Source: Candidatus Eiseniibacteriota bacterium (lineage in GTDB: Bacteria > Eisenbacteria > RBG-16-71-46). Taken from it: a DNA stretch of 64,000 nucleotides. Of the stretch, positions 1 through 64,000 are shown piece by piece; the first letter of the stretch is position 1; the number at the start of each line of letters is the position of its first letter. The translations under genes were made by a program, and so were the position numbers. The notes under the pieces are model-generated. The model was not told the DNA's origin. It made no database searches and saw nothing but the letters and a program-made list of their open reading frames with translations. The DNA lies in contig JANXPZ010000125.1 of NCBI GenBank assembly GCA_025357055.1, positions 800 through 64,799 on the forward strand, given 5' to 3'.

Positions 1-252
1 TTCGGCGGTGAGCCGGGCATCCTGATCCGCGGCCGCAACGGTGAGTACCGCGCCCTCTCCGCCGTCTGCACCCACCTGGGCTGCACCGTCCAGCTTCGCC
101 CCGACGGGCAGTCCATCTGGTGTGCGTGCCACAACGGTCTCTACGACCTCGAGGGACGCAACGTCTCGGGGCCGCCGCCACGGCCGCTCGAGTCCTACGT
201 CGTGCACGTCATCGGCGGGGACGTCGTGGTGGAGAAGGCGAAGGGCGCATGA
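1..252 (+). CDS. Rieske [2Fe-2S] subunit of a cytochrome bc/b6f-type complex (5'-truncated at window edge)
   Basis: Frame 1 from nt 1 reads ...[10 protein letters not shown]...[10 protein letters not shown]..., the two Rieske cluster-binding boxes (CxH...CxxH); the ORF is open to the window start; stop TGA at 250-252 overlaps the next ATG (ATGA). Confidence 0.8.
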
Positions 253-1322
253 ACCTGGCCGACTGGCTGCGCGAACGGCTCGGGCTCGAGGCGCTCGATC
301 ACGTGATCGAGAAGAAGCGCGTCCCGGTCCACCGCCACACGTTCTGGTACTACTGGGGCGGGATGACCCTGTTCCTCTTCGGGGTCCAGGTCGCGACCGG
401 CATCCTGCTCGTCCTCTATTACCGGCCGAGCGCCGACGAGGCCTACGAGAGCGTGCGTTTCCTGATGACGCAGGTCTCCTTCGGGTGGCTCATCCGCTCG
501 ATCCACTCCTGGTCCGCGAATCTGCTGGTGGGCGCGGCCATGATCCACATGTTCAGCGCCTTCATGCTCAAGTCGTACCGCCGGCCGCGCGAGGTGACCT
601 GGCTCACCGGCATGGGGCTCTTCGTGCTGTGCCTGGCCTTCGGCTTCAGCGGCTACCTGCTGCCGTGGAACCAGCTGGCGTTCTTCGCCACCAAGGTGGG
701 CACGGACATCATGGGCAGCGTGCCGCTGGTCGGTCCCTTCCTCGCGCGCCTGCTGCGCGGCGGCGACCAGATCACGGGCGGAACGCTCACGCGCTTCTTC
801 GGCTTCCACGTGGCGATCCTGCCGCTGTGCATGACGGCGCTGCTGGGCATCCACCTGTTCCTGGTGCAGTGGCACGGCATGAGCGTGCCGCCCGGTGCGG
901 AACAGCCCGTGGCCGCGCCGAAGCAGGAGATGAAGTTCGTCCCCGACTTCCTGCTGCGCGACCTGGTGGGCTGGCTCGCCGCGCTGGGCGCGCTCGCGCT
1001 GCTCGCCGCGCTCTTCCCCTGGGAGCTGGGGCTCAAGGCCGACCCCTACGCGTTCGCGCCCGCCGGCATCAAGCCCGAGTGGTATTTCGGATACATGTTC
1101 CAGACCCTGCGCATGATCCCTTCGCGGGTGCTCGGGATCGAGGGCGAGCTGCTGGGCATCGTGGGCTTCGGGCTGGGGGCCCTGGTTTGGGCGCTGGTCC
1201 CCTTCCTCGATGCGCCCGACGGCCGCGGCCCGCGGGCGCGCTTCTGGCGCGTGGTCGGCGTGCTGGCGATGCTCTACGTGGTCGTGTTCACCCTGCTGGT
1301 CTATCGCGGAGGACCCTCGTGA
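249..1322 (+). CDS. Cytochrome b (b6 + subunit-IV-like regions in one ~358 aa polypeptide)
   Basis: [12 protein letters not shown]...[11 protein letters not shown]...[11 protein letters not shown]...[16 protein letters not shown]... matches the cytochrome b/b6 family; length fits fused b6+SUIV; ATGA overlap with the Rieske stop. Confidence 0.85.
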
Positions 1323-2554
1323 GAGCCCTGCGGCGGTTGCTGTTCCTGGCGGGCGCGTTGCTGCTCGCGGCCGCGCCCGCGCGCGCGGTGGTGGACTCCT
1401 GCGTCGAGTGCCACCGCGGGCTCGACGACCCGCGCCTGAAGGCCCCGACCGCTGGCTTCCCGCATGACATCCACGCCGAGCGCGGCCTCACCTGCGCCGC
1501 CTGCCACGGTGGCGATCCGGCGGATCCGGATCCCTCGGCGATGGATCCGGAGAAGGGCTTCAAGGGCGCGCCCACCCGCGCGCAGATCGCTCCGCTGTGC
1601 GCCTCGTGCCACGCCGACGCGGCCTTCATGAAGCGCTACAACCCGCGGCCCTACGTGTTCTCGATGGCCGAGTGGCAGACCAGCGTGCACGCGAAGCTCG
1701 CGGCACGCGGCGACGCCAAGGTCGCCACCTGCACGAGTTGCCACGGCGTGCACGGCATCCGCCCGCCGAAGGACCCCGCCTCGCCGGTCTTCAAGACCAA
1801 CGTGCCGCGGACCTGCGCGAAGTGCCACAACGCCGGCTACATGAAGGGCCACCCGGTCCGCACCGACCAGTTCGCGCTCTATTCGAAGAGCGTGCACGGC
1901 GTGGCGCTGCTGGAGAAGGGGGACGTCTCCGCGCCGGCCTGCAACGACTGCCACGGCAACCACGGGGCCGCGCCGCCGGGCGTGAAGGACGTGACGATGG
2001 TCTGCGGCACCTGCCACGGCCGCGAGGCCGAGTTGTTCGAGGGCAGCCGGATGAAGGCGGGGCTGGACGCGATGGGCAAGCCCGGCTGCGTGACCTGCCA
2101 CGGCAACCACGGGGTGCAGCACCCGACCGACGCCATGCTCTCCGCGGCGCCGGGCGGCACCTGCGCGGGCTGCCACCGTCCCGGCTCGGTGGCCGAGCAG
2201 GGCACGAGCGCGATCGTGGCGAGCTTCCGCGGGCTGCAGGGCTCGCTCTCGACCGCGGACAGCCTGCTCCAGCTGGCCGAGGTGCGCGGCATGGAGACCG
2301 CCCCGGGCCGCGGGAACCTGAAGGAGGCGCAGGACGCCCTGGTCGGCGTGCGCGCCGGGCTGCACAGCTTCGATCCGAAGCAGATCGGCGCCGTCCTCGC
2401 CGAGGGCGCGGGGCTCTCCCGCAAGGCGACGGGCTACGGGCGCGAGGCGTTGCGCGACTGGCACAACCGCCGCTTGGGGATGGTCCTGTCGCTGGTCGTC
2501 ATCCTGATCCTGATCGGCCTCGTGGTCGCGAAGATCCGCCAGATCGAGAATTGA
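1319..2554 (+). CDS. Membrane-anchored multiheme cytochrome c (9 CXXCH), cytochrome subunit of bc complex 1
   Basis: GTG start overlapping the cyt b stop (GTGA); N-terminal signal/anchor; 9 CXXCH motifs (CVECH, CAACH, CASCH, CTSCH, CAKCH, CNDCH, CGTCH, CVTCH, CAGCH); C-terminal hydrophobic helix [19 protein letters not shown]; paralogous to 8273..9493. Confidence 0.8.
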
Positions 2555-2572
2555 TCCCCGTGCCCCGGCGGG

Positions 2573-2596
2573 GCCGCGCGGTGGGACGCGGCCCGT
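2573..2596 (+). terminator. GC-rich hairpin downstream of the bc operon (possible intrinsic terminator without a U-tract)
   Basis: gggccgcg-cggtggga-cgcggccc inverted repeat 20 nt after the cyt c stop; there is no T-run, which is common at high GC. Confidence 0.25.
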
Positions 2597-2633
2597 CGCG
2601 AACCCTCCGGGCGCTTCCCACCATGCGCGGAGG

Positions 2634-3457
2634 ATGCCCGCCATGAACACCCGCCTCGCCCTGCTCGGCGTGATGATCGCCGCGCTCCCGCTCGCGGTGG
2701 ATCTCCCGGTCTCGCGTGATTCCTCGCGCACCGGTCCGCTGCAGGTGGAGGTCGCCGGCGGTGGCGGCCAGTTCGCCATCGTGAACCGTGGCTGCGATGG
2801 GCGGGTGCTCCAGGTCACGCGCAACCAGCTGCGTTCCGGCGCGCTCGTGGTCGAGCATCGGCTCCCGGAGGGCTTCGTCGTCGTCGTGCGTGCGGGCGCG
2901 TGCAGACGACGCTGCACCCGATCACGCAGGTCTATGTCGGCGCTCCGGGCCAGCCCTACCGCGACTCGACGCGCACCATCTGGTACTCGAATCGCTACGT
3001 GAACCCGTACGTAGGCTACGAGGGACGCCGGGTGGGCGTGGGCGTCGGCGTGATGAAGGCCGATCGTCCGTTCGATGCCGACCATTCGTGGACCGGCATC
3101 GAGGACCCCCTCCAGGGGGTGCAGGCCGCGAATTCCTTCCATGAGGTGCTCCCCACCGGGCACGTGCGCCTGAGTGGCGAGCGGCACCGCCTGACGCTGC
3201 GCTGGATGGAGGACGTGCCGCTGGAGTCGGAGGGCCACTTCAGCGCGGACCTGGGGTTCCGGTCGAGCCGTCAACTCGAAACCGGCGTGTTCGTGGGTCT
3301 CGCCGGGCCCTACGATGGCGTCATGTTCGGGCTGCGCGGGCGCGTCTGGTTCACGCCGGCGGCCGCGTTGCAGATCAAGGCCTCCGTGTCGAGTGGGGAA
3401 GGCGGGGAGTACGGCGTCTACGGCAGCGTCATCGCGAGGTTGCCGGGCGTGCACTGA
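2634..3457 (+). pseudogene. Secreted hypothetical protein, probably frameshifted (two ORFs 2634..3002 and 2900..3457)
   Basis: Frame 0 gives a signal peptide (MNTRLALLGVMIAALPLAV) and protein-like sequence up to ...FVVVVRAGA, then degenerates into an R-rich tail; frame 2 becomes protein-like from about 2900 (QTTLHPITQVYVGAPGQPYRD...); this is consistent with a -1/+2 frameshift near 2895-2900. Confidence 0.4.
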
Positions 3458-3542
3458 AGCGGCGCCCGGCGGGCGCGCGGGCCCGTGCGGAGTCGGCTCC
3501 GGCCCGCGCCCGGAGGGGGTTCGCGCCTGCGGAGAGGTCGCC

Positions 3543-4751
3543 CTACGCCGGGTGGATCGGTGCTTCTTCGGCCCGCTTCGCCGGCAGCAGCCGGACGAGC
3601 ACGAAGAGGATCAGGAAGGGCGCGAGCAGCAGCCCGAGCGCGGTGACCAGACCCTCCAGCCCGGTCATCTCCATCTTGTAGGCCATCAGCCCGCGGAAAC
3701 TCTTCGAGAAGAGCTGCCCGCCGATGACCACGTTCCAGCGCGTGCTGAAGATGCCGAGCTGGATCAGGAGCGCCGCGGTGAAGTAGAGGAGCTTCCTCAG
3801 GTCCGGGTTCACGCGCCGGGTGCGCGCCGCCACCAGCACCGCCAGCGGCACGAGCATGCCGAGCAGGACCTGGAGGATGACCAGGTTCATGAAGAGCTTC
3901 ACCGAGATGAGCTGCGCCAGGATCTTCACCGACTCCTCGCTCTGGTAGAGGCGGTGGATGAAGTCGAGCGCCTCGAGCGAGAAGTCCACGACCACGGCGT
4001 AGAACAGGTACGAGGCCACCTTGTCCAGGCACTTCATGTCCAGCGGTTCGTTCCGCAGGGAGGTGATCACCATGTAGAGGAACAGCACCAGCGCGATGCC
4101 GGAGACGATGGCCGACATCAGGAACACGATGGGCATGAGCACGCTGCTCCACCAGGGATTGGCCTTGATGGAGCCGAAGATGAAGCCCACGTAGCCGTGG
4201 AGCAGGAAGGCCGACGGGATGCCCACGATGGTGATCGTCCGGACCGCCTTCCGGTCGAAGGCGACCGCCTGCTCGCTGATGTCGTTCGAGAACAGGGAGA
4301 GCGCGCGGTAGACCCAGCGGAGCGGGGGCTTGTGCTCGCGGCCCCACACCACCAGGTCGCGCCGGTACTCGAACCAGATCTCGAGCAGCAGGATGCCCAT
4401 CAGGTACCAGGCGTAGACGAACCCGAACATGGCCATCGCCGAGGAGAGGTGCGGCGCCAGGAAGATCTCGAACGAGCGCTCCATGTGCCCGAGGTGCAGG
4501 AGCAGCGGGAAGGGCGCCACGAGCAGGAAGGACAGCGCGGTCAGGAGGGCGAGCCGGTAGGTGGGCTGGACCTCCTTCACGTTGAAGACCTTGACCAGCG
4601 AGGCCAGGATGAACGCGCCGGCCACGAGCCCGGTGAGATACGGGTAGACCACGATCAGGATCGACCAGTGGATCTCGATCTCGTTCGGGTAGATGTACCC
4701 GATGACCTGCCCGAGCAGCTCCGTCAGGTTGGGCGGCACCTGGGCGATCAT
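3543..4751 (-). CDS. NrfD/PsrC-family polytopic membrane quinol-interacting subunit
   Basis: 402 aa with 8-10 predicted TM helices; NrfD/PsrC-like sequence (…HLGHMERSFEIFLAPHLSSAMAMFGFVYAWYLMG…); GGAG RBS before the ATG; ATGA overlap with the upstream FeS gene. Confidence 0.8.
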   Translation of the reverse strand: MIAQVPPNLTELLGQVIGYIYPNEIEIHWSILIVVYPYLTGLVAGAFILASLVKVFNVKEVQPTYRLALLTALSFLLVAPFPLLLHLGHMERSFEIFLAPHLSSAMAMFGFVYAWYLMGILLLEIWFEYRRDLVVWGREHKPPLRWVYRALSLFSNDISEQAVAFDRKAVRTITIVGIPSAFLLHGYVGFIFGSIKANPWWSSVLMPIVFLMSAIVSGIALVLFLYMVITSLRNEPLDMKCLDKVASYLFYAVVVDFSLEALDFIHRLYQSEESVKILAQLISVKLFMNLVILQVLLGMLVPLAVLVAARTRRVNPDLRKLLYFTAALLIQLGIFSTRWNVVIGGQLFSKSFRGLMAYKMEMTGLEGLVTALGLLLAPFLILFVLVRLLPAKRAEEAPIHPA

Positions 4752-5523
4752 CGCACCTCTCCGTCGAGCTGGGCGTAGTAGACCTTGGGCTCGGTGTTGA
4801 GCGCGGGCTTCAGCACGTTGATCTTGTTCATGCGCTGGAAGCGCACGAGGCGGCTCGCCTTGCTCCGGAGGTCACCGAAGACGCGCGCCTGGGTCGGGCA
4901 CACCTCGACGCACGCCGGCAGCAGCCCCTTGACCACGCGGTGGTAGCAGAAGGTGCACTTGTCCGCGGTGTTGGTGCGGTGATTGAAGAAGCGTGCCCCG
5001 TAGGGACAGGCCTGGATGCAGTAGCGGCAGCCGATGCAGCGCGTGCTGTCCACCAGCACCACGCCGTCCGCGGTCGTGAAGGTGGCGCCGACCGGGCAGA
5101 CCTGCACGCAGGGCGCGTGCGCGCAGTGGTTGCAGAGCTTCGGCACGAAGAAGGAGCGCAGCACCTCGCGCTCATCCTGCGCCTTCCGCTCCCCGCGCGG
5201 ATTCACGCTGATGCACTCGACCTCGGTCTCGCCGCTCTGCTTCACGGTGTAGCGCTCGACCCAGGTGCGGAAGAAGAACGGCTCGGGGGGCACGTCGTTC
5301 TCGGCCTTGCACGCCTCCGCGCAGCGGTTGCAGCCGATGCACTTCTCGACTTCGATCCCCATCCCGTACCAGTGGTCGCGGGGCTCGTAGCCGGGAGTGG
5401 GCGAACCGGTCGCCCCGGCGGCGCCCGCGACCGACGCCTCCGCCTGGCGCATCAGGGCCTGGAGCACGGCGGCGGCCGGGATGAAGGCGATGGCCCCCTT
5501 CTTGAGGAACTCGCGCTTGTTCA
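4748..5523 (-). CDS. 4Fe-4S ferredoxin-type iron-sulfur subunit (NrfC/PsrB/HybA family), Tat-like signal
   Basis: MNKREFLKKGAIAFIPAAA... followed by four Cys clusters (CIGCNRCAEAC, CNHCAHAPCVQVCP, CIGCRYCIQACP, CTFC...CVEVCP); the track ORF 4748..6079 is actually two genes; ATGA overlaps on both sides. Confidence 0.85.
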
Positions 5524-6255
5524 TGGCCGTCCTTCCGGCAGGTGGGGGTAGTGACACTGCCAGCAGAGGTAGCCGCCGCCGTGGCTGGCGAGCTCCACCT
5601 TGGGCGCGTCCGGGTTGGCCGTGCCGCCGGCGTGGCACTGCCCGCAGAACTCGCGGGTCTGGGGCTTGCTGGGAAGCGCGCTGCGGGGCGCGATCCGGTG
5701 CTCCTTGCTCGCGGTGTGGCAGGTCGCGCAGGGCAGCAGCGCGTGCGCCGAGAGCGCCACGGTGCGGGCGATCTGCGCGTGGCAGGCCGCGCACTCCTTC
5801 GGGGTCTCCGGCGGCACCGGGTCGTGCGGGTTGTGGCAGGTGATGCAGGGCTTGAGCGGATTGTGGGATTCCGTGTTGATCTGCGGGAAGCCCGTGGGCC
5901 GTGCCGCGTCGTAGGCATGGCAGACCGGGCAGAACTTGCGGTCGCGGGGGGCGAAGGGCTTGACCGACATCGGGTCCTCCGCGTGTCCGGCGGCCGGTCC
6001 GTGGCAGGTCTCGCAGGCGAGCCCCTTGTGGTAGCCCAGGGCTTTCTTTTCCCACTCCTCCGCGTGGCAATCCTGGCACGCGGACGCGCCGGCGAAGTTG
6101 ACGGGCCGGGCGACCTCGCGCCGCACGGTGGCGGACTGGTGCACCGCGGTGGAGAAGTAGGCGCGCGGGATCAGCACGAATCGCACGAGCAGAGCCAGCG
6201 TCGCGACGAGCGCGACCACCACCGCGATGCGCGTGACCTGCTCGGGGAGCTTCAA
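5521..6255 (-). CDS. Membrane-anchored octaheme cytochrome c
   Basis: TTG start 4 nt after a GGAGG RBS; N-terminal TM helix; 8 CXXCH (CQDCH, CETCH, CPVCH, CITCH, CAACH, CATCH, CGQCH, CWQCH); stop overlaps the FeS gene start. Confidence 0.8.
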   Translation of the reverse strand: MKLPEQVTRIAVVVALVATLALLVRFVLIPRAYFSTAVHQSATVRREVARPVNFAGASACQDCHAEEWEKKALGYHKGLACETCHGPAAGHAEDPMSVKPFAPRDRKFCPVCHAYDAARPTGFPQINTESHNPLKPCITCHNPHDPVPPETPKECAACHAQIARTVALSAHALLPCATCHTASKEHRIAPRSALPSKPQTREFCGQCHAGGTANPDAPKVELASHGGGYLCWQCHYPHLPEGRP

Positions 6256-6454
6256 GGATCCTCCCGGTTCTCCAACGCCGCGGCCACGGCCAGACTCAAG
6301 TGGCGCATCCTAGCAGGGAAGCGCCCTGGGCGGGGAGCGAAAACGCCCGGTCCGGGTACTACCATCGGCTACCGGGCGGGGAGGTCGGCGTCCGCGTCCG
6401 GTGCCCGATCGGCCGCGCCCCGGCTCGCCGGCGGCGCTTCATGAATCGTCCGGG

Positions 6455-8272
6455 CTAGTCCTGGTGACACTGCGCGCAGGCGGACTTCGCCGGCCGCAAC
6501 TGCCCGGCGGCGGGGTCGTGACAGGTCTGGCACTCGAGGTCCATGTCGAGGTGGGCCTGGTGCGAGAACTCGCCGCGGAAGCTCTTCACGGTGCGCGTCT
6601 TCACGTCGGCGTGGCACGGCAGGCACGAGCCCCCGGCGGCCGCGGTCTTCCGATGATGGCAGGGCACACAGCCGGCCGGCCCGAAACGCACGACCTCTCC
6701 GCCCGCGCGTTCCTCGTGCGTCCGGTGGCAGGCGTCGCACTCGAGCTTCGCCTTGAGCAGGTGCGGACCATGGTCGAAGGCCCTGCCCTGCCAGGCCCCG
6801 CGCTGCGCCTCGACGCCGGTGTGGCACAGCATGCAGCGCCCCGAACTGGCGCCCGTGCGCCGCCACGGCAGCTCGAGCGGGGCCAGCCCCTTCGCGCGGC
6901 GGGCCTGGTTCATCAGCTCGTGGGAGCGCTCGAGCAGGGCGTAGGCGTACGTCATGTTGTGCACGGCCTTGCCCTGCGAGACCAGCAGGAAGTCGTGCCG
7001 CGCGTCCTGCCACGCCTGCGACGGCTCCAGGCCCATCGCGCCTGCGGTCGCTTCGAGCTGGCGCTGCAGCGCGGCGACACGCTGCGCGGAGGCGCTCTGC
7101 CAGGACCTGAAGATCGCCTGGTACCCGGGCCCGTGGCAGGCCATGCAGGAGACGCCGTCGGCACGCTGGATGACGGGCTCGAGCGGGCCCTTCGCGGCCT
7201 GGGTCGCGACGGCCTCCCCGTTGTGACAGCCCTGGCAGGTGACGCCGACCGCGGCCATCGGTCCGGGCTGGTCGGGCACGCCGCGCCCGCCGGTGCCGGC
7301 ATAGAGGCTCTGCTGAGCGCCGTGGCCCGCGCCGTGGCAGGGCCCGCAACTGCCCGCGTCGACGGCGCCCGCGCCGTGCGCGTCGGCGCGCGCGCCCTTC
7401 GGCGGGGCGCCGTGCGCGATCACGAGGTGGCAGTTCGTGCAGTCCACCTTGCGCTTGGAGACGTGCCAGTCGTGCAGGTAGTCCGGATCGCCGTAGCGCG
7501 CGAGCCGCTCCGGCTGGTTGTGGCAGGTGAGGCAGCGGATCTGCGGCACGTCGCCGGTCCCGCGGATCACGCCCGCGTGGCAGGCGCTGCACGAAGTGCC
7601 GAGGCGCGAGACCTCGCCATGGTCGAACGACACGCCGGCGGCGGTGGTGACGCGCCCGGGGACGGCGTGGCAGAGCCGGCAGCGGGCGGTGCCCTGATCG
7701 GGCGCCTCGCCCTTGAAGTGGCACAACGCGCAGGTCGTGGGGGTCACGGCGATGTGCGAGCCGACCATGACCTGCGAGTGGCACGAGGTGCAGCGCAGCC
7801 GGAAGCCCTTGCGGCTCTCGGTGAGGTGCGGGGTGTGGTCGAAGACCACGCCCTGGAAGTCGACCTTTCCCTCCAGCAGCCGGCGCTCGTGGCAGCGCAG
7901 GCAGTTGGCGTCGTCCACTTCGGCCCAGGGCTTGGTGCCGTAGGTGGCGGTGAAGTACTTCACGACCATCGAGAGCGCCTCGTACTTCTTGCGCAGTTCG
8001 GCGCCGATCCCCGGCGAGATGTGGCACTCCACGCAGGCGATGCGGTTGTGCTTCGACGTCTTCCAGGAGGCGTAGTACGGCTTCATCAGGTGGCAGGTCC
8101 CGCAGAACTGCGGCGTCGAGGTGCCGAGCATCGCGATCAGGGTGAGCACGACGAACAGTCCCAGAGCGAGCCCGGCGGCCAGCGTGAGGCCGCGCAGGCT
8201 GCGCCATCCGCCGCGGCCGCCCGGCCAGCGGCCGCGGGGCGGGGCGGGACCCGGCCCCGGGACGCCGGACAC
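6455..8272 (-). CDS. 18-heme c-type cytochrome, NapC/NirT/NrfH-family N-terminus fused to a large multiheme extension
   Basis: GTG start abutting the stop of 8273..9493 with 0 nt spacer; TM helix then ...STPQFCGTCHLMKPYYASWKTSKHN...CVECH (NapC/NrfH signature); 18 CXXCH in total. Confidence 0.75.
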   Translation of the reverse strand: MSGVPGPGPAPPRGRWPGGRGGWRSLRGLTLAAGLALGLFVVLTLIAMLGTSTPQFCGTCHLMKPYYASWKTSKHNRIACVECHISPGIGAELRKKYEALSMVVKYFTATYGTKPWAEVDDANCLRCHERRLLEGKVDFQGVVFDHTPHLTESRKGFRLRCTSCHSQVMVGSHIAVTPTTCALCHFKGEAPDQGTARCRLCHAVPGRVTTAAGVSFDHGEVSRLGTSCSACHAGVIRGTGDVPQIRCLTCHNQPERLARYGDPDYLHDWHVSKRKVDCTNCHLVIAHGAPPKGARADAHGAGAVDAGSCGPCHGAGHGAQQSLYAGTGGRGVPDQPGPMAAVGVTCQGCHNGEAVATQAAKGPLEPVIQRADGVSCMACHGPGYQAIFRSWQSASAQRVAALQRQLEATAGAMGLEPSQAWQDARHDFLLVSQGKAVHNMTYAYALLERSHELMNQARRAKGLAPLELPWRRTGASSGRCMLCHTGVEAQRGAWQGRAFDHGPHLLKAKLECDACHRTHEERAGGEVVRFGPAGCVPCHHRKTAAAGGSCLPCHADVKTRTVKSFRGEFSHQAHLDMDLECQTCHDPAAGQLRPAKSACAQCHQD

Positions 8273-9493
8273 CTAGCGGTTCCTCGCGGCCTGGTCGCGG
8301 AAGCGCTTGAGCACGAACAGCGTCAGCAGCACGTAGAACCAGAACGCGATGAGCACGTAGCGGTGCTGGCGCAGGTTCGCGAACTTGCCCTCGAGCTCCT
8401 TCTGCACCTCCTCACCCACCGCGCGGGCGCGGGTGGTGAAGCCGGCCACGACCTCCGGTTGCACGGAGTGCGCGGCGGGCAGCGCTTCACGCAGGTAGGT
8501 GTGCGCCTCCTCGATGCGGGCGTGATAGTCCTCGGTCTGGATCGGGATGGCGTCGGCCTTCGCGACCAGGGCCGCGGCCTTGTCCACCTCGGCCGCGGCG
8601 GTGCGGTATTCGGTCCAGAGCCTGCGGCCCAGGTCGAGCCGCCGCGCGTCGCCGGCGTGGCAGACGGCGCACGACGAGGCGAGACGCTCGGGCCGGGCCG
8701 CCTGCACACCGTGGGCCTCGTGGCAGGACGCGCACTCGGGGCGCCTGCCGCCGCGTGCCACGGCGTGGCCGCCCGAGGTGTAGTAGCGCCGTTCGGCGGT
8801 GTGGCACTGGCCGCACACCTTGTCGACGTCGCCGACGTTGGGCGGATTGGCGCCGTGCACGCCGTGGCAGGACACGCAGGTTGGCGCGCGCAGGTTGCCC
8901 TGCTCGAAGAGCGCCCGCGCGTGGACGCTCGACTGGTACTTCTTCAGCACGTCCTGGTGCTCGCGCGCCCCTGGCATGGCCCGGCTGCCGTGGCAGCGCC
9001 CGCAGGTCTGCGGGATGTTGAGCTGGTTGACGCTGCTCGCCGGGTCGTGGGGCGCGAGGATCTCGTGCGCGCCGTGGCAGTCCGAGCAGACGGCGACCTG
9101 GCGGTCGCCCCGGGCGAGGCGCTGGCCGTGACCCGACGTCTGGTAGAGCGCGTACTGGTCCACGGGCAGGTTGTAGGGGCGCATGCGCCCCTCGTCGGAG
9201 TGGCAGGTGGCGCAAAGTGCCGGGATGTCCTGGCGCGCGGGACGGCCCCGGAAGCCGGCGCCGTGCGCGGCCCCCGCGTCGAGGCTGCGGTCGTTGCCGC
9301 CGTGGCACGAGACGCAACGCACGCCTTCGGGTGCGTGACGGCTCTTCTCGAACTGGACGCGCTCGGCCGGGTGGCAGACGCCGCAGCGGCCCGAGGACGC
9401 GGTGATCGCCGCCGGTCCCGCCGGCGGGACGGTCTGGGCGTGGGCGGTCAGGGTCGCGACCGCGAGGAGCAGGAACACGAGCGGGGTCTTCAT
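8273..9493 (-). CDS. Membrane-anchored multiheme cytochrome c (9 CXXCH), cytochrome subunit of bc complex 2
   Basis: GGAGG RBS 7 nt upstream of the ATG; signal peptide MKTPLVFLLLAVATLTAHA; 9 CXXCH; C-terminal TM helix; clear paralogy to 1319..2554 (e.g. CATCHSDEGRMRPYN.../[15 protein letters not shown]...). Confidence 0.85.
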   Translation of the reverse strand: MKTPLVFLLLAVATLTAHAQTVPPAGPAAITASSGRCGVCHPAERVQFEKSRHAPEGVRCVSCHGGNDRSLDAGAAHGAGFRGRPARQDIPALCATCHSDEGRMRPYNLPVDQYALYQTSGHGQRLARGDRQVAVCSDCHGAHEILAPHDPASSVNQLNIPQTCGRCHGSRAMPGAREHQDVLKKYQSSVHARALFEQGNLRAPTCVSCHGVHGANPPNVGDVDKVCGQCHTAERRYYTSGGHAVARGGRRPECASCHEAHGVQAARPERLASSCAVCHAGDARRLDLGRRLWTEYRTAAAEVDKAAALVAKADAIPIQTEDYHARIEEAHTYLREALPAAHSVQPEVVAGFTTRARAVGEEVQKELEGKFANLRQHRYVLIAFWFYVLLTLFVLKRFRDQAARNR

Positions 9494-9497
9494 CGCC

Positions 9498-10628
9498 CTA
9501 CCTCCGCTCGAGCAGCGCGCCGAGCACGCTGAGCACGAGCCACACCAGGAGCACCGCGGCGCCCGCCAGCCGGATGCGCAGCCTGCGCCCGGGGGTCTCG
9601 TCGCGGCGCAGCCACAGCGGCAGGAGCAGCACCGCGAACGCGGCGGCCAGCATCACGAACCCGCTCAGCCAGGGCAGGGGCAGGCGCTGGAGCAGGACGT
9701 AGGGCGCCAGCATGTACCACGGGGGCCGCACCCCGCCGGGGGTGACGTACGGGTCGGCCGCCCCGTGGAAGCGCAGCGGCAGCAGCGTGGCCAGCGTCAC
9801 GAGGATCGCGAACAACCCGACCGTGAGCATGGTCATCGAGTAGAGATGTTCGCGATAGCGGATGGGCCTTTCGTCGCGGGCCGGTCCGGTCTGGCTCAGG
9901 CCGACGCGGCGCAGCGTGGCGAAGGTGAGGTAGAGGAAGGCGGCGTAGAACGCCGGCAGCACCATGACGTGCAGCACGTAGAAGCGGATCAGCACGTCCG
10001 CGTTCACGGTCCGTCCGCCCAGCAGGAACGCCAGGATGGGCCCGGCGATGGGGATCGCCCACACCACCTCGAGCCCGCGCACCGTGCTCCAGTAGGTGTG
10101 GGAGTCCCAGGTGAGGAGCCGTCCGGTGAAGTCCGACTGGATGACCACCCAGGTCATGGCCACCGCGCACCACCACAGCACCTCGCGCGGCGCGCGGTAC
10201 AGGCCCTCCCAGAACAGCCGCAGCAGGCGCAGCACGATGACCGCCACCAGCAGCCACGAGCCCCAGGCGTGCACCTGGTGGATGAACCAGCCGCCCGGCA
10301 GGTCGCGCACGATGGTGCGCGTGCTCTCGAAGGCGGCCTCGGGCGTGGGCCGGTAGTAGTAGGCGAGCAGCACGCCCGTCACGATCTGCAGGCCGAACAG
10401 GATGGCCGCCAGCAGGCCCAGCACGCGGGCGCCGTGCGCGTAGCGCGGCACCGGTTCGGCGGCCACCTCGCGCAGCACCTCGCGCACCGGCTTCTGCGTG
10501 TCCACCGGCGTATAGACCAGGCCGAAGTGGGTGATGAAGGAGAAGATCTCGCTCAGGTTCACGCGCTGCTCAAGCCAGTCCACCCAGCCCCCGCGCGCGG
10601 GCGGGCCCTGCCTGCCGGGCGCGTTCAT
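9498..10628 (-). CDS. Cytochrome b (b6 + subunit-IV-like), bc complex 2
   Basis: MNAPGRQGPP... then the cytochrome b family (…LLAYYYRPTPEAAFEST…GRLLTWDSHTYWSTV…); ATGA overlap with the Rieske stop; the track ORF's N-terminal extension is rejected. Confidence 0.85.
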   Translation of the reverse strand: MNAPGRQGPPARGGWVDWLEQRVNLSEIFSFITHFGLVYTPVDTQKPVREVLREVAAEPVPRYAHGARVLGLLAAILFGLQIVTGVLLAYYYRPTPEAAFESTRTIVRDLPGGWFIHQVHAWGSWLLVAVIVLRLLRLFWEGLYRAPREVLWWCAVAMTWVVIQSDFTGRLLTWDSHTYWSTVRGLEVVWAIPIAGPILAFLLGGRTVNADVLIRFYVLHVMVLPAFYAAFLYLTFATLRRVGLSQTGPARDERPIRYREHLYSMTMLTVGLFAILVTLATLLPLRFHGAADPYVTPGGVRPPWYMLAPYVLLQRLPLPWLSGFVMLAAAFAVLLLPLWLRRDETPGRRLRIRLAGAAVLLVWLVLSVLGALLERR

Positions 10629-11089
10629 ACCTGGACGAAGATCTCGCCGGCGCGGACCGACACCGGGTAGCTGGGGAGCGGCCGGGGCGGCGGGCCGGAG
10701 AGCACGTTGCCCGAGAGGTCGAAGCGCCCGTCGTGGCAGGGGCAGACCAGCGTCCTGCGGGCCGGTTCGTAGCCCAGGATGCAGCGCACGTGCGTGCACA
10801 CCGCCGAGAGGGCCAGAACGCGCGTGGCGTCGAGCCGGACCACGTAGAAGGGCGTCACCCCGTGACGGACGAGGCGACCTTCGCCCACGCGGTAGTCGGC
10901 CAGGAGTCCGGCGCTCACGGTGCGCTCGGCCTCGCGCTTCTCGGGCGCCTTGAGATAGGCGCCCACCACGGCGGCGGCGCCGAGCCCCCAGAGCGCGAGG
11001 AAGGTCTGCGAGAGCACGGTGAGGAAACGGCGCCGGTCCGCAGGGCCGGACGCCGGCAGGTGGATCGGACGGTCTTCAGGGATCGGCAT
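10625..11089 (-). CDS. Rieske [2Fe-2S] protein with Tat signal, bc complex 2
   Basis: MPIPEDRPIHLPASGPADRRRFLTVLSQ (twin-arginine), CTHVRC...CPCHDG Rieske boxes; 154 aa. Confidence 0.85.
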   Translation of the reverse strand: MPIPEDRPIHLPASGPADRRRFLTVLSQTFLALWGLGAAAVVGAYLKAPEKREAERTVSAGLLADYRVGEGRLVRHGVTPFYVVRLDATRVLALSAVCTHVRCILGYEPARRTLVCPCHDGRFDLSGNVLSGPPPRPLPSYPVSVRAGEIFVQV

Positions 11090-11322
11090 GGGATCTCCGA
11101 CGGGGTCGGGGACGCAGGACGCGCGGGCGGGTCGCCGTGCCCACTGGCCTGCGGCCGGCCAGTGCCCCGCGCGTGGCAGTAAGTCCAAGCCGCATCATAG
11201 CCCGTGAACCGCGCCCGGCCAATGCGACTCGAGGCCCATACCCGGTCCACCCGGAGCCCCCGGTCCACCGCCCGCCGGTTTCGCTCGACCTGCCGTCGCA
11301 TTTGCGCTATGAAGTCCATCCC

Positions 11323-12648
11323 ATGATGACCCGTGCCCGGTTGGTCGCGCTGGCCGCGTTGCTCGCGGTCTTCCTGCTGCCCGGACGCGCCTTCGCCGCG
11401 AGCGGCGGCCCGGACCTGGCGCCCCTGCTGCTCGCGCTGGTGGTGGTGCTCCTCGGCGCCCGGCTGGGCAGCGCGCTGGCGGAGCGGTTCGGCCAGCCTC
11501 CCGTCCTGGGCGAGCTGCTCGCGGGGATCGTCATCGGCAACCTCGGCCTGCTCGGCTGGCACGGGCTCGCCGGGATGCGCGACCTCGCGGGGCTCGAGCT
11601 GCTGGCGCAGATCGGCGTGCTCTTCCTGCTCTTCGAAGTGGGGCTCGCCTCGGAGGTCGGGCAGATGCTCGCCGTGGGCCGCTCGGCGCTGCTGGTGGCG
11701 ACGCTGGGCGTGATCGCCCCCATCGGTCTCGGCTTCCTGGTGTCGCGCGGGTTCTTCCCCGGGCACCACCCCCTGACCCACTGGTTCGTCGGCGCCACGC
11801 TGTGCGCCACCAGCGTGGGCATCACCGCGCGGGTGCTCGCCGACCTGGGGCGCACGAAGAGCCGCGAGGGCCGCATCATCCTCGGGGCGGCGGTCATCGA
11901 CGACGTGCAGGGGCTGCTGGTGCTGGCGGTGATCAAGGGCATCATCGATTCGGTCGATCGCGGACAGGTCTTCAACGCCGGCTCGGTGCTGCTCATCGTG
12001 GCGAAGGCGGTCGCCTTCCTGGTGGTCGCGGTCGCCCTGGGGCGCTCGATCTCGAGCCGCGTCTTCCGGCTCGGCGCGCGCCTGCGCGGAGAGGGCGTGC
12101 TGCTCTCGCTGGCGCTGGCCTTCTGTTTCTCCTCCGCGTGGCTCGCGGGGCTGCTGGGCCTGGCGCCGATCGTGGGCGCCTTCGCCGCCGGGCTCGTGCT
12201 CGACGAGGTCCACTACCGCGATCTGCGGGCTCGGGACCGGGCCCAGCGCGACGTGCAGACGCTGCTCAAGCCGATCTCCACCTTCCTCGTGCCGGTCTTC
12301 TTCGTGCTCATGGGCATGCGCGTGGACCTCTCGGTGTTCGGCCAGGCCGGCATCGTGGGCTTCACCGCCGCGCTGATCGTGGTCGCGATCGTGAGCAAGC
12401 AGGCCTGCTCGCTGGGCGTGCTGGACAAGGGGACCGACCGGCTGGCGGTGGGGCTCGGCATGATCCCGCGCGGGGAGGTGGGGCTCATCTTCGCGGGCAT
12501 CGGGAGCGGACTGATGATCGGCGCCGAGCGCGTGGTGGACCCGATGATCTTCTCGGCCGTGGTCGCCATGGTCGCCGCGACCACGCTGCTCACACCCCCG
12601 TTGCTCGCCTGGCGGCTGAAACGGCTGCCCGTCCCCGCGGACGAATGA
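11323..12648 (+). CDS. Cation:proton antiporter (CPA/Na+-H+ exchanger family)
   Basis: 441 aa, 11-13 TM helices, Na_H_Exchanger-like sequence (GELLAGIVIGNLGLLGW..., ...GMIPRGEVGLIFAGIG...). Confidence 0.8.
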   Translation: MMTRARLVALAALLAVFLLPGRAFAASGGPDLAPLLLALVVVLLGARLGSALAERFGQPPVLGELLAGIVIGNLGLLGWHGLAGMRDLAGLELLAQIGVLFLLFEVGLASEVGQMLAVGRSALLVATLGVIAPIGLGFLVSRGFFPGHHPLTHWFVGATLCATSVGITARVLADLGRTKSREGRIILGAAVIDDVQGLLVLAVIKGIIDSVDRGQVFNAGSVLLIVAKAVAFLVVAVALGRSISSRVFRLGARLRGEGVLLSLALAFCFSSAWLAGLLGLAPIVGAFAAGLVLDEVHYRDLRARDRAQRDVQTLLKPISTFLVPVFFVLMGMRVDLSVFGQAGIVGFTAALIVVAIVSKQACSLGVLDKGTDRLAVGLGMIPRGEVGLIFAGIGSGLMIGAERVVDPMIFSAVVAMVAATTLLTPPLLAWRLKRLPVPADE

Positions 12649-12700
12649 CGACCGCAGGACGAGCACCGGTCGCGCCTCCGCCCGCGGGGGGACGCTCCTC

Positions 12701-14992
12701 GTGATCCGGATCGAGCTGCGCGTCCCGGAGACCTTCGAGCCCCGGGCGCGCTACGCGCTCGCCCAACTCGCGCTGGCCTGGGGCCTGCCCGCGCGCTTCG
12801 TCGCGGGCGGCGACGCCGGCGGCGCGGACCTGGTCTACGGCGAGCCGGGGCGGCGACGGCCGGGCGACGGGCTGTTCGTCCCGTTCGACGGGGCGCTCTA
12901 CGAACCCGCGACGCGCTGTGAGCTGGCGCCGCTCGAAGGCGTGACGGCGTGGGTGCGGCAGGGCGTCGCGCCGGAGGCCGTCGACCTGGTGGGCGGGGCG
13001 TACCGGCTGCTCGCGTTCCTCGACGAATCGCAGATCGACGAGACCCGGCGCGATCGCCGCGGCACCTTCTCCTGCTCCGCGCTGCCCGGGCAGCGGCAGG
13101 CGTGCACCGCGGTGCCGCTGGTCGAGCACCACGCCGCGGTCCTGCTCGGGCGCCTGTGCGCCGCGCGCCCGGCGCTGGCGGACGCGTGTGTGCCGCGCTG
13201 GCCCGACGGCAAGCGCTGGGTGGCGATCCTGACGCACGACACCGACGCGGTGCGGATCGGCGCGCCCGCCGAGATCGCGACCAACCTGGGCAAGGCGCTG
13301 CTGCGCCGCGACCCGCTCGCGATCGAGATGATCCGGCTCGGCCTGCGGCACGGACGCGCGGTGACGGGCAACCCGCTGTTCGGTTTCCCGGGATGGGGCG
13401 AATTCGAGCGCGCGCGCGGCGTGCGCAGCGCGTTCTACCTGTTCGCCGCGATGCCGGGCGGGCGGCGTGACCTCAACGACTGCAAGTCCAGCGTGCTCGA
13501 TCCCGGCACGGACTGGGATCTGCTGCGCGCCATGGCGGGCGACGGCTGGGAGTTCGGGCTGCACCCGCCCATCCACGCGAAGGACGACATCGACGTCTTC
13601 CTCTGGTGCAAGCGCACGATCGAGGAGCGGCTCGGCCGCCCGATCCAGGGGCTGCGCCACCACTACTGGGCGCTCGACTGGCGCCGGCCGCACCTGACGT
13701 ACCGCAAGCACGTCAACGCCGGCTTTCGCTACGACGCCTCGATCGCGTGGCGCGACCGCCCCGGCTTTCGGGCGGGCACGTCGCTGCCGTTCCGTCCCTT
13801 CGATCCCGGCCGCGCGCGGGCGCTCGATCTCGTGGTGCTGCCCACCAGCCTGATGGACGGGCACGTGATCGGGAACGCCGCTGTCGGTCCCACCGCACCG
13901 GCCGCGAGCGCGCTGTTCGGCGCCGCGCGCGCTGCCGGCGGCGTGGTCGTGCTGGACTGGCACACCGAGTCGTCCTGCGACAGCCTGCGCTACCCGCGCT
14001 TCCTGACCACGATGGGCGAGATCCTCGATCCCGTGCTCGCCGATCCGTCCTGCTGGCTCGCGACGCCGTGGGAGGTCGTGAGTCACTGGCATCGCCGCCG
14101 CATGGCGCTCGAGGCCGCAACGCACGAGACGATCGAGGTGTCCGCAGACGCGTCGGCGCCGGCGGTCGCTCCGCGCCCGCTCAGGGTCGGCCTGCTCGGC
14201 ATGCCCGACAACGAGGCGACGCCCGCGTTGCTGCGCGAGCTGGAGGCGAACGACGTCCGCGTCGAGACGATCGTCTACTGGCGGCCCGCCGCGCGCGACC
14301 AGTGGAAGCGCGTCATGAACAAGCTGCGTGCCGCCGGGCTGCGCGGCGTGCTGACGCGCGTGGTCCAGGCCCTGGCGCGCAGGGCCGGCCGGCCCAGGGC
14401 CGCCTCGGGGGCCGCGCTGCCCGAGCCGTTCCCGGGCGCGCGCCGCTTCGACGTGCCGCACCACAACTCCGACGAGTGCCGTGACCTGCTGAAACGCGAG
14501 GGCGTGGACGTGCTCATCGTGGCGACCGACGCGATCCTCACGCGCAAGGTCTTTCTCGCCCCGCGCGTCGCGACGCTCAACGGCCACCCAGGCTGGGTGC
14601 CGGCGTTCCGCGGCCTCGGCTCCGTCTACCACCAGATGCGGCACGGCTGGCCGCCGGCGGTGAGCGTCCACCAGGTCGACGAGGGCATCGACACGGGCCC
14701 CGCGTACGCGCGCGAGTGGCTCGACGTGCGCACCGTGGCGCCGGAGCGGATCGAGGCCGAGCTGACGCGGCTGCGCGGACGGCTGTTCGCGCGCGTGATC
14801 GACGCGCTGGCGCGCGACCAGGCCAGGCCGATCGACGTGTTCCTCGAGCCGAGCGGCATGACGCGCGGCATGCCGCTCGCCGAGCGCCGCGAGCTCGAGC
14901 GCGAGCTGCGCGCGGGTCGCGTGCTGAGCGTTCCCGGGCACCTGCGCAGCTCGTCGTCTGGCGGCGGCCCTTCCGGGGGCGCCGGCCCCTGA
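12701..14992 (+). CDS. Two-domain fusion: N-terminal ArnD-like polysaccharide deacetylase (CE4)-like domain + C-terminal formyltransferase-like domain
   Basis: N-terminus: ...WVAILTHDTDAVRIG...WEFGLHPPIHAKDD...GLRHHYWALDW... resembles the ArnD/CE4 family (from memory); C-terminus: ...VLIVATDAILTRKVF...LNGHPGWVPAFRGLGSVYH...VSVHQVDEGIDTGP... matches the formyltransferase (Fmt/ArnA-N) motifs NxHPSLLPxxRG and HxxDxGxDTGP. Confidence 0.55.
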   Translation: MIRIELRVPETFEPRARYALAQLALAWGLPARFVAGGDAGGADLVYGEPGRRRPGDGLFVPFDGALYEPATRCELAPLEGVTAWVRQGVAPEAVDLVGGAYRLLAFLDESQIDETRRDRRGTFSCSALPGQRQACTAVPLVEHHAAVLLGRLCAARPALADACVPRWPDGKRWVAILTHDTDAVRIGAPAEIATNLGKALLRRDPLAIEMIRLGLRHGRAVTGNPLFGFPGWGEFERARGVRSAFYLFAAMPGGRRDLNDCKSSVLDPGTDWDLLRAMAGDGWEFGLHPPIHAKDDIDVFLWCKRTIEERLGRPIQGLRHHYWALDWRRPHLTYRKHVNAGFRYDASIAWRDRPGFRAGTSLPFRPFDPGRARALDLVVLPTSLMDGHVIGNAAVGPTAPAASALFGAARAAGGVVVLDWHTESSCDSLRYPRFLTTMGEILDPVLADPSCWLATPWEVVSHWHRRRMALEAATHETIEVSADASAPAVAPRPLRVGLLGMPDNEATPALLRELEANDVRVETIVYWRPAARDQWKRVMNKLRAAGLRGVLTRVVQALARRAGRPRAASGAALPEPFPGARRFDVPHHNSDECRDLLKREGVDVLIVATDAILTRKVFLAPRVATLNGHPGWVPAFRGLGSVYHQMRHGWPPAVSVHQVDEGIDTGPAYAREWLDVRTVAPERIEAELTRLRGRLFARVIDALARDQARPIDVFLEPSGMTRGMPLAERRELERELRAGRVLSVPGHLRSSSSGGGPSGGAGP

Positions 14993-15170
14993 CCCACCGC
15001 CACCCCGGCGCGCCCTTGCAACCCGGGGTCAGTCGCGACACAATCGAGCGGCGTCCGGCCGCTCCCCCTGCCTCCGCTCTGGACGCAGGAAGGAAGGGGC
15101 ACGGACGAACCAGTGCAGCTCAGTCCGTCAATTCACGCTCCAGCTCCACGGAAAGTCGAGAGGAGCCTCT

Positions 15171-15220
15171 CTTCGGGCGTGGTCGCCAGGGTCGCCGCGA
15201 CCACGCTGCTCATGCCGGCA
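15171..15220 (+). repeat. ~50-bp imperfect direct repeat of the antiporter gene 3' end (12551..12600); relic gene fragment in an intergenic region
   Basis: ggtcgccagggtcgccgcgaccacgctgctcatgcc versus ggtcgccatggtcgccgcgaccacgctgctcacacc (about 36/39 identical); translation (VVARVAATTLLMPAPFALR) mirrors the antiporter C-terminus (VVAMVAATTLLTPPLLAWR). Confidence 0.6.
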
Positions 15221-15362
15221 CCATTCGCCTTGCGGTCGAGGTGGCCACTCGAAGCCGGCCCGCCGCAGCGCGGTCCTTCCAGAGGTCGAGAACACGCCGG
15301 ATCCTGCGGCTCGCGGAGGCATTCCCGCGCGAGCTCGCGCGCCGGCGAGAAAGGGTGGAGTC

Positions 15363-15986
15363 GTGGAGGTGCCGCACTACGGCAGTCGTTTCTTTCGGAG
15401 CATCGTCACGTTGCTGGAGTGGATCCTCAAGAAGGTCACGGGCCCCGACGGGTGGCGGCCGGCGGGCGCGATCCGGGAACTTCCCCCGTCCGCCCTCGTC
15501 TATGATTCGCGGGAGGAGCAGCGGGCGGACGTCGTGTTCCGGATGCTCGCGGTCCTGGGATTCACGCCCCAGAAGGTGGCCGTCACCGGTTCGGCGGACG
15601 ATCTCCCCGAAACCTGCAGGACGATCTCCCTCGGCGCGGAGGATTGCTGGGCCACGGTCGTCCTCGAGCCCATGGACGACGTCAGCGCCCGCAACCTCGG
15701 CGCAGGCTTCCGGCAATACGCCCACCTGCACCCCGACGTCGTGGCCCTCGTCGTCGGGCCGCTGCCGAGCCGCTCGGAGATCCTGGACCGCTATCGCCAC
15801 GTGGTGACGGCCGACGATGGCAGCGTCTCGTCCGCCGAACTGGCGGCGGGGCTGGCGCACGCCAGTGCGGCGCGCGTCCTCCATTGCGCGCGGCTGCTCA
15901 ACACGGCCGTGGTGTTCTTCGCGTTCGCGGCGCTGATCGTCGGCCTCGCGCTGGCCTGCGTCGGATGGCTCGTCTCAGGGCGATGA
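15363..15986 (+). CDS. Hypothetical protein with C-terminal TM helix
   Basis: ORF with strong GC3 bias; C-terminal hydrophobic segment VVFFAFAALIVGLALACVGWLV; no recognisable family. Confidence 0.4.
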   Translation: MEVPHYGSRFFRSIVTLLEWILKKVTGPDGWRPAGAIRELPPSALVYDSREEQRADVVFRMLAVLGFTPQKVAVTGSADDLPETCRTISLGAEDCWATVVLEPMDDVSARNLGAGFRQYAHLHPDVVALVVGPLPSRSEILDRYRHVVTADDGSVSSAELAAGLAHASAARVLHCARLLNTAVVFFAFAALIVGLALACVGWLVSGR

Positions 15987-16044
15987 ACCACCCCGCCCCG
16001 CCGTCGCCGCCGACCCCTGCGGGAAAGGGCGGGGGGGTGCGCGC

Positions 16045-16419
16045 ATGAGCGCGAGGGCTCTGCCGCTATCCGTCCTGAACGGCGCCCTCTATCTGGCCAC
16101 CTGCGCGCTCGCCGGAACCGGCCTGCTGCTGGAGCTCCGGATGGACGTGGAGGACGGTGCGGTCCGGCTCCTCGGCATGGGTCGGGATGACTGGGGCGAG
16201 ATCCACATCGTCCTCGCCCTCGCCTTCCTCGCCTTGACGGGGGTCCATCTCCTCTTGAACCGGGCCTGGATCAGGGTGTTCGTGACCCGGGCGGGATGGG
16301 CGATGCCCATGCTGGTCGTGGGGCTCGGGATGGTCGCGGTTCTGCTGCTCTGGCCGGCCGAACGCACGGCGGCTGGCGGCGACACGCATGCAGACCGGCG
16401 ACAGGAGGAAGTGGACTGA
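16045..16419 (+). CDS. Small 4-TM membrane protein (DUF4405-like)
   Basis: 124 aa, hydrophobic helices with conserved His (EIHIVLALAFLALTGVHLLLN); positioned upstream of a Moco-domain-like protein as in DUF4405/oxidoreductase pairs. Confidence 0.45.
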   Translation: MSARALPLSVLNGALYLATCALAGTGLLLELRMDVEDGAVRLLGMGRDDWGEIHIVLALAFLALTGVHLLLNRAWIRVFVTRAGWAMPMLVVGLGMVAVLLLWPAERTAAGGDTHADRRQEEVD

Positions 16420-16502
16420 TCCCCGGAACGACGGCCGCGGTCCGCGGGCGGATGGCGCCCGGATCTCGGCCGAATGACCCGCGAGACACAGAGGAGCGCC
16501 CG

Positions 16503-17495
16503 ATGCCCCGTCCCACGCGCCTGCCGTTCGTCCTCGCGCTGATCCTCGGCCTGTCCGTCTGCCTGCCCGCCCTGGCCGTCACCGCGCCCGCACTCGAGGT
16601 CGCCGGACCGGGCGGCCTGCGCGCCTTCTCCGTGGCGCAGCTGAGGAAGCTGCCCGTGACCGAGGGATTCGGCGGCGTGAAGAGCAGCACGGGCAAGGTC
16701 ACCCTGCCGGGGAGATGGAAGGGTGTGGCGCTGCGGGACCTGGTCGCCGCCGCCGGCGGTTGCGACGCCACGAAGAACCTCGCCGTCGTGGCGAAGGACG
16801 GCTACAGCATCACCTTCTCGCACGACCAGGTGATGAACGGCGGCTTCACCGCCTACGATCCCGGCACGGGCGACACGCTCGCGACGCACGAGCCGCTCCT
16901 TGCGCTCGTGGTCTACGAGCACGAGGGCCGGCCGCTGAACGTCACCGAGGACGGTCCGCTGCGCGTGATGGTGGTGAGCCCGACGGGCAGCCAGGTGACC
17001 GACGGGCACTGGTCCATCAAGTGGGTGACGAAGCTGACGATCCAGCCGGCGAGCGAGGCCTGGTCGCTGGCGCTCGAAGGCGCCCGGCCCGAGATCATGG
17101 ACCGCGCCACGTTCGAATCGGGGGCGTCGCCGAAGTGCCACGCGGCCACGTGGAAGGACGCGCGGGGCCGGGTGTGGACCGGCATCCCGCTCTGGCTGCT
17201 GGTCGGCCGCGTGGACGATGGTTCCAGGCACGGCGCGCGGGCGTTCAACGATTCGCTCGCCGCGGCCGGCTACACCGTGGACGTGGTCGCGGGCGACGGC
17301 GCCACGGTCTCGTTCGACAGCCGGCGGCTCGGGCGGAACGACGGGATCATCATCGCCGGCCTGCTCGACGGCGCGCCGCTGCCCGCGCAGTCGTTCCCGC
17401 TGCAGCTGGCCGGCCCGGACCTCAAGGACGGAGAGCGGCTCGGCGGGATCTCGAGGATCGTCGTCCACGCGCCCGGGGCGCCGCGGTCGCGCTGA
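16503..17495 (+). CDS. Secreted protein with two tandem molybdopterin-binding oxidoreductase-like domains (sulfite-oxidase/YedY fold family)
   Basis: Signal peptide MPRPTRLPFVLALILGLSVCLPALA; domain 1 ...GVALRDLVAAAG...EGRPLNVTEDGPLRVMVVSPTGSQVTDGHWSIKWVTKLTI; domain 2 ends ...PLQLAGPDLKDGERLGGISRIVVHA. Confidence 0.5.
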   Translation: MPRPTRLPFVLALILGLSVCLPALAVTAPALEVAGPGGLRAFSVAQLRKLPVTEGFGGVKSSTGKVTLPGRWKGVALRDLVAAAGGCDATKNLAVVAKDGYSITFSHDQVMNGGFTAYDPGTGDTLATHEPLLALVVYEHEGRPLNVTEDGPLRVMVVSPTGSQVTDGHWSIKWVTKLTIQPASEAWSLALEGARPEIMDRATFESGASPKCHAATWKDARGRVWTGIPLWLLVGRVDDGSRHGARAFNDSLAAAGYTVDVVAGDGATVSFDSRRLGRNDGIIIAGLLDGAPLPAQSFPLQLAGPDLKDGERLGGISRIVVHAPGAPRSR

Positions 17496-17598
17496 GCGCC
17501 GGGGCGGGTCGCGCCGCGGCGTCGCGACGGACGATGCGAACGTCGCCGGGTTCCACGGGGCAGCGGGGAGGCGCCTGCGTGTCGCAGCCGCGGTCGCG

Positions 17599-18999
17599 CT
17601 ACGAGGCCGGTCGCGCCGGGTCGGGCGGTGCGCCGAAACGGGCCACGACCCAGATCAGGAAGGTGTGGGCGAAGGCGAAGTAGGAGATGTCGAAGTCGTC
17701 CTGGACCAGGATGTAGGTCCAGCCCTGGAGCGCGACGGACCAGGCGAAGAGCGCGGCGATCACGCCGAACAGGACCCACACGATCCCGAGCCACGCCTGC
17801 AGGACCGAGCGCGCCAGCCACCCCCACGCGATCGCCACGGCGAACACGCCCGCCAGCAGCGGCGTCGGGATGTAGGAGAGCTGGATGGCGAACGGGCCGA
17901 ACTGCGCGAACCGGCGCGCGTCCCACAGGAGGAACGGCACCAGCGTCGCGACGAAGGTGGCCACGCACCAGGCCGCCACGACGGCCCCGGAGCGACGGTC
18001 GTTCCGGTAGCGCCACGGCAGGAAGACCGCGTACGCCAGCCCGACGATCCCGCGGGTGGAGAGCAGGAGCCCCGCAGCGATGCCCCGCCAGGGCGTGGTT
18101 CCGGGCCGCGCCCGTCCCTCGATCCCCGCGAGGAACAGCAGCACGAGCGTCATGTTGCTGAAGAGTTCGCTGCGCGTGACGACCTCGTAGAGGAAGAGCG
18201 GTGCGGCGAGCAGCAGTCCGAGCGCGAACCACGCGGTCTCCGGGTGCGCGCGCGCCGCGCGGCGGCAGGCCCAGGCGAAGGCCCCGAAGGCCGCGATCTG
18301 GAGGAGGCCGAGATCGCCGATCGCCTGGAAGGGCAGCGCGATCAGGAACAGCACGGGGAACGCGGACGGCAACACGGCCGAGGCGTACGGGAAGCGGCCG
18401 TGGAGCAGGTGGTCGAGCCACTCGCGGATCGCGGGGTAGCGCGTCACCCGCAGGGCCTCCGGGTCGAACCGCGTCATGACCAGCGCCAGGGCGATCGCGG
18501 CGGCGGCGGCGACGGCGGCGAAGCCCCAGCCGCTGCGGTCGCGGCGCGCGCACCCCCGCGCGAGACGCGGACCCACGAGCCAGAGCGCGGTCGCGAAGGC
18601 CACGTAGAGCGTGGCCGCGAGCAACCCGTGCCCCCCGGCGCGCTGGGGGTACTTGAAGGCGAACGGGAGGTTGACGCCGATGTAGAGCGCGGCGAGCGCG
18701 AACCGGGCGCCGTGGCCGAGACGTTCAGGCGTGGGGATGGTCGCGCTCCTCATCGGCCAGGGGGTCTGCAGACGGTCTCGGGTCGCTCTCCGCGGCGGCA
18801 TCGGCCTGCACGCCGACGCCGTCCGCGCAAAGCTCCGGCCGGGAGGCGGCGTCCGCACTCGCGACCCGGCCGCAGGGCAGACTACGGCCCGTCCGCGGTC
18901 GCTGTCCATGTCGCGCGCACGGGCCGCGGCCGGGAGGCGCGCGCCGCCGGGGCCCGATGAGCGGACGCCGGCGGCGGTACGCGTGGGAAGCAGGCTCAT
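17599..18999 (-). CDS. Polytopic integral membrane protein (possible glycosyltransferase-like/GtrC-like); start uncertain, possibly an internal ATG near 18750
   Basis: More than 10 hydrophobic helices from about residue 90 onward; the N-terminal 80 aa of the track ORF is R/P-rich and probably not translated. Confidence 0.45.
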   Translation of the reverse strand: MSLLPTRTAAGVRSSGPGGARLPAAARARDMDSDRGRAVVCPAAGSRVRTPPPGRSFARTASACRPMPPRRATRDRLQTPWPMRSATIPTPERLGHGARFALAALYIGVNLPFAFKYPQRAGGHGLLAATLYVAFATALWLVGPRLARGCARRDRSGWGFAAVAAAAAIALALVMTRFDPEALRVTRYPAIREWLDHLLHGRFPYASAVLPSAFPVLFLIALPFQAIGDLGLLQIAAFGAFAWACRRAARAHPETAWFALGLLLAAPLFLYEVVTRSELFSNMTLVLLFLAGIEGRARPGTTPWRGIAAGLLLSTRGIVGLAYAVFLPWRYRNDRRSGAVVAAWCVATFVATLVPFLLWDARRFAQFGPFAIQLSYIPTPLLAGVFAVAIAWGWLARSVLQAWLGIVWVLFGVIAALFAWSVALQGWTYILVQDDFDISYFAFAHTFLIWVVARFGAPPDPARPAS

Positions 19000-19081
19000 G
19001 GACGGCGGCCGGGAAGGGGGCTAGGCTCACCGGCTCCCGAAGCGGACTTCCTGTCCCTACGTCCCACCCCGAGGTAGGCCC

Positions 19082-21811
19082 GTGCCCCGACTCCGACTTT
19101 CGCCCATGCTGGTGATCCTCGCCCTGGCGGCGCTCATCTTCGCATTCCCCGCCTTCACCGCCCTGCTCACCGACTGGTGGTGGTTCCGCGAGATCGGCTA
19201 CGAGGTCGTCTTCACCCGTGAGCTCCTGACGCGGTCGCTGCTCTTCCTCATCGTGGGAGCGGTCACCTCCGTCGCGCTCTACCTGAACCTGTGGATCGCG
19301 CAGCGGGGGCGCGTGGCCAGCCCCGTCCTCATCGACGTCGGGCCGACGGTGCCGCAACTGGACCTGACGCGAACGCTTCGCCGGGTGAGTCTGCCGGCCT
19401 CGCTGGTCCTGGGCCTGCTGGCCGGACTCGGCGCCGCGCCGGCGTGGGACATCGTGCTCCAGCTGATCAACCGCACCCCGTTCGGGACCCTGGACCCGGT
19501 CTTCTCGCGCGACATCGGATTCTACGTGTTCACCCTGCCGGGGCTCTCCGCGGCGCTCGCCTTCCTCTCCAGCCTCACCATCGGCTGTCTCGTCCTGCTG
19601 GTGCCCGTCTACTTCGTGCGGGGCGACATCGCCGTGCGCCCCCCGCTGTTCCACATCGGGAGGTCGGCGGGCAGGCACCTCGCCACCGTGCTCGCGGCGC
19701 AGCTGCTCCTCACCGCCGTGCGGCTCTGGCTGGTGGACGTGCCGAACCTGCTGTACTCGTCCACGGGCCCGCTGATCGGCGCGAGCTACACCGATCTGAT
19801 GGCCCGGCTCCCGGCCCTGCGCCTCTCGGCGATCGTGGCGGTGGCGGCCGCCGCCCTGGTGCTGGTCGGCGGTCTGCGGGGACGGCTGGTGCGCTACGGA
19901 TTCGTGGCCGTCGGCGGCTACCTGGTCGTGGTCTTCCTGGGGCGGGGCGTCTTCCCGCAGGTGATGCAGAAGTTCGTGGTGGCGCCGACCGAACTGACCC
20001 GGGAGACGCCCTACCTCCGGTACCACATCGCCGCGACCCGGCTGGCGTGGGGCCTGGACAGCGTGGAGGTCCGTGAGCTGACCGTGGATTCCAGCCTGAC
20101 GCTGGCGGACATCCGCGCCAACGCCCCGACCATCGAGAACGTGCGCCTGTGGGAACGCGAACCCCTGCTGCAGACCTTCGGGCAGCTCCAGGAGATCCGC
20201 ACCTACTACGACTTCGTCTCGGTGGACGACGACCGGTACTGGATCGACGGGCGGTACCGGCAGGTGCTGCTCTCGCCGCGCGAGCTCAACCCCGCGTCGC
20301 TGCCGACGCGGACGTTCATCAACGAGCACCTGACCTTCACACACGGGATGGGACTCACCCTCAGCCCCGTCAACCAGGTGACCACCGAAGGCCTGCCGGT
20401 GCTGTTCGTCAAGGACCTCCCGCCCAGTTCGAACGTGTCGTTGAGGGTCACACGGCCGCAGATCTACTACGGCGAGCTGACCGACTCTTACGCCTTCGTG
20501 GGCACCCGGCAGCGCGAGTTCGACTATCCCTCGGGGGAGGAGAACGTCTACGCCGCCTACCGGGGAAGCGGGGGTGTGCGGGTCGGCAGCCTCTGGCGCC
20601 GCCTCCTGCTCGCCGTCCGCTTCGGCTCCTCGAACATCCTGTTCTCGCAGGACATCGTCAACGACAGCCGGGTGCTCTACAACCGCAACATCAAGGTGCG
20701 CGTGGCGAAGGCGCTGCCGTTCCTCCGGTTCGATCGTGACCCCTATATCGTGATCGCGGCCGACGGCACGCTCAAGTGGATCCTCGACGCCTATACCCGC
20801 ACGGATCGTTATCCCTACGCGAAGCGGCTGGACGATGGTACGAGCTACATGCGCAACAGCGCGAAGATCGTCGTGGATGCGTACGACGGCTCGCTGAAGG
20901 CGTACGTCAGCGTCCCGGGCGATCCACTGATCAGGACCTGGGCCCGCAGCTTCCCCGGCATCTTCATCCCGATGGACAGCATGCCGGCCGACCTGCGCGC
21001 GCACGTCCGCTATCCGGACGACATCTTCCGGATCCAGGCGGGCCTGTACACGACCTACCACATGCAGGCGCCGGAGGACTTCTACCACCGGGAGGACCAG
21101 TGGCAGATCCCCGTCGGGGATTCGGCCACCGGGGCGGTGCCGTTCATGCGCCACATCATCATGCGGCTGCCGGACGAGAAGGCTGCCGAGTTCGTCTACA
21201 TGGTGCCGTTCACGCCACGCGGCAAGGACAACCTGGCGGCCTGGCTGGTGGCGCGGAACGACGGCGCCGAGTACGGGAAGCTGCGGGTGTACCGCTTGTC
21301 CCGGCAGAGTCTCGTGTTCGGGCCGACGCAGATCAAGAACCGGATCAACCAGAACACGGACATCTCCCGCCAGGTGTCGCTGTGGGATCAGCGGGGCTCG
21401 CAGGTCATCCGGGGGGATCTGCTGGTGATCCCGATCGAGGCCTCGCTGCTGTACGTGCAGCCGCTCTACCTGCGGGCGGAGGGCGGGCGGATCCCCGAAC
21501 TCAAGCGCGTGGTGGTCGCCTATCAGAACCAGGTGGTGATGTCCGAGACCCTCGACGGCGCCCTGACGGAGCTGTTCGGCGGCTCCGCCGGTCCGCGCAG
21601 CCAGGCGGGGCCGGCCGTGGCGGCGGTGTCGGGCGGGACGCCGCTGGGCGGCGCGGAGTTCCAGGCGACGGTCGCCGAGGCGCGGCAGCGCTATCAGAGC
21701 GCGCTGCAGGCGCAGCGCGCGGGCGACTGGGCCCGCTACGGTGAGGAGATCCGGCGACTGGGCGAGCTGCTCGAGCGGGTCGGGGCGGGCGGCCCCCCGC
21801 GGCAGCGGTAG
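19082..21811 (+). CDS. UPF0182-family large membrane protein
   Basis: 909 aa; N-terminus ...LTDWWWFREIGYEVVFTRELLTRSLLF... plus multiple N-terminal TM helices, typical of UPF0182; long soluble C-terminal region. Confidence 0.7.
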   Translation: MPRLRLSPMLVILALAALIFAFPAFTALLTDWWWFREIGYEVVFTRELLTRSLLFLIVGAVTSVALYLNLWIAQRGRVASPVLIDVGPTVPQLDLTRTLRRVSLPASLVLGLLAGLGAAPAWDIVLQLINRTPFGTLDPVFSRDIGFYVFTLPGLSAALAFLSSLTIGCLVLLVPVYFVRGDIAVRPPLFHIGRSAGRHLATVLAAQLLLTAVRLWLVDVPNLLYSSTGPLIGASYTDLMARLPALRLSAIVAVAAAALVLVGGLRGRLVRYGFVAVGGYLVVVFLGRGVFPQVMQKFVVAPTELTRETPYLRYHIAATRLAWGLDSVEVRELTVDSSLTLADIRANAPTIENVRLWEREPLLQTFGQLQEIRTYYDFVSVDDDRYWIDGRYRQVLLSPRELNPASLPTRTFINEHLTFTHGMGLTLSPVNQVTTEGLPVLFVKDLPPSSNVSLRVTRPQIYYGELTDSYAFVGTRQREFDYPSGEENVYAAYRGSGGVRVGSLWRRLLLAVRFGSSNILFSQDIVNDSRVLYNRNIKVRVAKALPFLRFDRDPYIVIAADGTLKWILDAYTRTDRYPYAKRLDDGTSYMRNSAKIVVDAYDGSLKAYVSVPGDPLIRTWARSFPGIFIPMDSMPADLRAHVRYPDDIFRIQAGLYTTYHMQAPEDFYHREDQWQIPVGDSATGAVPFMRHIIMRLPDEKAAEFVYMVPFTPRGKDNLAAWLVARNDGAEYGKLRVYRLSRQSLVFGPTQIKNRINQNTDISRQVSLWDQRGSQVIRGDLLVIPIEASLLYVQPLYLRAEGGRIPELKRVVVAYQNQVVMSETLDGALTELFGGSAGPRSQAGPAVAAVSGGTPLGGAEFQATVAEARQRYQSALQAQRAGDWARYGEEIRRLGELLERVGAGGPPRQR

Positions 21812-21958
21812 CCTGTTCCGGCGGGCCGCGACGGGTGCGCGGGACGAAGCATCCGTCGCGGCTGCGCGGAGCATCGCAGCGCGGGACCGGGATCACGAAG
21901 CGTGAGACCGCGTCCTCGCGACGCGCTTCAGGACGGGCCCGGGCCGGCCCTCCGGCCG

Positions 21959-22764
21959 CTACATCGCGTCGAGGAACCGCTGGAAGCCCGGAGTGACCTG
22001 GGCGCCTGCGTGCTTCTTCCGGAGATAGGCGTGATTGGTCGTGTAGGCGCGCACCGACGAGCTCACGTCCTTGAAGCAGCGGGGATAGGTCTTCTGCCGG
22101 TGGTGGAAGACGAATGACGTGTGCGCGATCGCGTGCGTCCAGCCGAGCAGGTGTGCGCGGATGCAGTAGTCGTTGTCCTCTTCGCACCCGAGCCCGAATC
22201 GCTCGTCGAACAGCCCGACCTGGGCGAACGCCTCCGCCCGGACCAGGGTGCAGAAGAACATGAGCGGGTGATCCACGACCACGTACGGCCTGCTCTGCTG
22301 GAGCGCCGCCAGCCTCAGCTGCCTGGAGGTGGCTTCGATGTGGCTGATCGAAAGTGGCGGAGAGAAGCTCACGACCTTCTGTTCGTATTTCTCGAGGGCG
22401 CCATTGGTCACCGGCCCGACCAGGCCGATCGCCGGGTCCATCTCCAGGACCGCCAGCAGGTGCTCGAGCCATCCCGGCGTGCAGTAGGTGTCCGAGTTCA
22501 GGAAACAGACGTGCCCCGAGACGATCTGCCGCAGGGCAAGATTGTTCCCTCCCGGGAACCCGAGGTTCTTCTCCGAGCGGATGACCTGGGTGTCGGGGGC
22601 GTTCGACTGGATGTCGGCGATCAACGAGGCCGTCTCGCTGTCGGAGCCATTGTCCACCAGCCACAGCTGGTACAGGTCGCCGGGAGTGTTCCTGAACAGG
22701 CCACGGATGGTGAGCTTGAGGTCTTCGGGCTGGTTGTAGACGGGAACGACGATGTGGGTCTTCA
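21959..22764 (-). CDS. Family 2 glycosyltransferase
   Basis: ...HIVVPVYNQPEDLKLTIRGL...LWLVDNGSDSET... GT2 N-terminal signature; GTG start at 22764 (track ORF extends to 22792); visually lower GC than its neighbours. Confidence 0.7.
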
Positions 22765-23130
22765 CGAGTCCCCAGACTCCCCTGGAACGCACCCCGGACG
22801 CGGAGCGGCGGCCGTCTCAGCCGATCCCCTGGAGTGGAAGGACGGGAGCCCGGCCGCGCACGGCGGCGACCATACACGCAGCCCGGCATCGGGTCACGCG
22901 CATTCGGGCTCCAGCCCGGACGATCCGTGACCCGCCGCTGCGAGCGCGATCCGATCGCGGTCTGCGGTGCGCGGGGGCCCGGGCCCGGCCCGATCCCGAC
23001 GGTTCACCTCCCGGCGCCCCCTGTGCGAGAATGACGCCTCGTCGGGCCGCAGCACGGGAGCGCAGCCGCGCGAAGGCCCCGCAGGGCGGGGGCGCACGCT
23101 CCCGCACCCAGGTCCATCCAGGAGGCGGCC

Positions 23131-23571
23131 ATGAGCCGAGTCGCGGACGTCCTTTCGCACAAGGGCCGTGAGGTCCACACCGTCGAGCGCGAGACGACCA
23201 CCTTCGAGGCGCTGGAGAAGATGGTCCGGCACAACGTCGGCGCGCTGGTGGTCACGGCGGGTGACGCCATCGCCGGCATCTTCACCGAGCGCGACTTCCT
23301 GCGGCGCGTCGTGCTCCAGGGGCGCGACCCGAAGGTCACGCGGGTGCGCGAGGTCATGAGCGAGCGCCTGGTCTGCACCGACCCCGACCGGCCGGTGGAG
23401 GACTGCATGGCGGTGATGACCCACGAGCGCATCCGCCACCTGCCCGTGGTCGTCTCGGGAAAGCTGGCGGGGATCGTCTCCATCGGGGACGTGGTGCGGC
23501 ACCTTTCGGCGGAGCGTCACGTCGAGATCCGCTACCTCACCGACTACATCACGGGCAAGTACCCGGGCTGA
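23131..23571 (+). CDS. CBS-pair domain protein
   Basis: AGGAGG RBS 7 nt upstream of the ATG; two CBS motifs (…VGALVVTAGDAIAGIFTERDFLRRV… and …HLPVVVSGKLAGIVSIGDVVRHL…). Confidence 0.8.
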   Translation: MSRVADVLSHKGREVHTVERETTTFEALEKMVRHNVGALVVTAGDAIAGIFTERDFLRRVVLQGRDPKVTRVREVMSERLVCTDPDRPVEDCMAVMTHERIRHLPVVVSGKLAGIVSIGDVVRHLSAERHVEIRYLTDYITGKYPG

Positions 23572-23697
23572 GCCGCGGACGATGACGCACACGGGGGGCG
23601 GTGCGGGCTTCGAGGGGCGCGCCGCGGGGGGCCATCCCGGCTCCCGGTCGCTCCTGCGCACGCTCCGCGAAGCGCTCGTCGCTGCGGACGGCATGGC

Positions 23698-24765
23698 GTG
23701 ACGGGCCTGCGCAGTCCGCTCGGCAAGATCGCGCCCGGGCAGTTCGAGCGGGTCATCGCGCCGCACCTGGGCGCCGAACGCTCCGAGGTGCTGGTGGGGC
23801 CGCGCGCGGGACAGGACTCGGCCATCGTGAAGCTGGGCGGCGGGCGCGTGCTCGCCGTCACCACCGATCCGCTCTCGGTGGTGCCCGCGCTCGGCTTCGA
23901 GGCCTCGGCGCGGCTCTCCTGCCATCTGATCGCCTCCGATCTGTGGACCACGGGCATCGCGCCCGCCTGGGCCTCGATCACGTTCAACCTGCCGCCGCAG
24001 ATGGACGACGCCGACCTCGAGACCTACTGGCTGGCGATGAGCGACGAGTGGGCGCGGCTGGGGGTCTCGGTCGTGACCGGCCACACCGGACGATACGCGG
24101 GCTGCGACTACTCCATCATCGGCGCGGGCACGGTGATGGGCGTGGGTGAGGAGTCCGGCTACCTCACGCCCGCCATGGCCTCACCGGGCGATCGCGTGAT
24201 CGTGACCAAGGGTTGCGCGATCGAAGCCACGGCGATCGCGGCCTGGCTGTTCCCGAAGCGGCTGGGCGCGAAGCTCGGCCCCGAAGGCGTCGTGCGGGCC
24301 CGGGCGCTGCTCGGCCAGGTCAGCGTCGTGGCCGACTGCCGGGCCGCAGTGCGCGTGGGGGTGCGCGAGCGCGGGGTGACCGCGCTGCACGACGCCACCG
24401 AGGGCGGCGTGCTCGGCGGCCTGCTCGAACTGGCGCGCGCCTGCGGGCACGATCTGGCGGTCGAGCGCGCGCGGGTCCCGCTCACGCCCGAGGCGCGGGC
24501 GGCCTGCGAGGTGTTCGGCACCGATCCGTACTGGACGCTCTCCGAGGGGACCCTGATCGCCACGGTGCGGCCCGCGCAGGTCACGGCCGTGCTCGCAGCG
24601 CTCGCCGCCGCGGAGATCCCGGCAGCAGAAGTGGGCGAGGTCGTGCCCGGCAGCGGGGCGCTGCGGCTCGCGGAGCCCGGTGGCGGCACGAGCCGGCTGA
24701 CCGAGCCACGGCCCGACCCCTACTGGCCGGCGTATCAACGGGCGATCGACGAGAGCTGGGAATAG
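23698..24765 (+). CDS. AIR-synthase-related (PurM-like superfamily) protein
   Basis: ...DSAIVKLGGGRVLAVTTDPL... N-terminal PurM-like motif and C-terminal PurM_C-like region; exact function not assignable. Confidence 0.6.
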   Translation: MTGLRSPLGKIAPGQFERVIAPHLGAERSEVLVGPRAGQDSAIVKLGGGRVLAVTTDPLSVVPALGFEASARLSCHLIASDLWTTGIAPAWASITFNLPPQMDDADLETYWLAMSDEWARLGVSVVTGHTGRYAGCDYSIIGAGTVMGVGEESGYLTPAMASPGDRVIVTKGCAIEATAIAAWLFPKRLGAKLGPEGVVRARALLGQVSVVADCRAAVRVGVRERGVTALHDATEGGVLGGLLELARACGHDLAVERARVPLTPEARAACEVFGTDPYWTLSEGTLIATVRPAQVTAVLAALAAAEIPAAEVGEVVPGSGALRLAEPGGGTSRLTEPRPDPYWPAYQRAIDESWE

Positions 24766-24826
24766 CGGGGCCCGTCGCGCGCACATCGTGGGCCGCGGCT
24801 CGCCCCGGTCGCTGCCGCCGTGCGCG

Positions 24827-26689
24827 CTACTTCGCCAGGACGTCCTCCGGCGGCGCGTGCAGGGCCCGGGCGACCGGGATGAGGTTCTGCTCGGGGTCGG
24901 CCCAGGGTGAGCGGCGGTAGAAGAACTCCAGGCGCTCGTGCGGGTTCTTCGCGAAGGCCGGGTCCGAGGCGACCCGCGCGCGGAACTCCCCGGCCAGCGC
25001 GGGATCCTCCTGCATCATCTTCCGCGCCAGCGGCTCGACCACGTAGGCCTCGCCGTACTCCTTCTTCTCGAGCACGGTGTCGAAGAAGTTCCAGCGCGCG
25101 AGCGCGTCGGGCGCCTGCGCCTCGAACAGCTGCACGGCCACCAGGGCCGAGCGCTGGTCGAGCGGCACCCAGACATCCCCGGGCCGGTACGTCCGAAGGC
25201 GCCGCACCGGCTCGATCCTGCCGATCTGGAGCGGGAAGTGGCCCTCGCTGGGCTCGCTCGCGGCCTTCCATTCCGCGATGCGCGCCTGCTCGACGGTGTC
25301 GCTCCAGGCCCGCGCGAAGCGGCGGTAGCGCACGCCGTGGACGTCGAGCCGCTCGATGACCGACTGCCATTCCTGCGGCACCAGGTAGCCGACCGGCTGG
25401 GTCACGGTGAGCGCGGGCGCGAGCGCGAAGAAGCGTGGGACCAGCGTGTCGAACGGCGCGGTGCCGTAGCGGATCACCGGCGCGCCCGCGATCTCGCTCC
25501 ACTCCCAGACGGGGCGCACGCCCTTGAGCACGAACATCACGCTGTCGCCGGTGAGTCGCGAGGAAAGCGCGATCCCGCGCTTCGCCGGGTCGGGCTCGCG
25601 CCCGCGCGCGATGACCTGCGCCTCGGCGTCGGCCACCGCCTGCAGGAGGTCCTGCGGGCGCGCGTTGACCTCGGCGAGCGTGGCGGAGACCACGTCGTAG
25701 GTGGCCCGCACGCGCGTCTCGTAGGGCTTGAGCATGTGGGTCTCGAGCAGGATCGCGGGCCGGCACTGGAACGTCGGGTAGCCGGTCGAGAAGCGCGGCG
25801 GGGTGTCTCCCGAGCTGAAACCACGGAAGGGATTGGACCAGTCCCGCAGGTAGAGGTAGGGCCCGACGACGTGCCCCAGCACCTCGACCGCGGGGAGTGC
25901 GCGGCCCTCGAAGGCCGTCTCGATCCAGCGCGTCACGCTGGCCGGCCCCTGGGGACCGTGGTTGTAGCCCCAGGTGACGTCGTAGCGGCAGTCGAGGCCG
26001 TCGGTGGTGTGCGTGTCCACCAGCAGGTCCGGCCACCAGCGCGTGAAGACGTGCGACAGGAACGCGCGCATCTCCGGGGACTCGGCCTTCATGTAGTCGC
26101 GGTTCAGGTTCAGCCCGATGGGCGTGGTCCGCCAGCCCGCCTCCTCGGGGCCGTTCTGGTTGATGCGGCTGGTGCGGCTGCTGCGCTCGTGCGCGTCCGG
26201 CGAGAACATGGGCACGACCAGCAGGATGCAGTGGTCGAGCAGGTCCTGCTGGCGGCCGGTGATGGCGATGTCGCGCAGCAGGGCGAGCATGGCGTCCTTG
26301 CCCTCGATCTCGCCGGAGTGCACGCCGCACTGGACCAGCACCACGGGCTTGCCGCTGGCGCGCGCGGCCTCGGGCGTGAACGCGCGGTCCTTCGCGGCGA
26401 CGACCAGCAGGAGCTCCCGGCCCTGCCCGCTCGTGCCGAAGGACTGCACGCGGATCAAGGACGATCCCGATTCGAGCCGGCGCAGGTACTCGACCGTCTC
26501 GTCGTAGGTCGCGGTCAGGCGGTAGCCCGTGCGCTCGGCGCGGGTGGCCCAGAACGTGGACAGCCCGAGCACCGGCGCCATGGGGCGCGGTGCGAGGGTG
26601 AGCGAATCGGCGCGGGTCTGCGCCGACCCGGAGCCCGGGGCCAGCAGGATGGCGAGGACCACCACGAAGGCGGCGACACGGCGGATCAT
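24827..26689 (-). CDS. Secreted M14-family zinc carboxypeptidase-like protein
   Basis: Signal peptide MIRRVAAFVVVLAILLAPGSGSA; ...VQCGVHSGEIEGKDAMLALL... (HxxE zinc site); the track ORF extends to 27469 but overlaps the response-regulator gene in another frame and is rejected. Confidence 0.65.
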   Translation of the reverse strand: MIRRVAAFVVVLAILLAPGSGSAQTRADSLTLAPRPMAPVLGLSTFWATRAERTGYRLTATYDETVEYLRRLESGSSLIRVQSFGTSGQGRELLLVVAAKDRAFTPEAARASGKPVVLVQCGVHSGEIEGKDAMLALLRDIAITGRQQDLLDHCILLVVPMFSPDAHERSSRTSRINQNGPEEAGWRTTPIGLNLNRDYMKAESPEMRAFLSHVFTRWWPDLLVDTHTTDGLDCRYDVTWGYNHGPQGPASVTRWIETAFEGRALPAVEVLGHVVGPYLYLRDWSNPFRGFSSGDTPPRFSTGYPTFQCRPAILLETHMLKPYETRVRATYDVVSATLAEVNARPQDLLQAVADAEAQVIARGREPDPAKRGIALSSRLTGDSVMFVLKGVRPVWEWSEIAGAPVIRYGTAPFDTLVPRFFALAPALTVTQPVGYLVPQEWQSVIERLDVHGVRYRRFARAWSDTVEQARIAEWKAASEPSEGHFPLQIGRIEPVRRLRTYRPGDVWVPLDQRSALVAVQLFEAQAPDALARWNFFDTVLEKKEYGEAYVVEPLARKMMQEDPALAGEFRARVASDPAFAKNPHERLEFFYRRSPWADPEQNLIPVARALHAPPEDVLAK

Positions 26690-26820
26690 GGGCGCAGGAT
26701 AGCACACGGGCACGCCGGCTCCGTGCGCGCGGTCGTTGCGCGCGGGGGCGCCGCCGGCGTCCGGTCGCCGCGGATCGTGGTCCGGTCGCGTCGTCGTCGG
26801 CGGCCCACGAGGGGGCCGGG

Positions 26821-27582
26821 CTAGAGCAGCTCCTTCAGCCGCGCGTGACCCGAGCGGCTCACGGGGATCTGCTTGCCATCCTGGAGCACGGCCACGTAAC
26901 TGTCCTTCGCATACAACTCGAGGCGCGCGAGCCGCTCGATGTTGAGCACGCAGGAGCGGTGGATCCGCACGAAGCGCGCGGGGTCGAGCCCGGCCGCGAC
27001 CTCGGCCAGGGGTTGCGGCTTGAGGTGGGTCCTGCCTCCGGCGCGGATGCCGACGTAGTCGTCCTGGGCCTCGATCCAGTCCACCTGGCCCACCGGGATG
27101 ACGTGCACGTTCGGACCGTCCTTGACGAGCAGGCGCTCGACGTACCGCCCGGGCGGGCGCGCCGCCGCGGCGAGCGTGGCGGGCGAAGGCGCGGGGGCGG
27201 CGACCGCGGCGCCGAGCCGCGCGCGGGCCTGCGCGAGCGCCTCGCCCAGCCGCTCGCGGGTGACGGGCTTCAGCACGTAGTCCACCGCGTGCACCTCGAA
27301 GGCCTTGAGCGCGTACTCGTCGTACGCGGTCACGAACACGACGGCGGGCGGCCGCTCGAGCAGGTCCAGCACCTCGAAGCCGTCGAGCTTGGGCATCTGG
27401 ATGTCCAGGAAGACGACGTCGGGGGCCCGCTCGCCGATGACCTTCACCGCGTCGAACCCGTTCGCGCATTCGCCCACGATCTCGATGCCGGAGTGCGCGG
27501 CGAGGTATTCGCGCAGCAAGCCGCGCGCGGGGGCCTCGTCGTCCACGATCACGACCCGCAGGGCGCCCGGATCAGGCGGCAT
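26821..27582 (-). CDS. LytTR-family response regulator (receiver + LytTR DNA-binding domain)
   Basis: ...VVIVDDE...DVVFLDIQMPKLDGFEV... receiver domain; C-terminal ...FVRIHRSCVLNIERL... LytTR motif. Confidence 0.85.
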   Translation of the reverse strand: MPPDPGALRVVIVDDEAPARGLLREYLAAHSGIEIVGECANGFDAVKVIGERAPDVVFLDIQMPKLDGFEVLDLLERPPAVVFVTAYDEYALKAFEVHAVDYVLKPVTRERLGEALAQARARLGAAVAAPAPSPATLAAAARPPGRYVERLLVKDGPNVHVIPVGQVDWIEAQDDYVGIRAGGRTHLKPQPLAEVAAGLDPARFVRIHRSCVLNIERLARLELYAKDSYVAVLQDGKQIPVSRSGHARLKELL

Positions 27583-28690
27583 GGTCTCCTCCCGTGCTGA
27601 CCGCCGGGGTCACGGATGGCCCCGGTCTCGTCCCTTCCACCGCGGGCAGGCTCAGCACCGCGCGGAAGCGCTCCGGCTCCTCGAAGACGTCGAGATGCGC
27701 CCGCCGCGGATCGAGCGCCGCGAGCCGCTGACGCACGTTCTCGAGCCCCAGGCCCACCCCGCGGCGGGGCGGGGCCGCGGAGTCCCGGGGATTCTCGACG
27801 CCGACCTCGAGCGTGTCACCCCTGCGGCGGGCCTCGATGAGCAGGGTGCCGCCTTCCACGCGGTCCGCCACGCCGTGCTTCACGGCGTTCTCGATGAGCG
27901 GCTGGATGAGCAGCGGGGGCACGAGACAGCCCAGCGTCCCGGGCTCGATCCTCCGTTCCACCAGGAGACGCGGCCCGAAACGCACCTGCTCGACCGCAAG
28001 GTAGCGTCCGGCCAGTGCCAGCTCCTCCTCGAGCGAGACGCGCTCGCGCCCGCCCAGGGAGAGGCTCGTGCGGAGGAAGTCGCCGAGCAATCCGCACATG
28101 TCGCGGGCGCCCTCGGGATCGGACCCGGCCAGGGCGCTGATCGAGTTGAGGCTGTTGAAGAGGAAGTGCGGGTTCAGCTGCGCCCGCAGGGCCCGCAACT
28201 CCGCCTCGCGCGCCGCGACCTGCGTCTGGAGCAGGCGGCGTTCGGCCTCGCGCGCGTTCTCGAAGGCGAGCACGAAGTAGTGCCCGACCAGCGACTGCCC
28301 GTAGAGCACGAGGCCCGCGACCCAGAGCAGCGTGAGGTCGCCCGCGAGGCCGTCGGGCCCCGGGCCGAGGTGGAAGCGCTTCGTGAGGAAGACATCCCAC
28401 ACGGCGCCGATCATGACCCAGGCGAGGCTCGCCTGGACCGCGGCGCCGGCCAGTCCCATGAACAGGCGCAGCGGGGGCGTGCGCTCGAGCGGGTGCGCGC
28501 GGCACACCCACCAGGCCGACAGGCACACGAACGCGTAGACCAGCGTGAGCGGCGCGGTGAACGCCAGCGCGGCCCCCGCGCTCGTCCGGGCGCCCAGCCC
28601 GCCGAGCACCGCGGTGAGCAGCGCGCAGATGCCCGCCCATCCGAGCAGGTAGAGGAGGATGCGCAGCCGGCCGCGGAGCAGGGGGTGCAT
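27572..28690 (-). CDS. LytS-type sensor histidine kinase (His_kinase 5TM-type)
   Basis: N-terminal TM helices; ...LRAQLNPHFLFNSLNSISAL... (PF06580 signature); HATPase_c region. Confidence 0.8.
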   Translation of the reverse strand: MHPLLRGRLRILLYLLGWAGICALLTAVLGGLGARTSAGAALAFTAPLTLVYAFVCLSAWWVCRAHPLERTPPLRLFMGLAGAAVQASLAWVMIGAVWDVFLTKRFHLGPGPDGLAGDLTLLWVAGLVLYGQSLVGHYFVLAFENAREAERRLLQTQVAAREAELRALRAQLNPHFLFNSLNSISALAGSDPEGARDMCGLLGDFLRTSLSLGGRERVSLEEELALAGRYLAVEQVRFGPRLLVERRIEPGTLGCLVPPLLIQPLIENAVKHGVADRVEGGTLLIEARRRGDTLEVGVENPRDSAAPPRRGVGLGLENVRQRLAALDPRRAHLDVFEEPERFRAVLSLPAVEGTRPGPSVTPAVSTGGDHAA

Positions 28691-28693
28691 GGG

Positions 28694-29407
28694 TCAGTTC
28701 TTGATCTCGACGCCGCCCATCAGGACGACGCCCTTCACGACGAGGTGGCCGCGGGTCTCGCCGGCGGGCGCGCGGGTGGCGTCCTCGATCCCGGCCATGA
28801 GCGGCAGCGCCTCGACGGTCACCTGCCAGTCCGCGGGCACGAACAGTTCCACGCCGCCCCACACCACCGTCACGTCGACGACCGCGCGGCCGCCGGGCAT
28901 CTTCGCCTGGCGCAGGTCGATCTCGGCGCCACCCATGATGGCGGTGGCGTCGCCGCCGCGGAAATCGAGGGACCCGACCTTGCGCTCGATGCCGGACCAC
29001 ATCACGAAAGTGCTGAACGTGGAATCGGTCTCCGCACCGGGCACGCCGGGTGCGACGGGTGCGTCGGCGCCGCGCGCGCGGCGCATCGCGCCGGCCACCA
29101 TCGAGCCGCCGACCACGACCAGCAGCACCGGCCAGAAGTCCCAGGGGTCGACCTGGATGAGATCGAACTCGTGCAGGAGCAGCAGGGCGCCCGCGAGGGT
29201 GAAGATGATGCCGGGCATCGTGCTCTGGCGGCAGTTGAGCCCGGTGAGCCGGCTCAGGCCGTACACCAGGAGCATGGCGGGCCACCAGCGCAGGATCTCA
29301 TCCGCCTGGAGCAGGCCCAGGTTGTCGAGCGTGAAGAGCACGCCGAGCGCGATGACGACGAACCCGAAGATGAGCCGCCCCGTGAGCGGGTAGCGGTGCT
29401 CAGGCAT
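28694..29407 (-). CDS. LiaF-like membrane protein (N-terminal TM segment + C-terminal DUF2154-like beta domain)
   Basis: TM N-terminus, then repetitive ...GGVEL.. beta-rich C-terminus (VVDVTVVWGGVELFVP..., VVKGVVLMGGVEIKN), resembling LiaF/YvqF cell-envelope stress modules. Confidence 0.5.
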   Translation of the reverse strand: MPEHRYPLTGRLIFGFVVIALGVLFTLDNLGLLQADEILRWWPAMLLVYGLSRLTGLNCRQSTMPGIIFTLAGALLLLHEFDLIQVDPWDFWPVLLVVVGGSMVAGAMRRARGADAPVAPGVPGAETDSTFSTFVMWSGIERKVGSLDFRGGDATAIMGGAEIDLRQAKMPGGRAVVDVTVVWGGVELFVPADWQVTVEALPLMAGIEDATRAPAGETRGHLVVKGVVLMGGVEIKN

Positions 29408-29690
29408 GACGCGCCCTCCTTTCCAGCCGTGCCCCGGATCGCAGCGCCAGCGCGACCAGGAGCAGCGCGGTCGCCGACGCGGCCAGCAGCGCGGGCCCGC
29501 CGGCGCGGCCCAGCAGCAGGGCGGCGCGCGCCAGAGCCCGCAGCACGACGAAGGTCTCCGGGAAACGGCCGATGAATCCGTTCACGAGCAGCACGAGGTT
29601 GACGGTCGCGAGCCACGCCAGCGCGGTGGCGAGCACGGCCGTCACCGCGATCCACAGTTGACGCTCGCGCAACCTGCCACGGTCAGTCAA
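29400..29690 (-). CDS. Small hydrophobic membrane protein
   Basis: 96 aa, three hydrophobic helices, overlaps its neighbours by a few nt (operon). Confidence 0.4.
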   Translation of the reverse strand: MTDRGRLRERQLWIAVTAVLATALAWLATVNLVLLVNGFIGRFPETFVVLRALARAALLLGRAGGPALLAASATALLLVALALRSGARLERRARHA

Positions 29691-30045
29691 GGCGCACCTC
29701 CGGGGTGCGGCGGCGGCGCTCCTCGCCCGTCAACGCCTTGACCACGATGCCCGCTCCCACCGCCACCAGCACGAGCGACCAGGAGTTGCCGTAGGTGAGG
29801 CCCCTCCAGCCGGACGTGACCGCGAGGAACCACGCGCCCAGCAGGATCATGGTCAGGGCCGAGCCCACGCGGCGCTCGATCAGGTGGGTGATGCCGATCA
29901 CGATCAGGATGAGGGGCCACCAATCCCCCATGCCGGCGATGCCCCAGATCCCGGAGCGCTCGACCAGGAACAGGATGCCGAGCGCGATGAGGAAGATGCC
30001 CCAGACCACCGTCTTCATGTTGCGGATGCCTTCGTCCTGCGTCAT
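29683..30045 (-). CDS. Small 4-TM membrane protein (LiaI/LiaF-TM-like)
   Basis: 120 aa; hydrophobic helices; first gene of the minus-strand operon ending with the LytS/LytTR pair. Confidence 0.5.
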   Translation of the reverse strand: MTQDEGIRNMKTVVWGIFLIALGILFLVERSGIWGIAGMGDWWPLILIVIGITHLIERRVGSALTMILLGAWFLAVTSGWRGLTYGNSWSLVLVAVGAGIVVKALTGEERRRRTPEVRLD

Positions 30046-30124
30046 CTCGGACCTCCTTCCGCCCGCCTTCGGGCTTCACCGGTAATCTACGGAAGAGACC
30101 CGGCCCGGGCATGGACTTTTCGGC

Positions 30125-30198
30125 GAGTGGCGGTCTGGCGACGGTGAGTGGCGGTGGGGCGACAACGAGTGCCGTGCGCGGGCGACCGTGAGTGGCGC
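30125..30198 (-). promoter_or_regulatory. Array of four imperfect direct repeats (GAGTGGCGG-like 9-mers) at 21-23 bp spacing upstream of the LytTR operon; candidate LytTR-regulator binding sites/promoter
   Basis: gagtggcgg (30125), gagtggcgg (30146), gagtgccgt (30167), gagtggcgc (30190); located 80-150 nt upstream of the 30045 start; LytTR regulators classically bind 9-bp direct repeats with about 21 bp periodicity. Confidence 0.35.
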
Positions 30199-30546
30199 AC
30201 GCGGGCGGTCCTTGCCTCCGCGTTGAAGAGCCCGCTTTGTGCCCACCTTGCGGGCGCTGACCTTCCCATGCCCACGCCCGGGCTGCTACCAGCGGATAAG
30301 CGCCGTTCGGTGGCATCATCCATCGAATGGAGTGAACTCACAGCACGGTCGCGGGTAGTAGACATCGGGTGGCAGGGTTTCGTGGCACCGCTCTTGCGGT
30401 CACGGAGCGATCCTCACGAAACGGCGATAACGCGCAGTCCCGGATCCACGACCCCCCGCATTTCGGCCGCGAGGAGTCGCAATTTGCAACCTGCAGACCC
30501 GGCCCACACCCCGAAGGATGGCAGGACCGTCGCGGTCGTCGCCGAT

Positions 30547-31401
30547 CGCGTGGTTCTGGCGTGCCTGCTGGCGCTCCCCCTCGCGATCACCCTGCGCTAC
30601 CTGCCCTACTACGCGCTGGGGGTCTCCGGCCGGGCGCGTCACACGCTGCACTCCCTGCTGGGCCCCTCCGGGCCGATCGGGATCTCCTTCGGGATCGCGG
30701 GCGCCGCGCTCTTCCTCTTCATGTGGTTCTACCCGCTGCGCAAGCGGTGGACCGCGCTCCGCCGGCTGGGGAATCCGGGCATCTGGCTCCAGGTGCACAT
30801 CCTCGCGGGCCTCGCGCTGCCGCTCGCCGTGGCCGTGCACTCGGGCTGGCGCTTCGCCGGGATCATCGGGCTCGGCTACGTCGCGATGACGCTCGTCGTC
30901 CTGAGCGGCGTCGTGGGACGCTACCTCTACAGTCACATCCCCCGCCGGCAGGACGGCGTCGAGCTTTCGCGCGAGGCGGTGGCGAACGAGCGGCGCGCCC
31001 TGCTCACGCGCATCGCCGCCGCCACGGGGCTCGATCCGACCGAGGTGGGGCGCACGCTCCACCCGGGGCCCGAGCGGGGCGCCAGCCGGGGCATCGCGGG
31101 CACCCTCGCCCGCCTGGTCATCGGCGACCTGGCCCGGCGCCGGGCGATCCGCGACCTCACCCGCCTCTGGTCGCGGCCGCGACCGGGGCACCCCGCACCC
31201 GACCCGCGCGCGCTGGCCGAGGCGGTGAGGCTCGCGCGCCGGGAGGTGGCCCTGGGGCAGCAGGTGCGGATGCTGGAGGCCACGCACCGCGTCTTCGCCT
31301 GGTGGCACGTGGCGCACCTGCCGGTGGCGATCACCGCCTTCCTGGCCATCCTCGTCCACGTCGGCGTCGCCGTGCTGGTCGGCGGCGTGATGCCGCGCTG
31401 A
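30547..31401 (+). CDS. His-rich polytopic membrane protein, candidate b-type cytochrome/ferric-reductase-like transmembrane component; start uncertain
   Basis: 5-6 TM helices with conserved His (HTLHSLLG, QVHILAGLALPLAVAVHSGW, WWHVAHLPVAITAFLAILVHVG); upstream part of the track ORF (30148-30540) looks non-coding, and GTG 30547 is one possible start. Confidence 0.45.
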   Translation, partial: RVVLACLLALPLAITLRYLPYYALGVSGRARHTLHSLLGPSGPIGISFGIAGAALFLFMWFYPLRKRWTALRRLGNPGIWLQVHILAGLALPLAVAVHSGWRFAGIIGLGYVAMTLVVLSGVVGRYLYSHIPRRQDGVELSREAVANERRALLTRIAAATGLDPTEVGRTLHPGPERGASRGIAGTLARLVIGDLARRRAIRDLTRLWSRPRPGHPAPDPRALAEAVRLARREVALGQQVRMLEATHRVFAWWHVAHLPVAITAFLAILVHVGVAVLVGGVMPR

Positions 31402-31405
31402 CGCC

Positions 31406-32893
31406 ATGAGCATGCTCCTCACCACGCTCGCCTTCGTCGCGCTGACGGCGCTCATCGCCTGGTGGCACGTGCGCGGCTCGGGCACCGTCGCGTCGGCTCG
31501 CGACCTGAGGCCGTGTCCGCGCTGCCGCACCCGCTTCGAAGCCGGCGCCTCGTTGTGTCCGGGCTGTGGCGTGCCGCGGCAGGCGTACGAGCTGGTGAGT
31601 GCCCCCGTCGTGGGGGCCGCGGCGCCGCTCGAGGCGGGCGTGAAGCCGCACCCCATCGTCCGCACCAACCTGTGCGTGGGCTGCGGCACCTGCGTGGCGG
31701 CCTGCCCCGAGCCCGGGGCGATCCGGCTGCAGGACCACCGCGCGTTCGTGGACCTCGACGTCTGTGTGCGGCACGGGACCTGCGCGGTGGCCTGCCCGAT
31801 GAACGCCATCGTGATGGCGGCGGGCGCGGCGGTGCAGCGCATCGAGGTGCCGGAGCTGGACGCGAACTTCCAGAGCAACGTGCCCGGGCTCTATGTGGTG
31901 GGCGAGTTGGGCGGGCGCGGGCTCATCAAGAACGCGATCAACGAGGGCCGCATCGCCATCGAGCACGTCGCCCGCGTGCTGGCGGCGGGCCGCCCGCTGC
32001 GGATGGGAGACGCCGGACCCGGGGGCGGTGAGCCGGACTCCCCCGGGCCCTACGACGTGCTCGTGGTGGGCTCGGGCCCCGCGGGGATCTCGGCCGCGCT
32101 CGAGGCGAAGCGCCTGGGGCTGCGCTGTGTCGTGATCGAGCAGGGCACGATCTCGGACACGATCCGCAAGTACCCGCGCCGCAAGCTCCTGCTCGCCGAG
32201 CCCTCGCGCGTCCAGCTCTACGGTGGATTGTGGGTGGCCGATGCCTCGAAGGAGGAGCTGCTGTCGGTGTGGGAGACGATCATCGCGCGCGCCGGCCTGC
32301 GCGTGCGGACCGGCGAGCGGGTCGAGTCGCTGGAGAGCGACGGTGTGCTGTTCCGCGTGCGCACCCCGGGGACCGAGTACCAGGCCCGCAAGGTGCTGCT
32401 GGCGATGGGCCGGCGCGGCACTCCGCGGCGGCTGGGCGTGCCGGGCGAGGAGCTGGAGAAGGCCCTCTATGACATCGTCGAGATGGAGGCGTTCGCGGGT
32501 TGCCGCATGCTGGTGGTGGGCGGCGGCGACAGCGCGATCGAATCGGCGCTCGGGCTCGCCAACCAGCCGGACACCTCGGTCACGCTCTCCTACCGCGGCC
32601 AGGAGTTCCCGCGGCTGAAGGAGCGCAACCGCGAGAAGCTCGAGGCCGCGCTCCAGGCCTCCGGCGAAGGCGGCGCGGGCCGCGTGGAACTGCTGCTCGG
32701 CAGCCGCGTGATCGAGATCCGCCCCGGCGTGGTGGCGCTCGACTGCGCGGGCATGCCCCGCCTGCTCCCCAACGACTACGTGGTCGTCCGCATCGGTGGC
32801 GAGCCGCCGTACCCGTTCATCGAGCGTTGCGGCGTGCGGATCGTGACCAAGGAGATCGCGATCGACACCGGTGCGGAAAGGCGGGCCGGGTGA
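31406..32893 (+). CDS. Membrane-anchored 2x[4Fe-4S] ferredoxin-domain + FAD/NAD(P)-binding (thioredoxin-reductase-like) oxidoreductase
   Basis: N-terminal TM helix; Zn-ribbon-like CPRC...CPGC; CVGCGTCVAACP and CVRHGTCAVACP ferredoxin motifs; DVLVVGSGPAGISAALEA (FAD GxGxxG) and MLVVGGGDSAIESALGLA (NAD(P)). Confidence 0.7.
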   Translation: MSMLLTTLAFVALTALIAWWHVRGSGTVASARDLRPCPRCRTRFEAGASLCPGCGVPRQAYELVSAPVVGAAAPLEAGVKPHPIVRTNLCVGCGTCVAACPEPGAIRLQDHRAFVDLDVCVRHGTCAVACPMNAIVMAAGAAVQRIEVPELDANFQSNVPGLYVVGELGGRGLIKNAINEGRIAIEHVARVLAAGRPLRMGDAGPGGGEPDSPGPYDVLVVGSGPAGISAALEAKRLGLRCVVIEQGTISDTIRKYPRRKLLLAEPSRVQLYGGLWVADASKEELLSVWETIIARAGLRVRTGERVESLESDGVLFRVRTPGTEYQARKVLLAMGRRGTPRRLGVPGEELEKALYDIVEMEAFAGCRMLVVGGGDSAIESALGLANQPDTSVTLSYRGQEFPRLKERNREKLEAALQASGEGGAGRVELLLGSRVIEIRPGVVALDCAGMPRLLPNDYVVVRIGGEPPYPFIERCGVRIVTKEIAIDTGAERRAG

Positions 32894-34683
32894 GGGCGGC
32901 GCTCCCCCCCATTCTGATCATGCTCTCGCTCTCCGTCGCCCTTCCCGCCCGCGCGCAACTGTCACCGGGGCCGCTCAGCGAGGCGCACCGCTCGCTCGAG
33001 GGCGTGACCCAGTGCTTCCAGTGCCACGAGAGCGGCGCGGGGGCCGCGGACGCCAAGTGTCTCGCCTGCCACACCGAGATCGGCTGGCTGCGCGCCCGGA
33101 GCCGCGGGCTCCACGGCCCCGGGCAGTCCACGCCCTGCGTGAAGTGCCATCCCGAGCACGCGGGAGTCGCCTTCCAGCTGGTGCGCTGGGACGAGGGGGC
33201 CGCCGAGCGGTTCGACCACCGGCGCGCGGGGTTCGTACTCGAGGGCCGGCACGGGAAGCTCAAGTGCGCCGAGTGCCATCAGCCGCGCTTCCAGAAGTCG
33301 GGCGCCGCCGCGCTCATCCGCAAGCGTGACCGCGCCGCGAGCTGGCTCGGGCTCGAGCGCTCGTGCACCTCGTGCCACGCGGACCCCCACCAGGGCCAGC
33401 TCGGCGCCACCTGCACGGATTGCCACGGGCCACAGGCGTGGAAGCCCGCGACCGGCTTCGACCACGCGAAGACCGCCTACCCGCTCACCGGTCTGCACGC
33501 GAAGCTCGAGTGCGCGAAGTGCCACCTGTCCCCGCGGCTCGAGCCCGTGACCGACGCACAGGGGAAGCTCGTGCCACGCTGGAAGCCGCTCCCCCACGCC
33601 GACTGCGCCTCCTGCCACAAGGACCCGCATGCCGGGCGCTTCCCGGGCGCCTGCGCGAAGTGCCACACGACGGAGGGCTTCCGGGTGCTCGACGCGAAGA
33701 ACTTCGACCACGAGCGCACGCGCTACCCGCTGCGCGGCCGCCACGCCACGGTCGCCTGTGCGAAGTGCCACGATCCGAAACTGGCCCGGGGGCTCAAGCC
33801 CGCCTTCGACCGCTGCGACCGCTGCCATCGCGACGCCCACGCCGGGCTCGCCACGCTGGCCGGCCGGCCCGCCGACTGCGCCGCCTGCCACGCGGTGCAG
33901 GGCTGGAGGCCTTCGACCTACAGCGTGAGCGCGCACCAGTCCGCGGCCTATCCGCTCGAGGGGCGCCACGCCCTGGTGCCCTGCGCGAAGTGTCATCCGC
34001 AGGGGGCGGACTCGCTCGCCGCCAGGCTGGGCAGCGCCCGCGTGCAGCTGCGGCCCGCCCGTGCGCGCTGCCTCGACTGCCACACCGACCCGCACCGCGG
34101 CCGCTTCGAGGCGGGCGGCGCCCGGGCCAAGGCCACGAGCTGCAGGACCTGTCACACGCTGGACGGCTTCCGGCCCACCCTGGTGGACGCCGCCGCGCAC
34201 GCGCGACTGGGCTACCCGCTGAAGGGCGCGCACCGGGCCGTGCCCTGCCAGGGTTGCCACGCCGAATTGAAGGTCGCACCGCCCGCGGCCGGCGCAACGG
34301 TCCCGGCCGGCGCCAGCGGCGGGGGCCCCGCCGCGAGCAGCCCGGGGCGCACGCTCCTCTTCGCCGATGCGGGCTCCGCCTGTGACGGTTGTCACACGTC
34401 TCCGCACGGCGACCAGTTCAAGGGCCGCCGCGCCCGGGTGAAGGGTGGCCCGGCGGGCGATGCCTGTGACGCCTGCCACGGGATCGAGAGCTTCACGCCC
34501 GCGAATCGTTTCGATCACGAGAAGGACTCGGCGTTCCGGCTCTCCGGAGCGCACGCGAAAGTCAGGTGCGAGGGCTGTCACAAGTCCTCGCGGGATGCGC
34601 AGGGCCGGTCGTTCGTGGTCTACAAGCCCACGCCCGCCCGGTGCGAGGACTGCCATGTCCACCGGCCGCAGGGGGCGTCATGA
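32890..34683 (+). CDS. 20-heme c-type cytochrome (repeated CXXCH...H modules)
   Basis: GTG start overlapping the upstream stop (GTGA) gives a signal peptide VRAALPPILIMLSLSVALPARA; 20 CXXCH with recurring F(D)H...YPL.G.H spacing motifs. Confidence 0.75.
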   Translation: MRAALPPILIMLSLSVALPARAQLSPGPLSEAHRSLEGVTQCFQCHESGAGAADAKCLACHTEIGWLRARSRGLHGPGQSTPCVKCHPEHAGVAFQLVRWDEGAAERFDHRRAGFVLEGRHGKLKCAECHQPRFQKSGAAALIRKRDRAASWLGLERSCTSCHADPHQGQLGATCTDCHGPQAWKPATGFDHAKTAYPLTGLHAKLECAKCHLSPRLEPVTDAQGKLVPRWKPLPHADCASCHKDPHAGRFPGACAKCHTTEGFRVLDAKNFDHERTRYPLRGRHATVACAKCHDPKLARGLKPAFDRCDRCHRDAHAGLATLAGRPADCAACHAVQGWRPSTYSVSAHQSAAYPLEGRHALVPCAKCHPQGADSLAARLGSARVQLRPARARCLDCHTDPHRGRFEAGGARAKATSCRTCHTLDGFRPTLVDAAAHARLGYPLKGAHRAVPCQGCHAELKVAPPAAGATVPAGASGGGPAASSPGRTLLFADAGSACDGCHTSPHGDQFKGRRARVKGGPAGDACDACHGIESFTPANRFDHEKDSAFRLSGAHAKVRCEGCHKSSRDAQGRSFVVYKPTPARCEDCHVHRPQGAS

Positions 34684-34723
34684 GGAAGGAACGCACGAGA
34701 TCCATCCAGTCGGAAGGCTGGTC

Positions 34724-36166
34724 ATGAAGCGCCCCGGCCTGCCGCTGCGGATCGGGGGCATGCGCCTTGCGGCGACGCTGCTGACGGTGCTTCCACTCGC
34801 CGCGCTCGGACTGGTCGCCTTCGCGGCCGAGAAGCCCGCCGCGGTGGAGCCCGAGTACCCGCACGGGAACTTCCAGGGCGACTGCTCGGAGTGCCACGGC
34901 GACGAGGGGTGGAAGCCGGCGCGCATCAGCCGGAAGTTCGACCACGCGAAGCGCTCGGGATTCGCCCTGAACGGGGCGCACGCCTCGCTCCAGTGCGCGG
35001 GCTGTCACGGCACGCTCGACTTCAGCCAGCAGCGCAAGGTCTGCGCCTCGTGCCACCAGGACCCGCACCTCGGCGAGTTCGGGCCCGACTGCGCCCGTTG
35101 CCACACCCCGCGCAGCTTCCTCGACCGCGCGGGCATGGTGCGCATGCACCAGTTGACGCGTTTTCCGCTGGCGGGCGCGCACGCGGGGCTGGATTGCGAG
35201 GGCTGCCACCGCCTGACGTCCCAGGGGCAGCTGCGCTTCAGCTCGACCGGGACGGAGTGCTACTCGTGTCACCGGGAGGACTTCGTGGGCACGACGAGCC
35301 CCGCGCACGTCGCCGGCGGCTTTCCGACCGATTGCATGAACTGCCACACGCCGCTGGCCTGGCGGCCCACGCGCTTCGTCCACACGGGCGCCACGGAATG
35401 CTACTCGTGCCACCGGTCCAACTACGAGCGCACGACGGCCCCGGCCCACGTCGCGGCGGGCTTCCCGACCGCCTGCGCGACCTGCCACACGACCCGGAGC
35501 TGGCTGCCCTCGACGTTCGACCACGCCGCCACGCCGTTCGCGCTGACCGGGGCGCACGTCCAGACGCCGTGCGTGAGCTGCCACGGGAGTCCCTGGCAGA
35601 ACACGCTGGCCACCGACTGCTACTCGTGCCACCGGCCGGCCTACGACGCGACGGCCGCCCCGGCGCACGTCACGGGCGGGATCCCGACCACCTGCACGAG
35701 CTGCCATACCACCGTGGCCTGGCAGCCCGCGACCTTCGCCCACAACGCCACGGCGTTCCCGCTGACCGGGGCGCACGTCCAGACGCCGTGCGTGAGCTGC
35801 CACGGGAGTCCCTGGCAGAACACGCTGGCCACCGACTGCTATTCGTGCCACCGCCCGGCCTACGACGCGACCACGGACCCCGCCCATGCCGCCGCGGGAT
35901 TCCCGACCACCTGCGCCACCTGTCACAGCACGAGCGCGTGGACCGGGGCGACGTTCGACCACACCTGGTTCCCGATCACCTCCGGCCGACATTCGGGGCT
36001 CACATGCTCGACCTGCCACGTCGTCCCCACGAGCTATGCCTCGTTCAGCTGCCTGAGCGGCTGTCATTCGCAGGGCGACACGGATGGCCGCCATTCCAAC
36101 GTCTCCGGCTACCGGTACGACAGCGCCTCCTGCTATTCGTGCCACCCACGCGGGTCGGCCGGTTGA
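34724..36166 (+). CDS. 17-heme c-type cytochrome with an internally repeated 73-aa module
   Basis: GGAAGG RBS 9 nt upstream of the ATG; signal/anchor MKRPGLPLRIGGMRLAATLLTVLPLAALGLVAFA; about 17 CXXCH; repeated unit PAHV.GG.PT.C..CHTT..W.P.TF.H.AT.F.LTGAHVQTPCVSCHGSPWQNTLATDCYSCHRPAYDAT. Confidence 0.8.
   Translation: MKRPGLPLRIGGMRLAATLLTVLPLAALGLVAFAAEKPAAVEPEYPHGNFQGDCSECHGDEGWKPARISRKFDHAKRSGFALNGAHASLQCAGCHGTLDFSQQRKVCASCHQDPHLGEFGPDCARCHTPRSFLDRAGMVRMHQLTRFPLAGAHAGLDCEGCHRLTSQGQLRFSSTGTECYSCHREDFVGTTSPAHVAGGFPTDCMNCHTPLAWRPTRFVHTGATECYSCHRSNYERTTAPAHVAAGFPTACATCHTTRSWLPSTFDHAATPFALTGAHVQTPCVSCHGSPWQNTLATDCYSCHRPAYDATAAPAHVTGGIPTTCTSCHTTVAWQPATFAHNATAFPLTGAHVQTPCVSCHGSPWQNTLATDCYSCHRPAYDATTDPAHAAAGFPTTCATCHSTSAWTGATFDHTWFPITSGRHSGLTCSTCHVVPTSYASFSCLSGCHSQGDTDGRHSNVSGYRYDSASCYSCHPRGSAG
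35531..35872 (+). repeat. Tandem 219-bp-period duplication inside the 17-heme cytochrome gene with a homogenised core of about 111 bp (2 mismatches)
   Basis: 35552-35652 and 35761-35871 are near-identical (81 bp identical, then 2 mismatches in 30); the flanking parts of each repeat unit are diverged. Confidence 0.85.
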
Positions 36167-37875
36167 GCGCGCGCCGCAGGCGGAGTCCGTCACGGCCGCT
36201 CCATCCCGCGGGGGCCGGCCCCGCGCTGACGCTGGCCGCTGCGCTCGTCGTGCTGCTGGTGGCCTGCGGCTCCGCGGCGCAGGCCGCGCAGGTGGAAGCC
36301 CACGTCACCTACCTCGCCGGCGGATCGGTCTACGTGGACGCCGGGCGTCTGGAGGGTCTGCGCGAGGGCGACTCGCTGGTCGTGGTGCGAGGTGGAAAGA
36401 CCATCGCCTGGCTGCGGGCCTCGTTCCTCTCCTCTCACCGGACCTCGTGCGACACCCTGGGCACGCTCGCGCCCATCCGGGTGGGCGACCTGGCGGGCTT
36501 CGTCACGAATGTCCCCGGGCCCTCCGCTGCGGGAGGTGACACCACCGCCGCGGTGACCGGCGCCCCGCCGGCGACTGCGTCTCCCGCTCCCGGCGCGCCC
36601 GCGCCCCACCCGGTTCCGGGTGTGCCCTTGAGTGGCGCCACGCCTGCGGCCCCACCGCCACGTGCCGCGCGGCGCGGCGGGGCGTTGCGCGGACGCATCG
36701 GGGCGCGCTTCCTCACCGTACAGACCGACCACGGTGGCCGCCTCACGCAGCCGGCGCTCGACCTGCGGCTCGACGGCGTGAGCCTGGCGGGGACGCCGCT
36801 CGACCTGGCCGTGGACTTCCGGGGGCGCCGCGTCACCCAGAGCATTCCCGGGCGGGTCACGCTGAACACCGATCGCGGCCTGTTCTACCGTTTCGCGCTC
36901 GCCACTCACGACCTGGCCGGGCACTACCGGTTCACGGTCGGGCGGCAGCTCTCGCCCTCGCTCGCGCCCGTGAACCTGTTCGACGGCGCGCTGGTCGAGC
37001 GCCGCGGCACGCGCTGGAACGCCGGTCTCTTCAGCGGCGCGCAGCCCGAGCCCATGCGGCTCGGCATGTCGGGTGCGATCGTGCAGGGCGGCGGGTACCT
37101 CGAGTGGCACCAGTCGGCGGGCGCGGCGCGGCGCTGGACCGTCAGCGGCGGCGCCATCAGTTCGTACGACCACGGCAACACCAACCGCGATTTCGGCTTC
37201 CTGCAGGGCTTCTACCTGGACCGCACGCTGAGCGCGACGCTCTCGCAGGAGGTGGACCTGAACCGGGGCTGGAAGCGCGATCTGGGTCAGCCTGCGTTCC
37301 AGGCGACCGGCACGTTCCTCACCACGAACGTGCGGGTCGGCTCCGCGCTCTCCCTGCGTGGCGGCTACGACAACCGGCGCAACGTCTGGCTCTATCGCGA
37401 CCGCATCACGCCCGAGAACCTGTTCGACGACCGTTACCGGCAGGGAGGCTGGGGCGGCGCGTTGCTCGATCTGGCACACCACGTCCGGCTCACGGGGGAC
37501 GCGCGCACCAGCTCGATCGCCGGGGCGCGGCGCCAGAACGGCTGGACCGGCGGCCTCGAGGGCTATCGCTTCACCCCGCTCAACCTCGCGTTGCGCGCGC
37601 GCTACAGCCGGCTCACGGGCAGTGGCCTGGAGAACTCACTGGTCTCGTACGGGGCCGGCCTCGATCCGCTGGGTTGGGCGCACGTCGAAGTGACCGGGGG
37701 GCAGCGCACCACCCGGGAGGCGCTGGCCGGGGTCCAGGAACGCTCGCAGTGGCTCGGCGCCGACCTCGACCTGACGCTGCCGGGCCGCGCCTACCTGAAC
37801 GTCTCGTACGAGGGGGATTCCGGTGGCATCAGCCCGATGCGACAGGCCTACTTCGGACTGAGCTGGAGGTTCTGA
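36163..37875 (+). CDS. Outer-membrane beta-barrel protein (porin-like), possibly a lipoprotein; start tentative
   Basis: TTG start overlapping the cytochrome stop (TTGA) gives RRRR + hydrophobic + LVAC (lipobox-like) / AQA signal; Pro/Ala-rich linker; long alternating amphipathic region ending ...AYFGLSWRF (terminal aromatic typical of OM barrels). Confidence 0.55.
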   Translation: MSARRRRSPSRPLHPAGAGPALTLAAALVVLLVACGSAAQAAQVEAHVTYLAGGSVYVDAGRLEGLREGDSLVVVRGGKTIAWLRASFLSSHRTSCDTLGTLAPIRVGDLAGFVTNVPGPSAAGGDTTAAVTGAPPATASPAPGAPAPHPVPGVPLSGATPAAPPPRAARRGGALRGRIGARFLTVQTDHGGRLTQPALDLRLDGVSLAGTPLDLAVDFRGRRVTQSIPGRVTLNTDRGLFYRFALATHDLAGHYRFTVGRQLSPSLAPVNLFDGALVERRGTRWNAGLFSGAQPEPMRLGMSGAIVQGGGYLEWHQSAGAARRWTVSGGAISSYDHGNTNRDFGFLQGFYLDRTLSATLSQEVDLNRGWKRDLGQPAFQATGTFLTTNVRVGSALSLRGGYDNRRNVWLYRDRITPENLFDDRYRQGGWGGALLDLAHHVRLTGDARTSSIAGARRQNGWTGGLEGYRFTPLNLALRARYSRLTGSGLENSLVSYGAGLDPLGWAHVEVTGGQRTTREALAGVQERSQWLGADLDLTLPGRAYLNVSYEGDSGGISPMRQAYFGLSWRF

Positions 37876-37897
37876 GCCGCGCGGCGGCGGGAGGAAC

Positions 37898-39124
37898 CTA
37901 GCGCGCCCGCATCCAGCGGAGGATCTCGGGGAGCGTCGGGTCCTTGCCGTACATCAGCATCCCGACCCTGAAGATCCGCCCGGCGACACCGCGCATCCAC
38001 CAGCCGCCGAGCGCGAGGAGCGCGAGCCCGAGCGCGATCTCCCACGACTGGGCCGCGCCGAGCGCGATGCGCACCGGCAGGAGCATGGGCGAGAACGGCG
38101 GCAGCTGCGACACGGCGACCAGCCAGCCGACCTCGGGATCGCGCAGCATCGGGACCAGGAAGAGGATGGGCATCATCGGGAGCATGAAGAAGTACCCCTG
38201 GAACTTCGCGCTCGACTCGATGCCCTGCATGGTCGCGAGCACGGCGGCGAACATGGCGTTGTAGAAGTAGAGGCCGAGCACCGCGAAGGCGACATCCACC
38301 AGCAGGTTGCCGGCGCTCACCGACAGCGGCAGGCTGAACGCGAACGCCCCGCCCAGGATGAACAGCGATCCGGCCCAGACCAGCGCCATCAGCAGGCCGA
38401 TCAGCGTGAACGCCAGGATCTTCCCGTCCATCCAGGACTCGGCGCGGATGGCGGAGACCACCACCTCGGTGACCCGGGCCTGCTTCTCGCCGCTGATGCC
38501 GATCATGAGATACGAGATGGTCGAGAACAGCACGGCCATCATCAGGACGACCAGGGCGATGCCGACCATGCGTTCGGCGCGCGCGGTCCCCGGGTCACGG
38601 CTCCCGCCGTTCGCCGCGGCGACGCGTTCCCGGAGGCGCAGCGGAGCGTCGAGCCGGGCGAGCGCGGTCGAATCGAGCCCGAGGCCCGCGGCGCGTTGCC
38701 GCCGCGCGGCCGCGCGCAGGGCCGTGCGGGCGTCCTCCAGCCATCCCGGGCGGGAGGAGCGCATCAGCACCGTGGCCCGGCCCGAGTCGGCGAAGTCCGC
38801 GGCGAGCGCCACGGCCCCGGCCACGCGCTTCTCGCGCACCATGCGCTCGAGCCCCTCCAGGTCGCGCACGTCGCCGGGCGGGTCCGTCCAGCGCAGGACC
38901 TTGGTGTCGGGGAGCCGCTCCGGACTCAGTGCTCCGGAGGCCTCCACGCGGACCACCGCGAGCGTGACGGGCTTCCCGGCGCCGAGGAGCAGGGACGGGA
39001 GCCCGCCGAACCCGATCGCGAGCAGGGGTGTGAGCAGGACCGAGGCGATGAAGTCACCGCGGCGCAACACGCGCGCCAGCTCCCAGCGGACCACCGGCAG
39101 CCACTGCAGACGACGCTCAGCCAT
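37898..39124 (-). CDS. ABC-2-type transporter permease
   Basis: 408 aa, one N-terminal TM helix + large loop + 5 C-terminal TM helices, NatB/ABC-2 architecture; overlaps the ATPase gene by 8 nt. Confidence 0.7.
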   Translation of the reverse strand: MAERRLQWLPVVRWELARVLRRGDFIASVLLTPLLAIGFGGLPSLLLGAGKPVTLAVVRVEASGALSPERLPDTKVLRWTDPPGDVRDLEGLERMVREKRVAGAVALAADFADSGRATVLMRSSRPGWLEDARTALRAAARRQRAAGLGLDSTALARLDAPLRLRERVAAANGGSRDPGTARAERMVGIALVVLMMAVLFSTISYLMIGISGEKQARVTEVVVSAIRAESWMDGKILAFTLIGLLMALVWAGSLFILGGAFAFSLPLSVSAGNLLVDVAFAVLGLYFYNAMFAAVLATMQGIESSAKFQGYFFMLPMMPILFLVPMLRDPEVGWLVAVSQLPPFSPMLLPVRIALGAAQSWEIALGLALLALGGWWMRGVAGRIFRVGMLMYGKDPTLPEILRWMRAR

Positions 39125-40100
39125 CGGCCACCTCGCTCGCCAGGGTCCTGCGCGCCTCGCGATCGCTCTCGACCGCCCGCACGTAGAGCTCGTGGAGCGG
39201 TAGACGCTGCGTATCCACGCCGTGGACGACGGCGTGGGCGGCGATCGCGGCCAGCAGCGGGGCGAGATCCCGCCCGGGAGGCACGGCGATCTCCAGTGCC
39301 TGGCGTCCGTCCCCGAGCGCCTCCCGCTCGAACCGGGCCTCCGGGATCACGGTCGCGACGGCCCGCTCGACCGGGTCGAGACCCGCGAGCGCGGTCAACT
39401 CGACGCGGACCACCAGGTCGGCCCCGCCGGTCGCGGCCCGCCGCACCTCATCGAGCGTGCCGCCGAACAACGTGCGCCCGCGCGAGAGCAGCAGGAAGCG
39501 GTCGGCGAGGCGTTCGACGAGGTCGAGCTGGTGGGCGGAGAGCAGCACCGCGGTGCCCTGCCTGCACAGCTCGCGCATGATGTGCATGGCGAGCTCCTGA
39601 TTGAGTGGATCGAGCCCCGAGAAGGGCTCGTCGAGGACCGCGAGCGCGGGCCGGTGGAGCACCGCCCCCGCGAGCTGCAGCTTCTGCTGATTGCCCTTGG
39701 AAAGCGTGTTGACCTTGTGGCCCGCCCGGTCGGTGAGCTCGAACCGCTCCAGCCACTCACGCGCAGCCTTCCGGGCGGCGCCGGCCCGCATCCCCCGCAG
39801 CTCGCCGAAGTAGATGAGCGTGTCGAGCACGGGTGCATCCGGATACAGCCCGCGCTCCTCGGGCAGGTACCCCACGCGGCCGCGGTCGAGGTCGGCTGAC
39901 CCGTCGAAGAGGATCCGCCCTTCGTCCGGCCGGGTGATGCCCATCACCATCCGCAGTGTCGTGGTCTTTCCGGCTCCGTTGGGTCCGAGGAAACCGAACA
40001 CCTCGCCCGCGCGGACCCCGAACGACAGGGCATCCACGGCCTGGAGGTCGCCGAATCGCTTGGAGACGCTCTCGAGCTCGAGCAGGGGGCGAGGGGGCAT
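39117..40100 (-). CDS. ABC transporter ATP-binding protein
   Basis: Walker A GPNGAGKTT, signature LSKGNQQKL, Walker B LAVLDEP, H-loop; start MPPRPLLELESV at 40100. Confidence 0.85.
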   Translation of the reverse strand: MPPRPLLELESVSKRFGDLQAVDALSFGVRAGEVFGFLGPNGAGKTTTLRMVMGITRPDEGRILFDGSADLDRGRVGYLPEERGLYPDAPVLDTLIYFGELRGMRAGAARKAAREWLERFELTDRAGHKVNTLSKGNQQKLQLAGAVLHRPALAVLDEPFSGLDPLNQELAMHIMRELCRQGTAVLLSAHQLDLVERLADRFLLLSRGRTLFGGTLDEVRRAATGGADLVVRVELTALAGLDPVERAVATVIPEARFEREALGDGRQALEIAVPPGRDLAPLLAAIAAHAVVHGVDTQRLPLHELYVRAVESDREARRTLASEVADG

Positions 40101-40183
40101 GGGTCCGCTCCGGTGAGCTGATGCTGGTACTGGTGCGTGGCGCATCGCCTCAAGGGTTCCGTTGGCCCTGGGGGACGTCCGGG

Positions 40184-42816
40184 CTAGGGGACGACGGTCA
40201 CGCGGCGGGTGAGGCTCCTGCCTCCATGGGTCAGACGGACGAGATAGATGCCGGGCTCGAGGGCCAGGCCCTCGGAGACGTTCACCAGGTGGGGGCCGAC
40301 GCCTTCCACCTGCCGCCTGGCCGACTGGCGGCCCGCCACGTCGAGCAACTCGAGCGTGGCGGGAGTGGCGTCGGGCAGCGCCAGGGAGATGAACACGCCC
40401 TCCCTGCGCGAAGCGGGGTTGGGCCGGGCGCCGTGGAGAGCGAAGACCGTCGTCGGCACGTCCAGCGGCACGCCCACCCAGACCGCGCTGGTCGTCCGCG
40501 GCGTCTCACCGTCGAGCCACGCCAGCCGGTAGGCGTAATGGGCGCCGGGCGAGACCGTGGCGTCCACGAAGGTCAGTCTCCCGGCGCCGGCACTCGTGGG
40601 CTCGCCGATCGCGACGAAGTCCGTCAGGCTGTCCCGGCGCTCGACCGTGATGACGGGCTGGGGGCTCCCGCTGGTGGTCCAGAACAGGGTCACGCGCCCG
40701 GACGTGGACACGACCCTCGAGAACAGGGCCTCGAACGACGTGGCCAGCAATGGCACGGTGGCGGCGTAGACGTCGGGGTCGGCGTTGCGGCCATCGGCCC
40801 AGGCCGCGTACAGGTCGGCGTGGTTCGCGAACAGCGACAGGTAGTCGCCCTGGTTCGGCATGATGTTGCTGGCGACGTTGGTCCAATCCGTCTGCGTCGC
40901 GTTCAGGGCGCCGACCGGGGTCCAGGTCGTGCCGTTGTCGTCCGAGCGCGACAGGTGGACGTTCGAGCCGCCGCCGCAGATCGAGGCCGAGTCGCGCCAG
41001 TCGTACCAGAGGCAGTAGGGCTTGCTGTCGCCGCCGCTCCCGCCCACCGCCACCTCGGGGAGCCAGTCGTCGTAGCCGGCCGGGCTGTCGCTCGACCGGA
41101 CGGGAGCGGACCAGGTCGCGCCGTCGTCCGACCAGGTCACGAACACGTCGCGGTGGTCGCGCGCTCGCTCGCCTGCGGTGGGCGTGTCCAGGCCCGTGAC
41201 GATCCGGTAGGCGCCGACGCTGCCGTCCCACGAGGCGCAGCGCGCGTAGTAGGTGCCGCTCACGGGCAAGGTGAAGCAGATGAAGTTGGTCAGCCCCGTG
41301 CCGGGCGCGGAGAGAGCGAGGCGGGTCGCGCCATCGCTGCAGAAGAGCCGCAGCGACATGTTGAACGTGGAACTGATGGAATCGGCGTAGAAGATCACGG
41401 TCTGGCCCGCCGTGCCGTTGAAGCTGAAGAAATCGAAGTCCGAGGGTGCCGAGAGGGAGCCCCTCAGGGTCTTGCCGGGGGTGAAAGCATCCGCCGTGGC
41501 CAGCGAGTCGTTGACCTCCGTCTCGGAGACGGAGCCGGTCGTGCCCAGGGCGGCGTCGTAGAAATCGACGGATTCGTTCCAGGCCATGTAGATGCGGCCG
41601 CGATACGGCCCGCTCGAACGGTCCACCGCGATCGAGGGGTAGGTGATGCCGGTGCCCCGGTTGAACCCCGGCGCGCCGCTGCCGAAATTCGAGTAGATCG
41701 AGGCCGCGTTGACGGCCGCGTCGAAGGTCGCACCCTGGTCCGTGGACTTGCGGAGCTTCATGAGGTCCACGTCCACCAGGCCGATGGAGTACCAGGTGAC
41801 GTAGACCTCGCCGTTCGGGCCCACCACGGGGCGGGAACCCTGCACGTATCCGGCTTCGGCGCTGGCGGAGAGGCGCTGGGGGCTGTCCCAGGTCGTGCCG
41901 CCGACCGAGGAGCGCTGGAAGACGATCGTGTCCGCGGCGACGCTGAAGACGGTGTAGGAGAGGTAGAGCCGGCCGCTGAGCGAGTCCGCTGCGAGCCAGG
42001 GCTTGTCGAACAGGACCGAGGCGTTGTTGCCAAGACGCACCAGCGCGGGCGTGCTCCACTGCACCGTGTCGGCGTTGAAGCGCGCCTTCACCAGCGCGAT
42101 GCCGTTCCTCGTGGAGTTGTCATCCACCATCGCGCAGAACCAGAAGTCCCCCGTCTTCTCGTTGACCGTGACCAGCGGATCGCTGGCCCAGCGCCAGCCC
42201 GCCGGCACGGGTGGAGAGCCGCCGTCGGTGTAGGTGACCCCTCCGTCCACCGAGTAGCCGTAGCCCTGCGTGCTGGTCGTGGTAGCGGTCGCGAATCCCA
42301 GACCGTCGTTCCAGGCGACCAGTATGTTCGAGCCCTGCGCGGCGATCATCTGCTCGGCCTGCCCGATGGAGGAGTAGGCGGCGTCCTGCGCGCGGTCGTT
42401 GACGAGCACGTCGGGGCCCAGGGCCGCCGTGGCTCGCGCGGGCGAAGCCGTCCGTGTGCCCGGCGCGCCCGTGCCCGGACCCTGGGGGCCGCCGGCCTCG
42501 TACCAGTCGCCCCGCCGCCGGACTCCGGCGCCGGGCCGCACCTGCCCGGGGTGTCTGCGGATCAGCCGGGTGAGCTCCTTCGCCCGCGCCATCCGTGCGC
42601 GCGCGCCCTGGAGGATGAGTCGCTGCTGCAGACGCTTGAGCGCGGGGGCATACGAGGAGACCTTAGCCCCGGCCGACGGCCCGGAGTACTGGCCGGGCTC
42701 CTCGGCGCGGGCCGCGGACGGTCCGGCGTTCGCGAAGGAGAGCAGGGAGGCCACCAGCGCCAGTGCGAGCACGAACGCTGCGCGGAGCGTGGCGGAGTGG
42801 TGAAGACGCAGGGGCA
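40184..42816 (-). CDS. Secreted BNR/sialidase-superfamily repeat protein with T9SS-type (Por/FlgD-Ig-like) C-terminal domain
   Basis: Signal peptide; Asp-box-like motifs (STDQGATF, SDDGATWS, SDDNGTTWT); C-terminal ~80 aa ...PNPASRREGVFISLALPDATPATLELLDVAGRQ...GIYLVRLTHGGRSLTRRVTVVP. Confidence 0.6.
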
Positions 42817-43084
42817 TGGCGGACGTCCTTCTCGGGGTGTTGGGTTCGGATCCCGCACAAGTCCCGGCCGTGGGGCGAACTGGCCCGGGATTCCTGGCGC
42901 CCCACCCCGGGGCACCAGAGCGCGTGTATTGCTCACGCAGGGCAATCTTCGCACCGCCCCGCGCGCGAGTCCACCCGGCCACCGGGTCCGGCGCGGAGGG
43001 CCCGGCGCGCCGGCCTTCACCCGCCCGCGACGACGACGGGGGCGGGTGAAGGCCGCCCCCGTCGCCGACTACGGTCCGGGACGA

Positions 43085-46000
43085 TCAACGCATGCGCGCG
43101 ATCTTGCGGCTCATGGTCCGGCCCTCGGCGTCGAGGCGCAGGAAGTAGATCCCGGCGCTCGACGGCCGGCCGTCCTGGTCAAGGCCGTCCCACGAGACGC
43201 GGTGCTCGCCCGCGGCCTGCGCGCCGTGCACCAGCAGGCGCACCCGGCGGCCCTGCACGTCGAGCACGTCGAGCGAGGCGTCGCCCGGGCGCGTGAGCGT
43301 GAACGCGATCGAAGTCGAGTGGAGCATCGGGTTGGGGTGCGCATCGGCGAGCATGAGCGTGGCGGGCTGCACGCGGGAGGCCACGTCCACCCACGCGCCC
43401 GGCACGCGGAAGTCGGTCTCGAGGCGGCCGCTGCGCGTCGGCGAGCGCCACGGACCGTTCGGGAAATACACCGACCGGGCGAGGGTGCGCATCTGCCACG
43501 CGTACGGCACACCGCTGGTCAGGCCGGTCGCGCCCGCGAGGAGGCTCGCCATGCTGCCGTAGGCGCCCGGTGCCCCGGTCGCGACCCACCCGGTGATGCC
43601 GCTTGCGCCCGGAGCCGGCAGGCCGACCACCGGCGTGACGCGGTACTGCAGGCGCACCCTGGTGCGGCCCGCGGCCGAGCGGCCGTGCGAGAGGAGGAAG
43701 AGGCCGCCCGGATCGCTCTGGCAACCCGGCTGGATCAGGTGCGCGGGCGCGGTGCTGCGATAGCCGACGCCGAGCTGGAGCGAGCCCGAGCCCTGCGCGC
43801 CATAGCGCACCTGGCAGAGGCCCTGGCGGCCGAGCACATTGCTGTAGCCCGGCTCGCCGAAGATCAGATCGCTCCAGCCGTCGCTGTTCACATCGCCCGC
43901 GTTGGCGAGCGAGTGCCCCATGTTCGCGAACGCCGAGCCGCCGGTCGCGCTCCAGAACGCCGGTGCGCCGGCCGGCAGCGGGCCGCGGAAGACGTGGGCG
44001 GCGCCCTGGTCCTGCGGGCCGCCCTGGTCCTGGAAGACGGCGCCGACGAGCACGTCGCTGAGGCCGTCGCCGTCGACGTCGCCCGCCGAGGACACGGCCG
44101 AGCCGAAGCCGCCGTACGCCTCGCCGCCGTACTGGGTCCACAGCAGGCCCAGCGAACCGTCCGCGATCCCGATGAAGACGCGCGCCGCGCCCTCGCCGCT
44201 GAGGGTGTTGGTGGCCGAGGGAGCGCCCACGATGATGTCGCTGAGCCCGTCGCCGTTCACGTCGCCCGCGCCGGCGACCGAAGCGCCGAAGCGCCAGGAC
44301 GACGCCCTCGCGGAGATCGTGAACGTCGTCGAGGGGCCCGCGGTTGAGCCGTAAGCCACCACCACGTGGCCGGCATCGGGGAAGATCGCCCCCGCCTTGC
44401 CGGGCGTATCGAAGTCGGGCGCGCCGATGACGACGTCGGAGAAGCCGTCGCCGTTGACGTCGCCCGCGCCGGCCACCGAGCTGCCCAGGTGCGCGTCGGC
44501 CTGGCCGCCGCTGGCCGACCACATCGGCGTGGTGCTGAGCCCGCCCGGGCCGCCGCGGTAGACGTAGACACGGCCCTCGCCCGGGAGCGGCGAGGTGGGA
44601 TCGACGCCCATGGGCGCGCCCACGATCACGTCCGCATAGCCGTCGCCGTCCACGTCGCCGGCCGGGGCGACCGAGCCGCCGAACTGGCTGCCGGCGCTGA
44701 AGCCGGTGAGGGTGACGTTCGGGGCGGAGGGCAGCCCGCCCGGGCCTCCGTACCAGATGCGAGCCTGTCCCACGCCGCCCGCGGCGGTGTGGGCGCCGAT
44801 GATGAGGTCGGCGTAGCCATCGCCGTTGATGTCACCGGCCGAGGCGACCGAGACGCCGAGTTGATCGCCCGAGGCCCCAAAGGTGTACCAGGTCGCGGTC
44901 GGCACCAGCCCGGTCGCGCTCCCACGGAACAACTGGATGAGCCCGTTGTTTGACTCACCCGGTGAGATGTAGTTGTACCAGGTGGGCTCGCCCACCAGCA
45001 CGTCGTCGTAGCCGTCGCCGTTGACGTCGCCGGCCGAGGCCACCGACCAGCCCAGGTTCGGGTTCTCGATCGCGGTCTGGGTGATGCTCCAGTTCGAGTA
45101 CGACGAAGGCGGCGAGCCGACCCCGTAGTGCACCAGCACGCGCCCCTCGGAGGACTCGCCATTGGTGAAGTACGGGTCGCCCACGAGCAGGTCGCTGAGG
45201 CCGTCGCCGTTCACGTCACCGGCGGTCATCACGTGGGTCGAGCCGGCCGGGTATCCAAGCAGTTGCTGGATGATGAGCGTGGTGCCCACGCTCTGGGCCA
45301 GGTCCACGCGCGAGCTCTCGCCGATCAGCAGGTCGGGCCGGCCGTCGCCGTTCACGTCGCCGGCGGGTGTCAGCGTGATGCCGAACTGCGCGTTCGCGAC
45401 TCCCGAGGACTCCCACCAGAGCAGGTTCGCGGTCGCGGTGTCCACGCCCGCGGCGGAGCCCCGAAAGACGAACGCCATGCCGGATGCGGTCCCGTAGGTG
45501 TTGTCGGCCGGAGCGCCGACCGCGACGTCGGCGTAGCCGTCGCCATTGAGGTCGCCCGCCGGCGCGACGGTGGCGCCGAACTCCCCGTACTGGTGGTGAC
45601 CGAGGAGCGTGGTGCTGCCGACGAGGGTGCCGAGGTTCGAGAAGCCGGGAGTCAGTGGCAGCCCGGCGGCGGAGCCGTAGATCACGTAGGCCTTGCCCAC
45701 CGGGTCGAAGCTGAACGTCGCTTCGGCCAGTGGGGCACCCACGATGATGTCGTCGAAGCCGTCGGCGTTGACGTCCCCCGCGCCTGCGACCGACGAGCCG
45801 AGGTGGGCGTTGAGGCCGGTGGCCGTGCAGCCGGTCAAAAACCAGTTGTTCGTCATGCTCACGCCCGTGGCCGAGCCATAGAGCACCTCGGCCACGCCAC
45901 TGCCGGGCGATGGCGTGCAGGGCCAGAACCCGGCCGCGCTCGGCATCCCGAAGATGAGGTCGCCGAAGCCGTCACCGTTCACGTCCCCGGCCGGCGCGAC

Positions 46001-46633
46001 GTTGAAACCGTAGAGATTGCTGCCGAAGGACGAGAGCGAGTTGAAGTTCACCAGGTCGAGGCCGCCCGCGGCGCCGAAGTACACGCGCGCCGATCCGTTG
46101 AGATACCAGAACAACACGATGTCGCCCAGGTTGTCGCCGTTCACGTCCCCCGCAGGGGCGACCTGGGCGCCCGGCGGCAGGTCGACGACCGGGTAGCCGG
46201 ACGCCAGCACCGGGCCGCTCGCGCTGCCGAGGTAGAGGTAGAGCGCGCTGTGGTAGGAGTTCACGTCCCCGATCGCGACGAAGTCGCTGATGCCGTCGCC
46301 GTCCACGTCACCGGCCGGGGTCAGGCTCATGCCGAGCATGCGGTTGGCGACATTGGACTCGGACGACCAACCCACGGTCGCCGTCAGCAACGCCGGCTGC
46401 GCCACGCGGTCGGGGACGGCGATCCCCCGCGGCGCGGCGGGCGGGGCGCCTGCACGCGTGATGATGCCGAGGTCGGGCAGGAACGACTGCAGCGCGGCGG
46501 GCGGCGGCGCGGGGACCGGGGTCATGAACGAGTCGAGGTCCGGCAGGCCGGCTGCGGCGGCGCTCGCCAGGGTGAGCGCCAGGGCGACGAGGGCCCCGCC
46601 GAGGAGGCGGGATGGACGGGTGGCGTGGCGCAT
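43085..46633 (-). CDS. Giant secreted FG-GAP/VCBS-repeat protein (about 1180 aa) with T9SS-type C-terminal domain
   Basis: More than 15 repeats of ..AGDVNGDG(Y/F)(A/S)D(V/L)..; C-terminus ...PNPMLHSTSIAFTLTRPGDASLDVLDVQGRRVRLL...GIYFLRLDAEGRTMSRKIARMR, homologous to the C-terminus of 40184..42816. Confidence 0.7.
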   Translation of the reverse strand: MRHATRPSRLLGGALVALALTLASAAAAGLPDLDSFMTPVPAPPPAALQSFLPDLGIITRAGAPPAAPRGIAVPDRVAQPALLTATVGWSSESNVANRMLGMSLTPAGDVDGDGISDFVAIGDVNSYHSALYLYLGSASGPVLASGYPVVDLPPGAQVAPAGDVNGDNLGDIVLFWYLNGSARVYFGAAGGLDLVNFNSLSSFGSNLYGFNVAPAGDVNGDGFGDLIFGMPSAAGFWPCTPSPGSGVAEVLYGSATGVSMTNNWFLTGCTATGLNAHLGSSVAGAGDVNADGFDDIIVGAPLAEATFSFDPVGKAYVIYGSAAGLPLTPGFSNLGTLVGSTTLLGHHQYGEFGATVAPAGDLNGDGYADVAVGAPADNTYGTASGMAFVFRGSAAGVDTATANLLWWESSGVANAQFGITLTPAGDVNGDGRPDLLIGESSRVDLAQSVGTTLIIQQLLGYPAGSTHVMTAGDVNGDGLSDLLVGDPYFTNGESSEGRVLVHYGVGSPPSSYSNWSITQTAIENPNLGWSVASAGDVNGDGYDDVLVGEPTWYNYISPGESNNGLIQLFRGSATGLVPTATWYTFGASGDQLGVSVASAGDINGDGYADLIIGAHTAAGGVGQARIWYGGPGGLPSAPNVTLTGFSAGSQFGGSVAPAGDVDGDGYADVIVGAPMGVDPTSPLPGEGRVYVYRGGPGGLSTTPMWSASGGQADAHLGSSVAGAGDVNGDGFSDVVIGAPDFDTPGKAGAIFPDAGHVVVAYGSTAGPSTTFTISARASSWRFGASVAGAGDVNGDGLSDIIVGAPSATNTLSGEGAARVFIGIADGSLGLLWTQYGGEAYGGFGSAVSSAGDVDGDGLSDVLVGAVFQDQGGPQDQGAAHVFRGPLPAGAPAFWSATGGSAFANMGHSLANAGDVNSDGWSDLIFGEPGYSNVLGRQGLCQVRYGAQGSGSLQLGVGYRSTAPAHLIQPGCQSDPGGLFLLSHGRSAAGRTRVRLQYRVTPVVGLPAPGASGITGWVATGAPGAYGSMASLLAGATGLTSGVPYAWQMRTLARSVYFPNGPWRSPTRSGRLETDFRVPGAWVDVASRVQPATLMLADAHPNPMLHSTSIAFTLTRPGDASLDVLDVQGRRVRLLVHGAQAAGEHRVSWDGLDQDGRPSSAGIYFLRLDAEGRTMSRKIARMR

Positions 46634-46853
46634 GTGGGGCCTCCGAGTCGTGGGGGGACGACGCGGCCGCACGTCCATTCAACCAGTCCCTGCGGATAGG
46701 AATCGCCTATCCAGGCGCGGACCCTAGCACGGTGAAGTCGGGCCGGACAATGAATATTTGACCGGTCCTGTGCTCAAACGTGACGAGTGGATCGCTGGCC
46801 CATCGCCACCCCCCGGGGCGGGAGTCTCCCCGGCCGATTTCAGCCGTCCGGTC

Positions 46854-48602
46854 TCAGGGACGCCGCGGCGCGATGCCGAGTTCCTGCGCCAGTCGCAGGC
46901 CGTCCGGGTCGAGCGGATCGAGCGCGAGGCATTCGCGGACGGCGTCCGCGGCGGTGGAGCGGTCGCCGCGTCGCTGCGCGAGGAGCGCAGTCAGCAGCCA
47001 GTAATTGTTGTTCGGTCCGAAGAGGCGGATGCTGGCCTGGCGCAGTGAGTCGGCCCGCGCGTAGTTCTCCAGGCGCAAGGCAACCTGGGCCCGTGTCAGA
47101 TCGATCATGCCGAAGAAGGTGAGGTCCTCCCCCGGTTGGGTCCGCCGCGCCACGATGAGGAGAGAGTCCGCCTCCCGCCAGGAGCCCGTGAGGGTGCGTT
47201 CGTAAGCCGCGAAGTAGAGCGCCGCCGCCCGTGGTTCAATGACCGTGGCAGGCCAGGGCCGGTCGACGTCGTACTCGACCAGTGCGTCCCTGGGCGCGGT
47301 CATGCCGCCCTCACCGCCGAATCGCGCCCAGACCAGGCTGCTGTCGCCGTACCACAGTCGCAGCGCGCGCGGTCCGGCGAAGCCTACTTCGGTGAGCAAC
47401 GGAATATTCCAGAAACGCACGATGGCACGGTGCTTCAAGCGGGGCGCGTGCCCGAGCATCGCGCCCCGCGTGGACTCGACCACGCGTTGCAGGCGCGTGA
47501 TCCGTGCGAGTGAGAAACTGGACGCTGCCGGGGGCGGCTCGCTCGTGACGGTGGCGGGCGCCGGAGGCGCGAGCAGCAGCGCCGCCAGCCGCAGTGCCAC
47601 CAGCGCGCCCGCCAGCGCCGGGGAGGCGAGCGCGAGCCAGCCGGTCAGCGCGAAGCCGAGGCCGAGCGAGGCGACCGTGGTGCGCCACGCGTTCCAGTCC
47701 GGCAGCACGAAGACGAGCGGAACGACGCCGATGGCGAACCAAGCGAGACCGCCGAGCAGGGCGGGCGCCTCGCGCACGATCCGCCTGCGCGCCGCGCCTC
47801 GCAGCGAGAACACGAGGGCCGCCGCCGCGAGCAGGCCGCAGAGCGCGAGGAGCGGGCCGCGCAGCGCCGGGGCGAGGCCCTCGTAGCCCAACTGCGAGAC
47901 AAACGCCTGCACGAGCACCGCCCAGAGCGACATCGCCTGCAGGTCGGCTCCGACTCCCGGTGGCAGGCCCGCGCCGTGCGTGCGCGCGACGGCGTAGCCC
48001 GCTCCCCACAGCGCCGCGACGGCCAGCGTCACCGCGCTCCAGCGTGCGAGTTCGCTTCTCGATCGCGTGCGAAGCCACGTCAGGAGCGGGAGTGCGGGCA
48101 ACACGACGAAGGCCGCCTCGTTGCTGAGCAGCGCCAGCAGCGCCGCCGCGCCGGAGGTGAACAGGCTGCCCGCGGCCGCGCGCTCGATGGCGAGCGCAGC
48201 GAAGAGCGCGCCGAGCAGGTGCTGGGCGGCGCTCGGCCAGGCCAGGAAGATACGTGCCGGCTCGGCGAGGAGCGGGAAGCAGGCGAGGGCGGCCGCGACC
48301 GGCGCATCGAAGCGGCGGCGCGCGAGCCGGTAGAGCAAGGCGTAGAGGGCCAGCAGCAGGAGCGCGGCCAGCAGCGGTGCGAGCCAGGGGGCGCTCGGCA
48401 ACCACGGGCCCACCAGCAGGAAGTAGAGCTGGCGACTCACCGGGCGCCAGTAACAGGCCGCGCCCATCGGACCGAAGAAATCGAGCGACGGCGCGAAGGC
48501 GAGGTGCGAGAGGAAGATGTAGTCGTCGGCCACGGGCACGCCCAGCGTCGGCCCGCGGCTGGCCCAGAACAGCGGCAGGATGGCCAGCGCGCCCCCGAGC
48601 AC
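46854..48602 (-). CDS. Polytopic membrane protein with C-terminal TPR-like region (ArnT/PMT-like glycosyltransferase-like topology?); 5' end unresolved
   Basis: About 10 TM helices followed by a soluble region with TPR-like repeats ending at 46854; no clean start codon between 48602 and the upstream gene stop (48725); possible frameshift with the ATG at 48735. Confidence 0.4.
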   Translation of the reverse strand: MLGGALAILPLFWASRGPTLGVPVADDYIFLSHLAFAPSLDFFGPMGAACYWRPVSRQLYFLLVGPWLPSAPWLAPLLAALLLLALYALLYRLARRRFDAPVAAALACFPLLAEPARIFLAWPSAAQHLLGALFAALAIERAAAGSLFTSGAAALLALLSNEAAFVVLPALPLLTWLRTRSRSELARWSAVTLAVAALWGAGYAVARTHGAGLPPGVGADLQAMSLWAVLVQAFVSQLGYEGLAPALRGPLLALCGLLAAAALVFSLRGAARRRIVREAPALLGGLAWFAIGVVPLVFVLPDWNAWRTTVASLGLGFALTGWLALASPALAGALVALRLAALLLAPPAPATVTSEPPPAASSFSLARITRLQRVVESTRGAMLGHAPRLKHRAIVRFWNIPLLTEVGFAGPRALRLWYGDSSLVWARFGGEGGMTAPRDALVEYDVDRPWPATVIEPRAAALYFAAYERTLTGSWREADSLLIVARRTQPGEDLTFFGMIDLTRAQVALRLENYARADSLRQASIRLFGPNNNYWLLTALLAQRRGDRSTAADAVRECLALDPLDPDGLRLAQELGIAPRRP

Positions 48603-48724
48603 CCAGGGCAGGGTGGCGCGTGGGCGGCCTGCCGATGGCCGATCTCCGCCGCGCGGTGCGGCGGTGGCATGCGCGGCCCTCGTGCGGCCGCGCGGCTCGC
48701 GACGGCGCGCGCTGCGCCCCGGCG

Positions 48725-50569
48725 TCAGGGTCCATCTCCCGCGCGCGGGACGCGGACGCCCGCCCCGCTGCCGTCGGCGCTCGTGCTGTCCACGGGGAAC
48801 AGCACTTCGCGCGCGCGGCCGCGCAGCGTGACGTCCAGCGAGTCGGCCGGCGGCAGCAGCGCGGGGTCGAGCCAGCCCCTGGCGATCATGGCGCGGCCGA
48901 TGAAGTGCATCTGCGCGCGCTCGAAGGGGCGCAGCGATCCGTCGGGGGCGAAGCGGTAACGCCACTTCGTCGGCGCCGGCACCACCGTGGCGAGGAAGAG
49001 CGCCTCGTCCACCGTGACCCGCGCCGGGTCCTTGTCGAAGTAGTAGCGCGTGGCCTCGGCTGCGCCGTGGACGTCGGGGCCCCACTCGATGATGTTCAGG
49101 TAGAGCTCGAGCAGGCGATGCTTCGAGACGTCCGTGAGGTGCTCCAGCACCCAGGCCAGCACCACTTCCTGCCCCTTGCGTGAGAGCGTGCGCGCGTGGC
49201 CGAGCCACAGGTTGCGCACCAGCTGCATGGTGACCGTGCCTGCGCCCCGGCGCCAGGCGCCCGCCTTCACGTTGAAGGCGATGGCGAGCTGGATGGCGCC
49301 GGGGTTGAAGCCGCGGTGGCGGAAGAAGCCGCCGTCCTCGTTCGTGAGCACGGCATGGACCAGGGTCGAGTCGATGTCCTCGAGCGGGCGGAAGAAGGGA
49401 TTCAGCGACGACAGCTCCCGGGTGACCAGGCGTCCGTGCGGCAGGTGGATGGTGGCCAGGAAAGGCTGCTCGAGGCGGAACAGGTCGAGCGTGGTGCGCG
49501 CGGAGTCGAGGCGGAGCCCGTGCGGGATGACATCGGCCGCGAAGCGGACGCTGTCGGGTCGCGCGAGGTCGAGGTCGAGCGTGAGCCGGTAGTCGAAGGA
49601 GCCGCGCACGGTGAGCCCGGTGAGGGGGCCGAGCACCTCGCGTGGCACGCTGGCCAGGACCCGCGCCTCGGTGATGTCGTCGGCGGCGAGGCGGAAGACG
49701 AGCCGGGGGCCGTTTCGATCGATCGAGCCGCCGAGCGTGACCGGGAGTCTGCCGAAGGAGATCCGCGTCGAGTCCGCGAGCCGGAGCACGCCCGCGCGGC
49801 GGTCCTGCCTGAGTGCCCCGTCCACGATGACGCGCAGGCGCCCCGCGGGTCCGTCCGCGGGGTCGCCGAGGCCCAGCAGGGCGGCGCCCGTGAGCCGGTC
49901 GTCGTGTCCGTAGGAGAGTTCCACGTCGAAGGGGACCTCGTGTTCGAGGGCGAGCGCCCCGGTCGCGCGCAGGCGCATGCCGCCGGGGGCGTGGTCGAGC
50001 GCGAGCCAGGCGAGCCGCCCGCCACGCAGCGGAGCGTCCCCGGCCGCGGGCTCCGCGATCACGAGGTCGCGCACCTCGAGGCGCGGCAGCCGCCGCGCAG
50101 GCGCGAGCAGCAGGCCCGCCAGCGACTCGGCCGCGTGGCGCAACTTCGCGGCGCGCGGGCTGACCGCGGCGGCGGGCTCCTCTTCGGGGCCGAGGGTGTC
50201 GGGCAGGCTGGCGTGCCGCGCGACCAGCCGCAGGCGCGCGTGGGCGACCGCGACGTCGCTGGCGCGCGGGCGGAGGACGAGGAGCGACCAGGGATCCACC
50301 GCGACCCCGAGCGAGTCGGCGGTGACGAGCGTGTCGCCCAGGGCACGTTCGCAGACCACGATCCCGCGCAACTCGGCGCGCAGCGGGAAGCGCACGCGCA
50401 GACGCTCCCAGCGGACGGTGAGCCCGCGCTGGCCGGCGGCGTGCCGCAGTCCCCAGGAGATCGCGGCCGGCGTCAGCAGGCGCGCTGCGAGCAGTGCGGC
50501 GAGCAGGACGGCGGCGGCGATCCAGATCCGTCGCGTGCGCATGGCGCCGGGGACTCTACCTGCCCGCAA
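48725..50569 (-). CDS. Large protein with N-terminal signal-anchor/AsmA-like region and C-terminal peptidoglycan glycosyltransferase (GT51) domain
   Basis: C-terminal ...VLTNEDGGFFRHRGFNPGAI...GAGTVTMQLVRNLWLG...RKGQEVVLAWVLEHLTDVSKHRLLELYLNIIEWGP... = GT51 motifs (EDxxFxxHxG, GxSTxTQQ, RKxxE, YLN). Confidence 0.6.
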   Translation of the reverse strand: MRAGRVPGAMRTRRIWIAAAVLLAALLAARLLTPAAISWGLRHAAGQRGLTVRWERLRVRFPLRAELRGIVVCERALGDTLVTADSLGVAVDPWSLLVLRPRASDVAVAHARLRLVARHASLPDTLGPEEEPAAAVSPRAAKLRHAAESLAGLLLAPARRLPRLEVRDLVIAEPAAGDAPLRGGRLAWLALDHAPGGMRLRATGALALEHEVPFDVELSYGHDDRLTGAALLGLGDPADGPAGRLRVIVDGALRQDRRAGVLRLADSTRISFGRLPVTLGGSIDRNGPRLVFRLAADDITEARVLASVPREVLGPLTGLTVRGSFDYRLTLDLDLARPDSVRFAADVIPHGLRLDSARTTLDLFRLEQPFLATIHLPHGRLVTRELSSLNPFFRPLEDIDSTLVHAVLTNEDGGFFRHRGFNPGAIQLAIAFNVKAGAWRRGAGTVTMQLVRNLWLGHARTLSRKGQEVVLAWVLEHLTDVSKHRLLELYLNIIEWGPDVHGAAEATRYYFDKDPARVTVDEALFLATVVPAPTKWRYRFAPDGSLRPFERAQMHFIGRAMIARGWLDPALLPPADSLDVTLRGRAREVLFPVDSTSADGSGAGVRVPRAGDGP

Positions 50570-50614
50570 GAGGCCCGGCCAACGGGGCCGCGGCGGTACG
50601 CGCCCGGGCTCCGT

Positions 50615-50980
50615 TCACTCTCCCCGGTAGGTGCAGCGCGCCGTGCAGGTCTCGTGCACGGTGATGGCCGCGAGCCCGGAAAGCCCGGGCGCGAGCCGCC
50701 GCCACAGCCAGCCGCAGAGCACCTCGGAGGTGGCGTTCTCGAGACCGGGCACGTCGTTCAGCGTGCGGTGGTCCAGTTCGCCCTGAAGCACGGGCTCGAC
50801 CACGGCCGTGATGCCGGCGTAGTCCACCAGCCAGCCGGTCTTGGTGTCCACCTCGCCCGCCACCGTGATCTCGATGCGGAACGAGTGGCCGTGCAGGCGG
50901 TGGCACTTGTGCTCGGGCGGCACCATCGGCAGGCGATGCGCCGCTTCGAAGCGGAACTCCTTGGTCAGCTCGACACGCAT
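50615..50980 (-). CDS. queD: 6-carboxy-5,6,7,8-tetrahydropterin synthase
   Basis: MRVELTKEFRFEAAHRLP...HKCHRLHGHSF... matches the QueD/PTPS family with Cys-His-His zinc motif; 121 aa. Confidence 0.8.
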   Translation of the reverse strand: MRVELTKEFRFEAAHRLPMVPPEHKCHRLHGHSFRIEITVAGEVDTKTGWLVDYAGITAVVEPVLQGELDHRTLNDVPGLENATSEVLCGWLWRRLAPGLSGLAAITVHETCTARCTYRGE

Positions 50981-50982
50981 GG

Positions 50983-51719
50983 TCAGGTCCGGGAAGTGGG
51001 CTCGAGGCCCGGAAGGTCCGTCACGTAGCGCACGGGGTCGGGCAGGCCGGCCTCGCGGAAGCCCTTCAGGCGCAGCAGGCAGGCGTCGCAACGTCCGCAG
51101 GCCGCGCAGGCGCCCGGCGAAGCCGGGTCCGGGGCGGGATCGTAGCAGGTGTGGGTGAGCGAGTAGTCGAGCCCGAGCGAGCGCCCGAGCCGGATCACGC
51201 CGGCCTTGTCGAGGCTCATGAGCGGGGTGTGCACGGTGAAGACCGCGCCCCCCGCGCCGGCGCGGGTGGCCAGGTTCGCGAGGGCCTCGAAGGCGCGCAC
51301 GAACTCGGGGCGGCAGTCCGGGTAGCCCGAGTAATCGAGCGCGTTCATGCCGGCCACCAGGTCGTGCGCGTCGAGTGTCTCCGCCAGGGCAAGGGCGAGG
51401 CCCAGCAGCACGGTGTTGCGCGCGGGCACGTAGGTGACGGGGATGTCCGCTCCCATCGCGCGCTCGTCGCGGTCGCGCGGGACCTCGAGGTCGGCGGTCA
51501 GGGCGGAGCCACCGATGGCGCGCAGGTCCAGCTTGAGCTCGCGGTGCCCGGCCGATCCGAGGGCCTGCGCCACGCGCCGCGCGGCCTCCAGTTCCACGCG
51601 GTGGCGCTGGCCGTAGTCCACGGCGAGCGTCCAGCACTCGAAGCCCCGCTCGCGTGCCCAGGCGAGGCAGGTGGAGGAGTCGAGTCCGCCCGAGAGCAGC
51701 ACGACCGCGCGTGCGCTCA
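50983..51719 (-). CDS. queC: 7-cyano-7-deazaguanine synthase
   Basis: GTG start; ...[18 protein letters not shown]... PP-loop; C-terminal CxxCxxC...C zinc motif ([10 protein letters not shown]). Confidence 0.8.
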
Positions 51720-51730
51720 CGCCGGGGCCC

Positions 51731-52401
51731 TCACACGCCCCGCCTCGCGCCCCACAGCCAGACGTGGAGACGCGGCGAGAGCCGGAAGCCGTGGCGTTTG
51801 CAGACCTCGGAGAGCGCCACCGCCCGTTCGCGCAACCCGTCGTCGGTGTAGCCCTCGGGCATGAGCATGACGCGCCCGGGCGGGATGGCGTGCTCCTTGA
51901 GCAGGCGCAGCGCGTCGGTCTCGTCGGGCGCATCGCCCACGACGATCTTGAACGTGGCGTTGGGCTCGGCGAGCCAGGCGGCGGTGTGCCGCCAGGTCTG
52001 CTCCCAGCGCGGCGTGGCCCGGGGCAGCTTGGGCGAGACGTTCCACAGCAGCTGTTCGTGCGAGTGCGGTGGCGGCAGCACGCCGGCGGTCTCGACCTCC
52101 ACGCGCTCCCAGCGGTCGAGCGCCTGCTCGAGGAGCGGGACCAGGGCCGGCGTCTCGAGCGGCTCGCCGCCAGTCACGACCAGCAACGGTGCGGAGCCGA
52201 GGGCGCGAAGTTCATCGAGCAACAGGCCGGGCTCGCAGTCACGCCCGCCGGCGGTGTCCCAGGAGTACTTCGTGTCGCACCAGCTGCAGCCGACAGAGCA
52301 GCCCTGCAGGCGCAGGAAGTGCGCCGGCACGCCGGCCGATGGCCCCTCGCCCTGGAGCGAGAGGAAGATCTCGCCCACACGCACGGTGGTGATGGTGGAC
52401 A
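51731..52401 (-). CDS. queE: 7-carboxy-7-deazaguanine synthase (radical SAM)
   Basis: [24 protein letters not shown]...[18 protein letters not shown] (Cx14CxxC-type QueE motif); 223 aa. Confidence 0.75.
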
Positions 52402-52404
52402 TGC

Positions 52405-52587
52405 TCAGTGTCCGGCCCCGCGGTGGAGATCGAACTCCTTGCGACAGTTGAAGCACTTCCAGTGGTAGGCCGGCTGGGCGGCGGGCCAGGCGACGTAGTC
52501 GTTGCGGCCGCAGCCGGGGCACGAGATGCGCGTGCGCCCGGTCCTGCCTTCGGCGGCGAGCGAGTCCTGCGAGATCTCCTGCATCAT
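52405..52587 (-). CDS. Small zinc-ribbon protein (60 aa), hypothetical
   Basis: CPGCGRND...CFNCRKEF double CxxC; stop 3 nt upstream of the queE start. Confidence 0.35.
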   Translation of the reverse strand: MMQEISQDSLAAEGRTGRTRISCPGCGRNDYVAWPAAQPAYHWKCFNCRKEFDLHRGAGH

Positions 52588-52684
52588 GGATCGTCCGGGA
52601 TCGAGGTGGGACTGCGCGGTGGGAGCGAACGCGGGAGTATAGGCGCCCGGCGCAGGGCTGGGAAAGGGGTGCTGGTGCAGGCGC

Positions 52685-53782
52685 CTACCGGAACAGCGCG
52701 GCCTCCGCGCTCAGGCCGGGGCCGAAGCCGATCGCCAGGCACGGTCGCTTCGCGTCGCGGCGGCGCAGGCGCTCGAGGATGAACAGGATGGTCGGCGACG
52801 ACATGTTGCCGAACTCGGCCAGCACGTCGTGGGACACGGCGAAGTCCGCGCGGGTGCGCCCCGTCACCTGGGCGCAGGCCTCGAGGATGCGTGGCCCCCC
52901 GGGATGCACGGCCCAGCTCGCCACGTCCTCGACGCTCAGCGCCTGGCTGGCGAGCCACGGGTCCAGCCAGGGCCTCAGCGATGCCTGGATCAGGCCGGGC
53001 ACGCGCGGCGACAGCGTCATCTGGAAACCGTGGTCGCCGATCCGCCAGGTCATCTCCTCCGCCGAGTCGTCGAGCAGCGCAGAGGCGCTGGCGACCAGCT
53101 CCCAGTCCTCGTGTCCCGTCCTCGCGGTGCCGCCGGCCACCACGGCGCCCGCCCCGTCGCCGAACAGCGCGTTGGCGACCACCAGGTCGGGCGACCAGCC
53201 GTACTGGAAGTGCAGCGAGCACAATTCCACCGCGCAGATCAGCACGCAGGCCTGCGGGGACGAATCCGTGAACGCCTTCGCCACGCGCAGCGCGTGGAAG
53301 GCGCCGTGGCAGCCCATGAACCCGAGGTGCGTGCGCGCGGTCGTCGCGGGCAGGCCCAGCTGGCGCATCAGCCGCACGTCGAAGCCGGGGGCGACGAACC
53401 CGGTACAGGAGACGGTGACGAGGTGCGTGATCTCGCCGGGTGAGCGCCCCGCGTCCGCCAGCGCGGCCGCCGCGGCCGTGACGGCCAGCCGGGGCGCCTC
53501 GGTCTCGTACCGTTGCATGCGCACCGACGTGGACGGACCCTGGTCCTCCGTGTCGCGCCGTGGGGGATAGAAGGTCTGGCCGGCCACTCCAGCGGCGCCG
53601 GGCGACTCCTGCAGCACGCTGCGCCGGGTCCGGATGCGCGAGAGCCGGTAGATCGCGCGCATCTGGCGGCGCTGCTCGTCGTCCTCCGGTCCGAGCGCTT
53701 CTGCGAAGGCCGCGGCCTGTTCCTGCGTGGCCTCGTGAAGCGGCGTGCCCGTCCCCAGGCCCTCGATCCACAGACTCATCAT
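52685..53782 (-). CDS. Type III polyketide synthase (chalcone/stilbene-synthase family; SrsA/ArsB-like)
   Basis: ...VSCTGFVAPG... (active-site Cys region), ...GFMGCHGAFHAL..., C-terminal ...GFGPGL...; start MMSLWIEG at 53782. Confidence 0.75.
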   Translation of the reverse strand: MMSLWIEGLGTGTPLHEATQEQAAAFAEALGPEDDEQRRQMRAIYRLSRIRTRRSVLQESPGAAGVAGQTFYPPRRDTEDQGPSTSVRMQRYETEAPRLAVTAAAAALADAGRSPGEITHLVTVSCTGFVAPGFDVRLMRQLGLPATTARTHLGFMGCHGAFHALRVAKAFTDSSPQACVLICAVELCSLHFQYGWSPDLVVANALFGDGAGAVVAGGTARTGHEDWELVASASALLDDSAEEMTWRIGDHGFQMTLSPRVPGLIQASLRPWLDPWLASQALSVEDVASWAVHPGGPRILEACAQVTGRTRADFAVSHDVLAEFGNMSSPTILFILERLRRRDAKRPCLAIGFGPGLSAEAALFR

Positions 53783-54996
53783 GTCCCTCCCGTCTTCGTG
53801 TGCGGGCCGGCGCCGAGCCTGGTGACGACCGGGTGCGCCAGCGACGGCCAATGTGCGAGCGACCCGATGGCCAGCCGAACGGCCCACGGCGCCCGCAGCG
53901 TGCGGGCGATCATCCTGCACGCGCGTTGCTGGCGGCCGATCAACGAGGCGCGCGTCGCGATCCACTCGCGTTCCAGGAGTCCGTCCCACGCGCCCAGGCC
54001 CCGCTGGATGAACGGCAGGGCTGCGCCGGCTGTCGCCAGCGCCCACGCCATTCCCTCACCGGTGAACGGCTCGACGTAGCCGGCGGTGTCTCCCACGAGC
54101 AGCACGCGACGGCCGACCGGGCGGAGCGTGCGCCGCGTCAGGGGGAGCGTGCCCAGCCAGTCGAGCGAGTCGAAGGCGCCGCTCACCGGGACGCCTGCAT
54201 CCTCGAGCACGCGCACGACGCTGCGGCCGGGGGAGCCGCACTGCCGGATGAAGCGCGGATCCAGCGCGGCGCCCACGTGGACCTGGCCCTCCTCGACCCT
54301 CACCACGCCGACGTAGCCCGACCGGCCGATGGCCATCGTGATCGTTCCGGGTGGAAGGGCCAGGGCGCCAGCCGGGGCCATGCTGCCCATCCCGATGCGG
54401 GAGTTCGCGGTCACCACGCTCTCGAACTCACCGCACGCCCGCAGGCTCGTCTGTGCCAGACCATCGGCGGCGATGACGATGCGGGCTTCGACCGGGACCG
54501 CGGGTTGGCCGCGGACGCTGAGTTCCACGAGGCGCTGGCCGGCAGACGCGGCCTGCGCCGGCTCGCGGGCGATGATCGCGGTGGTCTCGGGCAGGAACCG
54601 CGCCCCCGCCTCGATGGCCGCCGCGGCCAGCATCGCGTCCAGCGTGCGACGCGACACCGCCACGCCCGGGGGCATGGGGATCGACGAGTGCCGCCCATCC
54701 TGCAGGAGGCGCACCGTGGTGATCGCGGGCCCGCCGAGGCGGGCGAGACCATCGCCCAGGCCGGCGCGCTGCAGCGCCTCGACCGCGGTGTGGTTCAGGC
54801 ATCCGCCGCAGGCCTTGGCGCGGGGAAAGGGCGATCGTTCGACCAGCAGCGTGGCCAGGCCCGCGCGCGCGGCCTCCCGCGCGGCGAACGCCCCGCCGGG
54901 CCCCGCCCCGATGACCAGCACGTCCCAGGTCCTCGCCGTCGCACCCGGGACGTCGATCGTGGCGCTCATGCGCGCGGTCGCGTCAGCGTTCGCCAT
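53779..54996 (-). CDS. FAD-dependent oxidoreductase/monooxygenase (geranylgeranyl-reductase-like; SrsC-like)
   Basis: ...WDVLVIGAGPGGAFAAREAARAG... Rossmann FAD motif; ...LVGDTAGYVEPFTGEGM... GD motif. Confidence 0.7.
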   Translation of the reverse strand: MANADATARMSATIDVPGATARTWDVLVIGAGPGGAFAAREAARAGLATLLVERSPFPRAKACGGCLNHTAVEALQRAGLGDGLARLGGPAITTVRLLQDGRHSSIPMPPGVAVSRRTLDAMLAAAAIEAGARFLPETTAIIAREPAQAASAGQRLVELSVRGQPAVPVEARIVIAADGLAQTSLRACGEFESVVTANSRIGMGSMAPAGALALPPGTITMAIGRSGYVGVVRVEEGQVHVGAALDPRFIRQCGSPGRSVVRVLEDAGVPVSGAFDSLDWLGTLPLTRRTLRPVGRRVLLVGDTAGYVEPFTGEGMAWALATAGAALPFIQRGLGAWDGLLEREWIATRASLIGRQQRACRMIARTLRAPWAVRLAIGSLAHWPSLAHPVVTRLGAGPHTKTGGT

Positions 54997-55660
54997 CGCA
55001 CCTCCAGGTCAGCAGGAAGCGCTGGGGCCAGCGCGCGACGATCTGCGCGCCGGTGAGGCCGGCGCGCTCGGCGAGGCGCCGGGTTTCGTGCATGGTGAAC
55101 GCCGCCTCGACCGAGCGCGGGCCATCGACGTGGAACACGCGCGAACGCGAGAGCAGCCGGCATCCCGCCCAGGCGAACAGGTACCCGAGGCGGGTCCTTC
55201 GCAGGTCGGAGACCAGGACCAGGTGACGCGCCGCGGCCCGCATGCGGCGCAGGAGCGTCTCCGCCTCCTCGTCACCGAGATGGTGCAGGAACAGCGAGCA
55301 GAGCACGACGTCGAAGCCGTCCGGCAGCGGTTGGCGCGCGACGTCGAGGGTGGCGAAGGTCACGTGTCGCAGCCCCGCGCGGGTCGCCCGGGCGCGGGCG
55401 TGGTCGATCGCCACGGGGTTGAGATCGACTCCGCAGGCCTCGAGCGCAACGCTTTCGCGGGCGCAACGACGGGCCAGGTCGATGATGACGTGACCGCCGC
55501 CGCAGGCGAGATCGAGGATCCGCAGGGGGCGCCCGGCGCGCGGCACGACCTCACGGATCGCGGGCCAGATCGACGCGGCGCTGCGGCTGACCCGGTGGGC
55601 GCGGCCGAGACCGTCGAGCGCCTCCCGGTGCGCGCGAGGGTCGAGGCCGGGCTGATCCAT
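54983..55660 (-). CDS. Class I SAM-dependent methyltransferase (SrsB-like)
   Basis: ...RILDLACGGGHVIIDLA... motif I; ...FDVVLCSLFLHHL...; start MDQPGLDPRA at 55660. Confidence 0.7.
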   Translation of the reverse strand: MDQPGLDPRAHREALDGLGRAHRVSRSAASIWPAIREVVPRAGRPLRILDLACGGGHVIIDLARRCARESVALEACGVDLNPVAIDHARARATRAGLRHVTFATLDVARQPLPDGFDVVLCSLFLHHLGDEEAETLLRRMRAAARHLVLVSDLRRTRLGYLFAWAGCRLLSRSRVFHVDGPRSVEAAFTMHETRRLAERAGLTGAQIVARWPQRFLLTWRCDGER

Positions 55661-55695
55661 CCACTCGGGCTGGCGGTGACGCCGGGCGGAGACCA

Positions 55696-57081
55696 CTACC
55701 CGGCACCGCCGGGGCGGTCCACGTCGGTCCATCCGGCATCCGCCGGCGTCGGGGCGGTGCCGGGATCGCGGGCCTCGGCCGGGACCCCGCGCGAGTCGCG
55801 CACCTTCCAGGCTGCACGCACGCCCACGAGGCCGGCGACCGCGCACAGCGCGAACAGCACCGGGGCGTTGAGCCAGTCCACCAGCGCCCCGCCCAGCATG
55901 GGCAGCAGCATGGTGGGGCCGAGGAACGTGTTGATCAGCCCGACGAAGGCCTGGCGGCGGCCGGGTGGGGCGAGCAGCAGCATGAGACTCGAGTAGCCGA
56001 CGCCGATCGCGCTCTGCGCCGCACCGCCCAGTCCGATCACGGCCTCGAGGGCGAGCACGGCGGCGCCGGCCGGGAGCCAGCCCAGACCCCAGGGCGAGGC
56101 GACGGCGATCGCCGCCGCCGCCAGCGGCAGGGCGCTGCAGGCCGCCGCGCCGATGCGCAACAGCACGCGGTCGCCGTGGCGGACCGAGAGGCGGTGCCAG
56201 AGCAGGTTGGAGAGCACGAATCCGGCCATGCGCACGATCAGGAACGTGCCCGCGGTGCGTGCGCTGCCGCCCAGCTGGTGCACGGCGAACAGCACGATGA
56301 AGGGCGCCGACGCGAACCACACCGAGAGCGTGGCGCGCGCGATCAGCAGGCGGCGGAAGTGCGCGTCGTGCGCGAGCATGGAGAGGCCCTCGCGCAGCAT
56401 CCCGAGCGGGCTGGCGGTCTCGGGGGATGGCGCGGCGGCGGGCTCGCGGATGGCCGAGAAGCATCCGTAGCCGAGCGAGACGAGCACGGCGGCGATGGCG
56501 AAGAGCAGGGCGAAGCGCGGCGCATCCGTCCCGCCCTGGAACAGCTGGCGCACGAACAGGCCGGCGGCCCCCGCGAACAGGCCGCCCCAGAACAGCCGCA
56601 GCGCCCAGTAGGCCCCGAGCCGCGAGCGCGGCACGGTCTTGCCGACCACCTCCATGAACGGGACCGCGGCCAGCCCCGAGCCGAACGCGTAGGCGCCGTA
56701 GCAGAGCAGGAAGGTGGCGAGCATCGCCTGCGGGTGGGTAGCGAGCGGCACGATGAGCAGGGCGAGCAGGGTGAAGGCGAGGCCGCGGATGACCGCGGCG
56801 AAGCGGTAGAGCCCGAGCGAACGGGGCCGGCGCGAGAGGTACGGCACCGTGGCGAACTGCGGCAGGAACCAGCCGAGGTCCGGCAGCGCGGCACTGAAGC
56901 CGATGAGCGCGTTCGAGGTCGTGAGCTTCGAGAGGAAGACCGGGATGACGGTGTTCGCGTCGACGAAGCCCTCGCCGCCCTGGTAGAGCGCGCCGTTCCA
57001 GACCCCGAGGCGGAAGGAGCGGCGCGGCCCGGAGTCGGAGGTGCTGGCGACGGGGTCGGGCCTGGCGGTGGTCGGGTCCAT
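55696..57081 (-). CDS. MFS-family transporter
   Basis: 12 predicted TM helices; typical MFS loop between TM6 and TM7; start could alternatively be 57120. Confidence 0.65.
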   Translation of the reverse strand: MDPTTARPDPVASTSDSGPRRSFRLGVWNGALYQGGEGFVDANTVIPVFLSKLTTSNALIGFSAALPDLGWFLPQFATVPYLSRRPRSLGLYRFAAVIRGLAFTLLALLIVPLATHPQAMLATFLLCYGAYAFGSGLAAVPFMEVVGKTVPRSRLGAYWALRLFWGGLFAGAAGLFVRQLFQGGTDAPRFALLFAIAAVLVSLGYGCFSAIREPAAAPSPETASPLGMLREGLSMLAHDAHFRRLLIARATLSVWFASAPFIVLFAVHQLGGSARTAGTFLIVRMAGFVLSNLLWHRLSVRHGDRVLLRIGAAACSALPLAAAAIAVASPWGLGWLPAGAAVLALEAVIGLGGAAQSAIGVGYSSLMLLLAPPGRRQAFVGLINTFLGPTMLLPMLGGALVDWLNAPVLFALCAVAGLVGVRAAWKVRDSRGVPAEARDPGTAPTPADAGWTDVDRPGGAG

Positions 57082-57174
57082 GGAGCCGGGAGGATGGCTC
57101 CGCGGGCGGGTGCCGCGCAAACGAAACCCGGCGTCCGGGATGGACCGGAGCGCCGGGTCTCGTTCAGGTGTGGA

Positions 57175-57939
57175 CTATCGGTACAGGGTCTTGATCTTTC
57201 CCCAGGTCGAACGCTGCGCCGGAACGGTGAGCGGCGTGTCCCACTTGCCATTCGGGTGAGCGGTCCAGCCGACCGGAAGAGAACACGTGCCGGTCGCGGC
57301 CGGAACGCTCGGCGGAGCGGGGCACCAGAGGCCCGACAGCAGGTTGATGGCGTTCTCGACCTGGCCGTAACGCGTGCCACCCGTGCACCAGTAGTTCGTC
57401 CGGAACGAACCGCTGTAGATCCCGCTGATCCGGCTGACGAGCACGTTCAGCGTGTCCATCTGGCCGCTCAGCAGCAGGGTGCCGTCCACGAACGCGTCGG
57501 GGACGACTCCGCCGGCGGGAAGAGCCGGAAGCACGGCGGCCACCGGCGCGTTGCGCGGAGAACCTGCGTAGATGCGGAAGTTCCCGCCCACGTACTTGGT
57601 GTTGTACCGCCTCGTCGAGTCGAGGATCGTCGTGACGGTCCCCTGTGAGACCAGGCCATCCCAGATGAACGTGTACTCGGTGCCGGGGTCGAGCGGGTCG
57701 AGGTCCGCGAACGGGTAGCAGAACTTCGACACGAGGCCGACCACGGTGAGCTGGCTCCCGAACGCGGAGCTGAGGTTGGCGACGTCGTAGGCCGTCTCAT
57801 AGGCCCAGGCGTCACCGTCGAACTTGATCATCACGCCGGTTTCGGCCGGCACCGGGGTGCACTGGGCGGTGGCCACGGTCGCGGACAGCGACAGAGCCAG
57901 CAGCCCCATGACCGCCGCTGCCCAAATCTTGTTCTTCAT
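57175..57939 (-). CDS. Secreted hypothetical protein, paralog A, C-terminus ...TWGKIKTLYR
   Basis: Signal peptide MKNKIWAAAVMGLLALSLSATVATA; no known domain; C-terminal decapeptide shared with 57994..58689. Confidence 0.6.
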   Translation of the reverse strand: MKNKIWAAAVMGLLALSLSATVATAQCTPVPAETGVMIKFDGDAWAYETAYDVANLSSAFGSQLTVVGLVSKFCYPFADLDPLDPGTEYTFIWDGLVSQGTVTTILDSTRRYNTKYVGGNFRIYAGSPRNAPVAAVLPALPAGGVVPDAFVDGTLLLSGQMDTLNVLVSRISGIYSGSFRTNYWCTGGTRYGQVENAINLLSGLWCPAPPSVPAATGTCSLPVGWTAHPNGKWDTPLTVPAQRSTWGKIKTLYR

Positions 57940-57993
57940 AGCGATACCTCCATCATGAAGTCGCTCCGGCGAGGCCGAGAGCGAAATCCTGGG

Positions 57994-58689
57994 CTAGCGG
58001 TAGAGCGCCTTGAGGGCGCCCCAGGTCCGATGAGTTGCCGGCACGGGACCCGGGATGCGGCATTCGCCGGAGATCTGGTGATCGTACCCGTCCGGGATCG
58101 CCGGGTTCGGACGGCCCGCGAGGCCGGAGAGCGTCCAACCATCGCGCTGCGCCTCGGGAATCTGGGCCAGCAACGAACCCTCGTCGAAATGGATGTTCCC
58201 GGTGAAGCCACCCTGGTTGGCTGCGAAGTCGTAGTTCAGCACGAGGAACTCGATGTGTCCGCCGAGGATCACCGTGCCATCGATGAACGTCGATGGCGCG
58301 GTGGCGTTCGGCGGGTTGGCGCTGTACAGCGCCTGGGTGCTGTTGTCCTCGTAGAATCGCCCGCGCCCCGGATTGGCGAACCCGACCTCGAGATAACGGT
58401 ATTCTGGATAGTAGGTGTAGTTCTGCACCGTGAGGTCGTAGTAGTGGTACGTGTACTCGTTCGCGACGATGTCCACGTACGGAGTCAGATAGGCGTCGAA
58501 CGAGGTCACGAACCCGAGTGCCTTGTAGCCTTCCCCGATCGTCAGGTAATTGCCGTCGGGCCCGGGGTTGGGGTTCGGGGATTCGTAGTCGTAGCCGGCG
58601 AATCCCAGCAGGAAGACGTCAGTCTGTGCGAAAGCAGGTGCGGCGATCGTGCTGAGGGCAAGGAGGAGCAGCAACACTGCACGCTTCAT
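57994..58689 (-). CDS. Secreted hypothetical protein, paralog B, C-terminus ...TWGALKALYR
   Basis: Signal peptide MKRAVLLLLLALSTIAAPAFA; Tyr/Asn-rich; visually lower GC than the surroundings. Confidence 0.6.
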   Translation of the reverse strand: MKRAVLLLLLALSTIAAPAFAQTDVFLLGFAGYDYESPNPNPGPDGNYLTIGEGYKALGFVTSFDAYLTPYVDIVANEYTYHYYDLTVQNYTYYPEYRYLEVGFANPGRGRFYEDNSTQALYSANPPNATAPSTFIDGTVILGGHIEFLVLNYDFAANQGGFTGNIHFDEGSLLAQIPEAQRDGWTLSGLAGRPNPAIPDGYDHQISGECRIPGPVPATHRTWGALKALYR

Positions 58690-59180
58690 CAGCCACCTCC
58701 GCGAGGGGTCAAAGTCAGGAGCCTTGATCGGAAGAGAAGATCCGGATGATGCGACTTGGAGTAGCTGTGGAAAGAAGCGCTCCTGCCCGCCTTTCTGGGT
58801 CCATACCGCCGAGGCCAGCAGACCCACTGTAGGCACACGACGCCCCTCGCGCCGCGAGGAGCGTGTCGGGGGATGACGATGAACCGTCGCACGGCGGCGA
58901 AGTTGCGCCCACGCGCAACGGTTCAACGACAATCAAGCGAGTATACGAGCGTGTAACGGAGATGCAAGGTCAGAAAGGGCCCGGAGTGAAAGGGAGACCT
59001 GCGCAGGGGGCGCGCCGCGGTGAATCATCTCTTTCGGGAGACAGGGGCGGCTGCGAGGGTCTCCGGAAAGCCCGCCTCCCGTCGTGAAGGCGCTCAACCC
59101 ACTGGCCCGGAGCGGCTTGCCTTCCGCCCCTCTCCCGCGGGGGCCGGAAACGTCTACGGGCCCGTTCCTCCGGACCCGGG

Positions 59181-60186
59181 CTAGGACCGGGCGCCCAGGG
59201 CCCGCGCCAGTCGGGGCAGGCTCTGATCGTACCGGTACGAGGTGTTCATGTGGCCGTCGTCGAACTCCTCGTACTCGTGTGCGATGCCCAGCTCCCGCAG
59301 CCTCCGGCTGAAGAGCCGGGCGCCGTGCAGCAGGTTGAACTCGTCCTTCGTACCGCAGTCGACGTGGAGGAGGCGGAGCGAACGCAGCGCCTCTGCGTGG
59401 GATTCGAGCATGCGGAGCGGGTCGTGCTCGAGCCAGCGCTTCCAGACGTCCTCGCGGAACGCGCCGGTCTCGAGGTCGCAGGGCAGGTCGATGCCGAAGG
59501 TGGCCGAGTCCGGGTTCGGCGAGTAGGCCGCGGCCATGCCGAGGATGTTGAGCGCGAGCATGTCGTCGTGGCCCTTCTGGCGGCGGGTCTCGAAGCGCTC
59601 GAGCCAGGCCGCGGGTCCGCCGGCCTGCTGCACCTGGGTGCAGAACTTCGGGACGTCGCCCCGGTAGCAGTAGTCGAAGTACAGGTCGCCGCTGTGGCAG
59701 GCCACCGCTCCGAAGACGTCCGGGTGTCTCATGCCCAGGGTGAGCGCTCCGTAGCCACCCGAGGACTTGCCCGCCACTCCGCGGTGGTCGCGCGCTGCGA
59801 GCGTGCGGAAGCGCGCATCCACCCAGGCGACCAGCTCCACGGCCACGTGCGTCTCGTAGCGACCCGTGGCGCTCGAATCCACGTACTGCGAGCCGCCGAA
59901 GCGCGTGAAGCAGTCCGGCAGGACGAGGATCACCTCGCCGCAGCCAGCGGCGATGAGCGCGTCCAGGCGGTCGTCGAGCGCCGGCGACCAGGGGTTGTCG
60001 TTGAGCAACATGCGTCCGCGCCCGGTGAAGCCGGCGAGCACGAAGATCACGGGAAAGCGACGCGCGGGGTCCGTCGCGTAGGACGGCGGCAGGTAGACGG
60101 GCACCGTGCGCGTGTGCGGGTCTCCCGCGGGGTTGCCCGCGAGGACGGCGCTCTCGAAGCGTTCCATCAGGACGTTGCCGCGCTTC
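59181..60186 (-). CDS. Esterase (alpha/beta-hydrolase, putative esterase/esterase-D-like family)
   Basis: ...VPVYLPPSY...FPVIFVLAGFTG...GKSSGGYGALTLGMRHP... (GxSxG nucleophile elbow). Confidence 0.7.
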
Positions 60187-60350
60187 ATCGGGTCTCCTTC
60201 GGCAGGTGGCCCCGGACCGGGCAGGTCACGGAAGATAGCCGCAGGGGGCCCGAATCCCAACCGGACCGGGGCGTTTCACGCGTCGTCCGGGCTAATCCCC
60301 GCAGCGGACTTGCCGATAACTTCCGCAGGCCCGCCACCGGGCTCGTCCTC

Positions 60351-61955
60351 ATGATTCCCGGCATGGAGTACCGCCCGATGAAGTCGGAGATCCGCTTCAC
60401 GAGGGACAAGCTCGACCGCCGCGCCTGGTCACTGCTGGGGCTGACCTTCATCGTGGTCATCGCCCTCGCCGCGGCGGTGCCGCTGCTCTACCTGCCCCAG
60501 GCCAGCCTGCTGCGCGAAGGTCCGGGCGGTGAGCCCGCGCAGGGGCAGTACCTGCCGGTCCTGGGGCTGCTGGGCATGGTGGTCATCTTCTGCCTCTACA
60601 CCGCGCTCAAGCAGCGTGAGTTGGACGCGATGCGGCTCCGGCTCGAGCAGGAGGAACGCGAGAAGGCGAACGTGGGCACGCGCCTCTCGGAGTTGTCGGC
60701 CCTCTTCCAGCTTTCGACGACCCTGAACCTGCAGCTGCAACTCGACGACCTCCTCGAGATCGTCGTGCGCCGCGTGGTCTCCACACTGCAGGCCCAGCAG
60801 GCGTCGATCATGATCCTCGATCCCGGGACCAGCGTGCTCGAGACCCGCGCCTCCTACGGCCTCGAGTCCGAGTTCGCGCGCAACGCCCGCAGGAAGCTGG
60901 GCGAGGGCGTCGCCGGCTGGGTGGCCGAGCGTCGCGAGGCGGTCCAGCTGGACGCGGGCGCGAGCATGGGCGCCTTCCGGAGCCAGCACAAGGCCAACCG
61001 GAACATCACCTCGGCGCTCTCGCTCCCGCTCCTGGTCGGCGAGCGCTGCGTGGGCGTGCTCAACGTCAACCGGATCAACCACCCCGAGACTTTCCAGGAC
61101 CACCACCGCGAGGTGCTCGGTCTCTTCGCCGAACACGTCGGCTCGGTCATCGAACGCGCCGGAGTCATGGATCGTCTCGGGCGCCGGGCGAACAGGCTGG
61201 AGGCCGCGAACCTGGAGCTCAACGAGGTGAACCGCCTGAAGGACATGTTCCTCTCGACCGCCAGTCATGAGCTCAAGACCCCGCTCACGTCGGTCATCGG
61301 CTACGCCGAACTGCTCGACGACAACGACGAACGCATGACCCGCGAACAGCGCGGAGAGTTCCTGCGGCGCCTGCGCGCCGAGGCGGGCCGCCTGCTGGGC
61401 CTGATCGAGGACATCCTCGACCTGGCCCGGATCGAGAGCGGCAAGCTCGCGCTGCACTGCGTTTCGATGTCGGTGAACGAGGTGGTGCATGCGGCCGTGG
61501 AGACCACGCGCCTGCTGGCCCGCAAGCACGGCGTCGAACTGGTCGAGCGGTTCGATCCCCTCCTGCCGCGCGTGGCGCTGGACGAGGTCAAGCTGCGTCA
61601 GGCGGTGGTGAATCTGCTGGTGAACGCCGTGAAGTTCAGCCCCGAGCGGGGGAAGGTCGTGATCGAGACCCTGCGCGACGGTGACTTCCTGCGGGTCCAG
61701 GTGACCGACCAGGGCTCGGGTGTCGCGCCCGATGACGCGGCGCACATCTTCGAGCTGTTCGGCCAGGGTGAGCATGGCGCCCGGGCGGGCGGACTCGGCA
61801 TCGGGCTCCACCTCGTCAAGCGCCTCACCGAGCTGCACGGCGGCCACGTGGGGGTGAACAGCCGCGTCGGCGAAGGCAGCAGCTTCTGGCTGCGGCTGCC
61901 GCTGAACGTCGCGGAGCCCGCGGAAGCGATGGAGGCCGATCGAGTGGCAGCCTGA
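60351..61955 (+). CDS. Membrane GAF-domain sensor histidine kinase
   Basis: Two TM helices, coiled coil, GAF-like region, H-box ...FLSTASHELKTPLTSVIGYAELL..., HATPase (…GGLGIGLHLVKRLTELHGG…). Confidence 0.8.
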   Translation: MIPGMEYRPMKSEIRFTRDKLDRRAWSLLGLTFIVVIALAAAVPLLYLPQASLLREGPGGEPAQGQYLPVLGLLGMVVIFCLYTALKQRELDAMRLRLEQEEREKANVGTRLSELSALFQLSTTLNLQLQLDDLLEIVVRRVVSTLQAQQASIMILDPGTSVLETRASYGLESEFARNARRKLGEGVAGWVAERREAVQLDAGASMGAFRSQHKANRNITSALSLPLLVGERCVGVLNVNRINHPETFQDHHREVLGLFAEHVGSVIERAGVMDRLGRRANRLEAANLELNEVNRLKDMFLSTASHELKTPLTSVIGYAELLDDNDERMTREQRGEFLRRLRAEAGRLLGLIEDILDLARIESGKLALHCVSMSVNEVVHAAVETTRLLARKHGVELVERFDPLLPRVALDEVKLRQAVVNLLVNAVKFSPERGKVVIETLRDGDFLRVQVTDQGSGVAPDDAAHIFELFGQGEHGARAGGLGIGLHLVKRLTELHGGHVGVNSRVGEGSSFWLRLPLNVAEPAEAMEADRVAA

Positions 61956-62036
61956 GCGCAGACGTCCGCCCGACGGTCGCACAGCGGCCCGGACTCTTCG
62001 AGAGCCCGGGCCGCATTCATCCCCGGCGGAAGGCGC

Positions 62037-63581
62037 CTACGCCGCCTTCAGCACCTCGGGATACTCGTGCGCCTCGAGCGCGCGGGCCACGCTCAGCGTC
62101 GCCGGCAGCGGCCGCAACTCCTTCGCCTCGGCCGGCGCTGACGGTACTCCGCCCTCGTCCATGACCACGCGCACGTGGGGCCGCGCCAGGTCCTGCTGGT
62201 TGGGGGCGAGCACCACGGCGGTCCGGCCGTCGCTGAGCTCCACCAGCTGACCCGGGGGGTAGAAGCCCACAGAGCACACCAGCGCCCACAGCATGACCGG
62301 GTCGAAGCGACCGGCGAGCGGCCCGAGCATCATGCCCAGCGTCTGGTACGGGGTGACGCTCCTGCCCCGCTCGCCGCGGTGCGCCTGCAGGCTCACGAAG
62401 CAGTCGGCGAGCGAAACGAACTCGGAGAGCCGGCTGGCGCACCAACCGGCAGGCAGTGCCGGATAGTTGTCGGACCCGGCCGGGGTGCGCGATGACCCGC
62501 GGTCCTGCGGAGTTCCGGCGGCGTGGTGCTCGAGCGCCACGCGCATGCAGCGCAGGGTGGAGGCGTTGAACGCGGTCGAGCGCGCGATGAGCTTCGTGCC
62601 CTCCAGCGCGTGACTCTCGGCCAGCCGTCGCTCCTCCTCGTCCATCTCCTCCCACGGGTGGCGGATCCGGTCGTAGACCACGGCCTTGCCCACGTCGTGG
62701 AGCAGGGCGGCGACGCCGAGGTCGGCGAGCGCCCTGCGATCGAGCCCGAGGAGGTGCCCCAGGGCCACGGCGACGATGCAGACGTTGACCGCGTGCGCAT
62801 ACGTGTCTTCGTCGTGGTGGCCCAGACTCGAGAGCCCGACCACGACGGACTCGCCTGCGAACGCCCCGTCGATGAGCGGCTGCACCACGCGCTTGGCGTG
62901 TCGCAGCTCCATGCCCTCCTGCAGTGCGGTCGTGGTGAGCAGGGAGCGCGCGCCGAGGATGGCCAGCGAGCGGCTCTTGTGCGTGATGAACCGCGCGCCG
63001 ACCGCGCAGGCACCCGGCGGTTCCGGGTCGGCTGCGCCGGTGACCGCGGTCGGAGCCTCCTCCGACCCCATCACGAAGTCGTCCGGATCGAACGGGTCGG
63101 CTGCGCCGCCGGATTCGGTCGAAGCATGCACGGCCGGCAGGATGTGGCCCGTCGACTCGGCCACGCAGGCCTCGAGCAGCTTCCTGCCCTGGTGCTCGCC
63201 GGGGCGCAGGAAGAGCCGGAAGAATCGCCCGAGCTCACCCGACGTGACGCCGTCCTGAACGCGTATGCCGGCGATGCCCCGTCGCGCAAACTCCTCCATG
63301 AGCGCCTGGTGGGACCTCAGGTCCCCCGCCTTGACCGGGAGCCGCACGCCGTTCAGATAGAGGTCGCTGTCGAGCGAGATGAGCACCGCCTCGGGCGCCT
63401 CGGCGAAGACCGGGCCGAGCGAGCCGAGGAAGCCGAGGAGTTGCTGGACGAAGACCTGGTTCTCGACCTCGTAGGTACGGCCGATGCGCACCAGCGCGAG
63501 GAACCGCATGATGATCGCGATGCCGTACTCGCGCAGGCGCTCGTCGCCGGGACGGATCGCCGGGATCGGGGTCTCGGTCAC
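62037..63581 (-). CDS. HD-GYP/HD-domain signalling protein
   Basis: ...HAVNVCIVAVALGHLLGL...LLHDVGK... HD motif; long N-terminal regulatory region. Confidence 0.65.
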   Translation of the reverse strand: MTETPIPAIRPGDERLREYGIAIIMRFLALVRIGRTYEVENQVFVQQLLGFLGSLGPVFAEAPEAVLISLDSDLYLNGVRLPVKAGDLRSHQALMEEFARRGIAGIRVQDGVTSGELGRFFRLFLRPGEHQGRKLLEACVAESTGHILPAVHASTESGGAADPFDPDDFVMGSEEAPTAVTGAADPEPPGACAVGARFITHKSRSLAILGARSLLTTTALQEGMELRHAKRVVQPLIDGAFAGESVVVGLSSLGHHDEDTYAHAVNVCIVAVALGHLLGLDRRALADLGVAALLHDVGKAVVYDRIRHPWEEMDEEERRLAESHALEGTKLIARSTAFNASTLRCMRVALEHHAAGTPQDRGSSRTPAGSDNYPALPAGWCASRLSEFVSLADCFVSLQAHRGERGRSVTPYQTLGMMLGPLAGRFDPVMLWALVCSVGFYPPGQLVELSDGRTAVVLAPNQQDLARPHVRVVMDEGGVPSAPAEAKELRPLPATLSVARALEAHEYPEVLKAA

Positions 63582-64000
63582 GGGCGGCTCCGGGTGCTGA
63601 GGGCTTCGAGGCAGGCCGTGCGCACCGCTTCGTTGCGGGCGCGCGCACCCGCTTCGAGCGCCGCCATCGCTTCCGGCGTGCCGATGCGGCGCAGGGTGCG
63701 GGCGGTTGCCACGCGCTGGAGGGTGCGGCGTGCGAACCAGCCGCCCTTGTGCAGCAGCGCCTCGAGTGCCGGCACCGCGGGGGTGTCGGCGATGTCGCCC
63801 AGCGCGCCGAACAGGGCGCGCTGGTTGTTCTCGTCGCGTGATTCGAAGCTGGGCGATTCGATGAGGGCCAGGATGGCGAGCGCTACGCGCGGGTCCTTCT
63901 CCCGAGTCAGCATGTTGAGCGCGGTCGCCAGCAGCTGCGCGTCGCGCACGTCGAGCTGTTCGATGAGCAGCGGGTTGCGCTCCTCGGGCGGGACCGAGCC
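63578..64000 (-). CDS. HEAT/PBS-lyase-repeat protein (3' part; gene continues beyond the window end)
   Basis: Repetitive ...ALGDIADTPAVPALEALL.../...RRIGTPEAMAALEAG... HEAT-like repeats; the reading frame stays open to nt 64000. Confidence 0.5.
   Translation of the reverse strand, partial: GSVPPEERNPLLIEQLDVRDAQLLATALNMLTREKDPRVALAILALIESPSFESRDENNQRALFGALGDIADTPAVPALEALLHKGGWFARRTLQRVATARTLRRIGTPEAMAALEAGARARNEAVRTACLEALSTRSRP

Follow-up and report, generated by a model that had tools for sequence, protein, structure and literature searches.

Two sets of genes, each for a Rieske protein, a cytochrome b and a 9-haem cytochrome c, lie close together at the start of the 64,000-nucleotide window (the whole stretch of DNA analysed here) from a Candidatus Eiseniibacteriota bacterium. 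Do they encode two versions of one quinol-oxidizing complex, or two different machines? All six genes described in the earlier note were confirmed (Table 1). The sets face each other tail-to-tail, their stop codons lying 5.7 kb apart; the separation of 8.5 kb first reported is roughly the centre-to-centre distance. Pfam recognizes a Rieske domain (PF00355) in both sets, Cytochrome_B and Cytochrom_B_C in both cytochromes b, and multihaem families in both 9-haem proteins. As had been proposed, the 9-haem protein occupies the place of cytochrome c1 or f in each set, with a signal peptide, a C-terminal transmembrane anchor and a gene that follows cytochrome b. Both cytochromes b are indeed fusions of b6 and subunit IV, aligning first to b6 (~43-245) and then to subunit IV (~259-364) of solved b6f. 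With a little better than even confidence, the island would consist of two distinct Rieske/cytochrome b quinol:multihaem-cytochrome c oxidoreductases that separated long ago, together with a Cbc4-like module.

Table 1. Features of the two sets and of the genes between them (window positions).
Feature	Position	Strand	Characteristics
Rieske 2Fe-2S protein A	1..252	+	C-terminal 83 aa; boxes CTHLGC, CACHNGLY; PF00355 46.5 bits
Cytochrome b A	249..1322	+	357-aa b6+subunit IV fusion; PF00033 165 bits, PF00032
9-haem c-type cytochrome A	1319..2554	+	9 CXXCH; signal peptide; C-terminal TM helix at residues 386-404
NrfD-family integral membrane subunit	3543..4751	-	~9-10 TM helices; PF03916 124.7 bits
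Periplasmic four-cluster 4Fe-4S protein, NrfC/DsrO/TtrB type	4748..5524	-	PF13247 98 bits
8-haem c-type cytochrome	5521..6255	-	8 CXXCH; one N-terminal TM helix at residues 10-28
18-haem cytochrome	6455..8272	-	18 CXXCH; N-terminal NapC/NirT/NrfH-type membrane-anchored domain; TM helix at residues 31-49
9-haem c-type cytochrome B	8273..9493	-	9 CXXCH; signal peptide; C-terminal TM helix at residues 380-398
Cytochrome b B	9498..10628	-	376-aa b6+subunit IV fusion; Qo motif PPWY
Rieske 2Fe-2S protein B	10625..11089	-	Tat motif RRRFL; boxes CTHVRC, CPCHDGRF; PF00355 48 bits
Sigma-70-like promoter match, weak	11194..11222	-	upstream of Rieske B; 9 of 12 positions

The two sets are clearly diverged. 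Pairwise alignment gives a protein identity of 44% for the Rieske proteins (over 77 aa), 32% for the cytochromes b and 35% for the 9-haem proteins. At the DNA level, similarity is restricted to patches of at most 143 bp (68-74%), and no near-identical repeats were found between the sets, so an assembly artefact is not the explanation. The same two-set layout is found in a closed 3.6-Mb chromosome (OY970178.1). Each copy has its own orthologues in distant organisms (40-60% identity), and A and B fall in separate deep clades of a rough NJ tree. The view of the pair as ancient paralogues is thus upheld.

Set A is, by its sequence, canonical. Its Rieske gene is cut by the start of the window, which is why only the end of the protein is seen; at 94% identity, this part matches the C-terminal end of a complete 143-aa Rieske protein in locus L001, which carries a Tat signal (motif KRRTFL). 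At the hydrogen-bond positions, Gly takes the place of Ser and Tyr is found at the Tyr-position. The cytochrome b keeps all four haem-ligand His (b6 positions 86/100/187/202) and has PEWY as its Qo motif; the CxGG cysteine of haem ci/cn is absent, this position reading YWGG. Its best NCBIfam match is b6 (224 bits, which is under the cut-off of 325), followed by ExtP. The dN/dS against L001 is 0.15. Orthologues of the set (55-62%) are present in L087 and L093, where orthologues of the 9-haem protein (41-43%) adjoin an A-type cytochrome b. Everything that a normal Q cycle would need is predicted to be present, and A is best read as a complex of that usual kind.

Cytochrome b of set B differs in its haem ligands. 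The bL/bp ligands are retained (His120, His220) and are invariant in the B family, but both bH/bn ligands are replaced, by Arg134 and Thr235 (b6 His100→Arg and His202→Thr, on which three independent alignments agree). Both sets had been called complete; for B this does not hold in the canonical sense, because two of the four ligands are missing. Arg occupies the b6 His100 position in 121/121 close homologues and in 80/80 metagenome loci, and both n-side ligands are gone (Arg and Thr/Ser) in 121/121 members of the window's own subclade. The helix-D ligand position drifts across the 80 loci (H38, T31, S5, N5, Y1), which is what loss of the haem would lead one to expect. The n-side Gly121, present in 99% of canonical cytochromes b, is Ala in 52 and Gly in 26 of these 80 loci, and position 200, mostly Gly in canonical cytochromes b, is aromatic in all 80. 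No other conserved n-side His was found in the B cytochromes b, while Gly37 of helix A is retained. The haem ci/cn cysteine is absent here as well (VLGL), and PPWY is found in 67/75 B loci. The best-conserved part of the protein is an extra N-terminal segment on the n side.

With a dN/dS of 0.19, close to that of set A, cytochrome b B is under purifying selection. Its predicted structure keeps the cytochrome b fold (Foldseek TM ~0.70 to bc1 cytochrome b) in an AlphaFold2 model of moderate confidence (pTM 0.63, pLDDT 66.8) built without cofactors. Judging from the ligands, haem bH/bn would be absent from B. The ligand loss is a conserved family trait and not decay, and since it is conserved under purifying selection, B is best seen as a different kind of machine and not as a dead copy. 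The sequence argues against a Qi route, and the set is probably incapable of the usual proton-pumping Q cycle. For this reason, the description of two bc-type complexes that differ only in acceptor or quinone is unsupported in that form, although a putative specialization of A and B for different acceptors is plausible. The earlier note had named inactivated Rieske or haem ligands in one copy as evidence against its own reading. Formally, the bH/bn pair of B is such a loss; it is conserved, however, under purifying selection, and the Rieske cluster ligands are kept.

The partners of cytochrome b B are also conserved. In its Rieske protein both hydrogen-bond donor positions are lost, across the family as Gly (67/68) and Phe (67/68), and these two residues mark it as a low-potential type. 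The family boxes read CTHx(R/H)C and CPCHxGxF, with the cluster ligands kept in every box motif recovered. The 9-haem cytochrome of set B has 9 haems in 42/43 members. Directly behind it lies the 18-haem cytochrome, which the earlier note counted among the other modules flanked by the two sets; in 27/27 metagenome loci it takes this place, as the fourth member of set B. The Rieske gene is directly upstream of cytochrome b in 58/59 metagenome loci and the 9-haem gene directly downstream in 51/51, so the order Rieske – cytochrome b – 9-haem – 18-haem forms an invariant four-gene module. The module occurs in loci with GC contents of 33-73%, among them loci of Ca. Eisenbacteria and of an Acidobacteriota MAG. 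The sequence itself shows which genes make up set B, that the ligands are lost, and that this loss and the gene order are conserved. The promoter match upstream of Rieske B is the only one in positions 1-11600, with 0.4 expected by chance, and is only suggestive as a candidate promoter.

The N-terminal domain of the 18-haem protein belongs, at the domain level, to the NapC/NirT/NrfH family (PF03264, 53 bits against a cut-off of 24). It scores 57.6 bits with the NrfH equivalog TIGR03153, below the cut-off of 134, and matches NrfH in the PDB (2j7a_C, E=1.9e-6). Like NrfH, CymA and NapC/NirT, the protein begins with one transmembrane helix and an NrfH-like tetrahaem domain, and its first motif, CGTCHLM, follows the CXXCHxM pattern typical of NrfH. 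Within the B family, 18 haems are counted in 17/19 proteins and CXXCHxM is found in 17/19. In contrast to those proteins, it carries 14 further haems, and its gene is always located behind the Rieske/cytochrome b/9-haem trio and not with a terminal reductase.

We lean, without great firmness, towards set B being a Qo-only quinol:multihaem-cytochrome module that would deliver electrons to a haem network in the periplasm or outside the cell. Its cytochrome b would keep only haem bL on the p side together with the Qo pocket, having lost the n-side haem bH/bn and the Qi route, and would therefore be unable to move the second electron across the membrane. Quinol would be oxidized at Qo, and both electrons would leave on the periplasmic side. 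The first might pass from the Rieske cluster to the 9-haem subunit; the second might pass from haem bL to a nearby c-haem, for which the co-inherited NrfH-type 18-haem subunit is the obvious candidate. From there the electrons would enter the multihaem network. We infer both the direction of flow and the hand-over from bL to a c-haem. Alternatively, the NrfH-type domain may act as an independent quinol dehydrogenase.

Some observations speak against the Qo-only reading. About half of the wider B family keeps the helix-D His, so that these members might hold an n-side cofactor by one ligand or in some other way. The conservation of the n-side segment would be odd if that side were functionless. 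In P0136, a family member with this four-gene layout, all four His are still present; the NrfH-type partner is hence older than the loss of the haem and does not have to be a functional substitute for it.

Compared with canonical b6f and bc1, A and B share a Tat-exported Rieske protein with CxH...CxCH boxes, its cluster ligands and the disulfide cysteines. They also share a b6-like N-terminal half with b6-type ligand spacing, a subunit IV-like C-terminal half, a PxWY motif and a c-type gene after cytochrome b. They differ in that the c subunit, which replaces c1 or f, has nine haems and a C-terminal anchor, and that the haem ci cysteine is missing. The four His on helices B and D are present in A and not in B, where the two-haem transmembrane chain is consequently missing and the Qo motif is PPWY. 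Assignment to the b6f type proper was rejected given the single fused ORFs, the lack of a CxGG cysteine and NCBIfam b6 scores below the cut-off.

Geobacter Cbc6/Ext (GSU2930-2937) and the clusters of Methanoperedens and of anammox bacteria (R/b-2 and R/b-3) are proposed quinol:periplasmic cytochrome oxidoreductases (Butler 2010, PMC2825233; Arshad 2015, PMC4683180; Hauser 2025, PMC12954380). They likewise encode a Rieske protein and a b6-like cytochrome b with several multihaem cytochromes, but theirs are 2/10/12/5-haem proteins or pentahaems, or are joined by an NAD(P)-binding subunit. In the published descriptions of these clusters, by which they were compared, no report of bH ligand loss was found. 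ExtP is the best NCBIfam match of cytochrome b B; however, orthology to Geobacter Ext/Cbc6 was rejected, as ExtP reaches 204 bits with A and 148 bits with B against a cut-off of 290. Systematic replacement of a bH/bn ligand in natural cytochrome b homologues is described in Pyrobaculum (Kao & Hunte 2014) and in the cyanobacterial subfamily K (Dibrova 2017, PMC5600118), where it was taken as haem loss or left "obscure". Both lose one ligand, unlike set B: in Pyrobaculum it is the fourth His, in the short proteins of subfamily K the helix-2 His (to Glu/Gln). These clades are unrelated to B, and no Rieske/9-haem/NrfH-type 18-haem operon is described for them.

Set B could also run backwards, reducing quinone with electrons taken up via the multihaem subunits from an extracellular or periplasmic donor such as Fe(II); we regard this as unlikely. 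The electrons would converge on a quinone in the Qo pocket, one via the Rieske protein and one via haem bL, and bH would not be needed. The direction is not indicated by the sequence; the low-potential type of the Rieske protein agrees with uptake, as do the MtrAB/PioAB-type conduits, capable of both directions, that adjoin B modules in L092 and probably in L087. One bc1 complex of Acidithiobacillus ferrooxidans runs uphill during Fe(II) oxidation. PPWY is otherwise known from the bc1 complexes of this organism (Kao & Hunte 2014), but there it is read as an acid adaptation. Furthermore, A. ferrooxidans bc1 retains its two b haems, through which it draws on the proton-motive force; without bH, B would have no obvious energy input for an uphill step.

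Less credible is a heterodimer of the two cytochromes b, in which an electron from haem bL of B would cross the interface to bL of A and continue to bH and Qi of A, giving one complex with two different Qo sites and output arms. Catalytically relevant bL-to-bL transfer between monomers is reported for engineered bc1 (PMC4330944). A and B modules adjoin in four arrangements: convergent (the window, L001, L005, L006, L007, L166), divergent (L123, L131, L162), and tandem as B→A (L087, L098, L157) or A→B (L093, L128). Nevertheless, only 8/80 B metagenome loci also contain an A-type module, or 3/22 of those whose spare flank measures 5 kb or more, and no A module lies within 10 kb of the B modules at L088, L091, L092 and L004. 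Each set has its own Rieske protein and 9-haem subunit, and a conserved dimer interface is uncertain at the 32% identity of the two cytochromes b.

Lower again in probability is a modified Q cycle in which B would carry, by unconventional ligation, a second haem on the n side or a different cofactor. The helix-D His of 38/80 family members, the retained Gly37 and the strongly conserved n-side segment would fit this, and subfamily K also replaces its helix-2 His with the haem number left "obscure" (Dibrova 2017, PMC5600118). In the window's subclade, however, both ligands are gone throughout, and Arg does not ligate haem; in addition, Gly121 has given way to other residues and a bulky aromatic now stands at position 200. 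Finally, it is highly improbable that set B is a duplicate that has lost its function and is decaying, or that the inverted pair is an assembly artefact, and the conservation data refute this: despite two mutated ligands, the substitutions are fixed in more than 200 homologues, dN/dS resembles that of A, all partner genes are intact and syntenic, and the layout recurs in the closed chromosome.

Between the sets, other quinone-interacting modules had been described, and the NrfH-type cytochrome and an anchored multihaem/4x[4Fe-4S]/NrfD set similar to Cbc4 bear this out. The 8-haem, 4Fe-4S and NrfD genes are consecutive, overlap by 4 bp and have an NrfD-type three-subunit layout. The 258-aa 4Fe-4S protein has a signal-like start (MNKREFLKKG) and contains ferredoxin domains only, with no molybdopterin domain. 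It scores 188 bits with DsrO (cut-off 200) and 219 bits with TtrB (cut-off 416), and no NCBIfam equivalog cut-off is reached by the module. The layout at 6255-3543 resembles NrfBCD/DsrJOP and Geobacter Cbc4 (CbcS/CbcT/CbcU; bioRxiv 10.1101/2025.04.14.648717), with 8 haems instead of 3-5. Orthologues of the NrfD subunit (77-95%) hold the same position in L001, L005 and L006. The module stands beside set B in only part of Eisenbacteria (these three, L149, L138 and L154), is absent at L004 and L007, and was seen beside no B module outside Eisenbacteria. Alternative complex III (ActABCDEF) is defined by an ActB with molybdopterin-like and FeS domains, two NrfD-like subunits, a pentahaem ActA and a monohaem ActE; it was rejected, as the molybdopterin-like domain is lacking, the NrfD gene is single and the cytochrome has 8 haems. 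The sole similarity is a weak match (E=0.0068) to ActA, the multihaem chain in PDB 6lod.

A further cluster, encoding 20- and 17-haem proteins, is located elsewhere in the window. At L092, the B module has an MtrA-like decahaem protein and an MtrB_PioB protein (PF11854) as neighbours, and CbcL-like fusions lie directly upstream of the B module in 11/30 loci. These neighbours and the 20-/17-haem cluster are linked to extracellular electron transfer.

Two sets of genes for a Rieske protein, a cytochrome b and a 9-haem cytochrome are located on this window (72% G+C). Set A lies on the plus strand, and set B, which also includes an NrfH-type 18-haem cytochrome, lies on the minus strand. The genes were mapped by ORF listing and translation, and the assignment of every gene is backed by Pfam (see the table). 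Both cytochromes b have about seven transmembrane helices and align first to b6 and then to subunit IV of solved b6f complexes. Coordinates, haem counts and the b6-subunit IV fusion had thus been given correctly in an earlier note, made from the sequence alone. Each of the 9-haem proteins carries a signal peptide and a single C-terminal transmembrane helix; in the 18-haem and in the 8-haem protein, the one such helix is N-terminal. The 9-haem subunit has no meaningful match among solved structures, the best being NrfA (E=2e-4 over 65 residues). None of the proteins of the island (1-11089) reached an NCBIfam equivalog cut-off. A scan for terminators found none that was convincing, and one for promoters gave a single weak candidate, located upstream of Rieske B.

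Features of the window, with coordinates, strand and remarks
Feature	Position	Strand	Remark
Rieske A	1-252	+	truncated at window edge
Cytochrome b A	249-1322	+	ORF and Pfam
9-CXXCH cytochrome A	1319-2554	+	ORF and Pfam
Spacer between the 9-haem A and NrfD stop codons	2555-3542		about 1 kb
ORF with signal peptide	2644-3002		between 9-haem A and NrfD genes
185-aa ORF	2900-3457		other frame; GC3 0.89
NrfD-family protein	4751-3543	-	ORF and Pfam
Four-cluster FeS protein	5524-4748	-	ORF and Pfam
8-CXXCH cytochrome	6255-5521	-	ORF and Pfam
18-CXXCH cytochrome	8272-6455	-	ORF and Pfam
9-CXXCH cytochrome B	9493-8273	-	ORF and Pfam
Cytochrome b B	10628-9498	-	ORF and Pfam
Extra n-side segment of cytochrome b B	10449-10583		residues ~16-60; cytoplasmic side
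Rieske B	11089-10625	-	ORF and Pfam
Na+/H+ exchanger	11320-12648	+	PF00999; divergent from Rieske B
Second multihaem cluster	30148-37875	+	
TM protein	30148-31401	+	no Pfam match
FeS + FAD/NAD oxidoreductase	31406-32893	+	
20-CXXCH cytochrome	about 32890-34683	+	
17-CXXCH cytochrome	about 34727-36166	+	
561-aa protein	about 36190-37875	+	no Pfam match; C-terminus ...FGLSWRF

The pair formed by both sets is real and old. Protein identity between A and B, the check proposed in the earlier note, is 44% for the Rieske proteins, 32% for the cytochromes b and 35% for the 9-haem proteins. There is no near-identical DNA: a blastn comparison of set A with the reverse complement of set B gives only patches of up to 143 bp at 68-74%, which rules out an assembly duplication. 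The same layout is present in the closed 3.6-Mb Ca. Eisenbacteria chromosome OY970178.1 (locus L001), with island proteins 88-95% identical, and in three more Eisenbacteria MAG loci (L005, L006 and L007). The low identities and the layout in other genomes bear out the view that the copies are diverged and ancient and no artefact. A recent duplication within the lineage was rejected because of the separate A and B orthologues at loci L087 and L093 and of a rough neighbour-joining tree of 50%-identity cluster representatives, which, as a distance tree from a quick alignment, is only indicative. In this tree, the representatives nearest cytochrome b B form one clade, with an Arg in helix B and mostly PPWY as the Qo motif, and copy A falls apart from it in a clade of ordinary HHHH/PEWY sequences; its closest representative there, P0177, is on a short contig.

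Cytochrome b A has its four haem ligands at b6 positions 86, 100, 187 and 202 and a PEWY motif at the quinol-oxidizing (Qo) site. Cytochrome b B, with PPWY, retains both ligands of the p-side haem (bL or bp), and the positions of the n-side haem (bH or bn) are occupied by Arg134 and Thr235. This loss, overlooked in the earlier note, shows up when B is aligned with copy A by BLASTP, with spinach and Chlamydomonas b6 by phmmer, and in MAFFT alignments. The Arg is found in all of the about 120 closest database homologues (≥64% identity), in which the helix-D position is Thr (119) or Ser (2). The haem-ligand mutations that the earlier note had regarded as a sign of inactivation are thus present in B, but they are conserved and there is no decay. 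Measured against L001, dN/dS is 0.19 for copy B and 0.15 for copy A; together with the family-wide conservation, the value for B rules out a pseudogene or relaxed selection. An AlphaFold2 model of moderate confidence (pLDDT 66.8, pTM 0.63), built without cofactors, has a TM-score of ~0.70 to bc1 cytochrome b and of 0.83 when normalised to b6. The model confirms that the predicted cytochrome b fold is kept and is silent on haem occupancy.

A metagenome scan with the B-clade alignment yielded 80 loci. The helix-B Arg is present in 80/80, and the helix-D residue varies (38 His, 31 Thr, 5 Ser, 5 Asn and 1 Tyr). A fixed substitution of one ligand, combined with a drifting residue at the other, is what one would expect if the family has lost haem bH. 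The Qo motif is PPWY in 67 of 75 loci, an aromatic residue occupies position 200 in all 80, and the n-side glycine of helix C, present in 99% of canonical sequences, is replaced by Ala in 52 of the 80. One B-clade member, P0136 (L091:3824-4843), has all four His and a Qo motif LPWF, in a locus with the same Rieske/9-haem/NrfH-type 18-haem layout, and it may represent the state preceding haem loss. Outside the clade, representatives P0142, P0151 and P0262 have Phe or Tyr instead of the helix-B bH ligand, and at least two of them also miss the helix-D ligand (HFHL, HFHV and HYHG in a quick alignment). Haem bH may therefore have been lost several times.

The gene maps of these 80 loci reveal a highly conserved four-gene module. 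A Rieske gene lies directly upstream of the B cytochrome b in 58/59 cases. Immediately downstream comes a 9-haem gene (51/51), followed by the NrfH-type gene in 27/27 where the contig extends that far. The 9-haem protein has nine CXXCH motifs in 42 of 43 and the NrfH-type protein 18 in 17 of 19; the first of these is CXXCHxM, also in 17 of 19. An exact protein look-up added nine further loci that carry all four genes, with 33-68% G+C and including an Acidobacteriota MAG. The Rieske boxes of the family read CTHx(R/H)C ... CPCHxGxF. The hydroxyls of bovine Rieske Ser163 and Tyr165 raise the cluster potential, as known from mutagenesis. The B family has Gly and Phe at these positions, from which a low-potential cluster is predicted, and Rieske A retains the Tyr. 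Rieske potentials range from a low class at ~150 mV up to >260 mV (Kao & Hunte 2014, PMC4122944).

Judged by its sequence, set A lacks nothing that a Q-cycle enzyme needs, its output subunit being the 9-haem cytochrome. In set B, the Qo half (Rieske, Qo pocket and haem bL) is most likely kept and the transmembrane half gone. Quinol oxidized at this Qo site would deliver one electron to the Rieske protein and the other to bL, which, if bH is missing, must release it on the p side or to the partner monomer. The route we favour leads from bL to one of the c-haems in the NrfH-type 18-haem subunit, which is inherited along with the complex, so that both electrons would finish in a periplasmic or extracellular haem network. 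This hand-over is weakened by the four-His P0136, which already has the NrfH partner, and by the NrfH domain, which may be an independent quinol site. With little confidence, we propose set B as a natural Qo-only quinol bifurcase with two periplasmic outputs, one of high potential (Rieske/9-haem) and one of low potential (bL to 18-haem). Such an enzyme could reduce acceptors below the potential of the quinone pool, e.g., poorly reducible Fe(III) minerals.

Alternatively, B could retain an n-side cofactor bound in an unconventional way. Its cytochrome b is most conserved in an additional N-terminal stretch on the n side (W.E.RLNLTEIFSF..FGL.Y) with no counterpart in canonical cytochromes b, which is puzzling on a side that has putatively lost its haem. 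In the alignment, no other conserved n-side His was found in the family. B might also run in reverse and reduce quinone with electrons from outside donors; a bifurcase working backwards could draw on two periplasmic donors that differ in potential. Finally, A and B could form a heterodimer with transfer between the bL haems of the monomers. A-type modules, with cytochromes b 55-62% identical to that of set A, adjoin B modules in convergent (window, L001, L005, L006, L007 and L166), divergent (L123, L131 and L162) and tandem orientation, either B→A (L087, L098 and L157) or A→B (L093 and L128). This recurrence in all arrangements suggests a functional link. An obligatory pairing at the level of gene neighbourhood is weakened by the metagenome loci, as an A module is present in only 8 of the 80, and in 3 of the 22 whose contigs leave 5 kb or more of spare flank.

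The observation of the earlier note is confirmed, and its interpretation holds in part. That a bacterium rich in multihaem cytochromes has two diverged Rieske/cytochrome b operons is in itself ordinary. ten Brink 2013 is reportedly an example of multiple or multihaem-linked complexes of this kind. They are established in Geobacter (GSU2930-2937, PMC2825233), Methanoperedens (PMC4683180) and anammox bacteria (PMC12954380). Assignment to alternative complex III or to Geobacter Ext/Cbc6 was rejected, as defining features were lacking or cut-offs not reached. The unusual part is that set B belongs to a widespread conserved family which, judged by its ligand positions, has given up haem bH and has an NrfH-type 18-haem partner. 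The four haem-ligand His of cytochrome b are usually regarded as invariant, and the only precedents for bH-ligand loss found in open-access text are Pyrobaculum (Kao & Hunte 2014, PMC4122944) and the cyanobacterial subfamily K (PMC5600118), each with a single ligand lost. The large evolutionary survey of Kao & Hunte dropped sequences without four His, save six Pyrobaculum sequences deliberately retained (PMC4122944), and would thus have removed a B-like family. Neither a bH-less Rieske/cytochrome b family with an NrfH-type partner nor a description of the four-gene family or its A-type pairing was found in the open-access text.

With a Rieske protein, a Qo pocket, bL and putatively no bH, the family would indicate that a bifurcating Qo site is usable without a Q cycle. 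Its partner complement amounts to 27 c-type haems across two membrane-anchored subunits. It offers a natural test case for short circuits at Qo, and what prevents or permits them, as well as for the possible destinations of the bL electron. It also bears on how environmental bacteria such as Ca. Eisenbacteria and Acidobacteriota, frequent in soils and sediments, link their quinone pool to haem networks in the periplasm and outside the cell. For these genes, the annotation "ubiquinol-cytochrome c reductase cytochrome b subunit" claims more than is known.

Other electron-transfer genes are found around the B modules. Between the two sets lies the 8-haem/FeS/NrfD trio, which is arranged like Geobacter Cbc4 and accompanies set B in part of the Eisenbacteria only. 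A CbcL-like gene, in which a multihaem cytochrome is joined to a Ni_hydr_CYTB domain, is absent from the window and lies directly upstream of the module in 11 of the 30 loci with enough upstream sequence. Including shorter contigs, it is found upstream of Rieske B in L095-L100, L105, L106, L110, L127, L128, L130, L133, L134, L137, L150, L152, L158 and L160. An MtrA-like decahaem gene followed by a PF11854 MtrB_PioB barrel lies a few kb from the B module in L092 (17578-20767). Similarly, in L087 (3978-7111), an MtrA-like 10-haem cytochrome is followed near the module by a 692-aa barrel-like protein without Pfam match. These genes link the family to outer-membrane electron conduits.

The exchanger gene beside Rieske B is found at the same position in L001, L003 and L006 (67-89% identity). 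The spacer between the 9-haem A and NrfD genes measures 85 bp in L001. In the window, it holds two overlapping ORFs, the longer of which has no match in Pfam or NCBIfam; they may be a single small gene, outer-membrane-like and frameshifted near 2895. The second multihaem cluster of the window looks like a conduit of the porin-cytochrome type.

What the first reader, a model, noticed from the sequence alone, without database searches (positions are those of the whole stretch)
3543..6255. NrfD/PsrC + 4Fe-4S + octaheme cytochrome module (Cbc-type quinol:cytochrome c oxidoreductase) embedded between the two bc operons
Three translationally coupled genes (ATGA overlaps at 5521 and 4749) form a molybdopterin-less member of the complex-iron-sulfur-molybdoenzyme membrane module family. 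The architecture matches Geobacter-type Cbc quinol oxidoreductases implicated in potential-dependent extracellular respiration. Its placement inside a bc/cytochrome island gives the organism at least four quinol-oxidising entry points within 11 kb.
Basis: partly seen in the sequence, partly recalled or inferred. Interest (0 to 1): 0.5.

Follow-up and report, generated by a model that had tools for sequence, protein, structure and literature searches.

The report
Octahaem–FeS–NrfD quinone module
Three tightly packed genes encode a membrane complex (eight-haem cytochrome, four-cluster iron-sulfur protein, NrfD-type membrane subunit) that most likely moves electrons between the membrane quinone pool and cytochromes outside the cell membrane; this is a known kind of respiratory module, here in an unstudied version that is widespread in uncultured bacteria.

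Summary
Window 3543-6255 (minus strand) holds three intact genes joined by ATGA start/stop overlaps. They encode a membrane-anchored cytochrome c with 8 CxxCH motifs (244 aa), a Tat-signal protein with 16 Cys for four [4Fe-4S] clusters (258 aa), and an NrfD/PsrC-family membrane protein (402 aa, 9 predicted helices). No molybdopterin subunit is present.

The gene order cytochrome-FeS-NrfD is kept in about 80 genomes from more than 15 mostly uncultured phyla. All 16 haem-ligand His residues are invariant. The NrfD subunit is closest to ActC of alternative complex III. It keeps the quinone-site His and Ser and the mid-membrane Arg.

The octahaem is a tandem duplication of the anchored tetrahaem unit found in more distant modules built like Geobacter Cbc4 (CbcSTU), for example in Ferroglobus.

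A Rieske/cytochrome b/nonahaem operon lies within 9 kb in 17 of 42 loci. In some it sits directly downstream on the same strand.

Best reading: a (mena)quinol:multihaem-cytochrome c oxidoreductase of the molybdopterin-free NrfCD/Cbc4 type. The direction of electron flow is unproven. It is a new member of a known kind, of moderate-to-low interest.

The parts
5521..6255 (-). Membrane-anchored octahaem cytochrome c (244 aa, TTG start). It has an N-terminal transmembrane helix at residues 10-28 and two homologous tetrahaem halves (about residues 55-149 and 150-244). All eight haems are predicted to be bis-His.
   Evidence: 8 CxxCH motifs and one hydrophobic helix. Multihaem Pfam hits. The two halves are 39% identical, E 1e-16. 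The 8 proximal and 8 distal His are 100% conserved in 75 orthologues. The AF2 model is poor (pTM 0.36) and gave no significant fold match.
4748..5524 (-). Periplasmic iron-sulfur subunit of NrfC/PsrB type (258 aa), with four [4Fe-4S] motifs. It has a Tat-type signal, MNKREFLKK...AEA, the KR variant. There is no transmembrane helix and no molybdopterin domain.
   Evidence: Fer4_11 at 98 bits. 16 Cys in four motifs. Closest solved chains are PsrB 2vpw_B (E 5.5e-45) and ArrB 6cz7_B. Best NCBIfam scores are below cut-off: TtrB 218 against 416 and DsrO 188 against 200. The Tat motif is RR in 61 and KR in 15 of 80 orthologues.
3543..4751 (-). NrfD/PsrC-family integral membrane subunit (402 aa), with 9 predicted transmembrane helices: the 8-helix core plus one C-terminal helix. 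The N-terminus is predicted outside and the C-terminus inside. The putative quinone site lies on the outer (P) side (His86, Ser104, N-terminal PNExE..W motif), and Arg338 sits mid-membrane.
   Evidence: PF03916 at 124.7 bits. AF2 gave pLDDT 74, pTM 0.78 and the helix list. The best fold matches are ActC 8k9e_C and 6f0k_C, TM 0.62-0.64; PsrC scores 0.29. A family profile hits only ActC chains in the PDB (E 5e-16), which aligns H86 to H139, S104 to S164 and R338 to R395. Conservation is shown. Residue roles come from PMC8076601.
6256..6454 (.). A 199-bp spacer between the upstream 18-haem gene and the module. It may hold the module's own promoter, or the module may be read through from upstream. 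This is undecided.
   Evidence: No sigma-70-like or terminator-like site of note was found. The spacer length varies in relatives, 135 to about 330 bp.
6455..8272 (-). Context: a 605-aa cytochrome with 18 CxxCH motifs and an N-terminal NapC/NirT domain. It is the last gene of the upstream bc operon.
   Evidence: PF03264 at 53 bits. Haem count. Homologues lie next to the module in 11 of 81 loci.
8273..11089 (-). Context: the upstream operon on the same strand. It comprises Rieske (10625..11089), cytochrome b (9498..10631) and a nonahaem cytochrome c with a C-terminal anchor (8273..9493).
   Evidence: Pfam hits. Haem count. The same order is seen in relatives L001 and L002.
1..2554 (+). Context: the convergent operon. 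It comprises the 3' end of a Rieske gene (1..252, cut by the window edge), cytochrome b (246..1322) and a nonahaem cytochrome c (1319..2554). This type of bc operon is the most frequent neighbour of the module in other genomes.
   Evidence: It is the bc type linked in 19 of the 21 loci that have a linked cyt b.

Best explanation
The three genes encode one membrane complex of the molybdopterin-free NrfCD type. The 9-helix NrfD-like subunit binds (mena)quinol or quinone at a site on the outer face of the membrane. The Tat-exported subunit docks onto it and wires that site through four [4Fe-4S] clusters to the cytochrome. The cytochrome is held by a single N-terminal helix and carries eight low-potential bis-His haems in two tetrahaem units.

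The most likely job is quinol dehydrogenase: taking electrons from the quinone pool and handing them to periplasmic or membrane multihaem cytochromes. The island encodes 36 further c-haems. This is how the related NrfBCD, SirCD and Cbc4 modules are thought to work. Conserved polar residues in the membrane helices, including Arg338, allow but do not prove coupling to proton movement.

Shown: gene structure, cofactor motifs, family, conservation, synteny and fold. Inferred: subunit assembly, topology, quinone type, direction of electron flow, the partner, and any coupling to proton movement.
For: - Domain and motif content.
- The gene order is invariant and the genes are tightly spaced or overlapping in about 80 genomes of more than 15 phyla.
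- All 16 haem-ligand His and the FeS cysteines are conserved.
- Tat motifs are near-universal.
- The NrfD fold and profile are closest to ActC, the quinol-oxidising subunit of alternative complex III.
- His86, Ser104 and Arg338 occupy the positions named as quinone-site and gate residues in PMC8076601.
- No molybdopterin or other catalytic gene travels with the module.
- The cytochrome's N-terminal half is homologous to the anchored tetrahaems of more distant modules built like Cbc4.
- Precedents: SirCD can replace the quinol dehydrogenase CymA (PMC11434368). CbcS has bis-His haems at -41 to -212 mV and reduces PpcA (bioRxiv 10.1101/2025.04.14.648717). The same prediction has been made for NrfCD clusters in Melioribacter and MBNT15 (PMC3534657, PMC9386147).
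Against: - No member of this octahaem subfamily, nor Geobacter Cbc4 as a complex, has been characterised biochemically. A cbcS deletion has no phenotype (bioRxiv 10.1101/2025.04.14.648717).
- Modules of the same build run in reverse in Qrc (PMC13059093), so sequence cannot fix the direction.
- Two ActC quinone-site aspartates (D169, D253) are not conserved here; the equivalents are F109 and I191.
- If the module only duplicates the quinol-oxidising job of a bc complex, it is odd that it so often sits beside one, sometimes directly adjacent on the same strand.
- The cytochrome model is too poor to place the haems.
Confidence: 0.6

Rival explanations
1. The complex is the same but runs in reverse, like Qrc. 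It takes electrons from low-potential periplasmic donors (multihaem cytochromes fed by Fe(II), H2, formate or an extracellular donor) and reduces the quinone at the outer face, taking protons from the cytoplasm. The neighbouring Rieske/cyt b/nonahaem complex then re-oxidises the quinol. Together they would form an energy-conserving quinone loop.
For: - The QrcCD module has the same build. It is the only NrfCD-type complex with demonstrated electrogenic activity, and it works in the quinone-reducing direction (PMC13059093).
- A Rieske/cyt b operon lies within 9 kb in 17 of 42 loci, and directly downstream on the same strand in L018, L024, L026, L030 and L064. This fits two complementary complexes better than two redundant ones.
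- A 43%-identical NrfD subfamily occurs in iron-oxidising Gallionellaceae and Ca. Ferrigenium.
- All eight haems are bis-His, so probably low-potential.
Against: - No periplasmic hydrogenase, formate dehydrogenase or Cyc2/Mto-type iron oxidase gene is in the window or in the neighbourhoods inspected.
- The closest solved relative of the NrfD subunit is ActC, a quinol oxidiser.
- Linkage to a bc operon is absent in about 60% of loci.
Confidence: 0.25
2. The module is not a stand-alone enzyme. It is a subcomplex of a larger assembly with the adjacent Rieske/cyt b/nonahaem complex, and in this genome the 18-haem NapC/NirT protein. The octahaem would act as the wire between the two quinone-reactive units.
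For: - Linkage to bc operons recurs, and in some genomes they sit directly adjacent on the same strand.
- In the window, the module follows the upstream bc operon on the same strand after a 199-bp spacer with no detected terminator.
- Both nonahaem subunits and the octahaem are membrane-anchored.
Against: - More than half of the loci with at least 5 kb of flank on each side have no bc genes nearby. Where bc genes are present, their position and orientation vary.
- The three-gene unit is the only invariant block.
- More distant tetrahaem versions, such as those of Ferroglobus and Desulfurellaceae, stand alone.
Confidence: 0.1
3. The module is the membrane anchor and electron-transfer part of a conventional molybdoenzyme (Psr/Ttr/Arr-like) or of a haem reductase (Nrf/Mcc/Sir-like) whose catalytic subunit is encoded elsewhere.
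For: - The FeS subunit scores best against TtrB, DsrO, ArrB and NrfC models.
- Its closest solved relatives are PsrB and ArrB.
Against: - All those scores are below the curated cut-offs.
- No molybdopterin, NrfA, MccA or SirA gene lies in the window flanks or in annotated relatives.
- A dedicated, co-translated, invariant octahaem occupies the position where such operons carry the catalytic or haem partner.
Confidence: 0.05

Closest known systems
Geobacter sulfurreducens Cbc4 (CbcSTU, GSU0068-0070) and modules of the same build in other lineages, e.g. Ferroglobus sp. (F. placidus is reported to encode complexes named Cbc4)
   Same: Both have three genes in the order anchored multihaem c, four-[4Fe-4S] protein, integral membrane subunit, with no molybdopterin subunit. 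Both cytochromes have an N-terminal helix anchor and bis-His haems. The N-terminal half of the window cytochrome, including its anchor, is homologous to the 154-184-aa tetrahaems that precede FeS and NrfD genes in more distant relatives (E 1e-14 to 2e-20).
   Different: This cytochrome has eight haems through an internal duplication; CbcS has four. It has no NapC/NirT Pfam match. NrfD identity to the tetrahaem-type relatives is only 35-48%. Orthology to the Geobacter genes themselves was not testable. The physiological role of Cbc4 is itself unknown.
Alternative complex III (ActABCDEF)
   Same: The gene order is the same: anchored multihaem, FeS, NrfD-like. The NrfD subunit is closest in sequence profile and fold to ActC. 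It shares the equivalents of His139, Ser164 and Arg395.
   Different: There is no ActB1 molybdopterin-like domain and no ActD, ActE or ActF. The subunit has 9 helices rather than 10 and lacks ActC's N-terminal 70 residues. All four clusters have four Cys, whereas ActB has one [3Fe-4S] cluster. The cytochrome is octahaem, not pentahaem, and did not match ActA chains.
NrfBCD / SirCD / MccCD-type quinol dehydrogenase modules
   Same: They share the NrfC-like four-cluster protein plus NrfD-like subunit acting as a quinol dehydrogenase for periplasmic haem proteins. SirCD can replace CymA (PMC11434368).
   Different: NCBIfam scores are far below the cut-offs: NrfC 147 against 378 and NrfD 42 against 348. 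No NrfA, SirA or MccA is nearby. Here the cytochrome is membrane-anchored and is an integral, invariant part of the operon.
QrcABCD (cytochrome c3:menaquinone oxidoreductase)
   Same: Both have a multihaem c subunit, an FeS subunit and an NrfD-like subunit, with a quinone site on the outer face and conserved Ser and Arg equivalents (PMC13059093).
   Different: There is no QrcB (molybdopterin-like) subunit. The QrcC and QrcD models score far below cut-off. Qrc runs in the quinone-reducing direction; the direction here is unknown.

Membership tests
NrfD/PsrC family (Pfam PF03916) membrane subunit | Match to the family profile above the curated threshold | tested here: met
   124.7 bits against a cut-off of 25.8, covering profile positions 8-311 of 313.
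NrfD/PsrC family (Pfam PF03916) membrane subunit | Eight-helix core of two four-helix bundles, with no redox cofactor | tested here: met
   AF2 gives 9 long helices. The fold matches ActC and ActF at TM 0.52-0.64. Only two His (86 and 185) are family-wide conserved, and both align to non-ligand His of ActC. Absence of a cofactor is inferred.
NrfD/PsrC family (Pfam PF03916) membrane subunit | Quinone-site residues: a conserved Ser at the pocket entry and a His, Asp or Glu at the end of TMH2; also a mid-membrane Arg in TMH8 (PMC8076601) | tested here: met
   S104, H86 and R338 align to ActC S164, H139 and R395. Each is at least 90% conserved in 75 orthologues.
Molybdopterin-free NrfCD-type redox module (CISM-derived) | NrfC/PsrB-type subunit with four Cys4 cluster motifs and a Tat signal | tested here: met
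   16 Cys in four motifs. PsrB match at E 5.5e-45. The window has a KR Tat-like motif; orthologues have RR or KR in 76 of 80.
Molybdopterin-free NrfCD-type redox module (CISM-derived) | No molybdopterin catalytic subunit associated | tested here: met
   No PF00384-type gene is in window 1-15 kb or in the Pfam-annotated neighbourhoods of L001 and L002. No extra conserved gene appears across 80 loci. A gene elsewhere in the genome cannot be excluded.
Geobacter Cbc4 (CbcSTU) | Operon of anchored c-type cytochrome, 4x[4Fe-4S] protein and integral membrane protein | tested here: met
   The description of Cbc4 comes from bioRxiv 10.1101/2025.04.14.648717.
Geobacter Cbc4 (CbcSTU) | The cytochrome is a tetrahaem with a NapC/NirT-like haem core | tested here: not met
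   There are eight CxxCH motifs and no PF03264 hit. However, each half is a tetrahaem unit homologous to the anchored tetrahaems of relatives with the same build.
Geobacter Cbc4 (CbcSTU) | Orthology to GSU0068-0070 | not testable with these tools
   The Geobacter sequences were not obtainable. The CbcS sequence appears only as an image in the supplement.
Alternative complex III | ActB with an N-terminal molybdopterin-like domain, plus ActD, ActE and ActF subunits | tested here: not met
   The FeS protein is 258 aa with Fer4 domains only. The window has a single NrfD-like gene and no further act-like genes.
NrfABCD nitrite reductase module | Equivalog-level match to NrfC and NrfD, with NrfA and NrfB nearby | tested here: not met
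   NrfC scores 147 against 378 and NrfD 42 against 348. No NrfA-like gene is in the flanks.
DsrMKJOP | Equivalog-level match to DsrO and DsrP, plus DsrM, DsrK and DsrJ | tested here: not met
   DsrO scores 188.3 against 200, just below cut-off. DsrP scores 40 against 350. No DsrMK-like genes are present.
QrcABCD | QrcB molybdopterin-like subunit and equivalog-level match to QrcC and QrcD | tested here: not met
   QrcC scores 109 against 400. The QrcD model did not match the window protein at the thresholds used, E 0.01 and 1e-5. There is no QrcB-like gene.

The most novel reading that the evidence does not exclude
The octahaem-FeS-NrfD module and the Rieske/cytochrome b/nonahaem complex that so often sits beside it are an obligate functional pair. 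They would form either a quinone loop (one reduces the quinone, the other oxidises the quinol) or a physical supercomplex. That would be an unrecognised, energy-conserving respiratory system shared by many uncultured soil, groundwater and sediment phyla, such as Eisenbacteria, Methylomirabilota, Gemmatimonadota, Acidobacteriota, Zixibacteria and Ignavibacteria.
Probability: 0.15. Interest if true: 0.65.

Novelty: new member of a known kind. Interest (0 to 1): 0.3.

Why it matters
Molybdopterin-free NrfCD modules with their own cytochrome are routinely predicted in genome papers, but almost none has been studied biochemically.

This octahaem subfamily is unusually conserved. NrfD identity is 62-97% across more than 15 phyla, with a median of 65% to the window protein. 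It is also abundant: at least 586 species-level genomes and about 1,800 cytochrome clusters. Public databases annotate it only as 'hypothetical' or by wrong names.

If its direction and partners were established, one more entry or exit point of the quinone pool could be assigned in many uncultured soil and subsurface bacteria that are rich in multihaem cytochromes. That bears on iron and other extracellular redox cycling.

For this window alone, the result is a confirmed and sharpened annotation, not a surprise.

Tried and rejected
- **PDB, single sequence.** The window NrfD protein gave no match at E <= 1. A family profile was needed.
- **Genome-collection scan.** The first attempt with a 31-sequence alignment failed for lack of a conserved stretch. 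It was repeated with 8 closer sequences. Only the 80 best loci were returned, all of them MAGs, so Geobacter and Melioribacter copies were not seen.
- **Cytochrome structure.** The AF2 model was poor (pTM 0.36). Foldseek found nothing significant beyond a weak c7-like subdomain match to octahaem nitrite reductases. No haem-core assignment was attempted.
- **Promoter and terminator scan.** Nothing usable was found.
- **NCBIfam.** No curated family is reached by the window proteins or by 30 diverse NrfD relatives.
- **CbcS sequence.** The preprint's supplement holds it only as an image. Smith et al. 2015 on Ferroglobus was not available.
- **Literature.** Searches for the exact architecture (NrfD + octaheme + Rieske; Gallionellaceae + NrfD) found nothing specific.
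- **Family memberships rejected.** ACIII, Qrc, Nrf, Dsr and Ttr/Psr (see the membership tests).
- **Rest of the window.** Positions 14-64 kb hold unrelated genes and do not inform function.
Full report
**1. What is in the sequence**

The window has about 72% G+C. Many spurious ORFs therefore appear, and third-position G+C was used to pick the real ones.

- 5521..6255: 244 aa, TTG start five bases after GGAGG.
- 4748..5524: 258 aa.
- 3543..4751: 402 aa.

They are joined by ATGA start/stop overlaps at 5524-5521 and 4751-4748.

The first protein has eight CxxCH motifs, nine further His and one N-terminal hydrophobic helix (residues 10-28). That helix has no obvious signal-peptidase site.

The second has 16 Cys in four ferredoxin-type motifs and no transmembrane helix. 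Its N-terminus is MNKREFLKK...AEA, a Tat-type signal with KR in place of RR. Pfam gives Fer4_11 at 98 bits. Its nearest solved relatives are PsrB of Thermus polysulfide reductase (E 5.5e-45) and ArrB.

The third matches Pfam NrfD at 124.7 bits over the whole profile.

No curated NCBIfam equivalog is reached. TtrB scores 218 against 416, DsrO 188 against 200, NrfC 147 against 378, NrfD 42 against 348 and DsrP 40 against 350.

**2. Surroundings**

Upstream on the same strand are:
- Rieske (10625..11089).
- Cytochrome b (9498..10631).
- A nonahaem cytochrome with a C-terminal anchor (8273..9493).
- A 605-aa protein with 18 CxxCH and an N-terminal NapC/NirT domain (6455..8272).

A 199-bp spacer then separates these from the module.

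Converging from the plus strand is a second operon. It comprises the end of a Rieske gene cut by the window edge (1..252), cytochrome b (246..1322) and another nonahaem cytochrome (1319..2554).

No molybdopterin gene is present. The remainder of the window is unrelated.

**3. Relatives**

The NrfD protein has thousands of close homologues. The best 120 are 75-97% identical and are named only 'HybB-like' or 'NrfD/PsrC family'.

A scan of one genome per species found at least 586 genomes with a relative. The 80 best have 62-95% identity and are all metagenome-assembled. They come from Eisenbacteria, Methylomirabilota/Rokubacteria, Acidobacteriota, Binatia, Myxococcota, Gemmatimonadota, Ignavibacteria, Calditrichota, Zixibacteria, Planctomycetota, Elusimicrobia, Krumholzibacteria, Steroidobacteraceae and others.

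The closest genome is a Candidatus Eisenbacteria MAG (95% identity), so the window is probably from that phylum.

In these loci the order cytochrome, FeS, NrfD on one strand is essentially invariant. Family-wide figures:
- 75 of 77 cytochromes have exactly eight CxxCH.
- Gene junctions are mostly -4 to +3 bases.
- The FeS N-terminus carries RR in 61 and KR in 15 of 80.

The KR in the window is therefore a natural variant of a Tat signal. By my own recollection, Salmonella TtrB is a precedent.

In an alignment of 75 orthologues, all eight proximal and eight distal His of the cytochrome are 100% conserved, which predicts eight bis-His haems. Median identity to the window is 50% for the cytochrome, 60% for the FeS protein and 65% for NrfD.

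**4. The cytochrome is a duplicated tetrahaem**

Its two halves (about 55-149 and 150-244) have the same motif spacing and are 39% identical (E 1e-16).

In more distant NrfD subfamilies (35-48% identity), the gene before the FeS gene encodes a 154-184-aa protein. That protein has an N-terminal anchor and four CxxCH. These subfamilies include a Ferroglobus sp. archaeon, a Desulfurellaceae MAG and other unnamed contigs.

The small protein aligns with the anchor plus first half of the window cytochrome (E 1e-14 to 2e-20). It also aligns, more weakly, with the second half.

This is the build described for Geobacter Cbc4. CbcS has a 29-residue anchor and four bis-His haems at -41 to -212 mV. CbcT has four [4Fe-4S] clusters. 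CbcU is an integral membrane subunit (bioRxiv 10.1101/2025.04.14.648717).

A Gallionellaceae/Ca. Ferrigenium subfamily has the tetrahaem unit extended by two class-I c domains. It also has a FAD-linked oxidase gene two genes downstream.

**5. The membrane subunit**

A profile of 31 diverse relatives hits only ActC chains of alternative complex III in the PDB (E 5e-16, full length). PsrC is not hit.

An AF2 model (pLDDT 74, pTM 0.78) shows nine long helices. Foldseek ranks ActC first (TM 0.62-0.64), then ActF, with PsrC at 0.29.

Relative to ActC, the protein lacks the first 70 or so residues but keeps the extra C-terminal helix. The loops after helices 1, 3, 5 and 7 and the C-terminal tail are rich in Arg and Lys. 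I therefore infer N-terminus outside and C-terminus inside.

In the profile alignment:
- His86 aligns to ActC His139.
- Ser104 aligns to Ser164.
- Arg338 aligns to Arg395.

The review PMC8076601 names these three positions as the TMH2 proton-exchange residue, the Ser common to all quinone-reactive NrfD proteins, and the mid-membrane gate. All three are conserved in at least 90% of orthologues.

ActC Asp169 and Asp253 are not conserved here; the equivalents are F109 and I191. Further conserved polar residues sit in the helices (E124, D256, E260, D263, Q294), which is compatible with a proton path.

**6. Linkage to bc complexes**

Among 42 loci with at least 5 kb on both sides, 17 have a Rieske/cyt b operon within 9 kb. 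In 19 of the 21 linked cases overall, it is the type that converges on the module in the window.

Its position and orientation vary. In L018, L024, L026, L030 and L064 the Rieske gene follows NrfD directly on the same strand. In L068, L075 and L081 the bc operon precedes the cytochrome gene.

A homologue of the 18-haem protein is nearby in 11 loci. This association is far above chance. It is not obligatory.

**7. Mechanism**

The best-supported reading is a three-subunit complex with the path: quinone site on the outer face of NrfD, four FeS clusters, eight haems, then periplasmic or membrane multihaem partners.

Several observations favour quinol oxidation:
- The similarity to ActC.
- The absence of periplasmic donor enzymes nearby.
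- Precedents: SirCD replaces CymA (PMC11434368), and CbcS reduces PpcA.
- The same prediction made for NrfCD clusters in Melioribacter and MBNT15 (PMC3534657, PMC9386147).

The reverse, Qrc-like direction is a serious rival, for two reasons. Qrc is the only such module with proven electrogenic activity (PMC13059093). Co-location with a quinol-oxidising bc complex also makes more sense for complementary than for redundant enzymes.

Direction, partners and coupling to proton movement are all inferred.

**8. Comparison and verdict**

The module fails the membership tests for ACIII, Qrc, Nrf, Dsr and Ttr/Psr. It fits the general class of molybdopterin-free NrfCD modules. Within that class it fits the Cbc4 build, except that the cytochrome has eight haems rather than four. 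Orthology to the Geobacter genes could not be tested.

The finding is real and correctly interpreted. It is a new member of a known kind, belonging to an unstudied, very widespread and very conserved octahaem subfamily. Interest is moderate to low. The one lead worth following is the recurrent pairing with a specific Rieske/cyt b/nonahaem complex.

Noticed in passing
window 2634..3457 (+): Two overlapping ORFs (2634..3002 and 2900..3457). High third-position G+C switches from the first frame to the second near position 2895. This looks like one gene of about 270 aa, with a signal-peptide-like N-terminus, broken by a frameshift. It has no Pfam hit. It is absent from the two closest relatives examined (L001, L002), where only about 80-90 bp separate the NrfD gene from the convergent nonahaem gene. 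It has no tblastn hit in the other loci.
   Followed up: partly
window 6455..8272 (-): A 605-aa cytochrome with 18 CxxCH motifs, fused to an N-terminal NapC/NirT quinol-dehydrogenase-type domain. With the octahaem and the two nonahaems, the 11-kb island encodes 44 c-type haem sites.
   Followed up: partly
P0125, P0130, P0238 (50%-identity representatives); L083 10362-11765: Some distant NrfD relatives appear fused at the C-terminus to a FAD-linked oxidase domain or to NHL repeats. In Ca. Ferrigenium, a separate FAD-oxidase gene lies two genes downstream of the NrfD gene. This may point to a cytoplasmic partner in that subfamily, or the fusions may be gene-calling artefacts.
   Followed up: partly
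Homologues of window 5521..6255 in public databases: JGI names for the octahaem's homologues include 'DnaJ-class molecular chaperone' and 'ribosomal protein S27AE'. NCBI calls them hypothetical. These look like mis-annotations caused by the Cys-rich sequence.
   Followed up: no
L001 14670-20632 (closest genome, beyond the window's left edge): The cytochrome island continues past the window edge. It holds a 946-aa multihaem protein, a c554-like protein, and a 695-aa multihaem protein with a Ni_hydr_CYTB (dihaem b) domain, which resembles Geobacter CbcL.
   Followed up: no
window 1..252 (+): The window starts inside a Rieske gene (CTHLGC...CACHNG). Its stop codon overlaps the start of the cytochrome b gene at 246.
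   Followed up: yes

What the first reader, a model, noticed from the sequence alone, without database searches (positions are those of the whole stretch)
6455..8272. 18-heme cytochrome that starts as a NapC/NirT/NrfH quinol dehydrogenase and continues into a 14-heme extension, abutting a bc-complex cytochrome gene
The N-terminus has a single TM helix followed by CGTCH...KHN...CVECH, the hallmark of the membrane tetraheme quinol dehydrogenase family. That family normally ends after 4-5 hemes, but here the protein continues to 18 CXXCH motifs over 605 aa. Its GTG start directly abuts the stop of the 9-heme cytochrome subunit of a Rieske/cyt b operon, so two different quinol-oxidising modules would be co-expressed. 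A NapC-type anchor fused to a long heme wire could export electrons from the quinol pool without the partner enzymes that NapC/NrfH usually serve.
Basis: partly seen in the sequence, partly recalled or inferred. Interest (0 to 1): 0.7.

Follow-up and report, generated by a model that had tools for sequence, protein, structure and literature searches.

The report
NrfH-headed 18-heme cytochrome of bc complex
This is a real, conserved 18-heme membrane cytochrome from an uncultured Candidatus Eisenbacteria bacterium that joins a quinol-dehydrogenase-type anchor to a nitrite-reductase-like heme module and always sits behind a Rieske/cytochrome b complex, so it most likely moves respiratory electrons out of the membrane; nobody has studied the family.

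Summary
Window 6455-8272(-) encodes a 605-aa protein with 18 CXXCH motifs, where shuffles give 0.13. It has one N-terminal TM helix and a NapC/NirT/NrfH tetraheme domain (Pfam PF03264, 53 bits against a cut-off of 24). Its GTG start abuts the TAG stop of a 9-heme cytochrome in a Rieske/cyt b operon. It is not a mis-join: two independent assemblies carry identical DNA, and homologous loci show two coupled genes in varying frames.

The family is large, with 354 50%-identity representatives at E<=1e-30. All named members come from MAGs of several phyla. A 12-heme core is invariant. The Rieske-cyt b-multiheme-NapC-like module recurs in Eisenbacteria, Zixibacteria and Tectomicrobia.

Only heme motifs and ligand candidates are conserved, which favours electron transfer over catalysis. 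My best reading is a quinol-linked multiheme exit subunit of a bc-type complex. It is a new variant of a known kind. Its function is untested.

The parts
6455..8272 (-). MHC18 gene: 605-aa, 18-heme membrane-anchored cytochrome c (GTG start, TAG stop)
   Evidence: ORF and translation. 18 CXXCH. Identical protein called in independent assemblies. More than 700 homologues of ~600 aa.
8281..8284 (-). AGGA Shine-Dalgarno-like motif 8 nt upstream of the GTG, inside the 3' end of the 9-heme gene (translational coupling)
   Evidence: Read directly from the sequence. The stop and start abut or overlap by 1-4 nt in most of the related loci where the upstream gene could be read.
8126..8188 (-). Single N-terminal transmembrane helix (residues ~29-49), preceded by an Arg-rich cytoplasmic N-terminus
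   Evidence: Sequence. Modelled as helix 23-50. Aligns with the TM helix of NrfH 2j7a_C.
7772..8185 (-). NapC/NirT/NrfH-like tetraheme domain (residues 30-167, hemes 1-4) with CXXCHxM at heme 1 (M63) and Lys96 aligned to NrfH Lys82
   Evidence: PF03264 at 53.1 bits against GA 24.1, covering profile positions 11-166 of 174. TIGR03153 NrfH at 57.6 bits. PDB NrfH alignment. M63 is kept in 91% and K96 in 93% of occupied positions across 135 distant representatives.
7544..7771 (-). Hemes 5-7 (residues 168-243), c7/c3-like connecting units
   Evidence: Pfam Cytochrome_C7, c3_2 and CIII stretches. Motifs are invariant.
6902..7543 (-). OcwA/NrfA-like pentaheme module (hemes 8-12, residues 244-380) plus three-helix bundle (residues 382-460). 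The profile alignment to OcwA starts at residue 222.
6461..6853 (-). C-terminal hexaheme (hemes 13-18, residues 474-604): two c7-type triheme repeats. Absent from the ~450-aa family members.
   Evidence: Pfam Cytochrome_C7. PDB profile hits to c7/PpcA, the 333-aa chain 6r2q_A (which I recall is the decahaem MtrA of the MtrCAB complex) and ACIII ActA. About 25-30% of representatives lack it.
8273..9493 (-). MHC9: 406-aa 9-heme cytochrome with an N-terminal signal peptide and a C-terminal TM anchor (c1/f-like topology)
   Evidence: Syntenic in most related loci.
9498..10628 (-). Cytochrome b (376 aa, fused b6 + subunit IV type). Its ATG overlaps the Rieske stop (ATGA).
   Evidence: PF00033, PF13631 and PF00032. 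ExtP-like at 147.8 bits, below the cut-off. Gene call of 376 aa.
10625..11089 (-). Rieske [2Fe-2S] protein (154 aa)
   Evidence: PF00355. CTH..C and CPCH boxes visible in the sequence. Gene call of 154 aa.
11194..11222 (-). Sigma-70-like promoter match upstream of the Rieske gene (weak evidence). A divergent Na+/H+ exchanger gene lies beyond it.
5521..6255 (-). MHC8: 244-aa 8-heme cytochrome with an N-terminal hydrophobic segment, 199 nt downstream of MHC18
   Evidence: Gene call. Also present in L001 and L021, and as a longer 7-CXXCH ORF in L008.
4748..5524 (-). NrfC/DsrO-like 4Fe-4S protein (258 aa, Tat-like N-terminus). The 443-aa ORF in the list is over-extended.
3543..4751 (-). NrfD-like integral membrane quinone-interacting subunit (402 aa)
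   Evidence: PF03916 at 124.7 bits.

Best explanation
MHC18 is the large membrane-anchored multiheme subunit of a bc-type menaquinol:multiheme-cytochrome oxidoreductase found in Candidatus Eisenbacteria and some other uncultured phyla.

Shown:
- It is one polypeptide made of a TM helix, an NrfH-type tetraheme head, three c7-like hemes, an OcwA/NrfA-like pentaheme module with a three-helix bundle, and two c7 trihemes.
- It is translationally coupled to a 9-heme cytochrome with c1-like topology, behind Rieske and cyt b genes.

Inferred mechanism:
- Quinol is oxidised at the Qo site of the Rieske/cyt b core.
- The Rieske cluster reduces MHC9, the stand-in for cytochrome c1.
- MHC9 hands electrons to MHC18. 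Its 18 closely packed, mostly bis-His hemes relay them away from the membrane to periplasmic or outer multiheme cytochromes, and finally to an extracellular or periplasmic acceptor.
- The NrfH-type head keeps the heme-1 signature of a menaquinol site (CXXCHxM and the Lys). It therefore probably also exchanges electrons directly with the quinone pool. That gives the complex a second, electroneutral entry route beside the energy-conserving Q-cycle route.
- The NrfA-like module serves here as a heme scaffold or junction, not as an enzyme.
For: - Architecture.
- Synteny: Rieske-cyt b-MHC9-MHC18 is found in 19 of the 27 fetched loci. In 5 more the contig ends inside or just upstream of the module, so only its downstream genes are seen.
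- The same four-gene module occurs with 37-45% identical homologues in Zixibacteria (L036), Tectomicrobia (L028) and L032.
- Stop/start abutment or a 1-4 nt overlap in most loci where it could be read implies co-translation.
- MHC9 has a signal peptide and a C-terminal TM anchor, like cytochrome c1.
- In 135 representatives of at most 50% mutual identity, the only strongly conserved residues are the 12 core heme motifs, ten non-motif His, M63, M339, K96 and a few Gly/Pro/Trp. That makes 12 candidate sixth ligands for 12 hemes, and no conserved Arg/Tyr/Asp catalytic set.
- The neighbourhoods are rich in further multiheme cytochromes of 8, 9, 13, 19, 20 and 42 hemes.
- Stand-alone family members exist (L031, L037). 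This argues that the NrfH head can reach the quinone pool on its own.
- Precedents: ImcH and CymA are NapC/NirT-type quinol oxidases for extracellular electron transfer (bioRxiv 10.1101/2023.05.03.539133). Geobacter has a conserved Rieske + cyt b + 10-heme + 12-heme cluster (PMC2825233). Multiheme c-type acceptors for ancestral bc complexes were proposed by Dibrova et al. 2013, as cited in PMC5317091.
Against: - There are no biochemical, expression or structural data for any family member.
- The direction of electron flow is unknown.
- Bis-His multihemes usually have low potentials and are awkward acceptors for a Rieske centre.
- NrfH Asp89 aligns with Val103, so the quinol pocket is not fully conserved.
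- Some members replace the first CXXCH with CX3CH or lack a standard motif there.
- His317 sits at the position of the non-ligating distal His of OcwA's open heme 5, so a catalytic heme cannot be excluded (PMC6703420).
- No outer-membrane porin-cytochrome conduit was identified in the window.
- The whole-protein model is of low confidence (pLDDT 61), so the heme chain geometry is unverified.
Confidence: 0.55

Rival explanations
1. MHC18 is a self-contained quinol-dependent reductase. The NrfH head oxidises menaquinol, and the fused NrfA/OcwA-like module carries a pentacoordinate catalytic heme (heme 8, C247) that reduces a small substrate such as nitrite, hydroxylamine, sulfite or a metal chelate. 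In effect it would be a covalent NrfH-NrfA.
For: - The middle module is homologous to OcwA hemes 5-9, which superimpose on NrfA. OcwA heme 5, which aligns with heme 8 here, is pentacoordinate and active (PMC6703420).
- His317 (97% conserved) aligns with the first His of OcwA's distal HH motif.
- Some family members stand alone with no redox partner nearby.
- Some bona fide NrfAs use CXXCH at the active heme (PMC12285233).
Against: - There is no CXXCK.
- No conserved Arg/Tyr/Lys/Asp/Ca-site residues surround the module across 135 representatives.
- The number of conserved His and Met equals the number of core hemes, so every heme can be six-coordinate.
- Six further hemes follow the module, which is unnecessary for an end-point enzyme.
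- The gene is tightly linked to bc genes.
Confidence: 0.15
2. The parts are the same but the flow is reversed. The 27 c-type hemes of MHC9 and MHC18 take up electrons from an external donor (Fe(II), a cathode, humics or a partner cell). They split them between quinone reduction at the NrfH head and reverse operation of the bc complex, as in iron oxidisers.
For: - NapC/NirT proteins of the CymA type are found in metal oxidisers as well as metal reducers (bioRxiv 10.1101/2023.05.03.539133).
- Cyc2 iron-oxidase homologues have been reported in Eisenbacteria MAGs (PMC9769843).
- Having two quinone-linked modules in one operon fits a branched uphill/downhill scheme.
Against: No Cyc2, MtoAB-type porin or carbon-fixation genes were seen in the window. 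Nothing in the sequence gives direction. The Eisenbacteria MAGs in that study were described as peptide-degrading heterotrophs (PMC9769843).
Confidence: 0.15
3. The NrfH-like head is only a membrane anchor and heme scaffold inherited by descent. It no longer binds quinol, and MHC18 is purely a downstream c-type subunit of the bc complex.
For: - There is near-obligate synteny with Rieske/cyt b in Eisenbacteria.
- NrfH Asp89 is not conserved.
- The heme-1 motif varies in some members, with CX3CH in three loci and no standard motif in two others.
- The NCBIfam NrfH score is far below the equivalog cut-off (57.6 against 134.2).
Against: - M63 of CXXCHxM and K96 are kept in more than 90% of very divergent members, as are W70, S73 and H75 around heme 1.
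- Family members occur without any bc genes, either alone or with NrfCD or HydC-type cyt b modules.
Confidence: 0.2
4. Artefact: either one 27-heme gene was split by a sequencing error, or a programmed read-through of the in-frame TAG fuses MHC9 and MHC18.
For: The TAG stop of MHC9 and the GTG start of MHC18 are adjacent and in the same frame. The same arrangement is seen in seven of the related loci.
Against: - The DNA is identical in two independent assemblies.
- In other loci the two ORFs overlap by 1-4 nt or lie in different frames (offsets 0, 1 and 2), and they are never fused.
- MHC9 ends with its own TM anchor, and MHC18 begins with its own Arg-rich segment and TM helix.
- An AGGA motif precedes the GTG.
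Confidence: 0.02

Closest known systems
NrfH, the tetraheme menaquinol dehydrogenase of the NrfHA nitrite reductase (PDB 2J7A/2VR0), within the NapC/NirT/NrfH family (PF03264)
   Same: It has a single N-terminal TM helix, four CXXCH motifs, CXXCHxM at heme 1 and a Lys aligned to NrfH Lys82. Pfam scores above threshold, and NrfH is the best NCBIfam and PDB match for the head.
   Different: It is 605 aa with 18 hemes, against ~160 aa with 4. It scores far below the NrfH equivalog cut-off. NrfH Asp89 is not conserved. The partner-like NrfA-type module is fused in cis rather than encoded as a separate enzyme. The gene sits in a bc operon, not an nrf operon.
OcwA of Thermincola potens (PDB 6I5B) and OmhA of Carboxydothermus ferrireducens (6QVM): NrfA-related surface multiheme terminal reductases
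   Different: OcwA is a soluble or cell-wall nonaheme of Gram-positive bacteria with a c554-like N-terminal half and two open hemes. Here the module is embedded between an NrfH head and c7 repeats in a membrane-anchored protein, and there is no evidence for open hemes.
ImcH (Geobacter sulfurreducens) and CymA (Shewanella): NapC/NirT-type quinol oxidases that feed extracellular electron transfer
   Same: Each has a NapC/NirT/NrfH-like head followed by further hemes in one membrane protein. Each recycles menaquinol and passes electrons to periplasmic cytochromes (bioRxiv 10.1101/2023.05.03.539133).
   Different: ImcH has three TM helices, 7 hemes and His/Gln coordination at heme 1, with no NrfA-like module and no bc linkage. 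CymA has 4 hemes. Neither was tested directly against MHC18 here.
The Geobacter GSU2930-2937 cluster (Cbc6, Ext M-S names in NCBIfam): Rieske + cyt b + 10-heme + 12-heme cytochromes
   Same: It is a bc-type core encoded with two large multiheme cytochromes instead of cytochrome c1 (PMC2825233). The window's cyt b gives its best NCBIfam hit to ExtP.
   Different: The cyt b score is below the ExtP cut-off (147.8 against 290). MHC18 gives no ExtM hit at E<=0.01. The Geobacter cluster's function is also unestablished.
Multiheme c + NrfC + NrfD modules (Nrf-BCD, Hmc, Nhc/Ohc, Qrc, ACIII type)
   Same: The MHC8-NrfC-NrfD genes directly downstream have this composition. The distant family member in L030 is linked to NrfCD instead of bc.
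   Different: This describes the neighbour, not MHC18 itself. It is present next to MHC18 only in the closest relatives (L001, L008, L021).

Membership tests
NapC/NirT/NrfH cytochrome c family (PF03264) | Profile match above Pfam's gathering threshold across the tetraheme domain | tested here: met
   53.1 bits against 24.1. Residues 30-167 cover profile positions 11-166 of 174.
NapC/NirT/NrfH cytochrome c family (PF03264) | Single N-terminal TM helix followed by four CXXCH motifs on the periplasmic side | tested here: met
   Hydrophobic residues 29-49 follow an Arg-rich N-terminus. CXXCH motifs at 57, 80, 124 and 161.
NapC/NirT/NrfH cytochrome c family (PF03264) | Quinol dehydrogenase activity | not testable with these tools
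   This needs purified protein, menadiol or DMNH2 reduction, and HQNO inhibition.
NrfH sensu stricto (TIGR03153 equivalog) | Score above the curated equivalog cut-off | tested here: not met
   57.6 bits against a cut-off of 134.2. TorC models are also far below their cut-offs.
NrfH sensu stricto (TIGR03153 equivalog) | CXXCHxM at heme 1 and the conserved quinol-site Lys (NrfH Met49 and Lys82; residue roles recalled from Rodrigues et al. 2006/2008, and the numbering agrees with the chain alignment) | tested here: met
   C57-G-T-C-H61-L-M63. K96 aligns with Lys82. M63 is kept in 91% and K96 in 93% of occupied positions in 135 representatives.
NrfH sensu stricto (TIGR03153 equivalog) | Distal Asp (NrfH Asp89) at heme 1 | tested here: not met
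   Asp89 aligns with Val103. The neighbouring Met102 is invariant only among close relatives. The alignment in this stretch is of modest confidence.
NrfH sensu stricto (TIGR03153 equivalog) | Encoded with, and serving, a separate NrfA nitrite reductase | tested here: not met
   There is no nrfA in the window cluster. The neighbours are Rieske, cyt b, MHC9, MHC8 and NrfCD.
NrfA superfamily, OcwA/OmhA/MccA clade (pentaheme core plus three-helix bundle) | Sequence and fold similarity of a five-heme module followed by three long helices | tested here: met
NrfA superfamily, OcwA/OmhA/MccA clade (pentaheme core plus three-helix bundle) | Catalytic heme: a CXXCK motif or a pentacoordinate CXXCH heme with conserved distal pocket residues | tested here: inconclusive
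   There is no CXXCK. His317 occupies the OcwA distal-His position, but the ligand count allows full six-coordination and no other pocket residues are conserved. The coordination state needs spectroscopy or a heme-aware structure.
Rieske/cytochrome b (bc-type) complex, c-type cytochrome subunit | Encoded in one operon with the Rieske and cyt b genes, and conserved with them | tested here: met
   Same strand with abutting or overlapping genes. All four genes are found in 19 of 27 loci, and 5 further loci are cut short by contig ends. The module is also present in Zixibacteria, Tectomicrobia and L032.
Rieske/cytochrome b (bc-type) complex, c-type cytochrome subunit | Physical association with, and electron transfer from, the Rieske protein | not testable with these tools
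   This needs co-purification or cryo-EM. Some distant family members lack bc genes.
Geobacter ExtM (GSU2935-type 12-heme cytochrome of the Cbc6 cluster) | Match to NF040943 | tested here: not met
   MHC18 gives no hit at E<=0.01. Only MHC9 gives a marginal hit (E 0.009, 14 bits against a cut-off of 800).

The most novel reading that the evidence does not exclude
MHC18 and its widespread 12-heme core family could be covalent NrfH-NrfA fusions that keep an open, catalytically active heme (heme 8). They would then be membrane-bound, quinol-driven reductases wired directly into a Rieske/cyt b complex. That would be a previously unrecognised respiratory enzyme class in Eisenbacteria, Zixibacteria, Methylomirabilota, Tectomicrobia and others. 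The bc complex and the NrfH head might feed one heme network from two quinol sites, which would act as a built-in gear shift between an energy-conserving and an electroneutral route.
Probability: 0.15. Interest if true: 0.8.

Novelty: new variant of a known kind. Interest (0 to 1): 0.55.

Why it matters
Eisenbacteria and the other phyla that carry this family are uncultured, and their respiration is known only from gene lists. The four-gene module (Rieske, cyt b, a 9-heme and a NapC-headed 12- to 18-heme cytochrome) is conserved across phyla. It is a concrete candidate for how anaerobes couple a Q-cycle to multiheme electron export, an arrangement proposed as ancestral for bc complexes but never characterised.

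The finding that an NrfH-type head and an NrfA/OcwA-type module occur in one polypeptide links two well-studied partner proteins into a single chain. It also gives an expressible target for asking whether such modules act as enzymes or as wires.

Current annotation ("NapC/NirT family" or "cytochrome c3 family protein") hides the architecture. That could mislead metabolic inference from MAGs, for example by prompting false calls of nitrate or TMAO respiration.

Tried and rejected
- Whole-protein AlphaFold2 model. Mean pLDDT was 61 and pTM 0.46, and the Foldseek search with it gave nothing significant. I replaced it with a domain model of residues 205-470.
- Mis-join or sequencing error. Rejected.
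- Read-through fusion across the in-frame TAG. Rejected, because homologous loci use different frames and overlaps, and each protein has its own topogenic signals.
- Filing the protein as NrfH or TorC. Scores are far below the equivalog cut-offs.
- Orthology with Geobacter ExtM. No hit.
- A crude GC3 filter for gene calling. It missed real genes, so I relied on homology and on external gene calls instead.
- The 837-aa "MtrC-like" ORF at 41-2554(+) and the 443-aa "NrfC" ORF. Both are over-extended in this 72% GC DNA. They resolve into cyt b2 + MHC9b, and MHC8 + NrfC.
- Literature searches for a described family with this architecture, or for Eisenbacteria cytochromes. I found nothing specific.
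- Terminator scan of the MHC18-MHC8 gap. No convincing site.
- Deciding the coordination state of heme 8 from His/Met counting. Inconclusive.
Full report
**1.

Window 6455-8272 on the minus strand is an open frame of 605 codons from GTG to TAG.
- It contains 18 CXXCH motifs and no CXXCK.
- 20,000 shuffles of the protein's own residues give a mean of 0.13 motifs and never more than 3. The other five frames of the same DNA contain none.
- Third-position GC is 0.95 in DNA that is 72% GC overall.
- All 18 motifs are invariant in an alignment of 49 homologues of 52-92% identity.

**2. The junction is real, and these are two genes**

The upstream gene (8273-9493, minus strand) encodes a 406-aa protein with 9 CXXCH, an N-terminal signal peptide and a C-terminal TM helix. 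Its TAG is directly followed, in the same frame, by the GTG of the 18-heme gene. An AGGA motif lies 8 nt upstream of that GTG.

Two contigs assembled independently from other sequencing runs carry the identical 3039 nt of both genes. Automatic gene calling there gives the same two products, 406 aa and 605 aa.

In the related loci where the upstream gene could be read, its stop and the start of the 18-heme gene mostly abut or overlap by 1-4 nt, with frame offsets of 0, 1 or 2. The two are never fused. A sequencing error, a mis-join and programmed read-through are therefore all rejected. Translational coupling is the simplest reading.

**3. Anatomy of the protein**

- **Head, residues 30-167.** They match Pfam PF03264 (NapC/NirT N-terminal region) at 53.1 bits against a gathering score of 24.1, over almost the whole profile.
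  - The best NCBIfam hit is NrfH at 57.6 bits, far below its 134.2 equivalog cut-off. TorC follows.
  - Against solved structures the head aligns with NrfH of Desulfovibrio vulgaris (2j7a_C) from the TM helix through heme 3.
  - In that alignment the CXXCHxM of NrfH heme 1 is kept (M63), and NrfH Lys82 aligns with K96. NrfH Asp89 aligns with Val103.
  - The roles of those NrfH residues come from the NrfHA structures, as summarised in bioRxiv 10.1101/2023.05.03.539133, and from my memory of Rodrigues et al.
- **Hemes 5-7.** These are c7/c3-like.
- **Middle, residues 222-457.** This is the new point.
  - A profile of the family hits OcwA of Thermincola potens (6i5b_A, residues 253-498) at E 1.6e-26. 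It hits the undecaheme OmhA (6qvm_A) at E 1.9e-13.
  - A domain model of residues 205-470 (pLDDT 81, pTM 0.72) finds OcwA first with Foldseek (probability 1.0).
  - The OcwA paper shows that its hemes 5-9 superimpose on the NrfA pentaheme core and are followed by the NrfA-type three-helix bundle (PMC6703420).
  - Hemes 8-12 plus helices 382-460 of MHC18 are therefore an NrfA-superfamily module.
- **C-terminus, residues 474-604.** These are two c7-type triheme repeats.
- **Overall.** The protein reads TM, NrfH-like 4 hemes, 3 hemes, NrfA/OcwA-like 5 hemes with bundle, then 6 hemes.

**4. Genomic setting**

On the same strand, in order:

| Gene | Coordinates | Note |
|---|---|---|
| Rieske | 10625-11089 | |
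| cyt b | 9498-10628 | ATGA overlap with Rieske |
| MHC9 | 8273-9493 | |
| MHC18 | 6455-8272 | |
| NrfC-like Fe-S protein | 4748-5524 | |
| NrfD-like membrane protein | 3543-4751 | |

- The only promoter-like match lies just upstream of the Rieske gene, and the next gene beyond it is a divergent Na+/H+ exchanger.
- A second cyt b (120-1322) and a second 9-heme paralogue (about 1406-2554) converge from the plus strand.
- The closest genome hits are Candidatus Eisenbacteria MAGs, at 91% and 81% protein identity.

**5. The family**

- The protein has more than 700 relatives in a 90%-clustered database, nearly all 590-650 aa long.
- In the 50%-clustered library it has 2236 representatives at E<=1e-3 and 354 at E<=1e-30.
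- Many distant members are about 450 aa and end right after the three-helix bundle. The common core is therefore 12 hemes, made of the NrfH-like part, three hemes and the NrfA-like part.
- Others add C-terminal hemes, reaching 32 CXXCH in L025, or are fused behind longer proteins.
- A profile of the 450-aa forms finds 1478 proteins at E<=1e-20.
  - Named sources are MAGs of Methylomirabilota, Eisenbacteria, Gemmatimonadota, Aminicenantes, Zixibacteria, Tectomicrobia, Schekmanbacteria and Acidobacteriota.
  - Their labels are only "NapC/NirT family cytochrome c", "cytochrome c3 family protein" or "nitrate/TMAO reductase-like tetraheme cytochrome c subunit".
- I found no cultured or characterised member and no paper describing the architecture.

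**6. Synteny**

- Rieske-cyt b-MHC9-MHC18 is present in 19 of the 27 fetched loci. In 5 more (L003, L005, L018, L023, L024) the contig ends inside or just upstream of the module, so only its downstream genes are seen.
- The same four-gene order recurs with 37-45% identical homologues in a Zixibacteria genome (L036) and a Tectomicrobia MAG (L028, with one inverted cytochrome gene in between). In L032 two tandem Rieske-cyt b-multiheme sets precede it.
- Other members sit next to NrfC-NrfD-multiheme (L030) or after repeated multiheme + HydC-type cyt b pairs (Methylomirabilis, L035). One lies beside both kinds of module (Schekmanbacteria, L038), and two stand alone (L031, L037).
- The downstream MHC8-NrfCD set accompanies MHC18 only in the closest relatives.
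- Elsewhere the neighbours are 13-, 19- and 42-heme proteins.

**7. Enzyme or wire?**

- In 135 representatives of at most 50% mutual identity, the strongly conserved positions of the 12-heme core form a short list:
  - the twelve CXXCH motifs;
  - ten other His (75, 146, 149, 173, 218, 267, 270, 287, 317, 438);
  - M63, M339 and K96;
  - a few Gly, Pro, Trp and Asn residues.
- That gives twelve candidate sixth ligands for twelve hemes. No Arg/Tyr/Asp/Lys set is conserved of the kind that marks NrfA-type active sites. This pattern is typical of electron-transfer multihemes and argues against catalysis.
- The argument is not decisive, for two reasons:
  - His317 aligns with the first His of the OcwA HH motif, which lies over OcwA's open heme 5 without binding it.
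  - OcwA too has enough His for full bis-His ligation and yet has two open hemes (PMC6703420).

**8. Most likely mechanism (inference)**

- The Rieske/cyt b core oxidises menaquinol.
- MHC9, with c1-like topology, takes the Rieske electron.
- MHC18 takes electrons from MHC9 and conducts them through its heme chain to further multihemes and an external or periplasmic acceptor.
- The NrfH-type head keeps the heme-1 signature in very divergent members, and some members have no bc partner. It therefore probably also taps the quinone pool directly and electroneutrally, as ImcH and CymA do (bioRxiv 10.1101/2023.05.03.539133).
- The direction of flow, the acceptor and any catalytic activity are unknown. 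I put this reading at about 0.55.
- Four rivals remain:
  - a fused NrfH-NrfA-type reductase, 0.15;
  - inward electron uptake, 0.15;
  - a vestigial quinol site, 0.2;
  - an artefact, 0.02.

**9. Comparison with what is known**

- It contains an NrfA-superfamily module of the OcwA clade, but it is not an NrfA (no CXXCK, no conserved active-site residues).
- It works most like ImcH or CymA, which are quinol-linked multiheme entry points to extracellular electron transfer.
- At operon level it is most like the uncharacterised Geobacter Rieske + cyt b + 10-heme + 12-heme cluster (PMC2825233). Direct orthology to ExtM was tested and not found.
- Multiheme c-type acceptors for early anaerobic bc complexes were proposed by Dibrova et al. 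2013, as cited in PMC5317091.

**10. Verdict**

The finding is real and not an artefact. It needs one amendment: the "wire" contains a fused NrfA-like module.

It is a new variant of a known kind, namely a NapC/NirT-headed multiheme quinol-linked cytochrome attached to a bc complex. It is widespread but unstudied.

Interest is 0.55. It would be higher if an open catalytic heme or dual-site quinol chemistry were demonstrated.

Noticed in passing
window 5521-6255 (-) and 4748-6079 (-): An 8-heme cytochrome gene (244 aa, N-terminal hydrophobic segment) lies between MHC18 and the NrfC-like gene. The 443-aa NrfC ORF in the mechanical list is over-extended across it in another frame. The real NrfC start is the ATG at 5524 (MNKREFLKKG..., Tat-like), overlapping the MHC8 stop as ATGA.
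   Followed up: yes
window 120-1322 (+) and ~1406-2554 (+): A second cytochrome b gene and a second 9-heme cytochrome converge on the main cluster. The 9-heme is a paralogue of MHC9 (30-35% identity, same signal peptide plus C-terminal TM). The 837-aa MtrC-like ORF at 41-2554 is an over-extension. A second Rieske gene is probably cut off by the window start, since L003 shows Rieske and cyt b next to the homologue.
   Followed up: partly
window 32473-34683 (+) and 34442-36166 (+): Two overlapping ORFs in different frames carry 20 and 17 CXXCH motifs. They may be one giant cytochrome of about 37 hemes split by a frameshift, or two genes. Related loci hold 42-heme proteins of 1045-1200 aa (L009, L017).
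   Followed up: no
P0407, P0142, P0385, P0395; locus L038 6001-7803: Some family members (Candidatus Schekmanbacteria and others) carry an N-terminal response-regulator receiver domain (PF00072) fused in front of the TM helix and the 12-heme core. This suggests a phosphorylation-controlled or redox-signalling version.
   Followed up: no
L008, L013, L021 (around 8001-8200); L007, L010: The first heme motif is CGSICH (CX3CH) instead of CXXCH in three loci. In L007 and L010 the sequence reads FCGFT/FCGYT at that place, so a standard heme-1 motif may be missing. Heme 1 is the putative quinol-site heme.
   Followed up: no
L025 7935-10826; L023; P0157, P0244, P0247: There are expanded relatives. One is a 963-aa, 32-CXXCH homologue preceded by an 11-heme ORF and without Rieske/cyt b nearby. 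Another is a 21-heme Gemmatimonadota version. Three proteins of 1320-1441 aa carry the family region at their C-terminal end.
   Followed up: no
window 9498-10628 (-), cyt b residues '...VRPPWYMLAPY...': The Qo-site motif reads PPWY rather than PEWY. From memory of Qo-motif surveys, non-PEWY variants go with low-potential quinones such as menaquinone.
   Followed up: no
L032 1169-6988: Two complete Rieske-cyt b-multiheme sets stand in tandem directly upstream of the NapC-like gene. This parallels the two bc-type sets flanking the cluster in the window.
   Followed up: no
window 16296-17495 (+): This ORF has a sulfite-oxidase-type molybdopterin-binding domain (PF00174, 36 bits), a few kb from the cytochrome cluster.
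   Followed up: no
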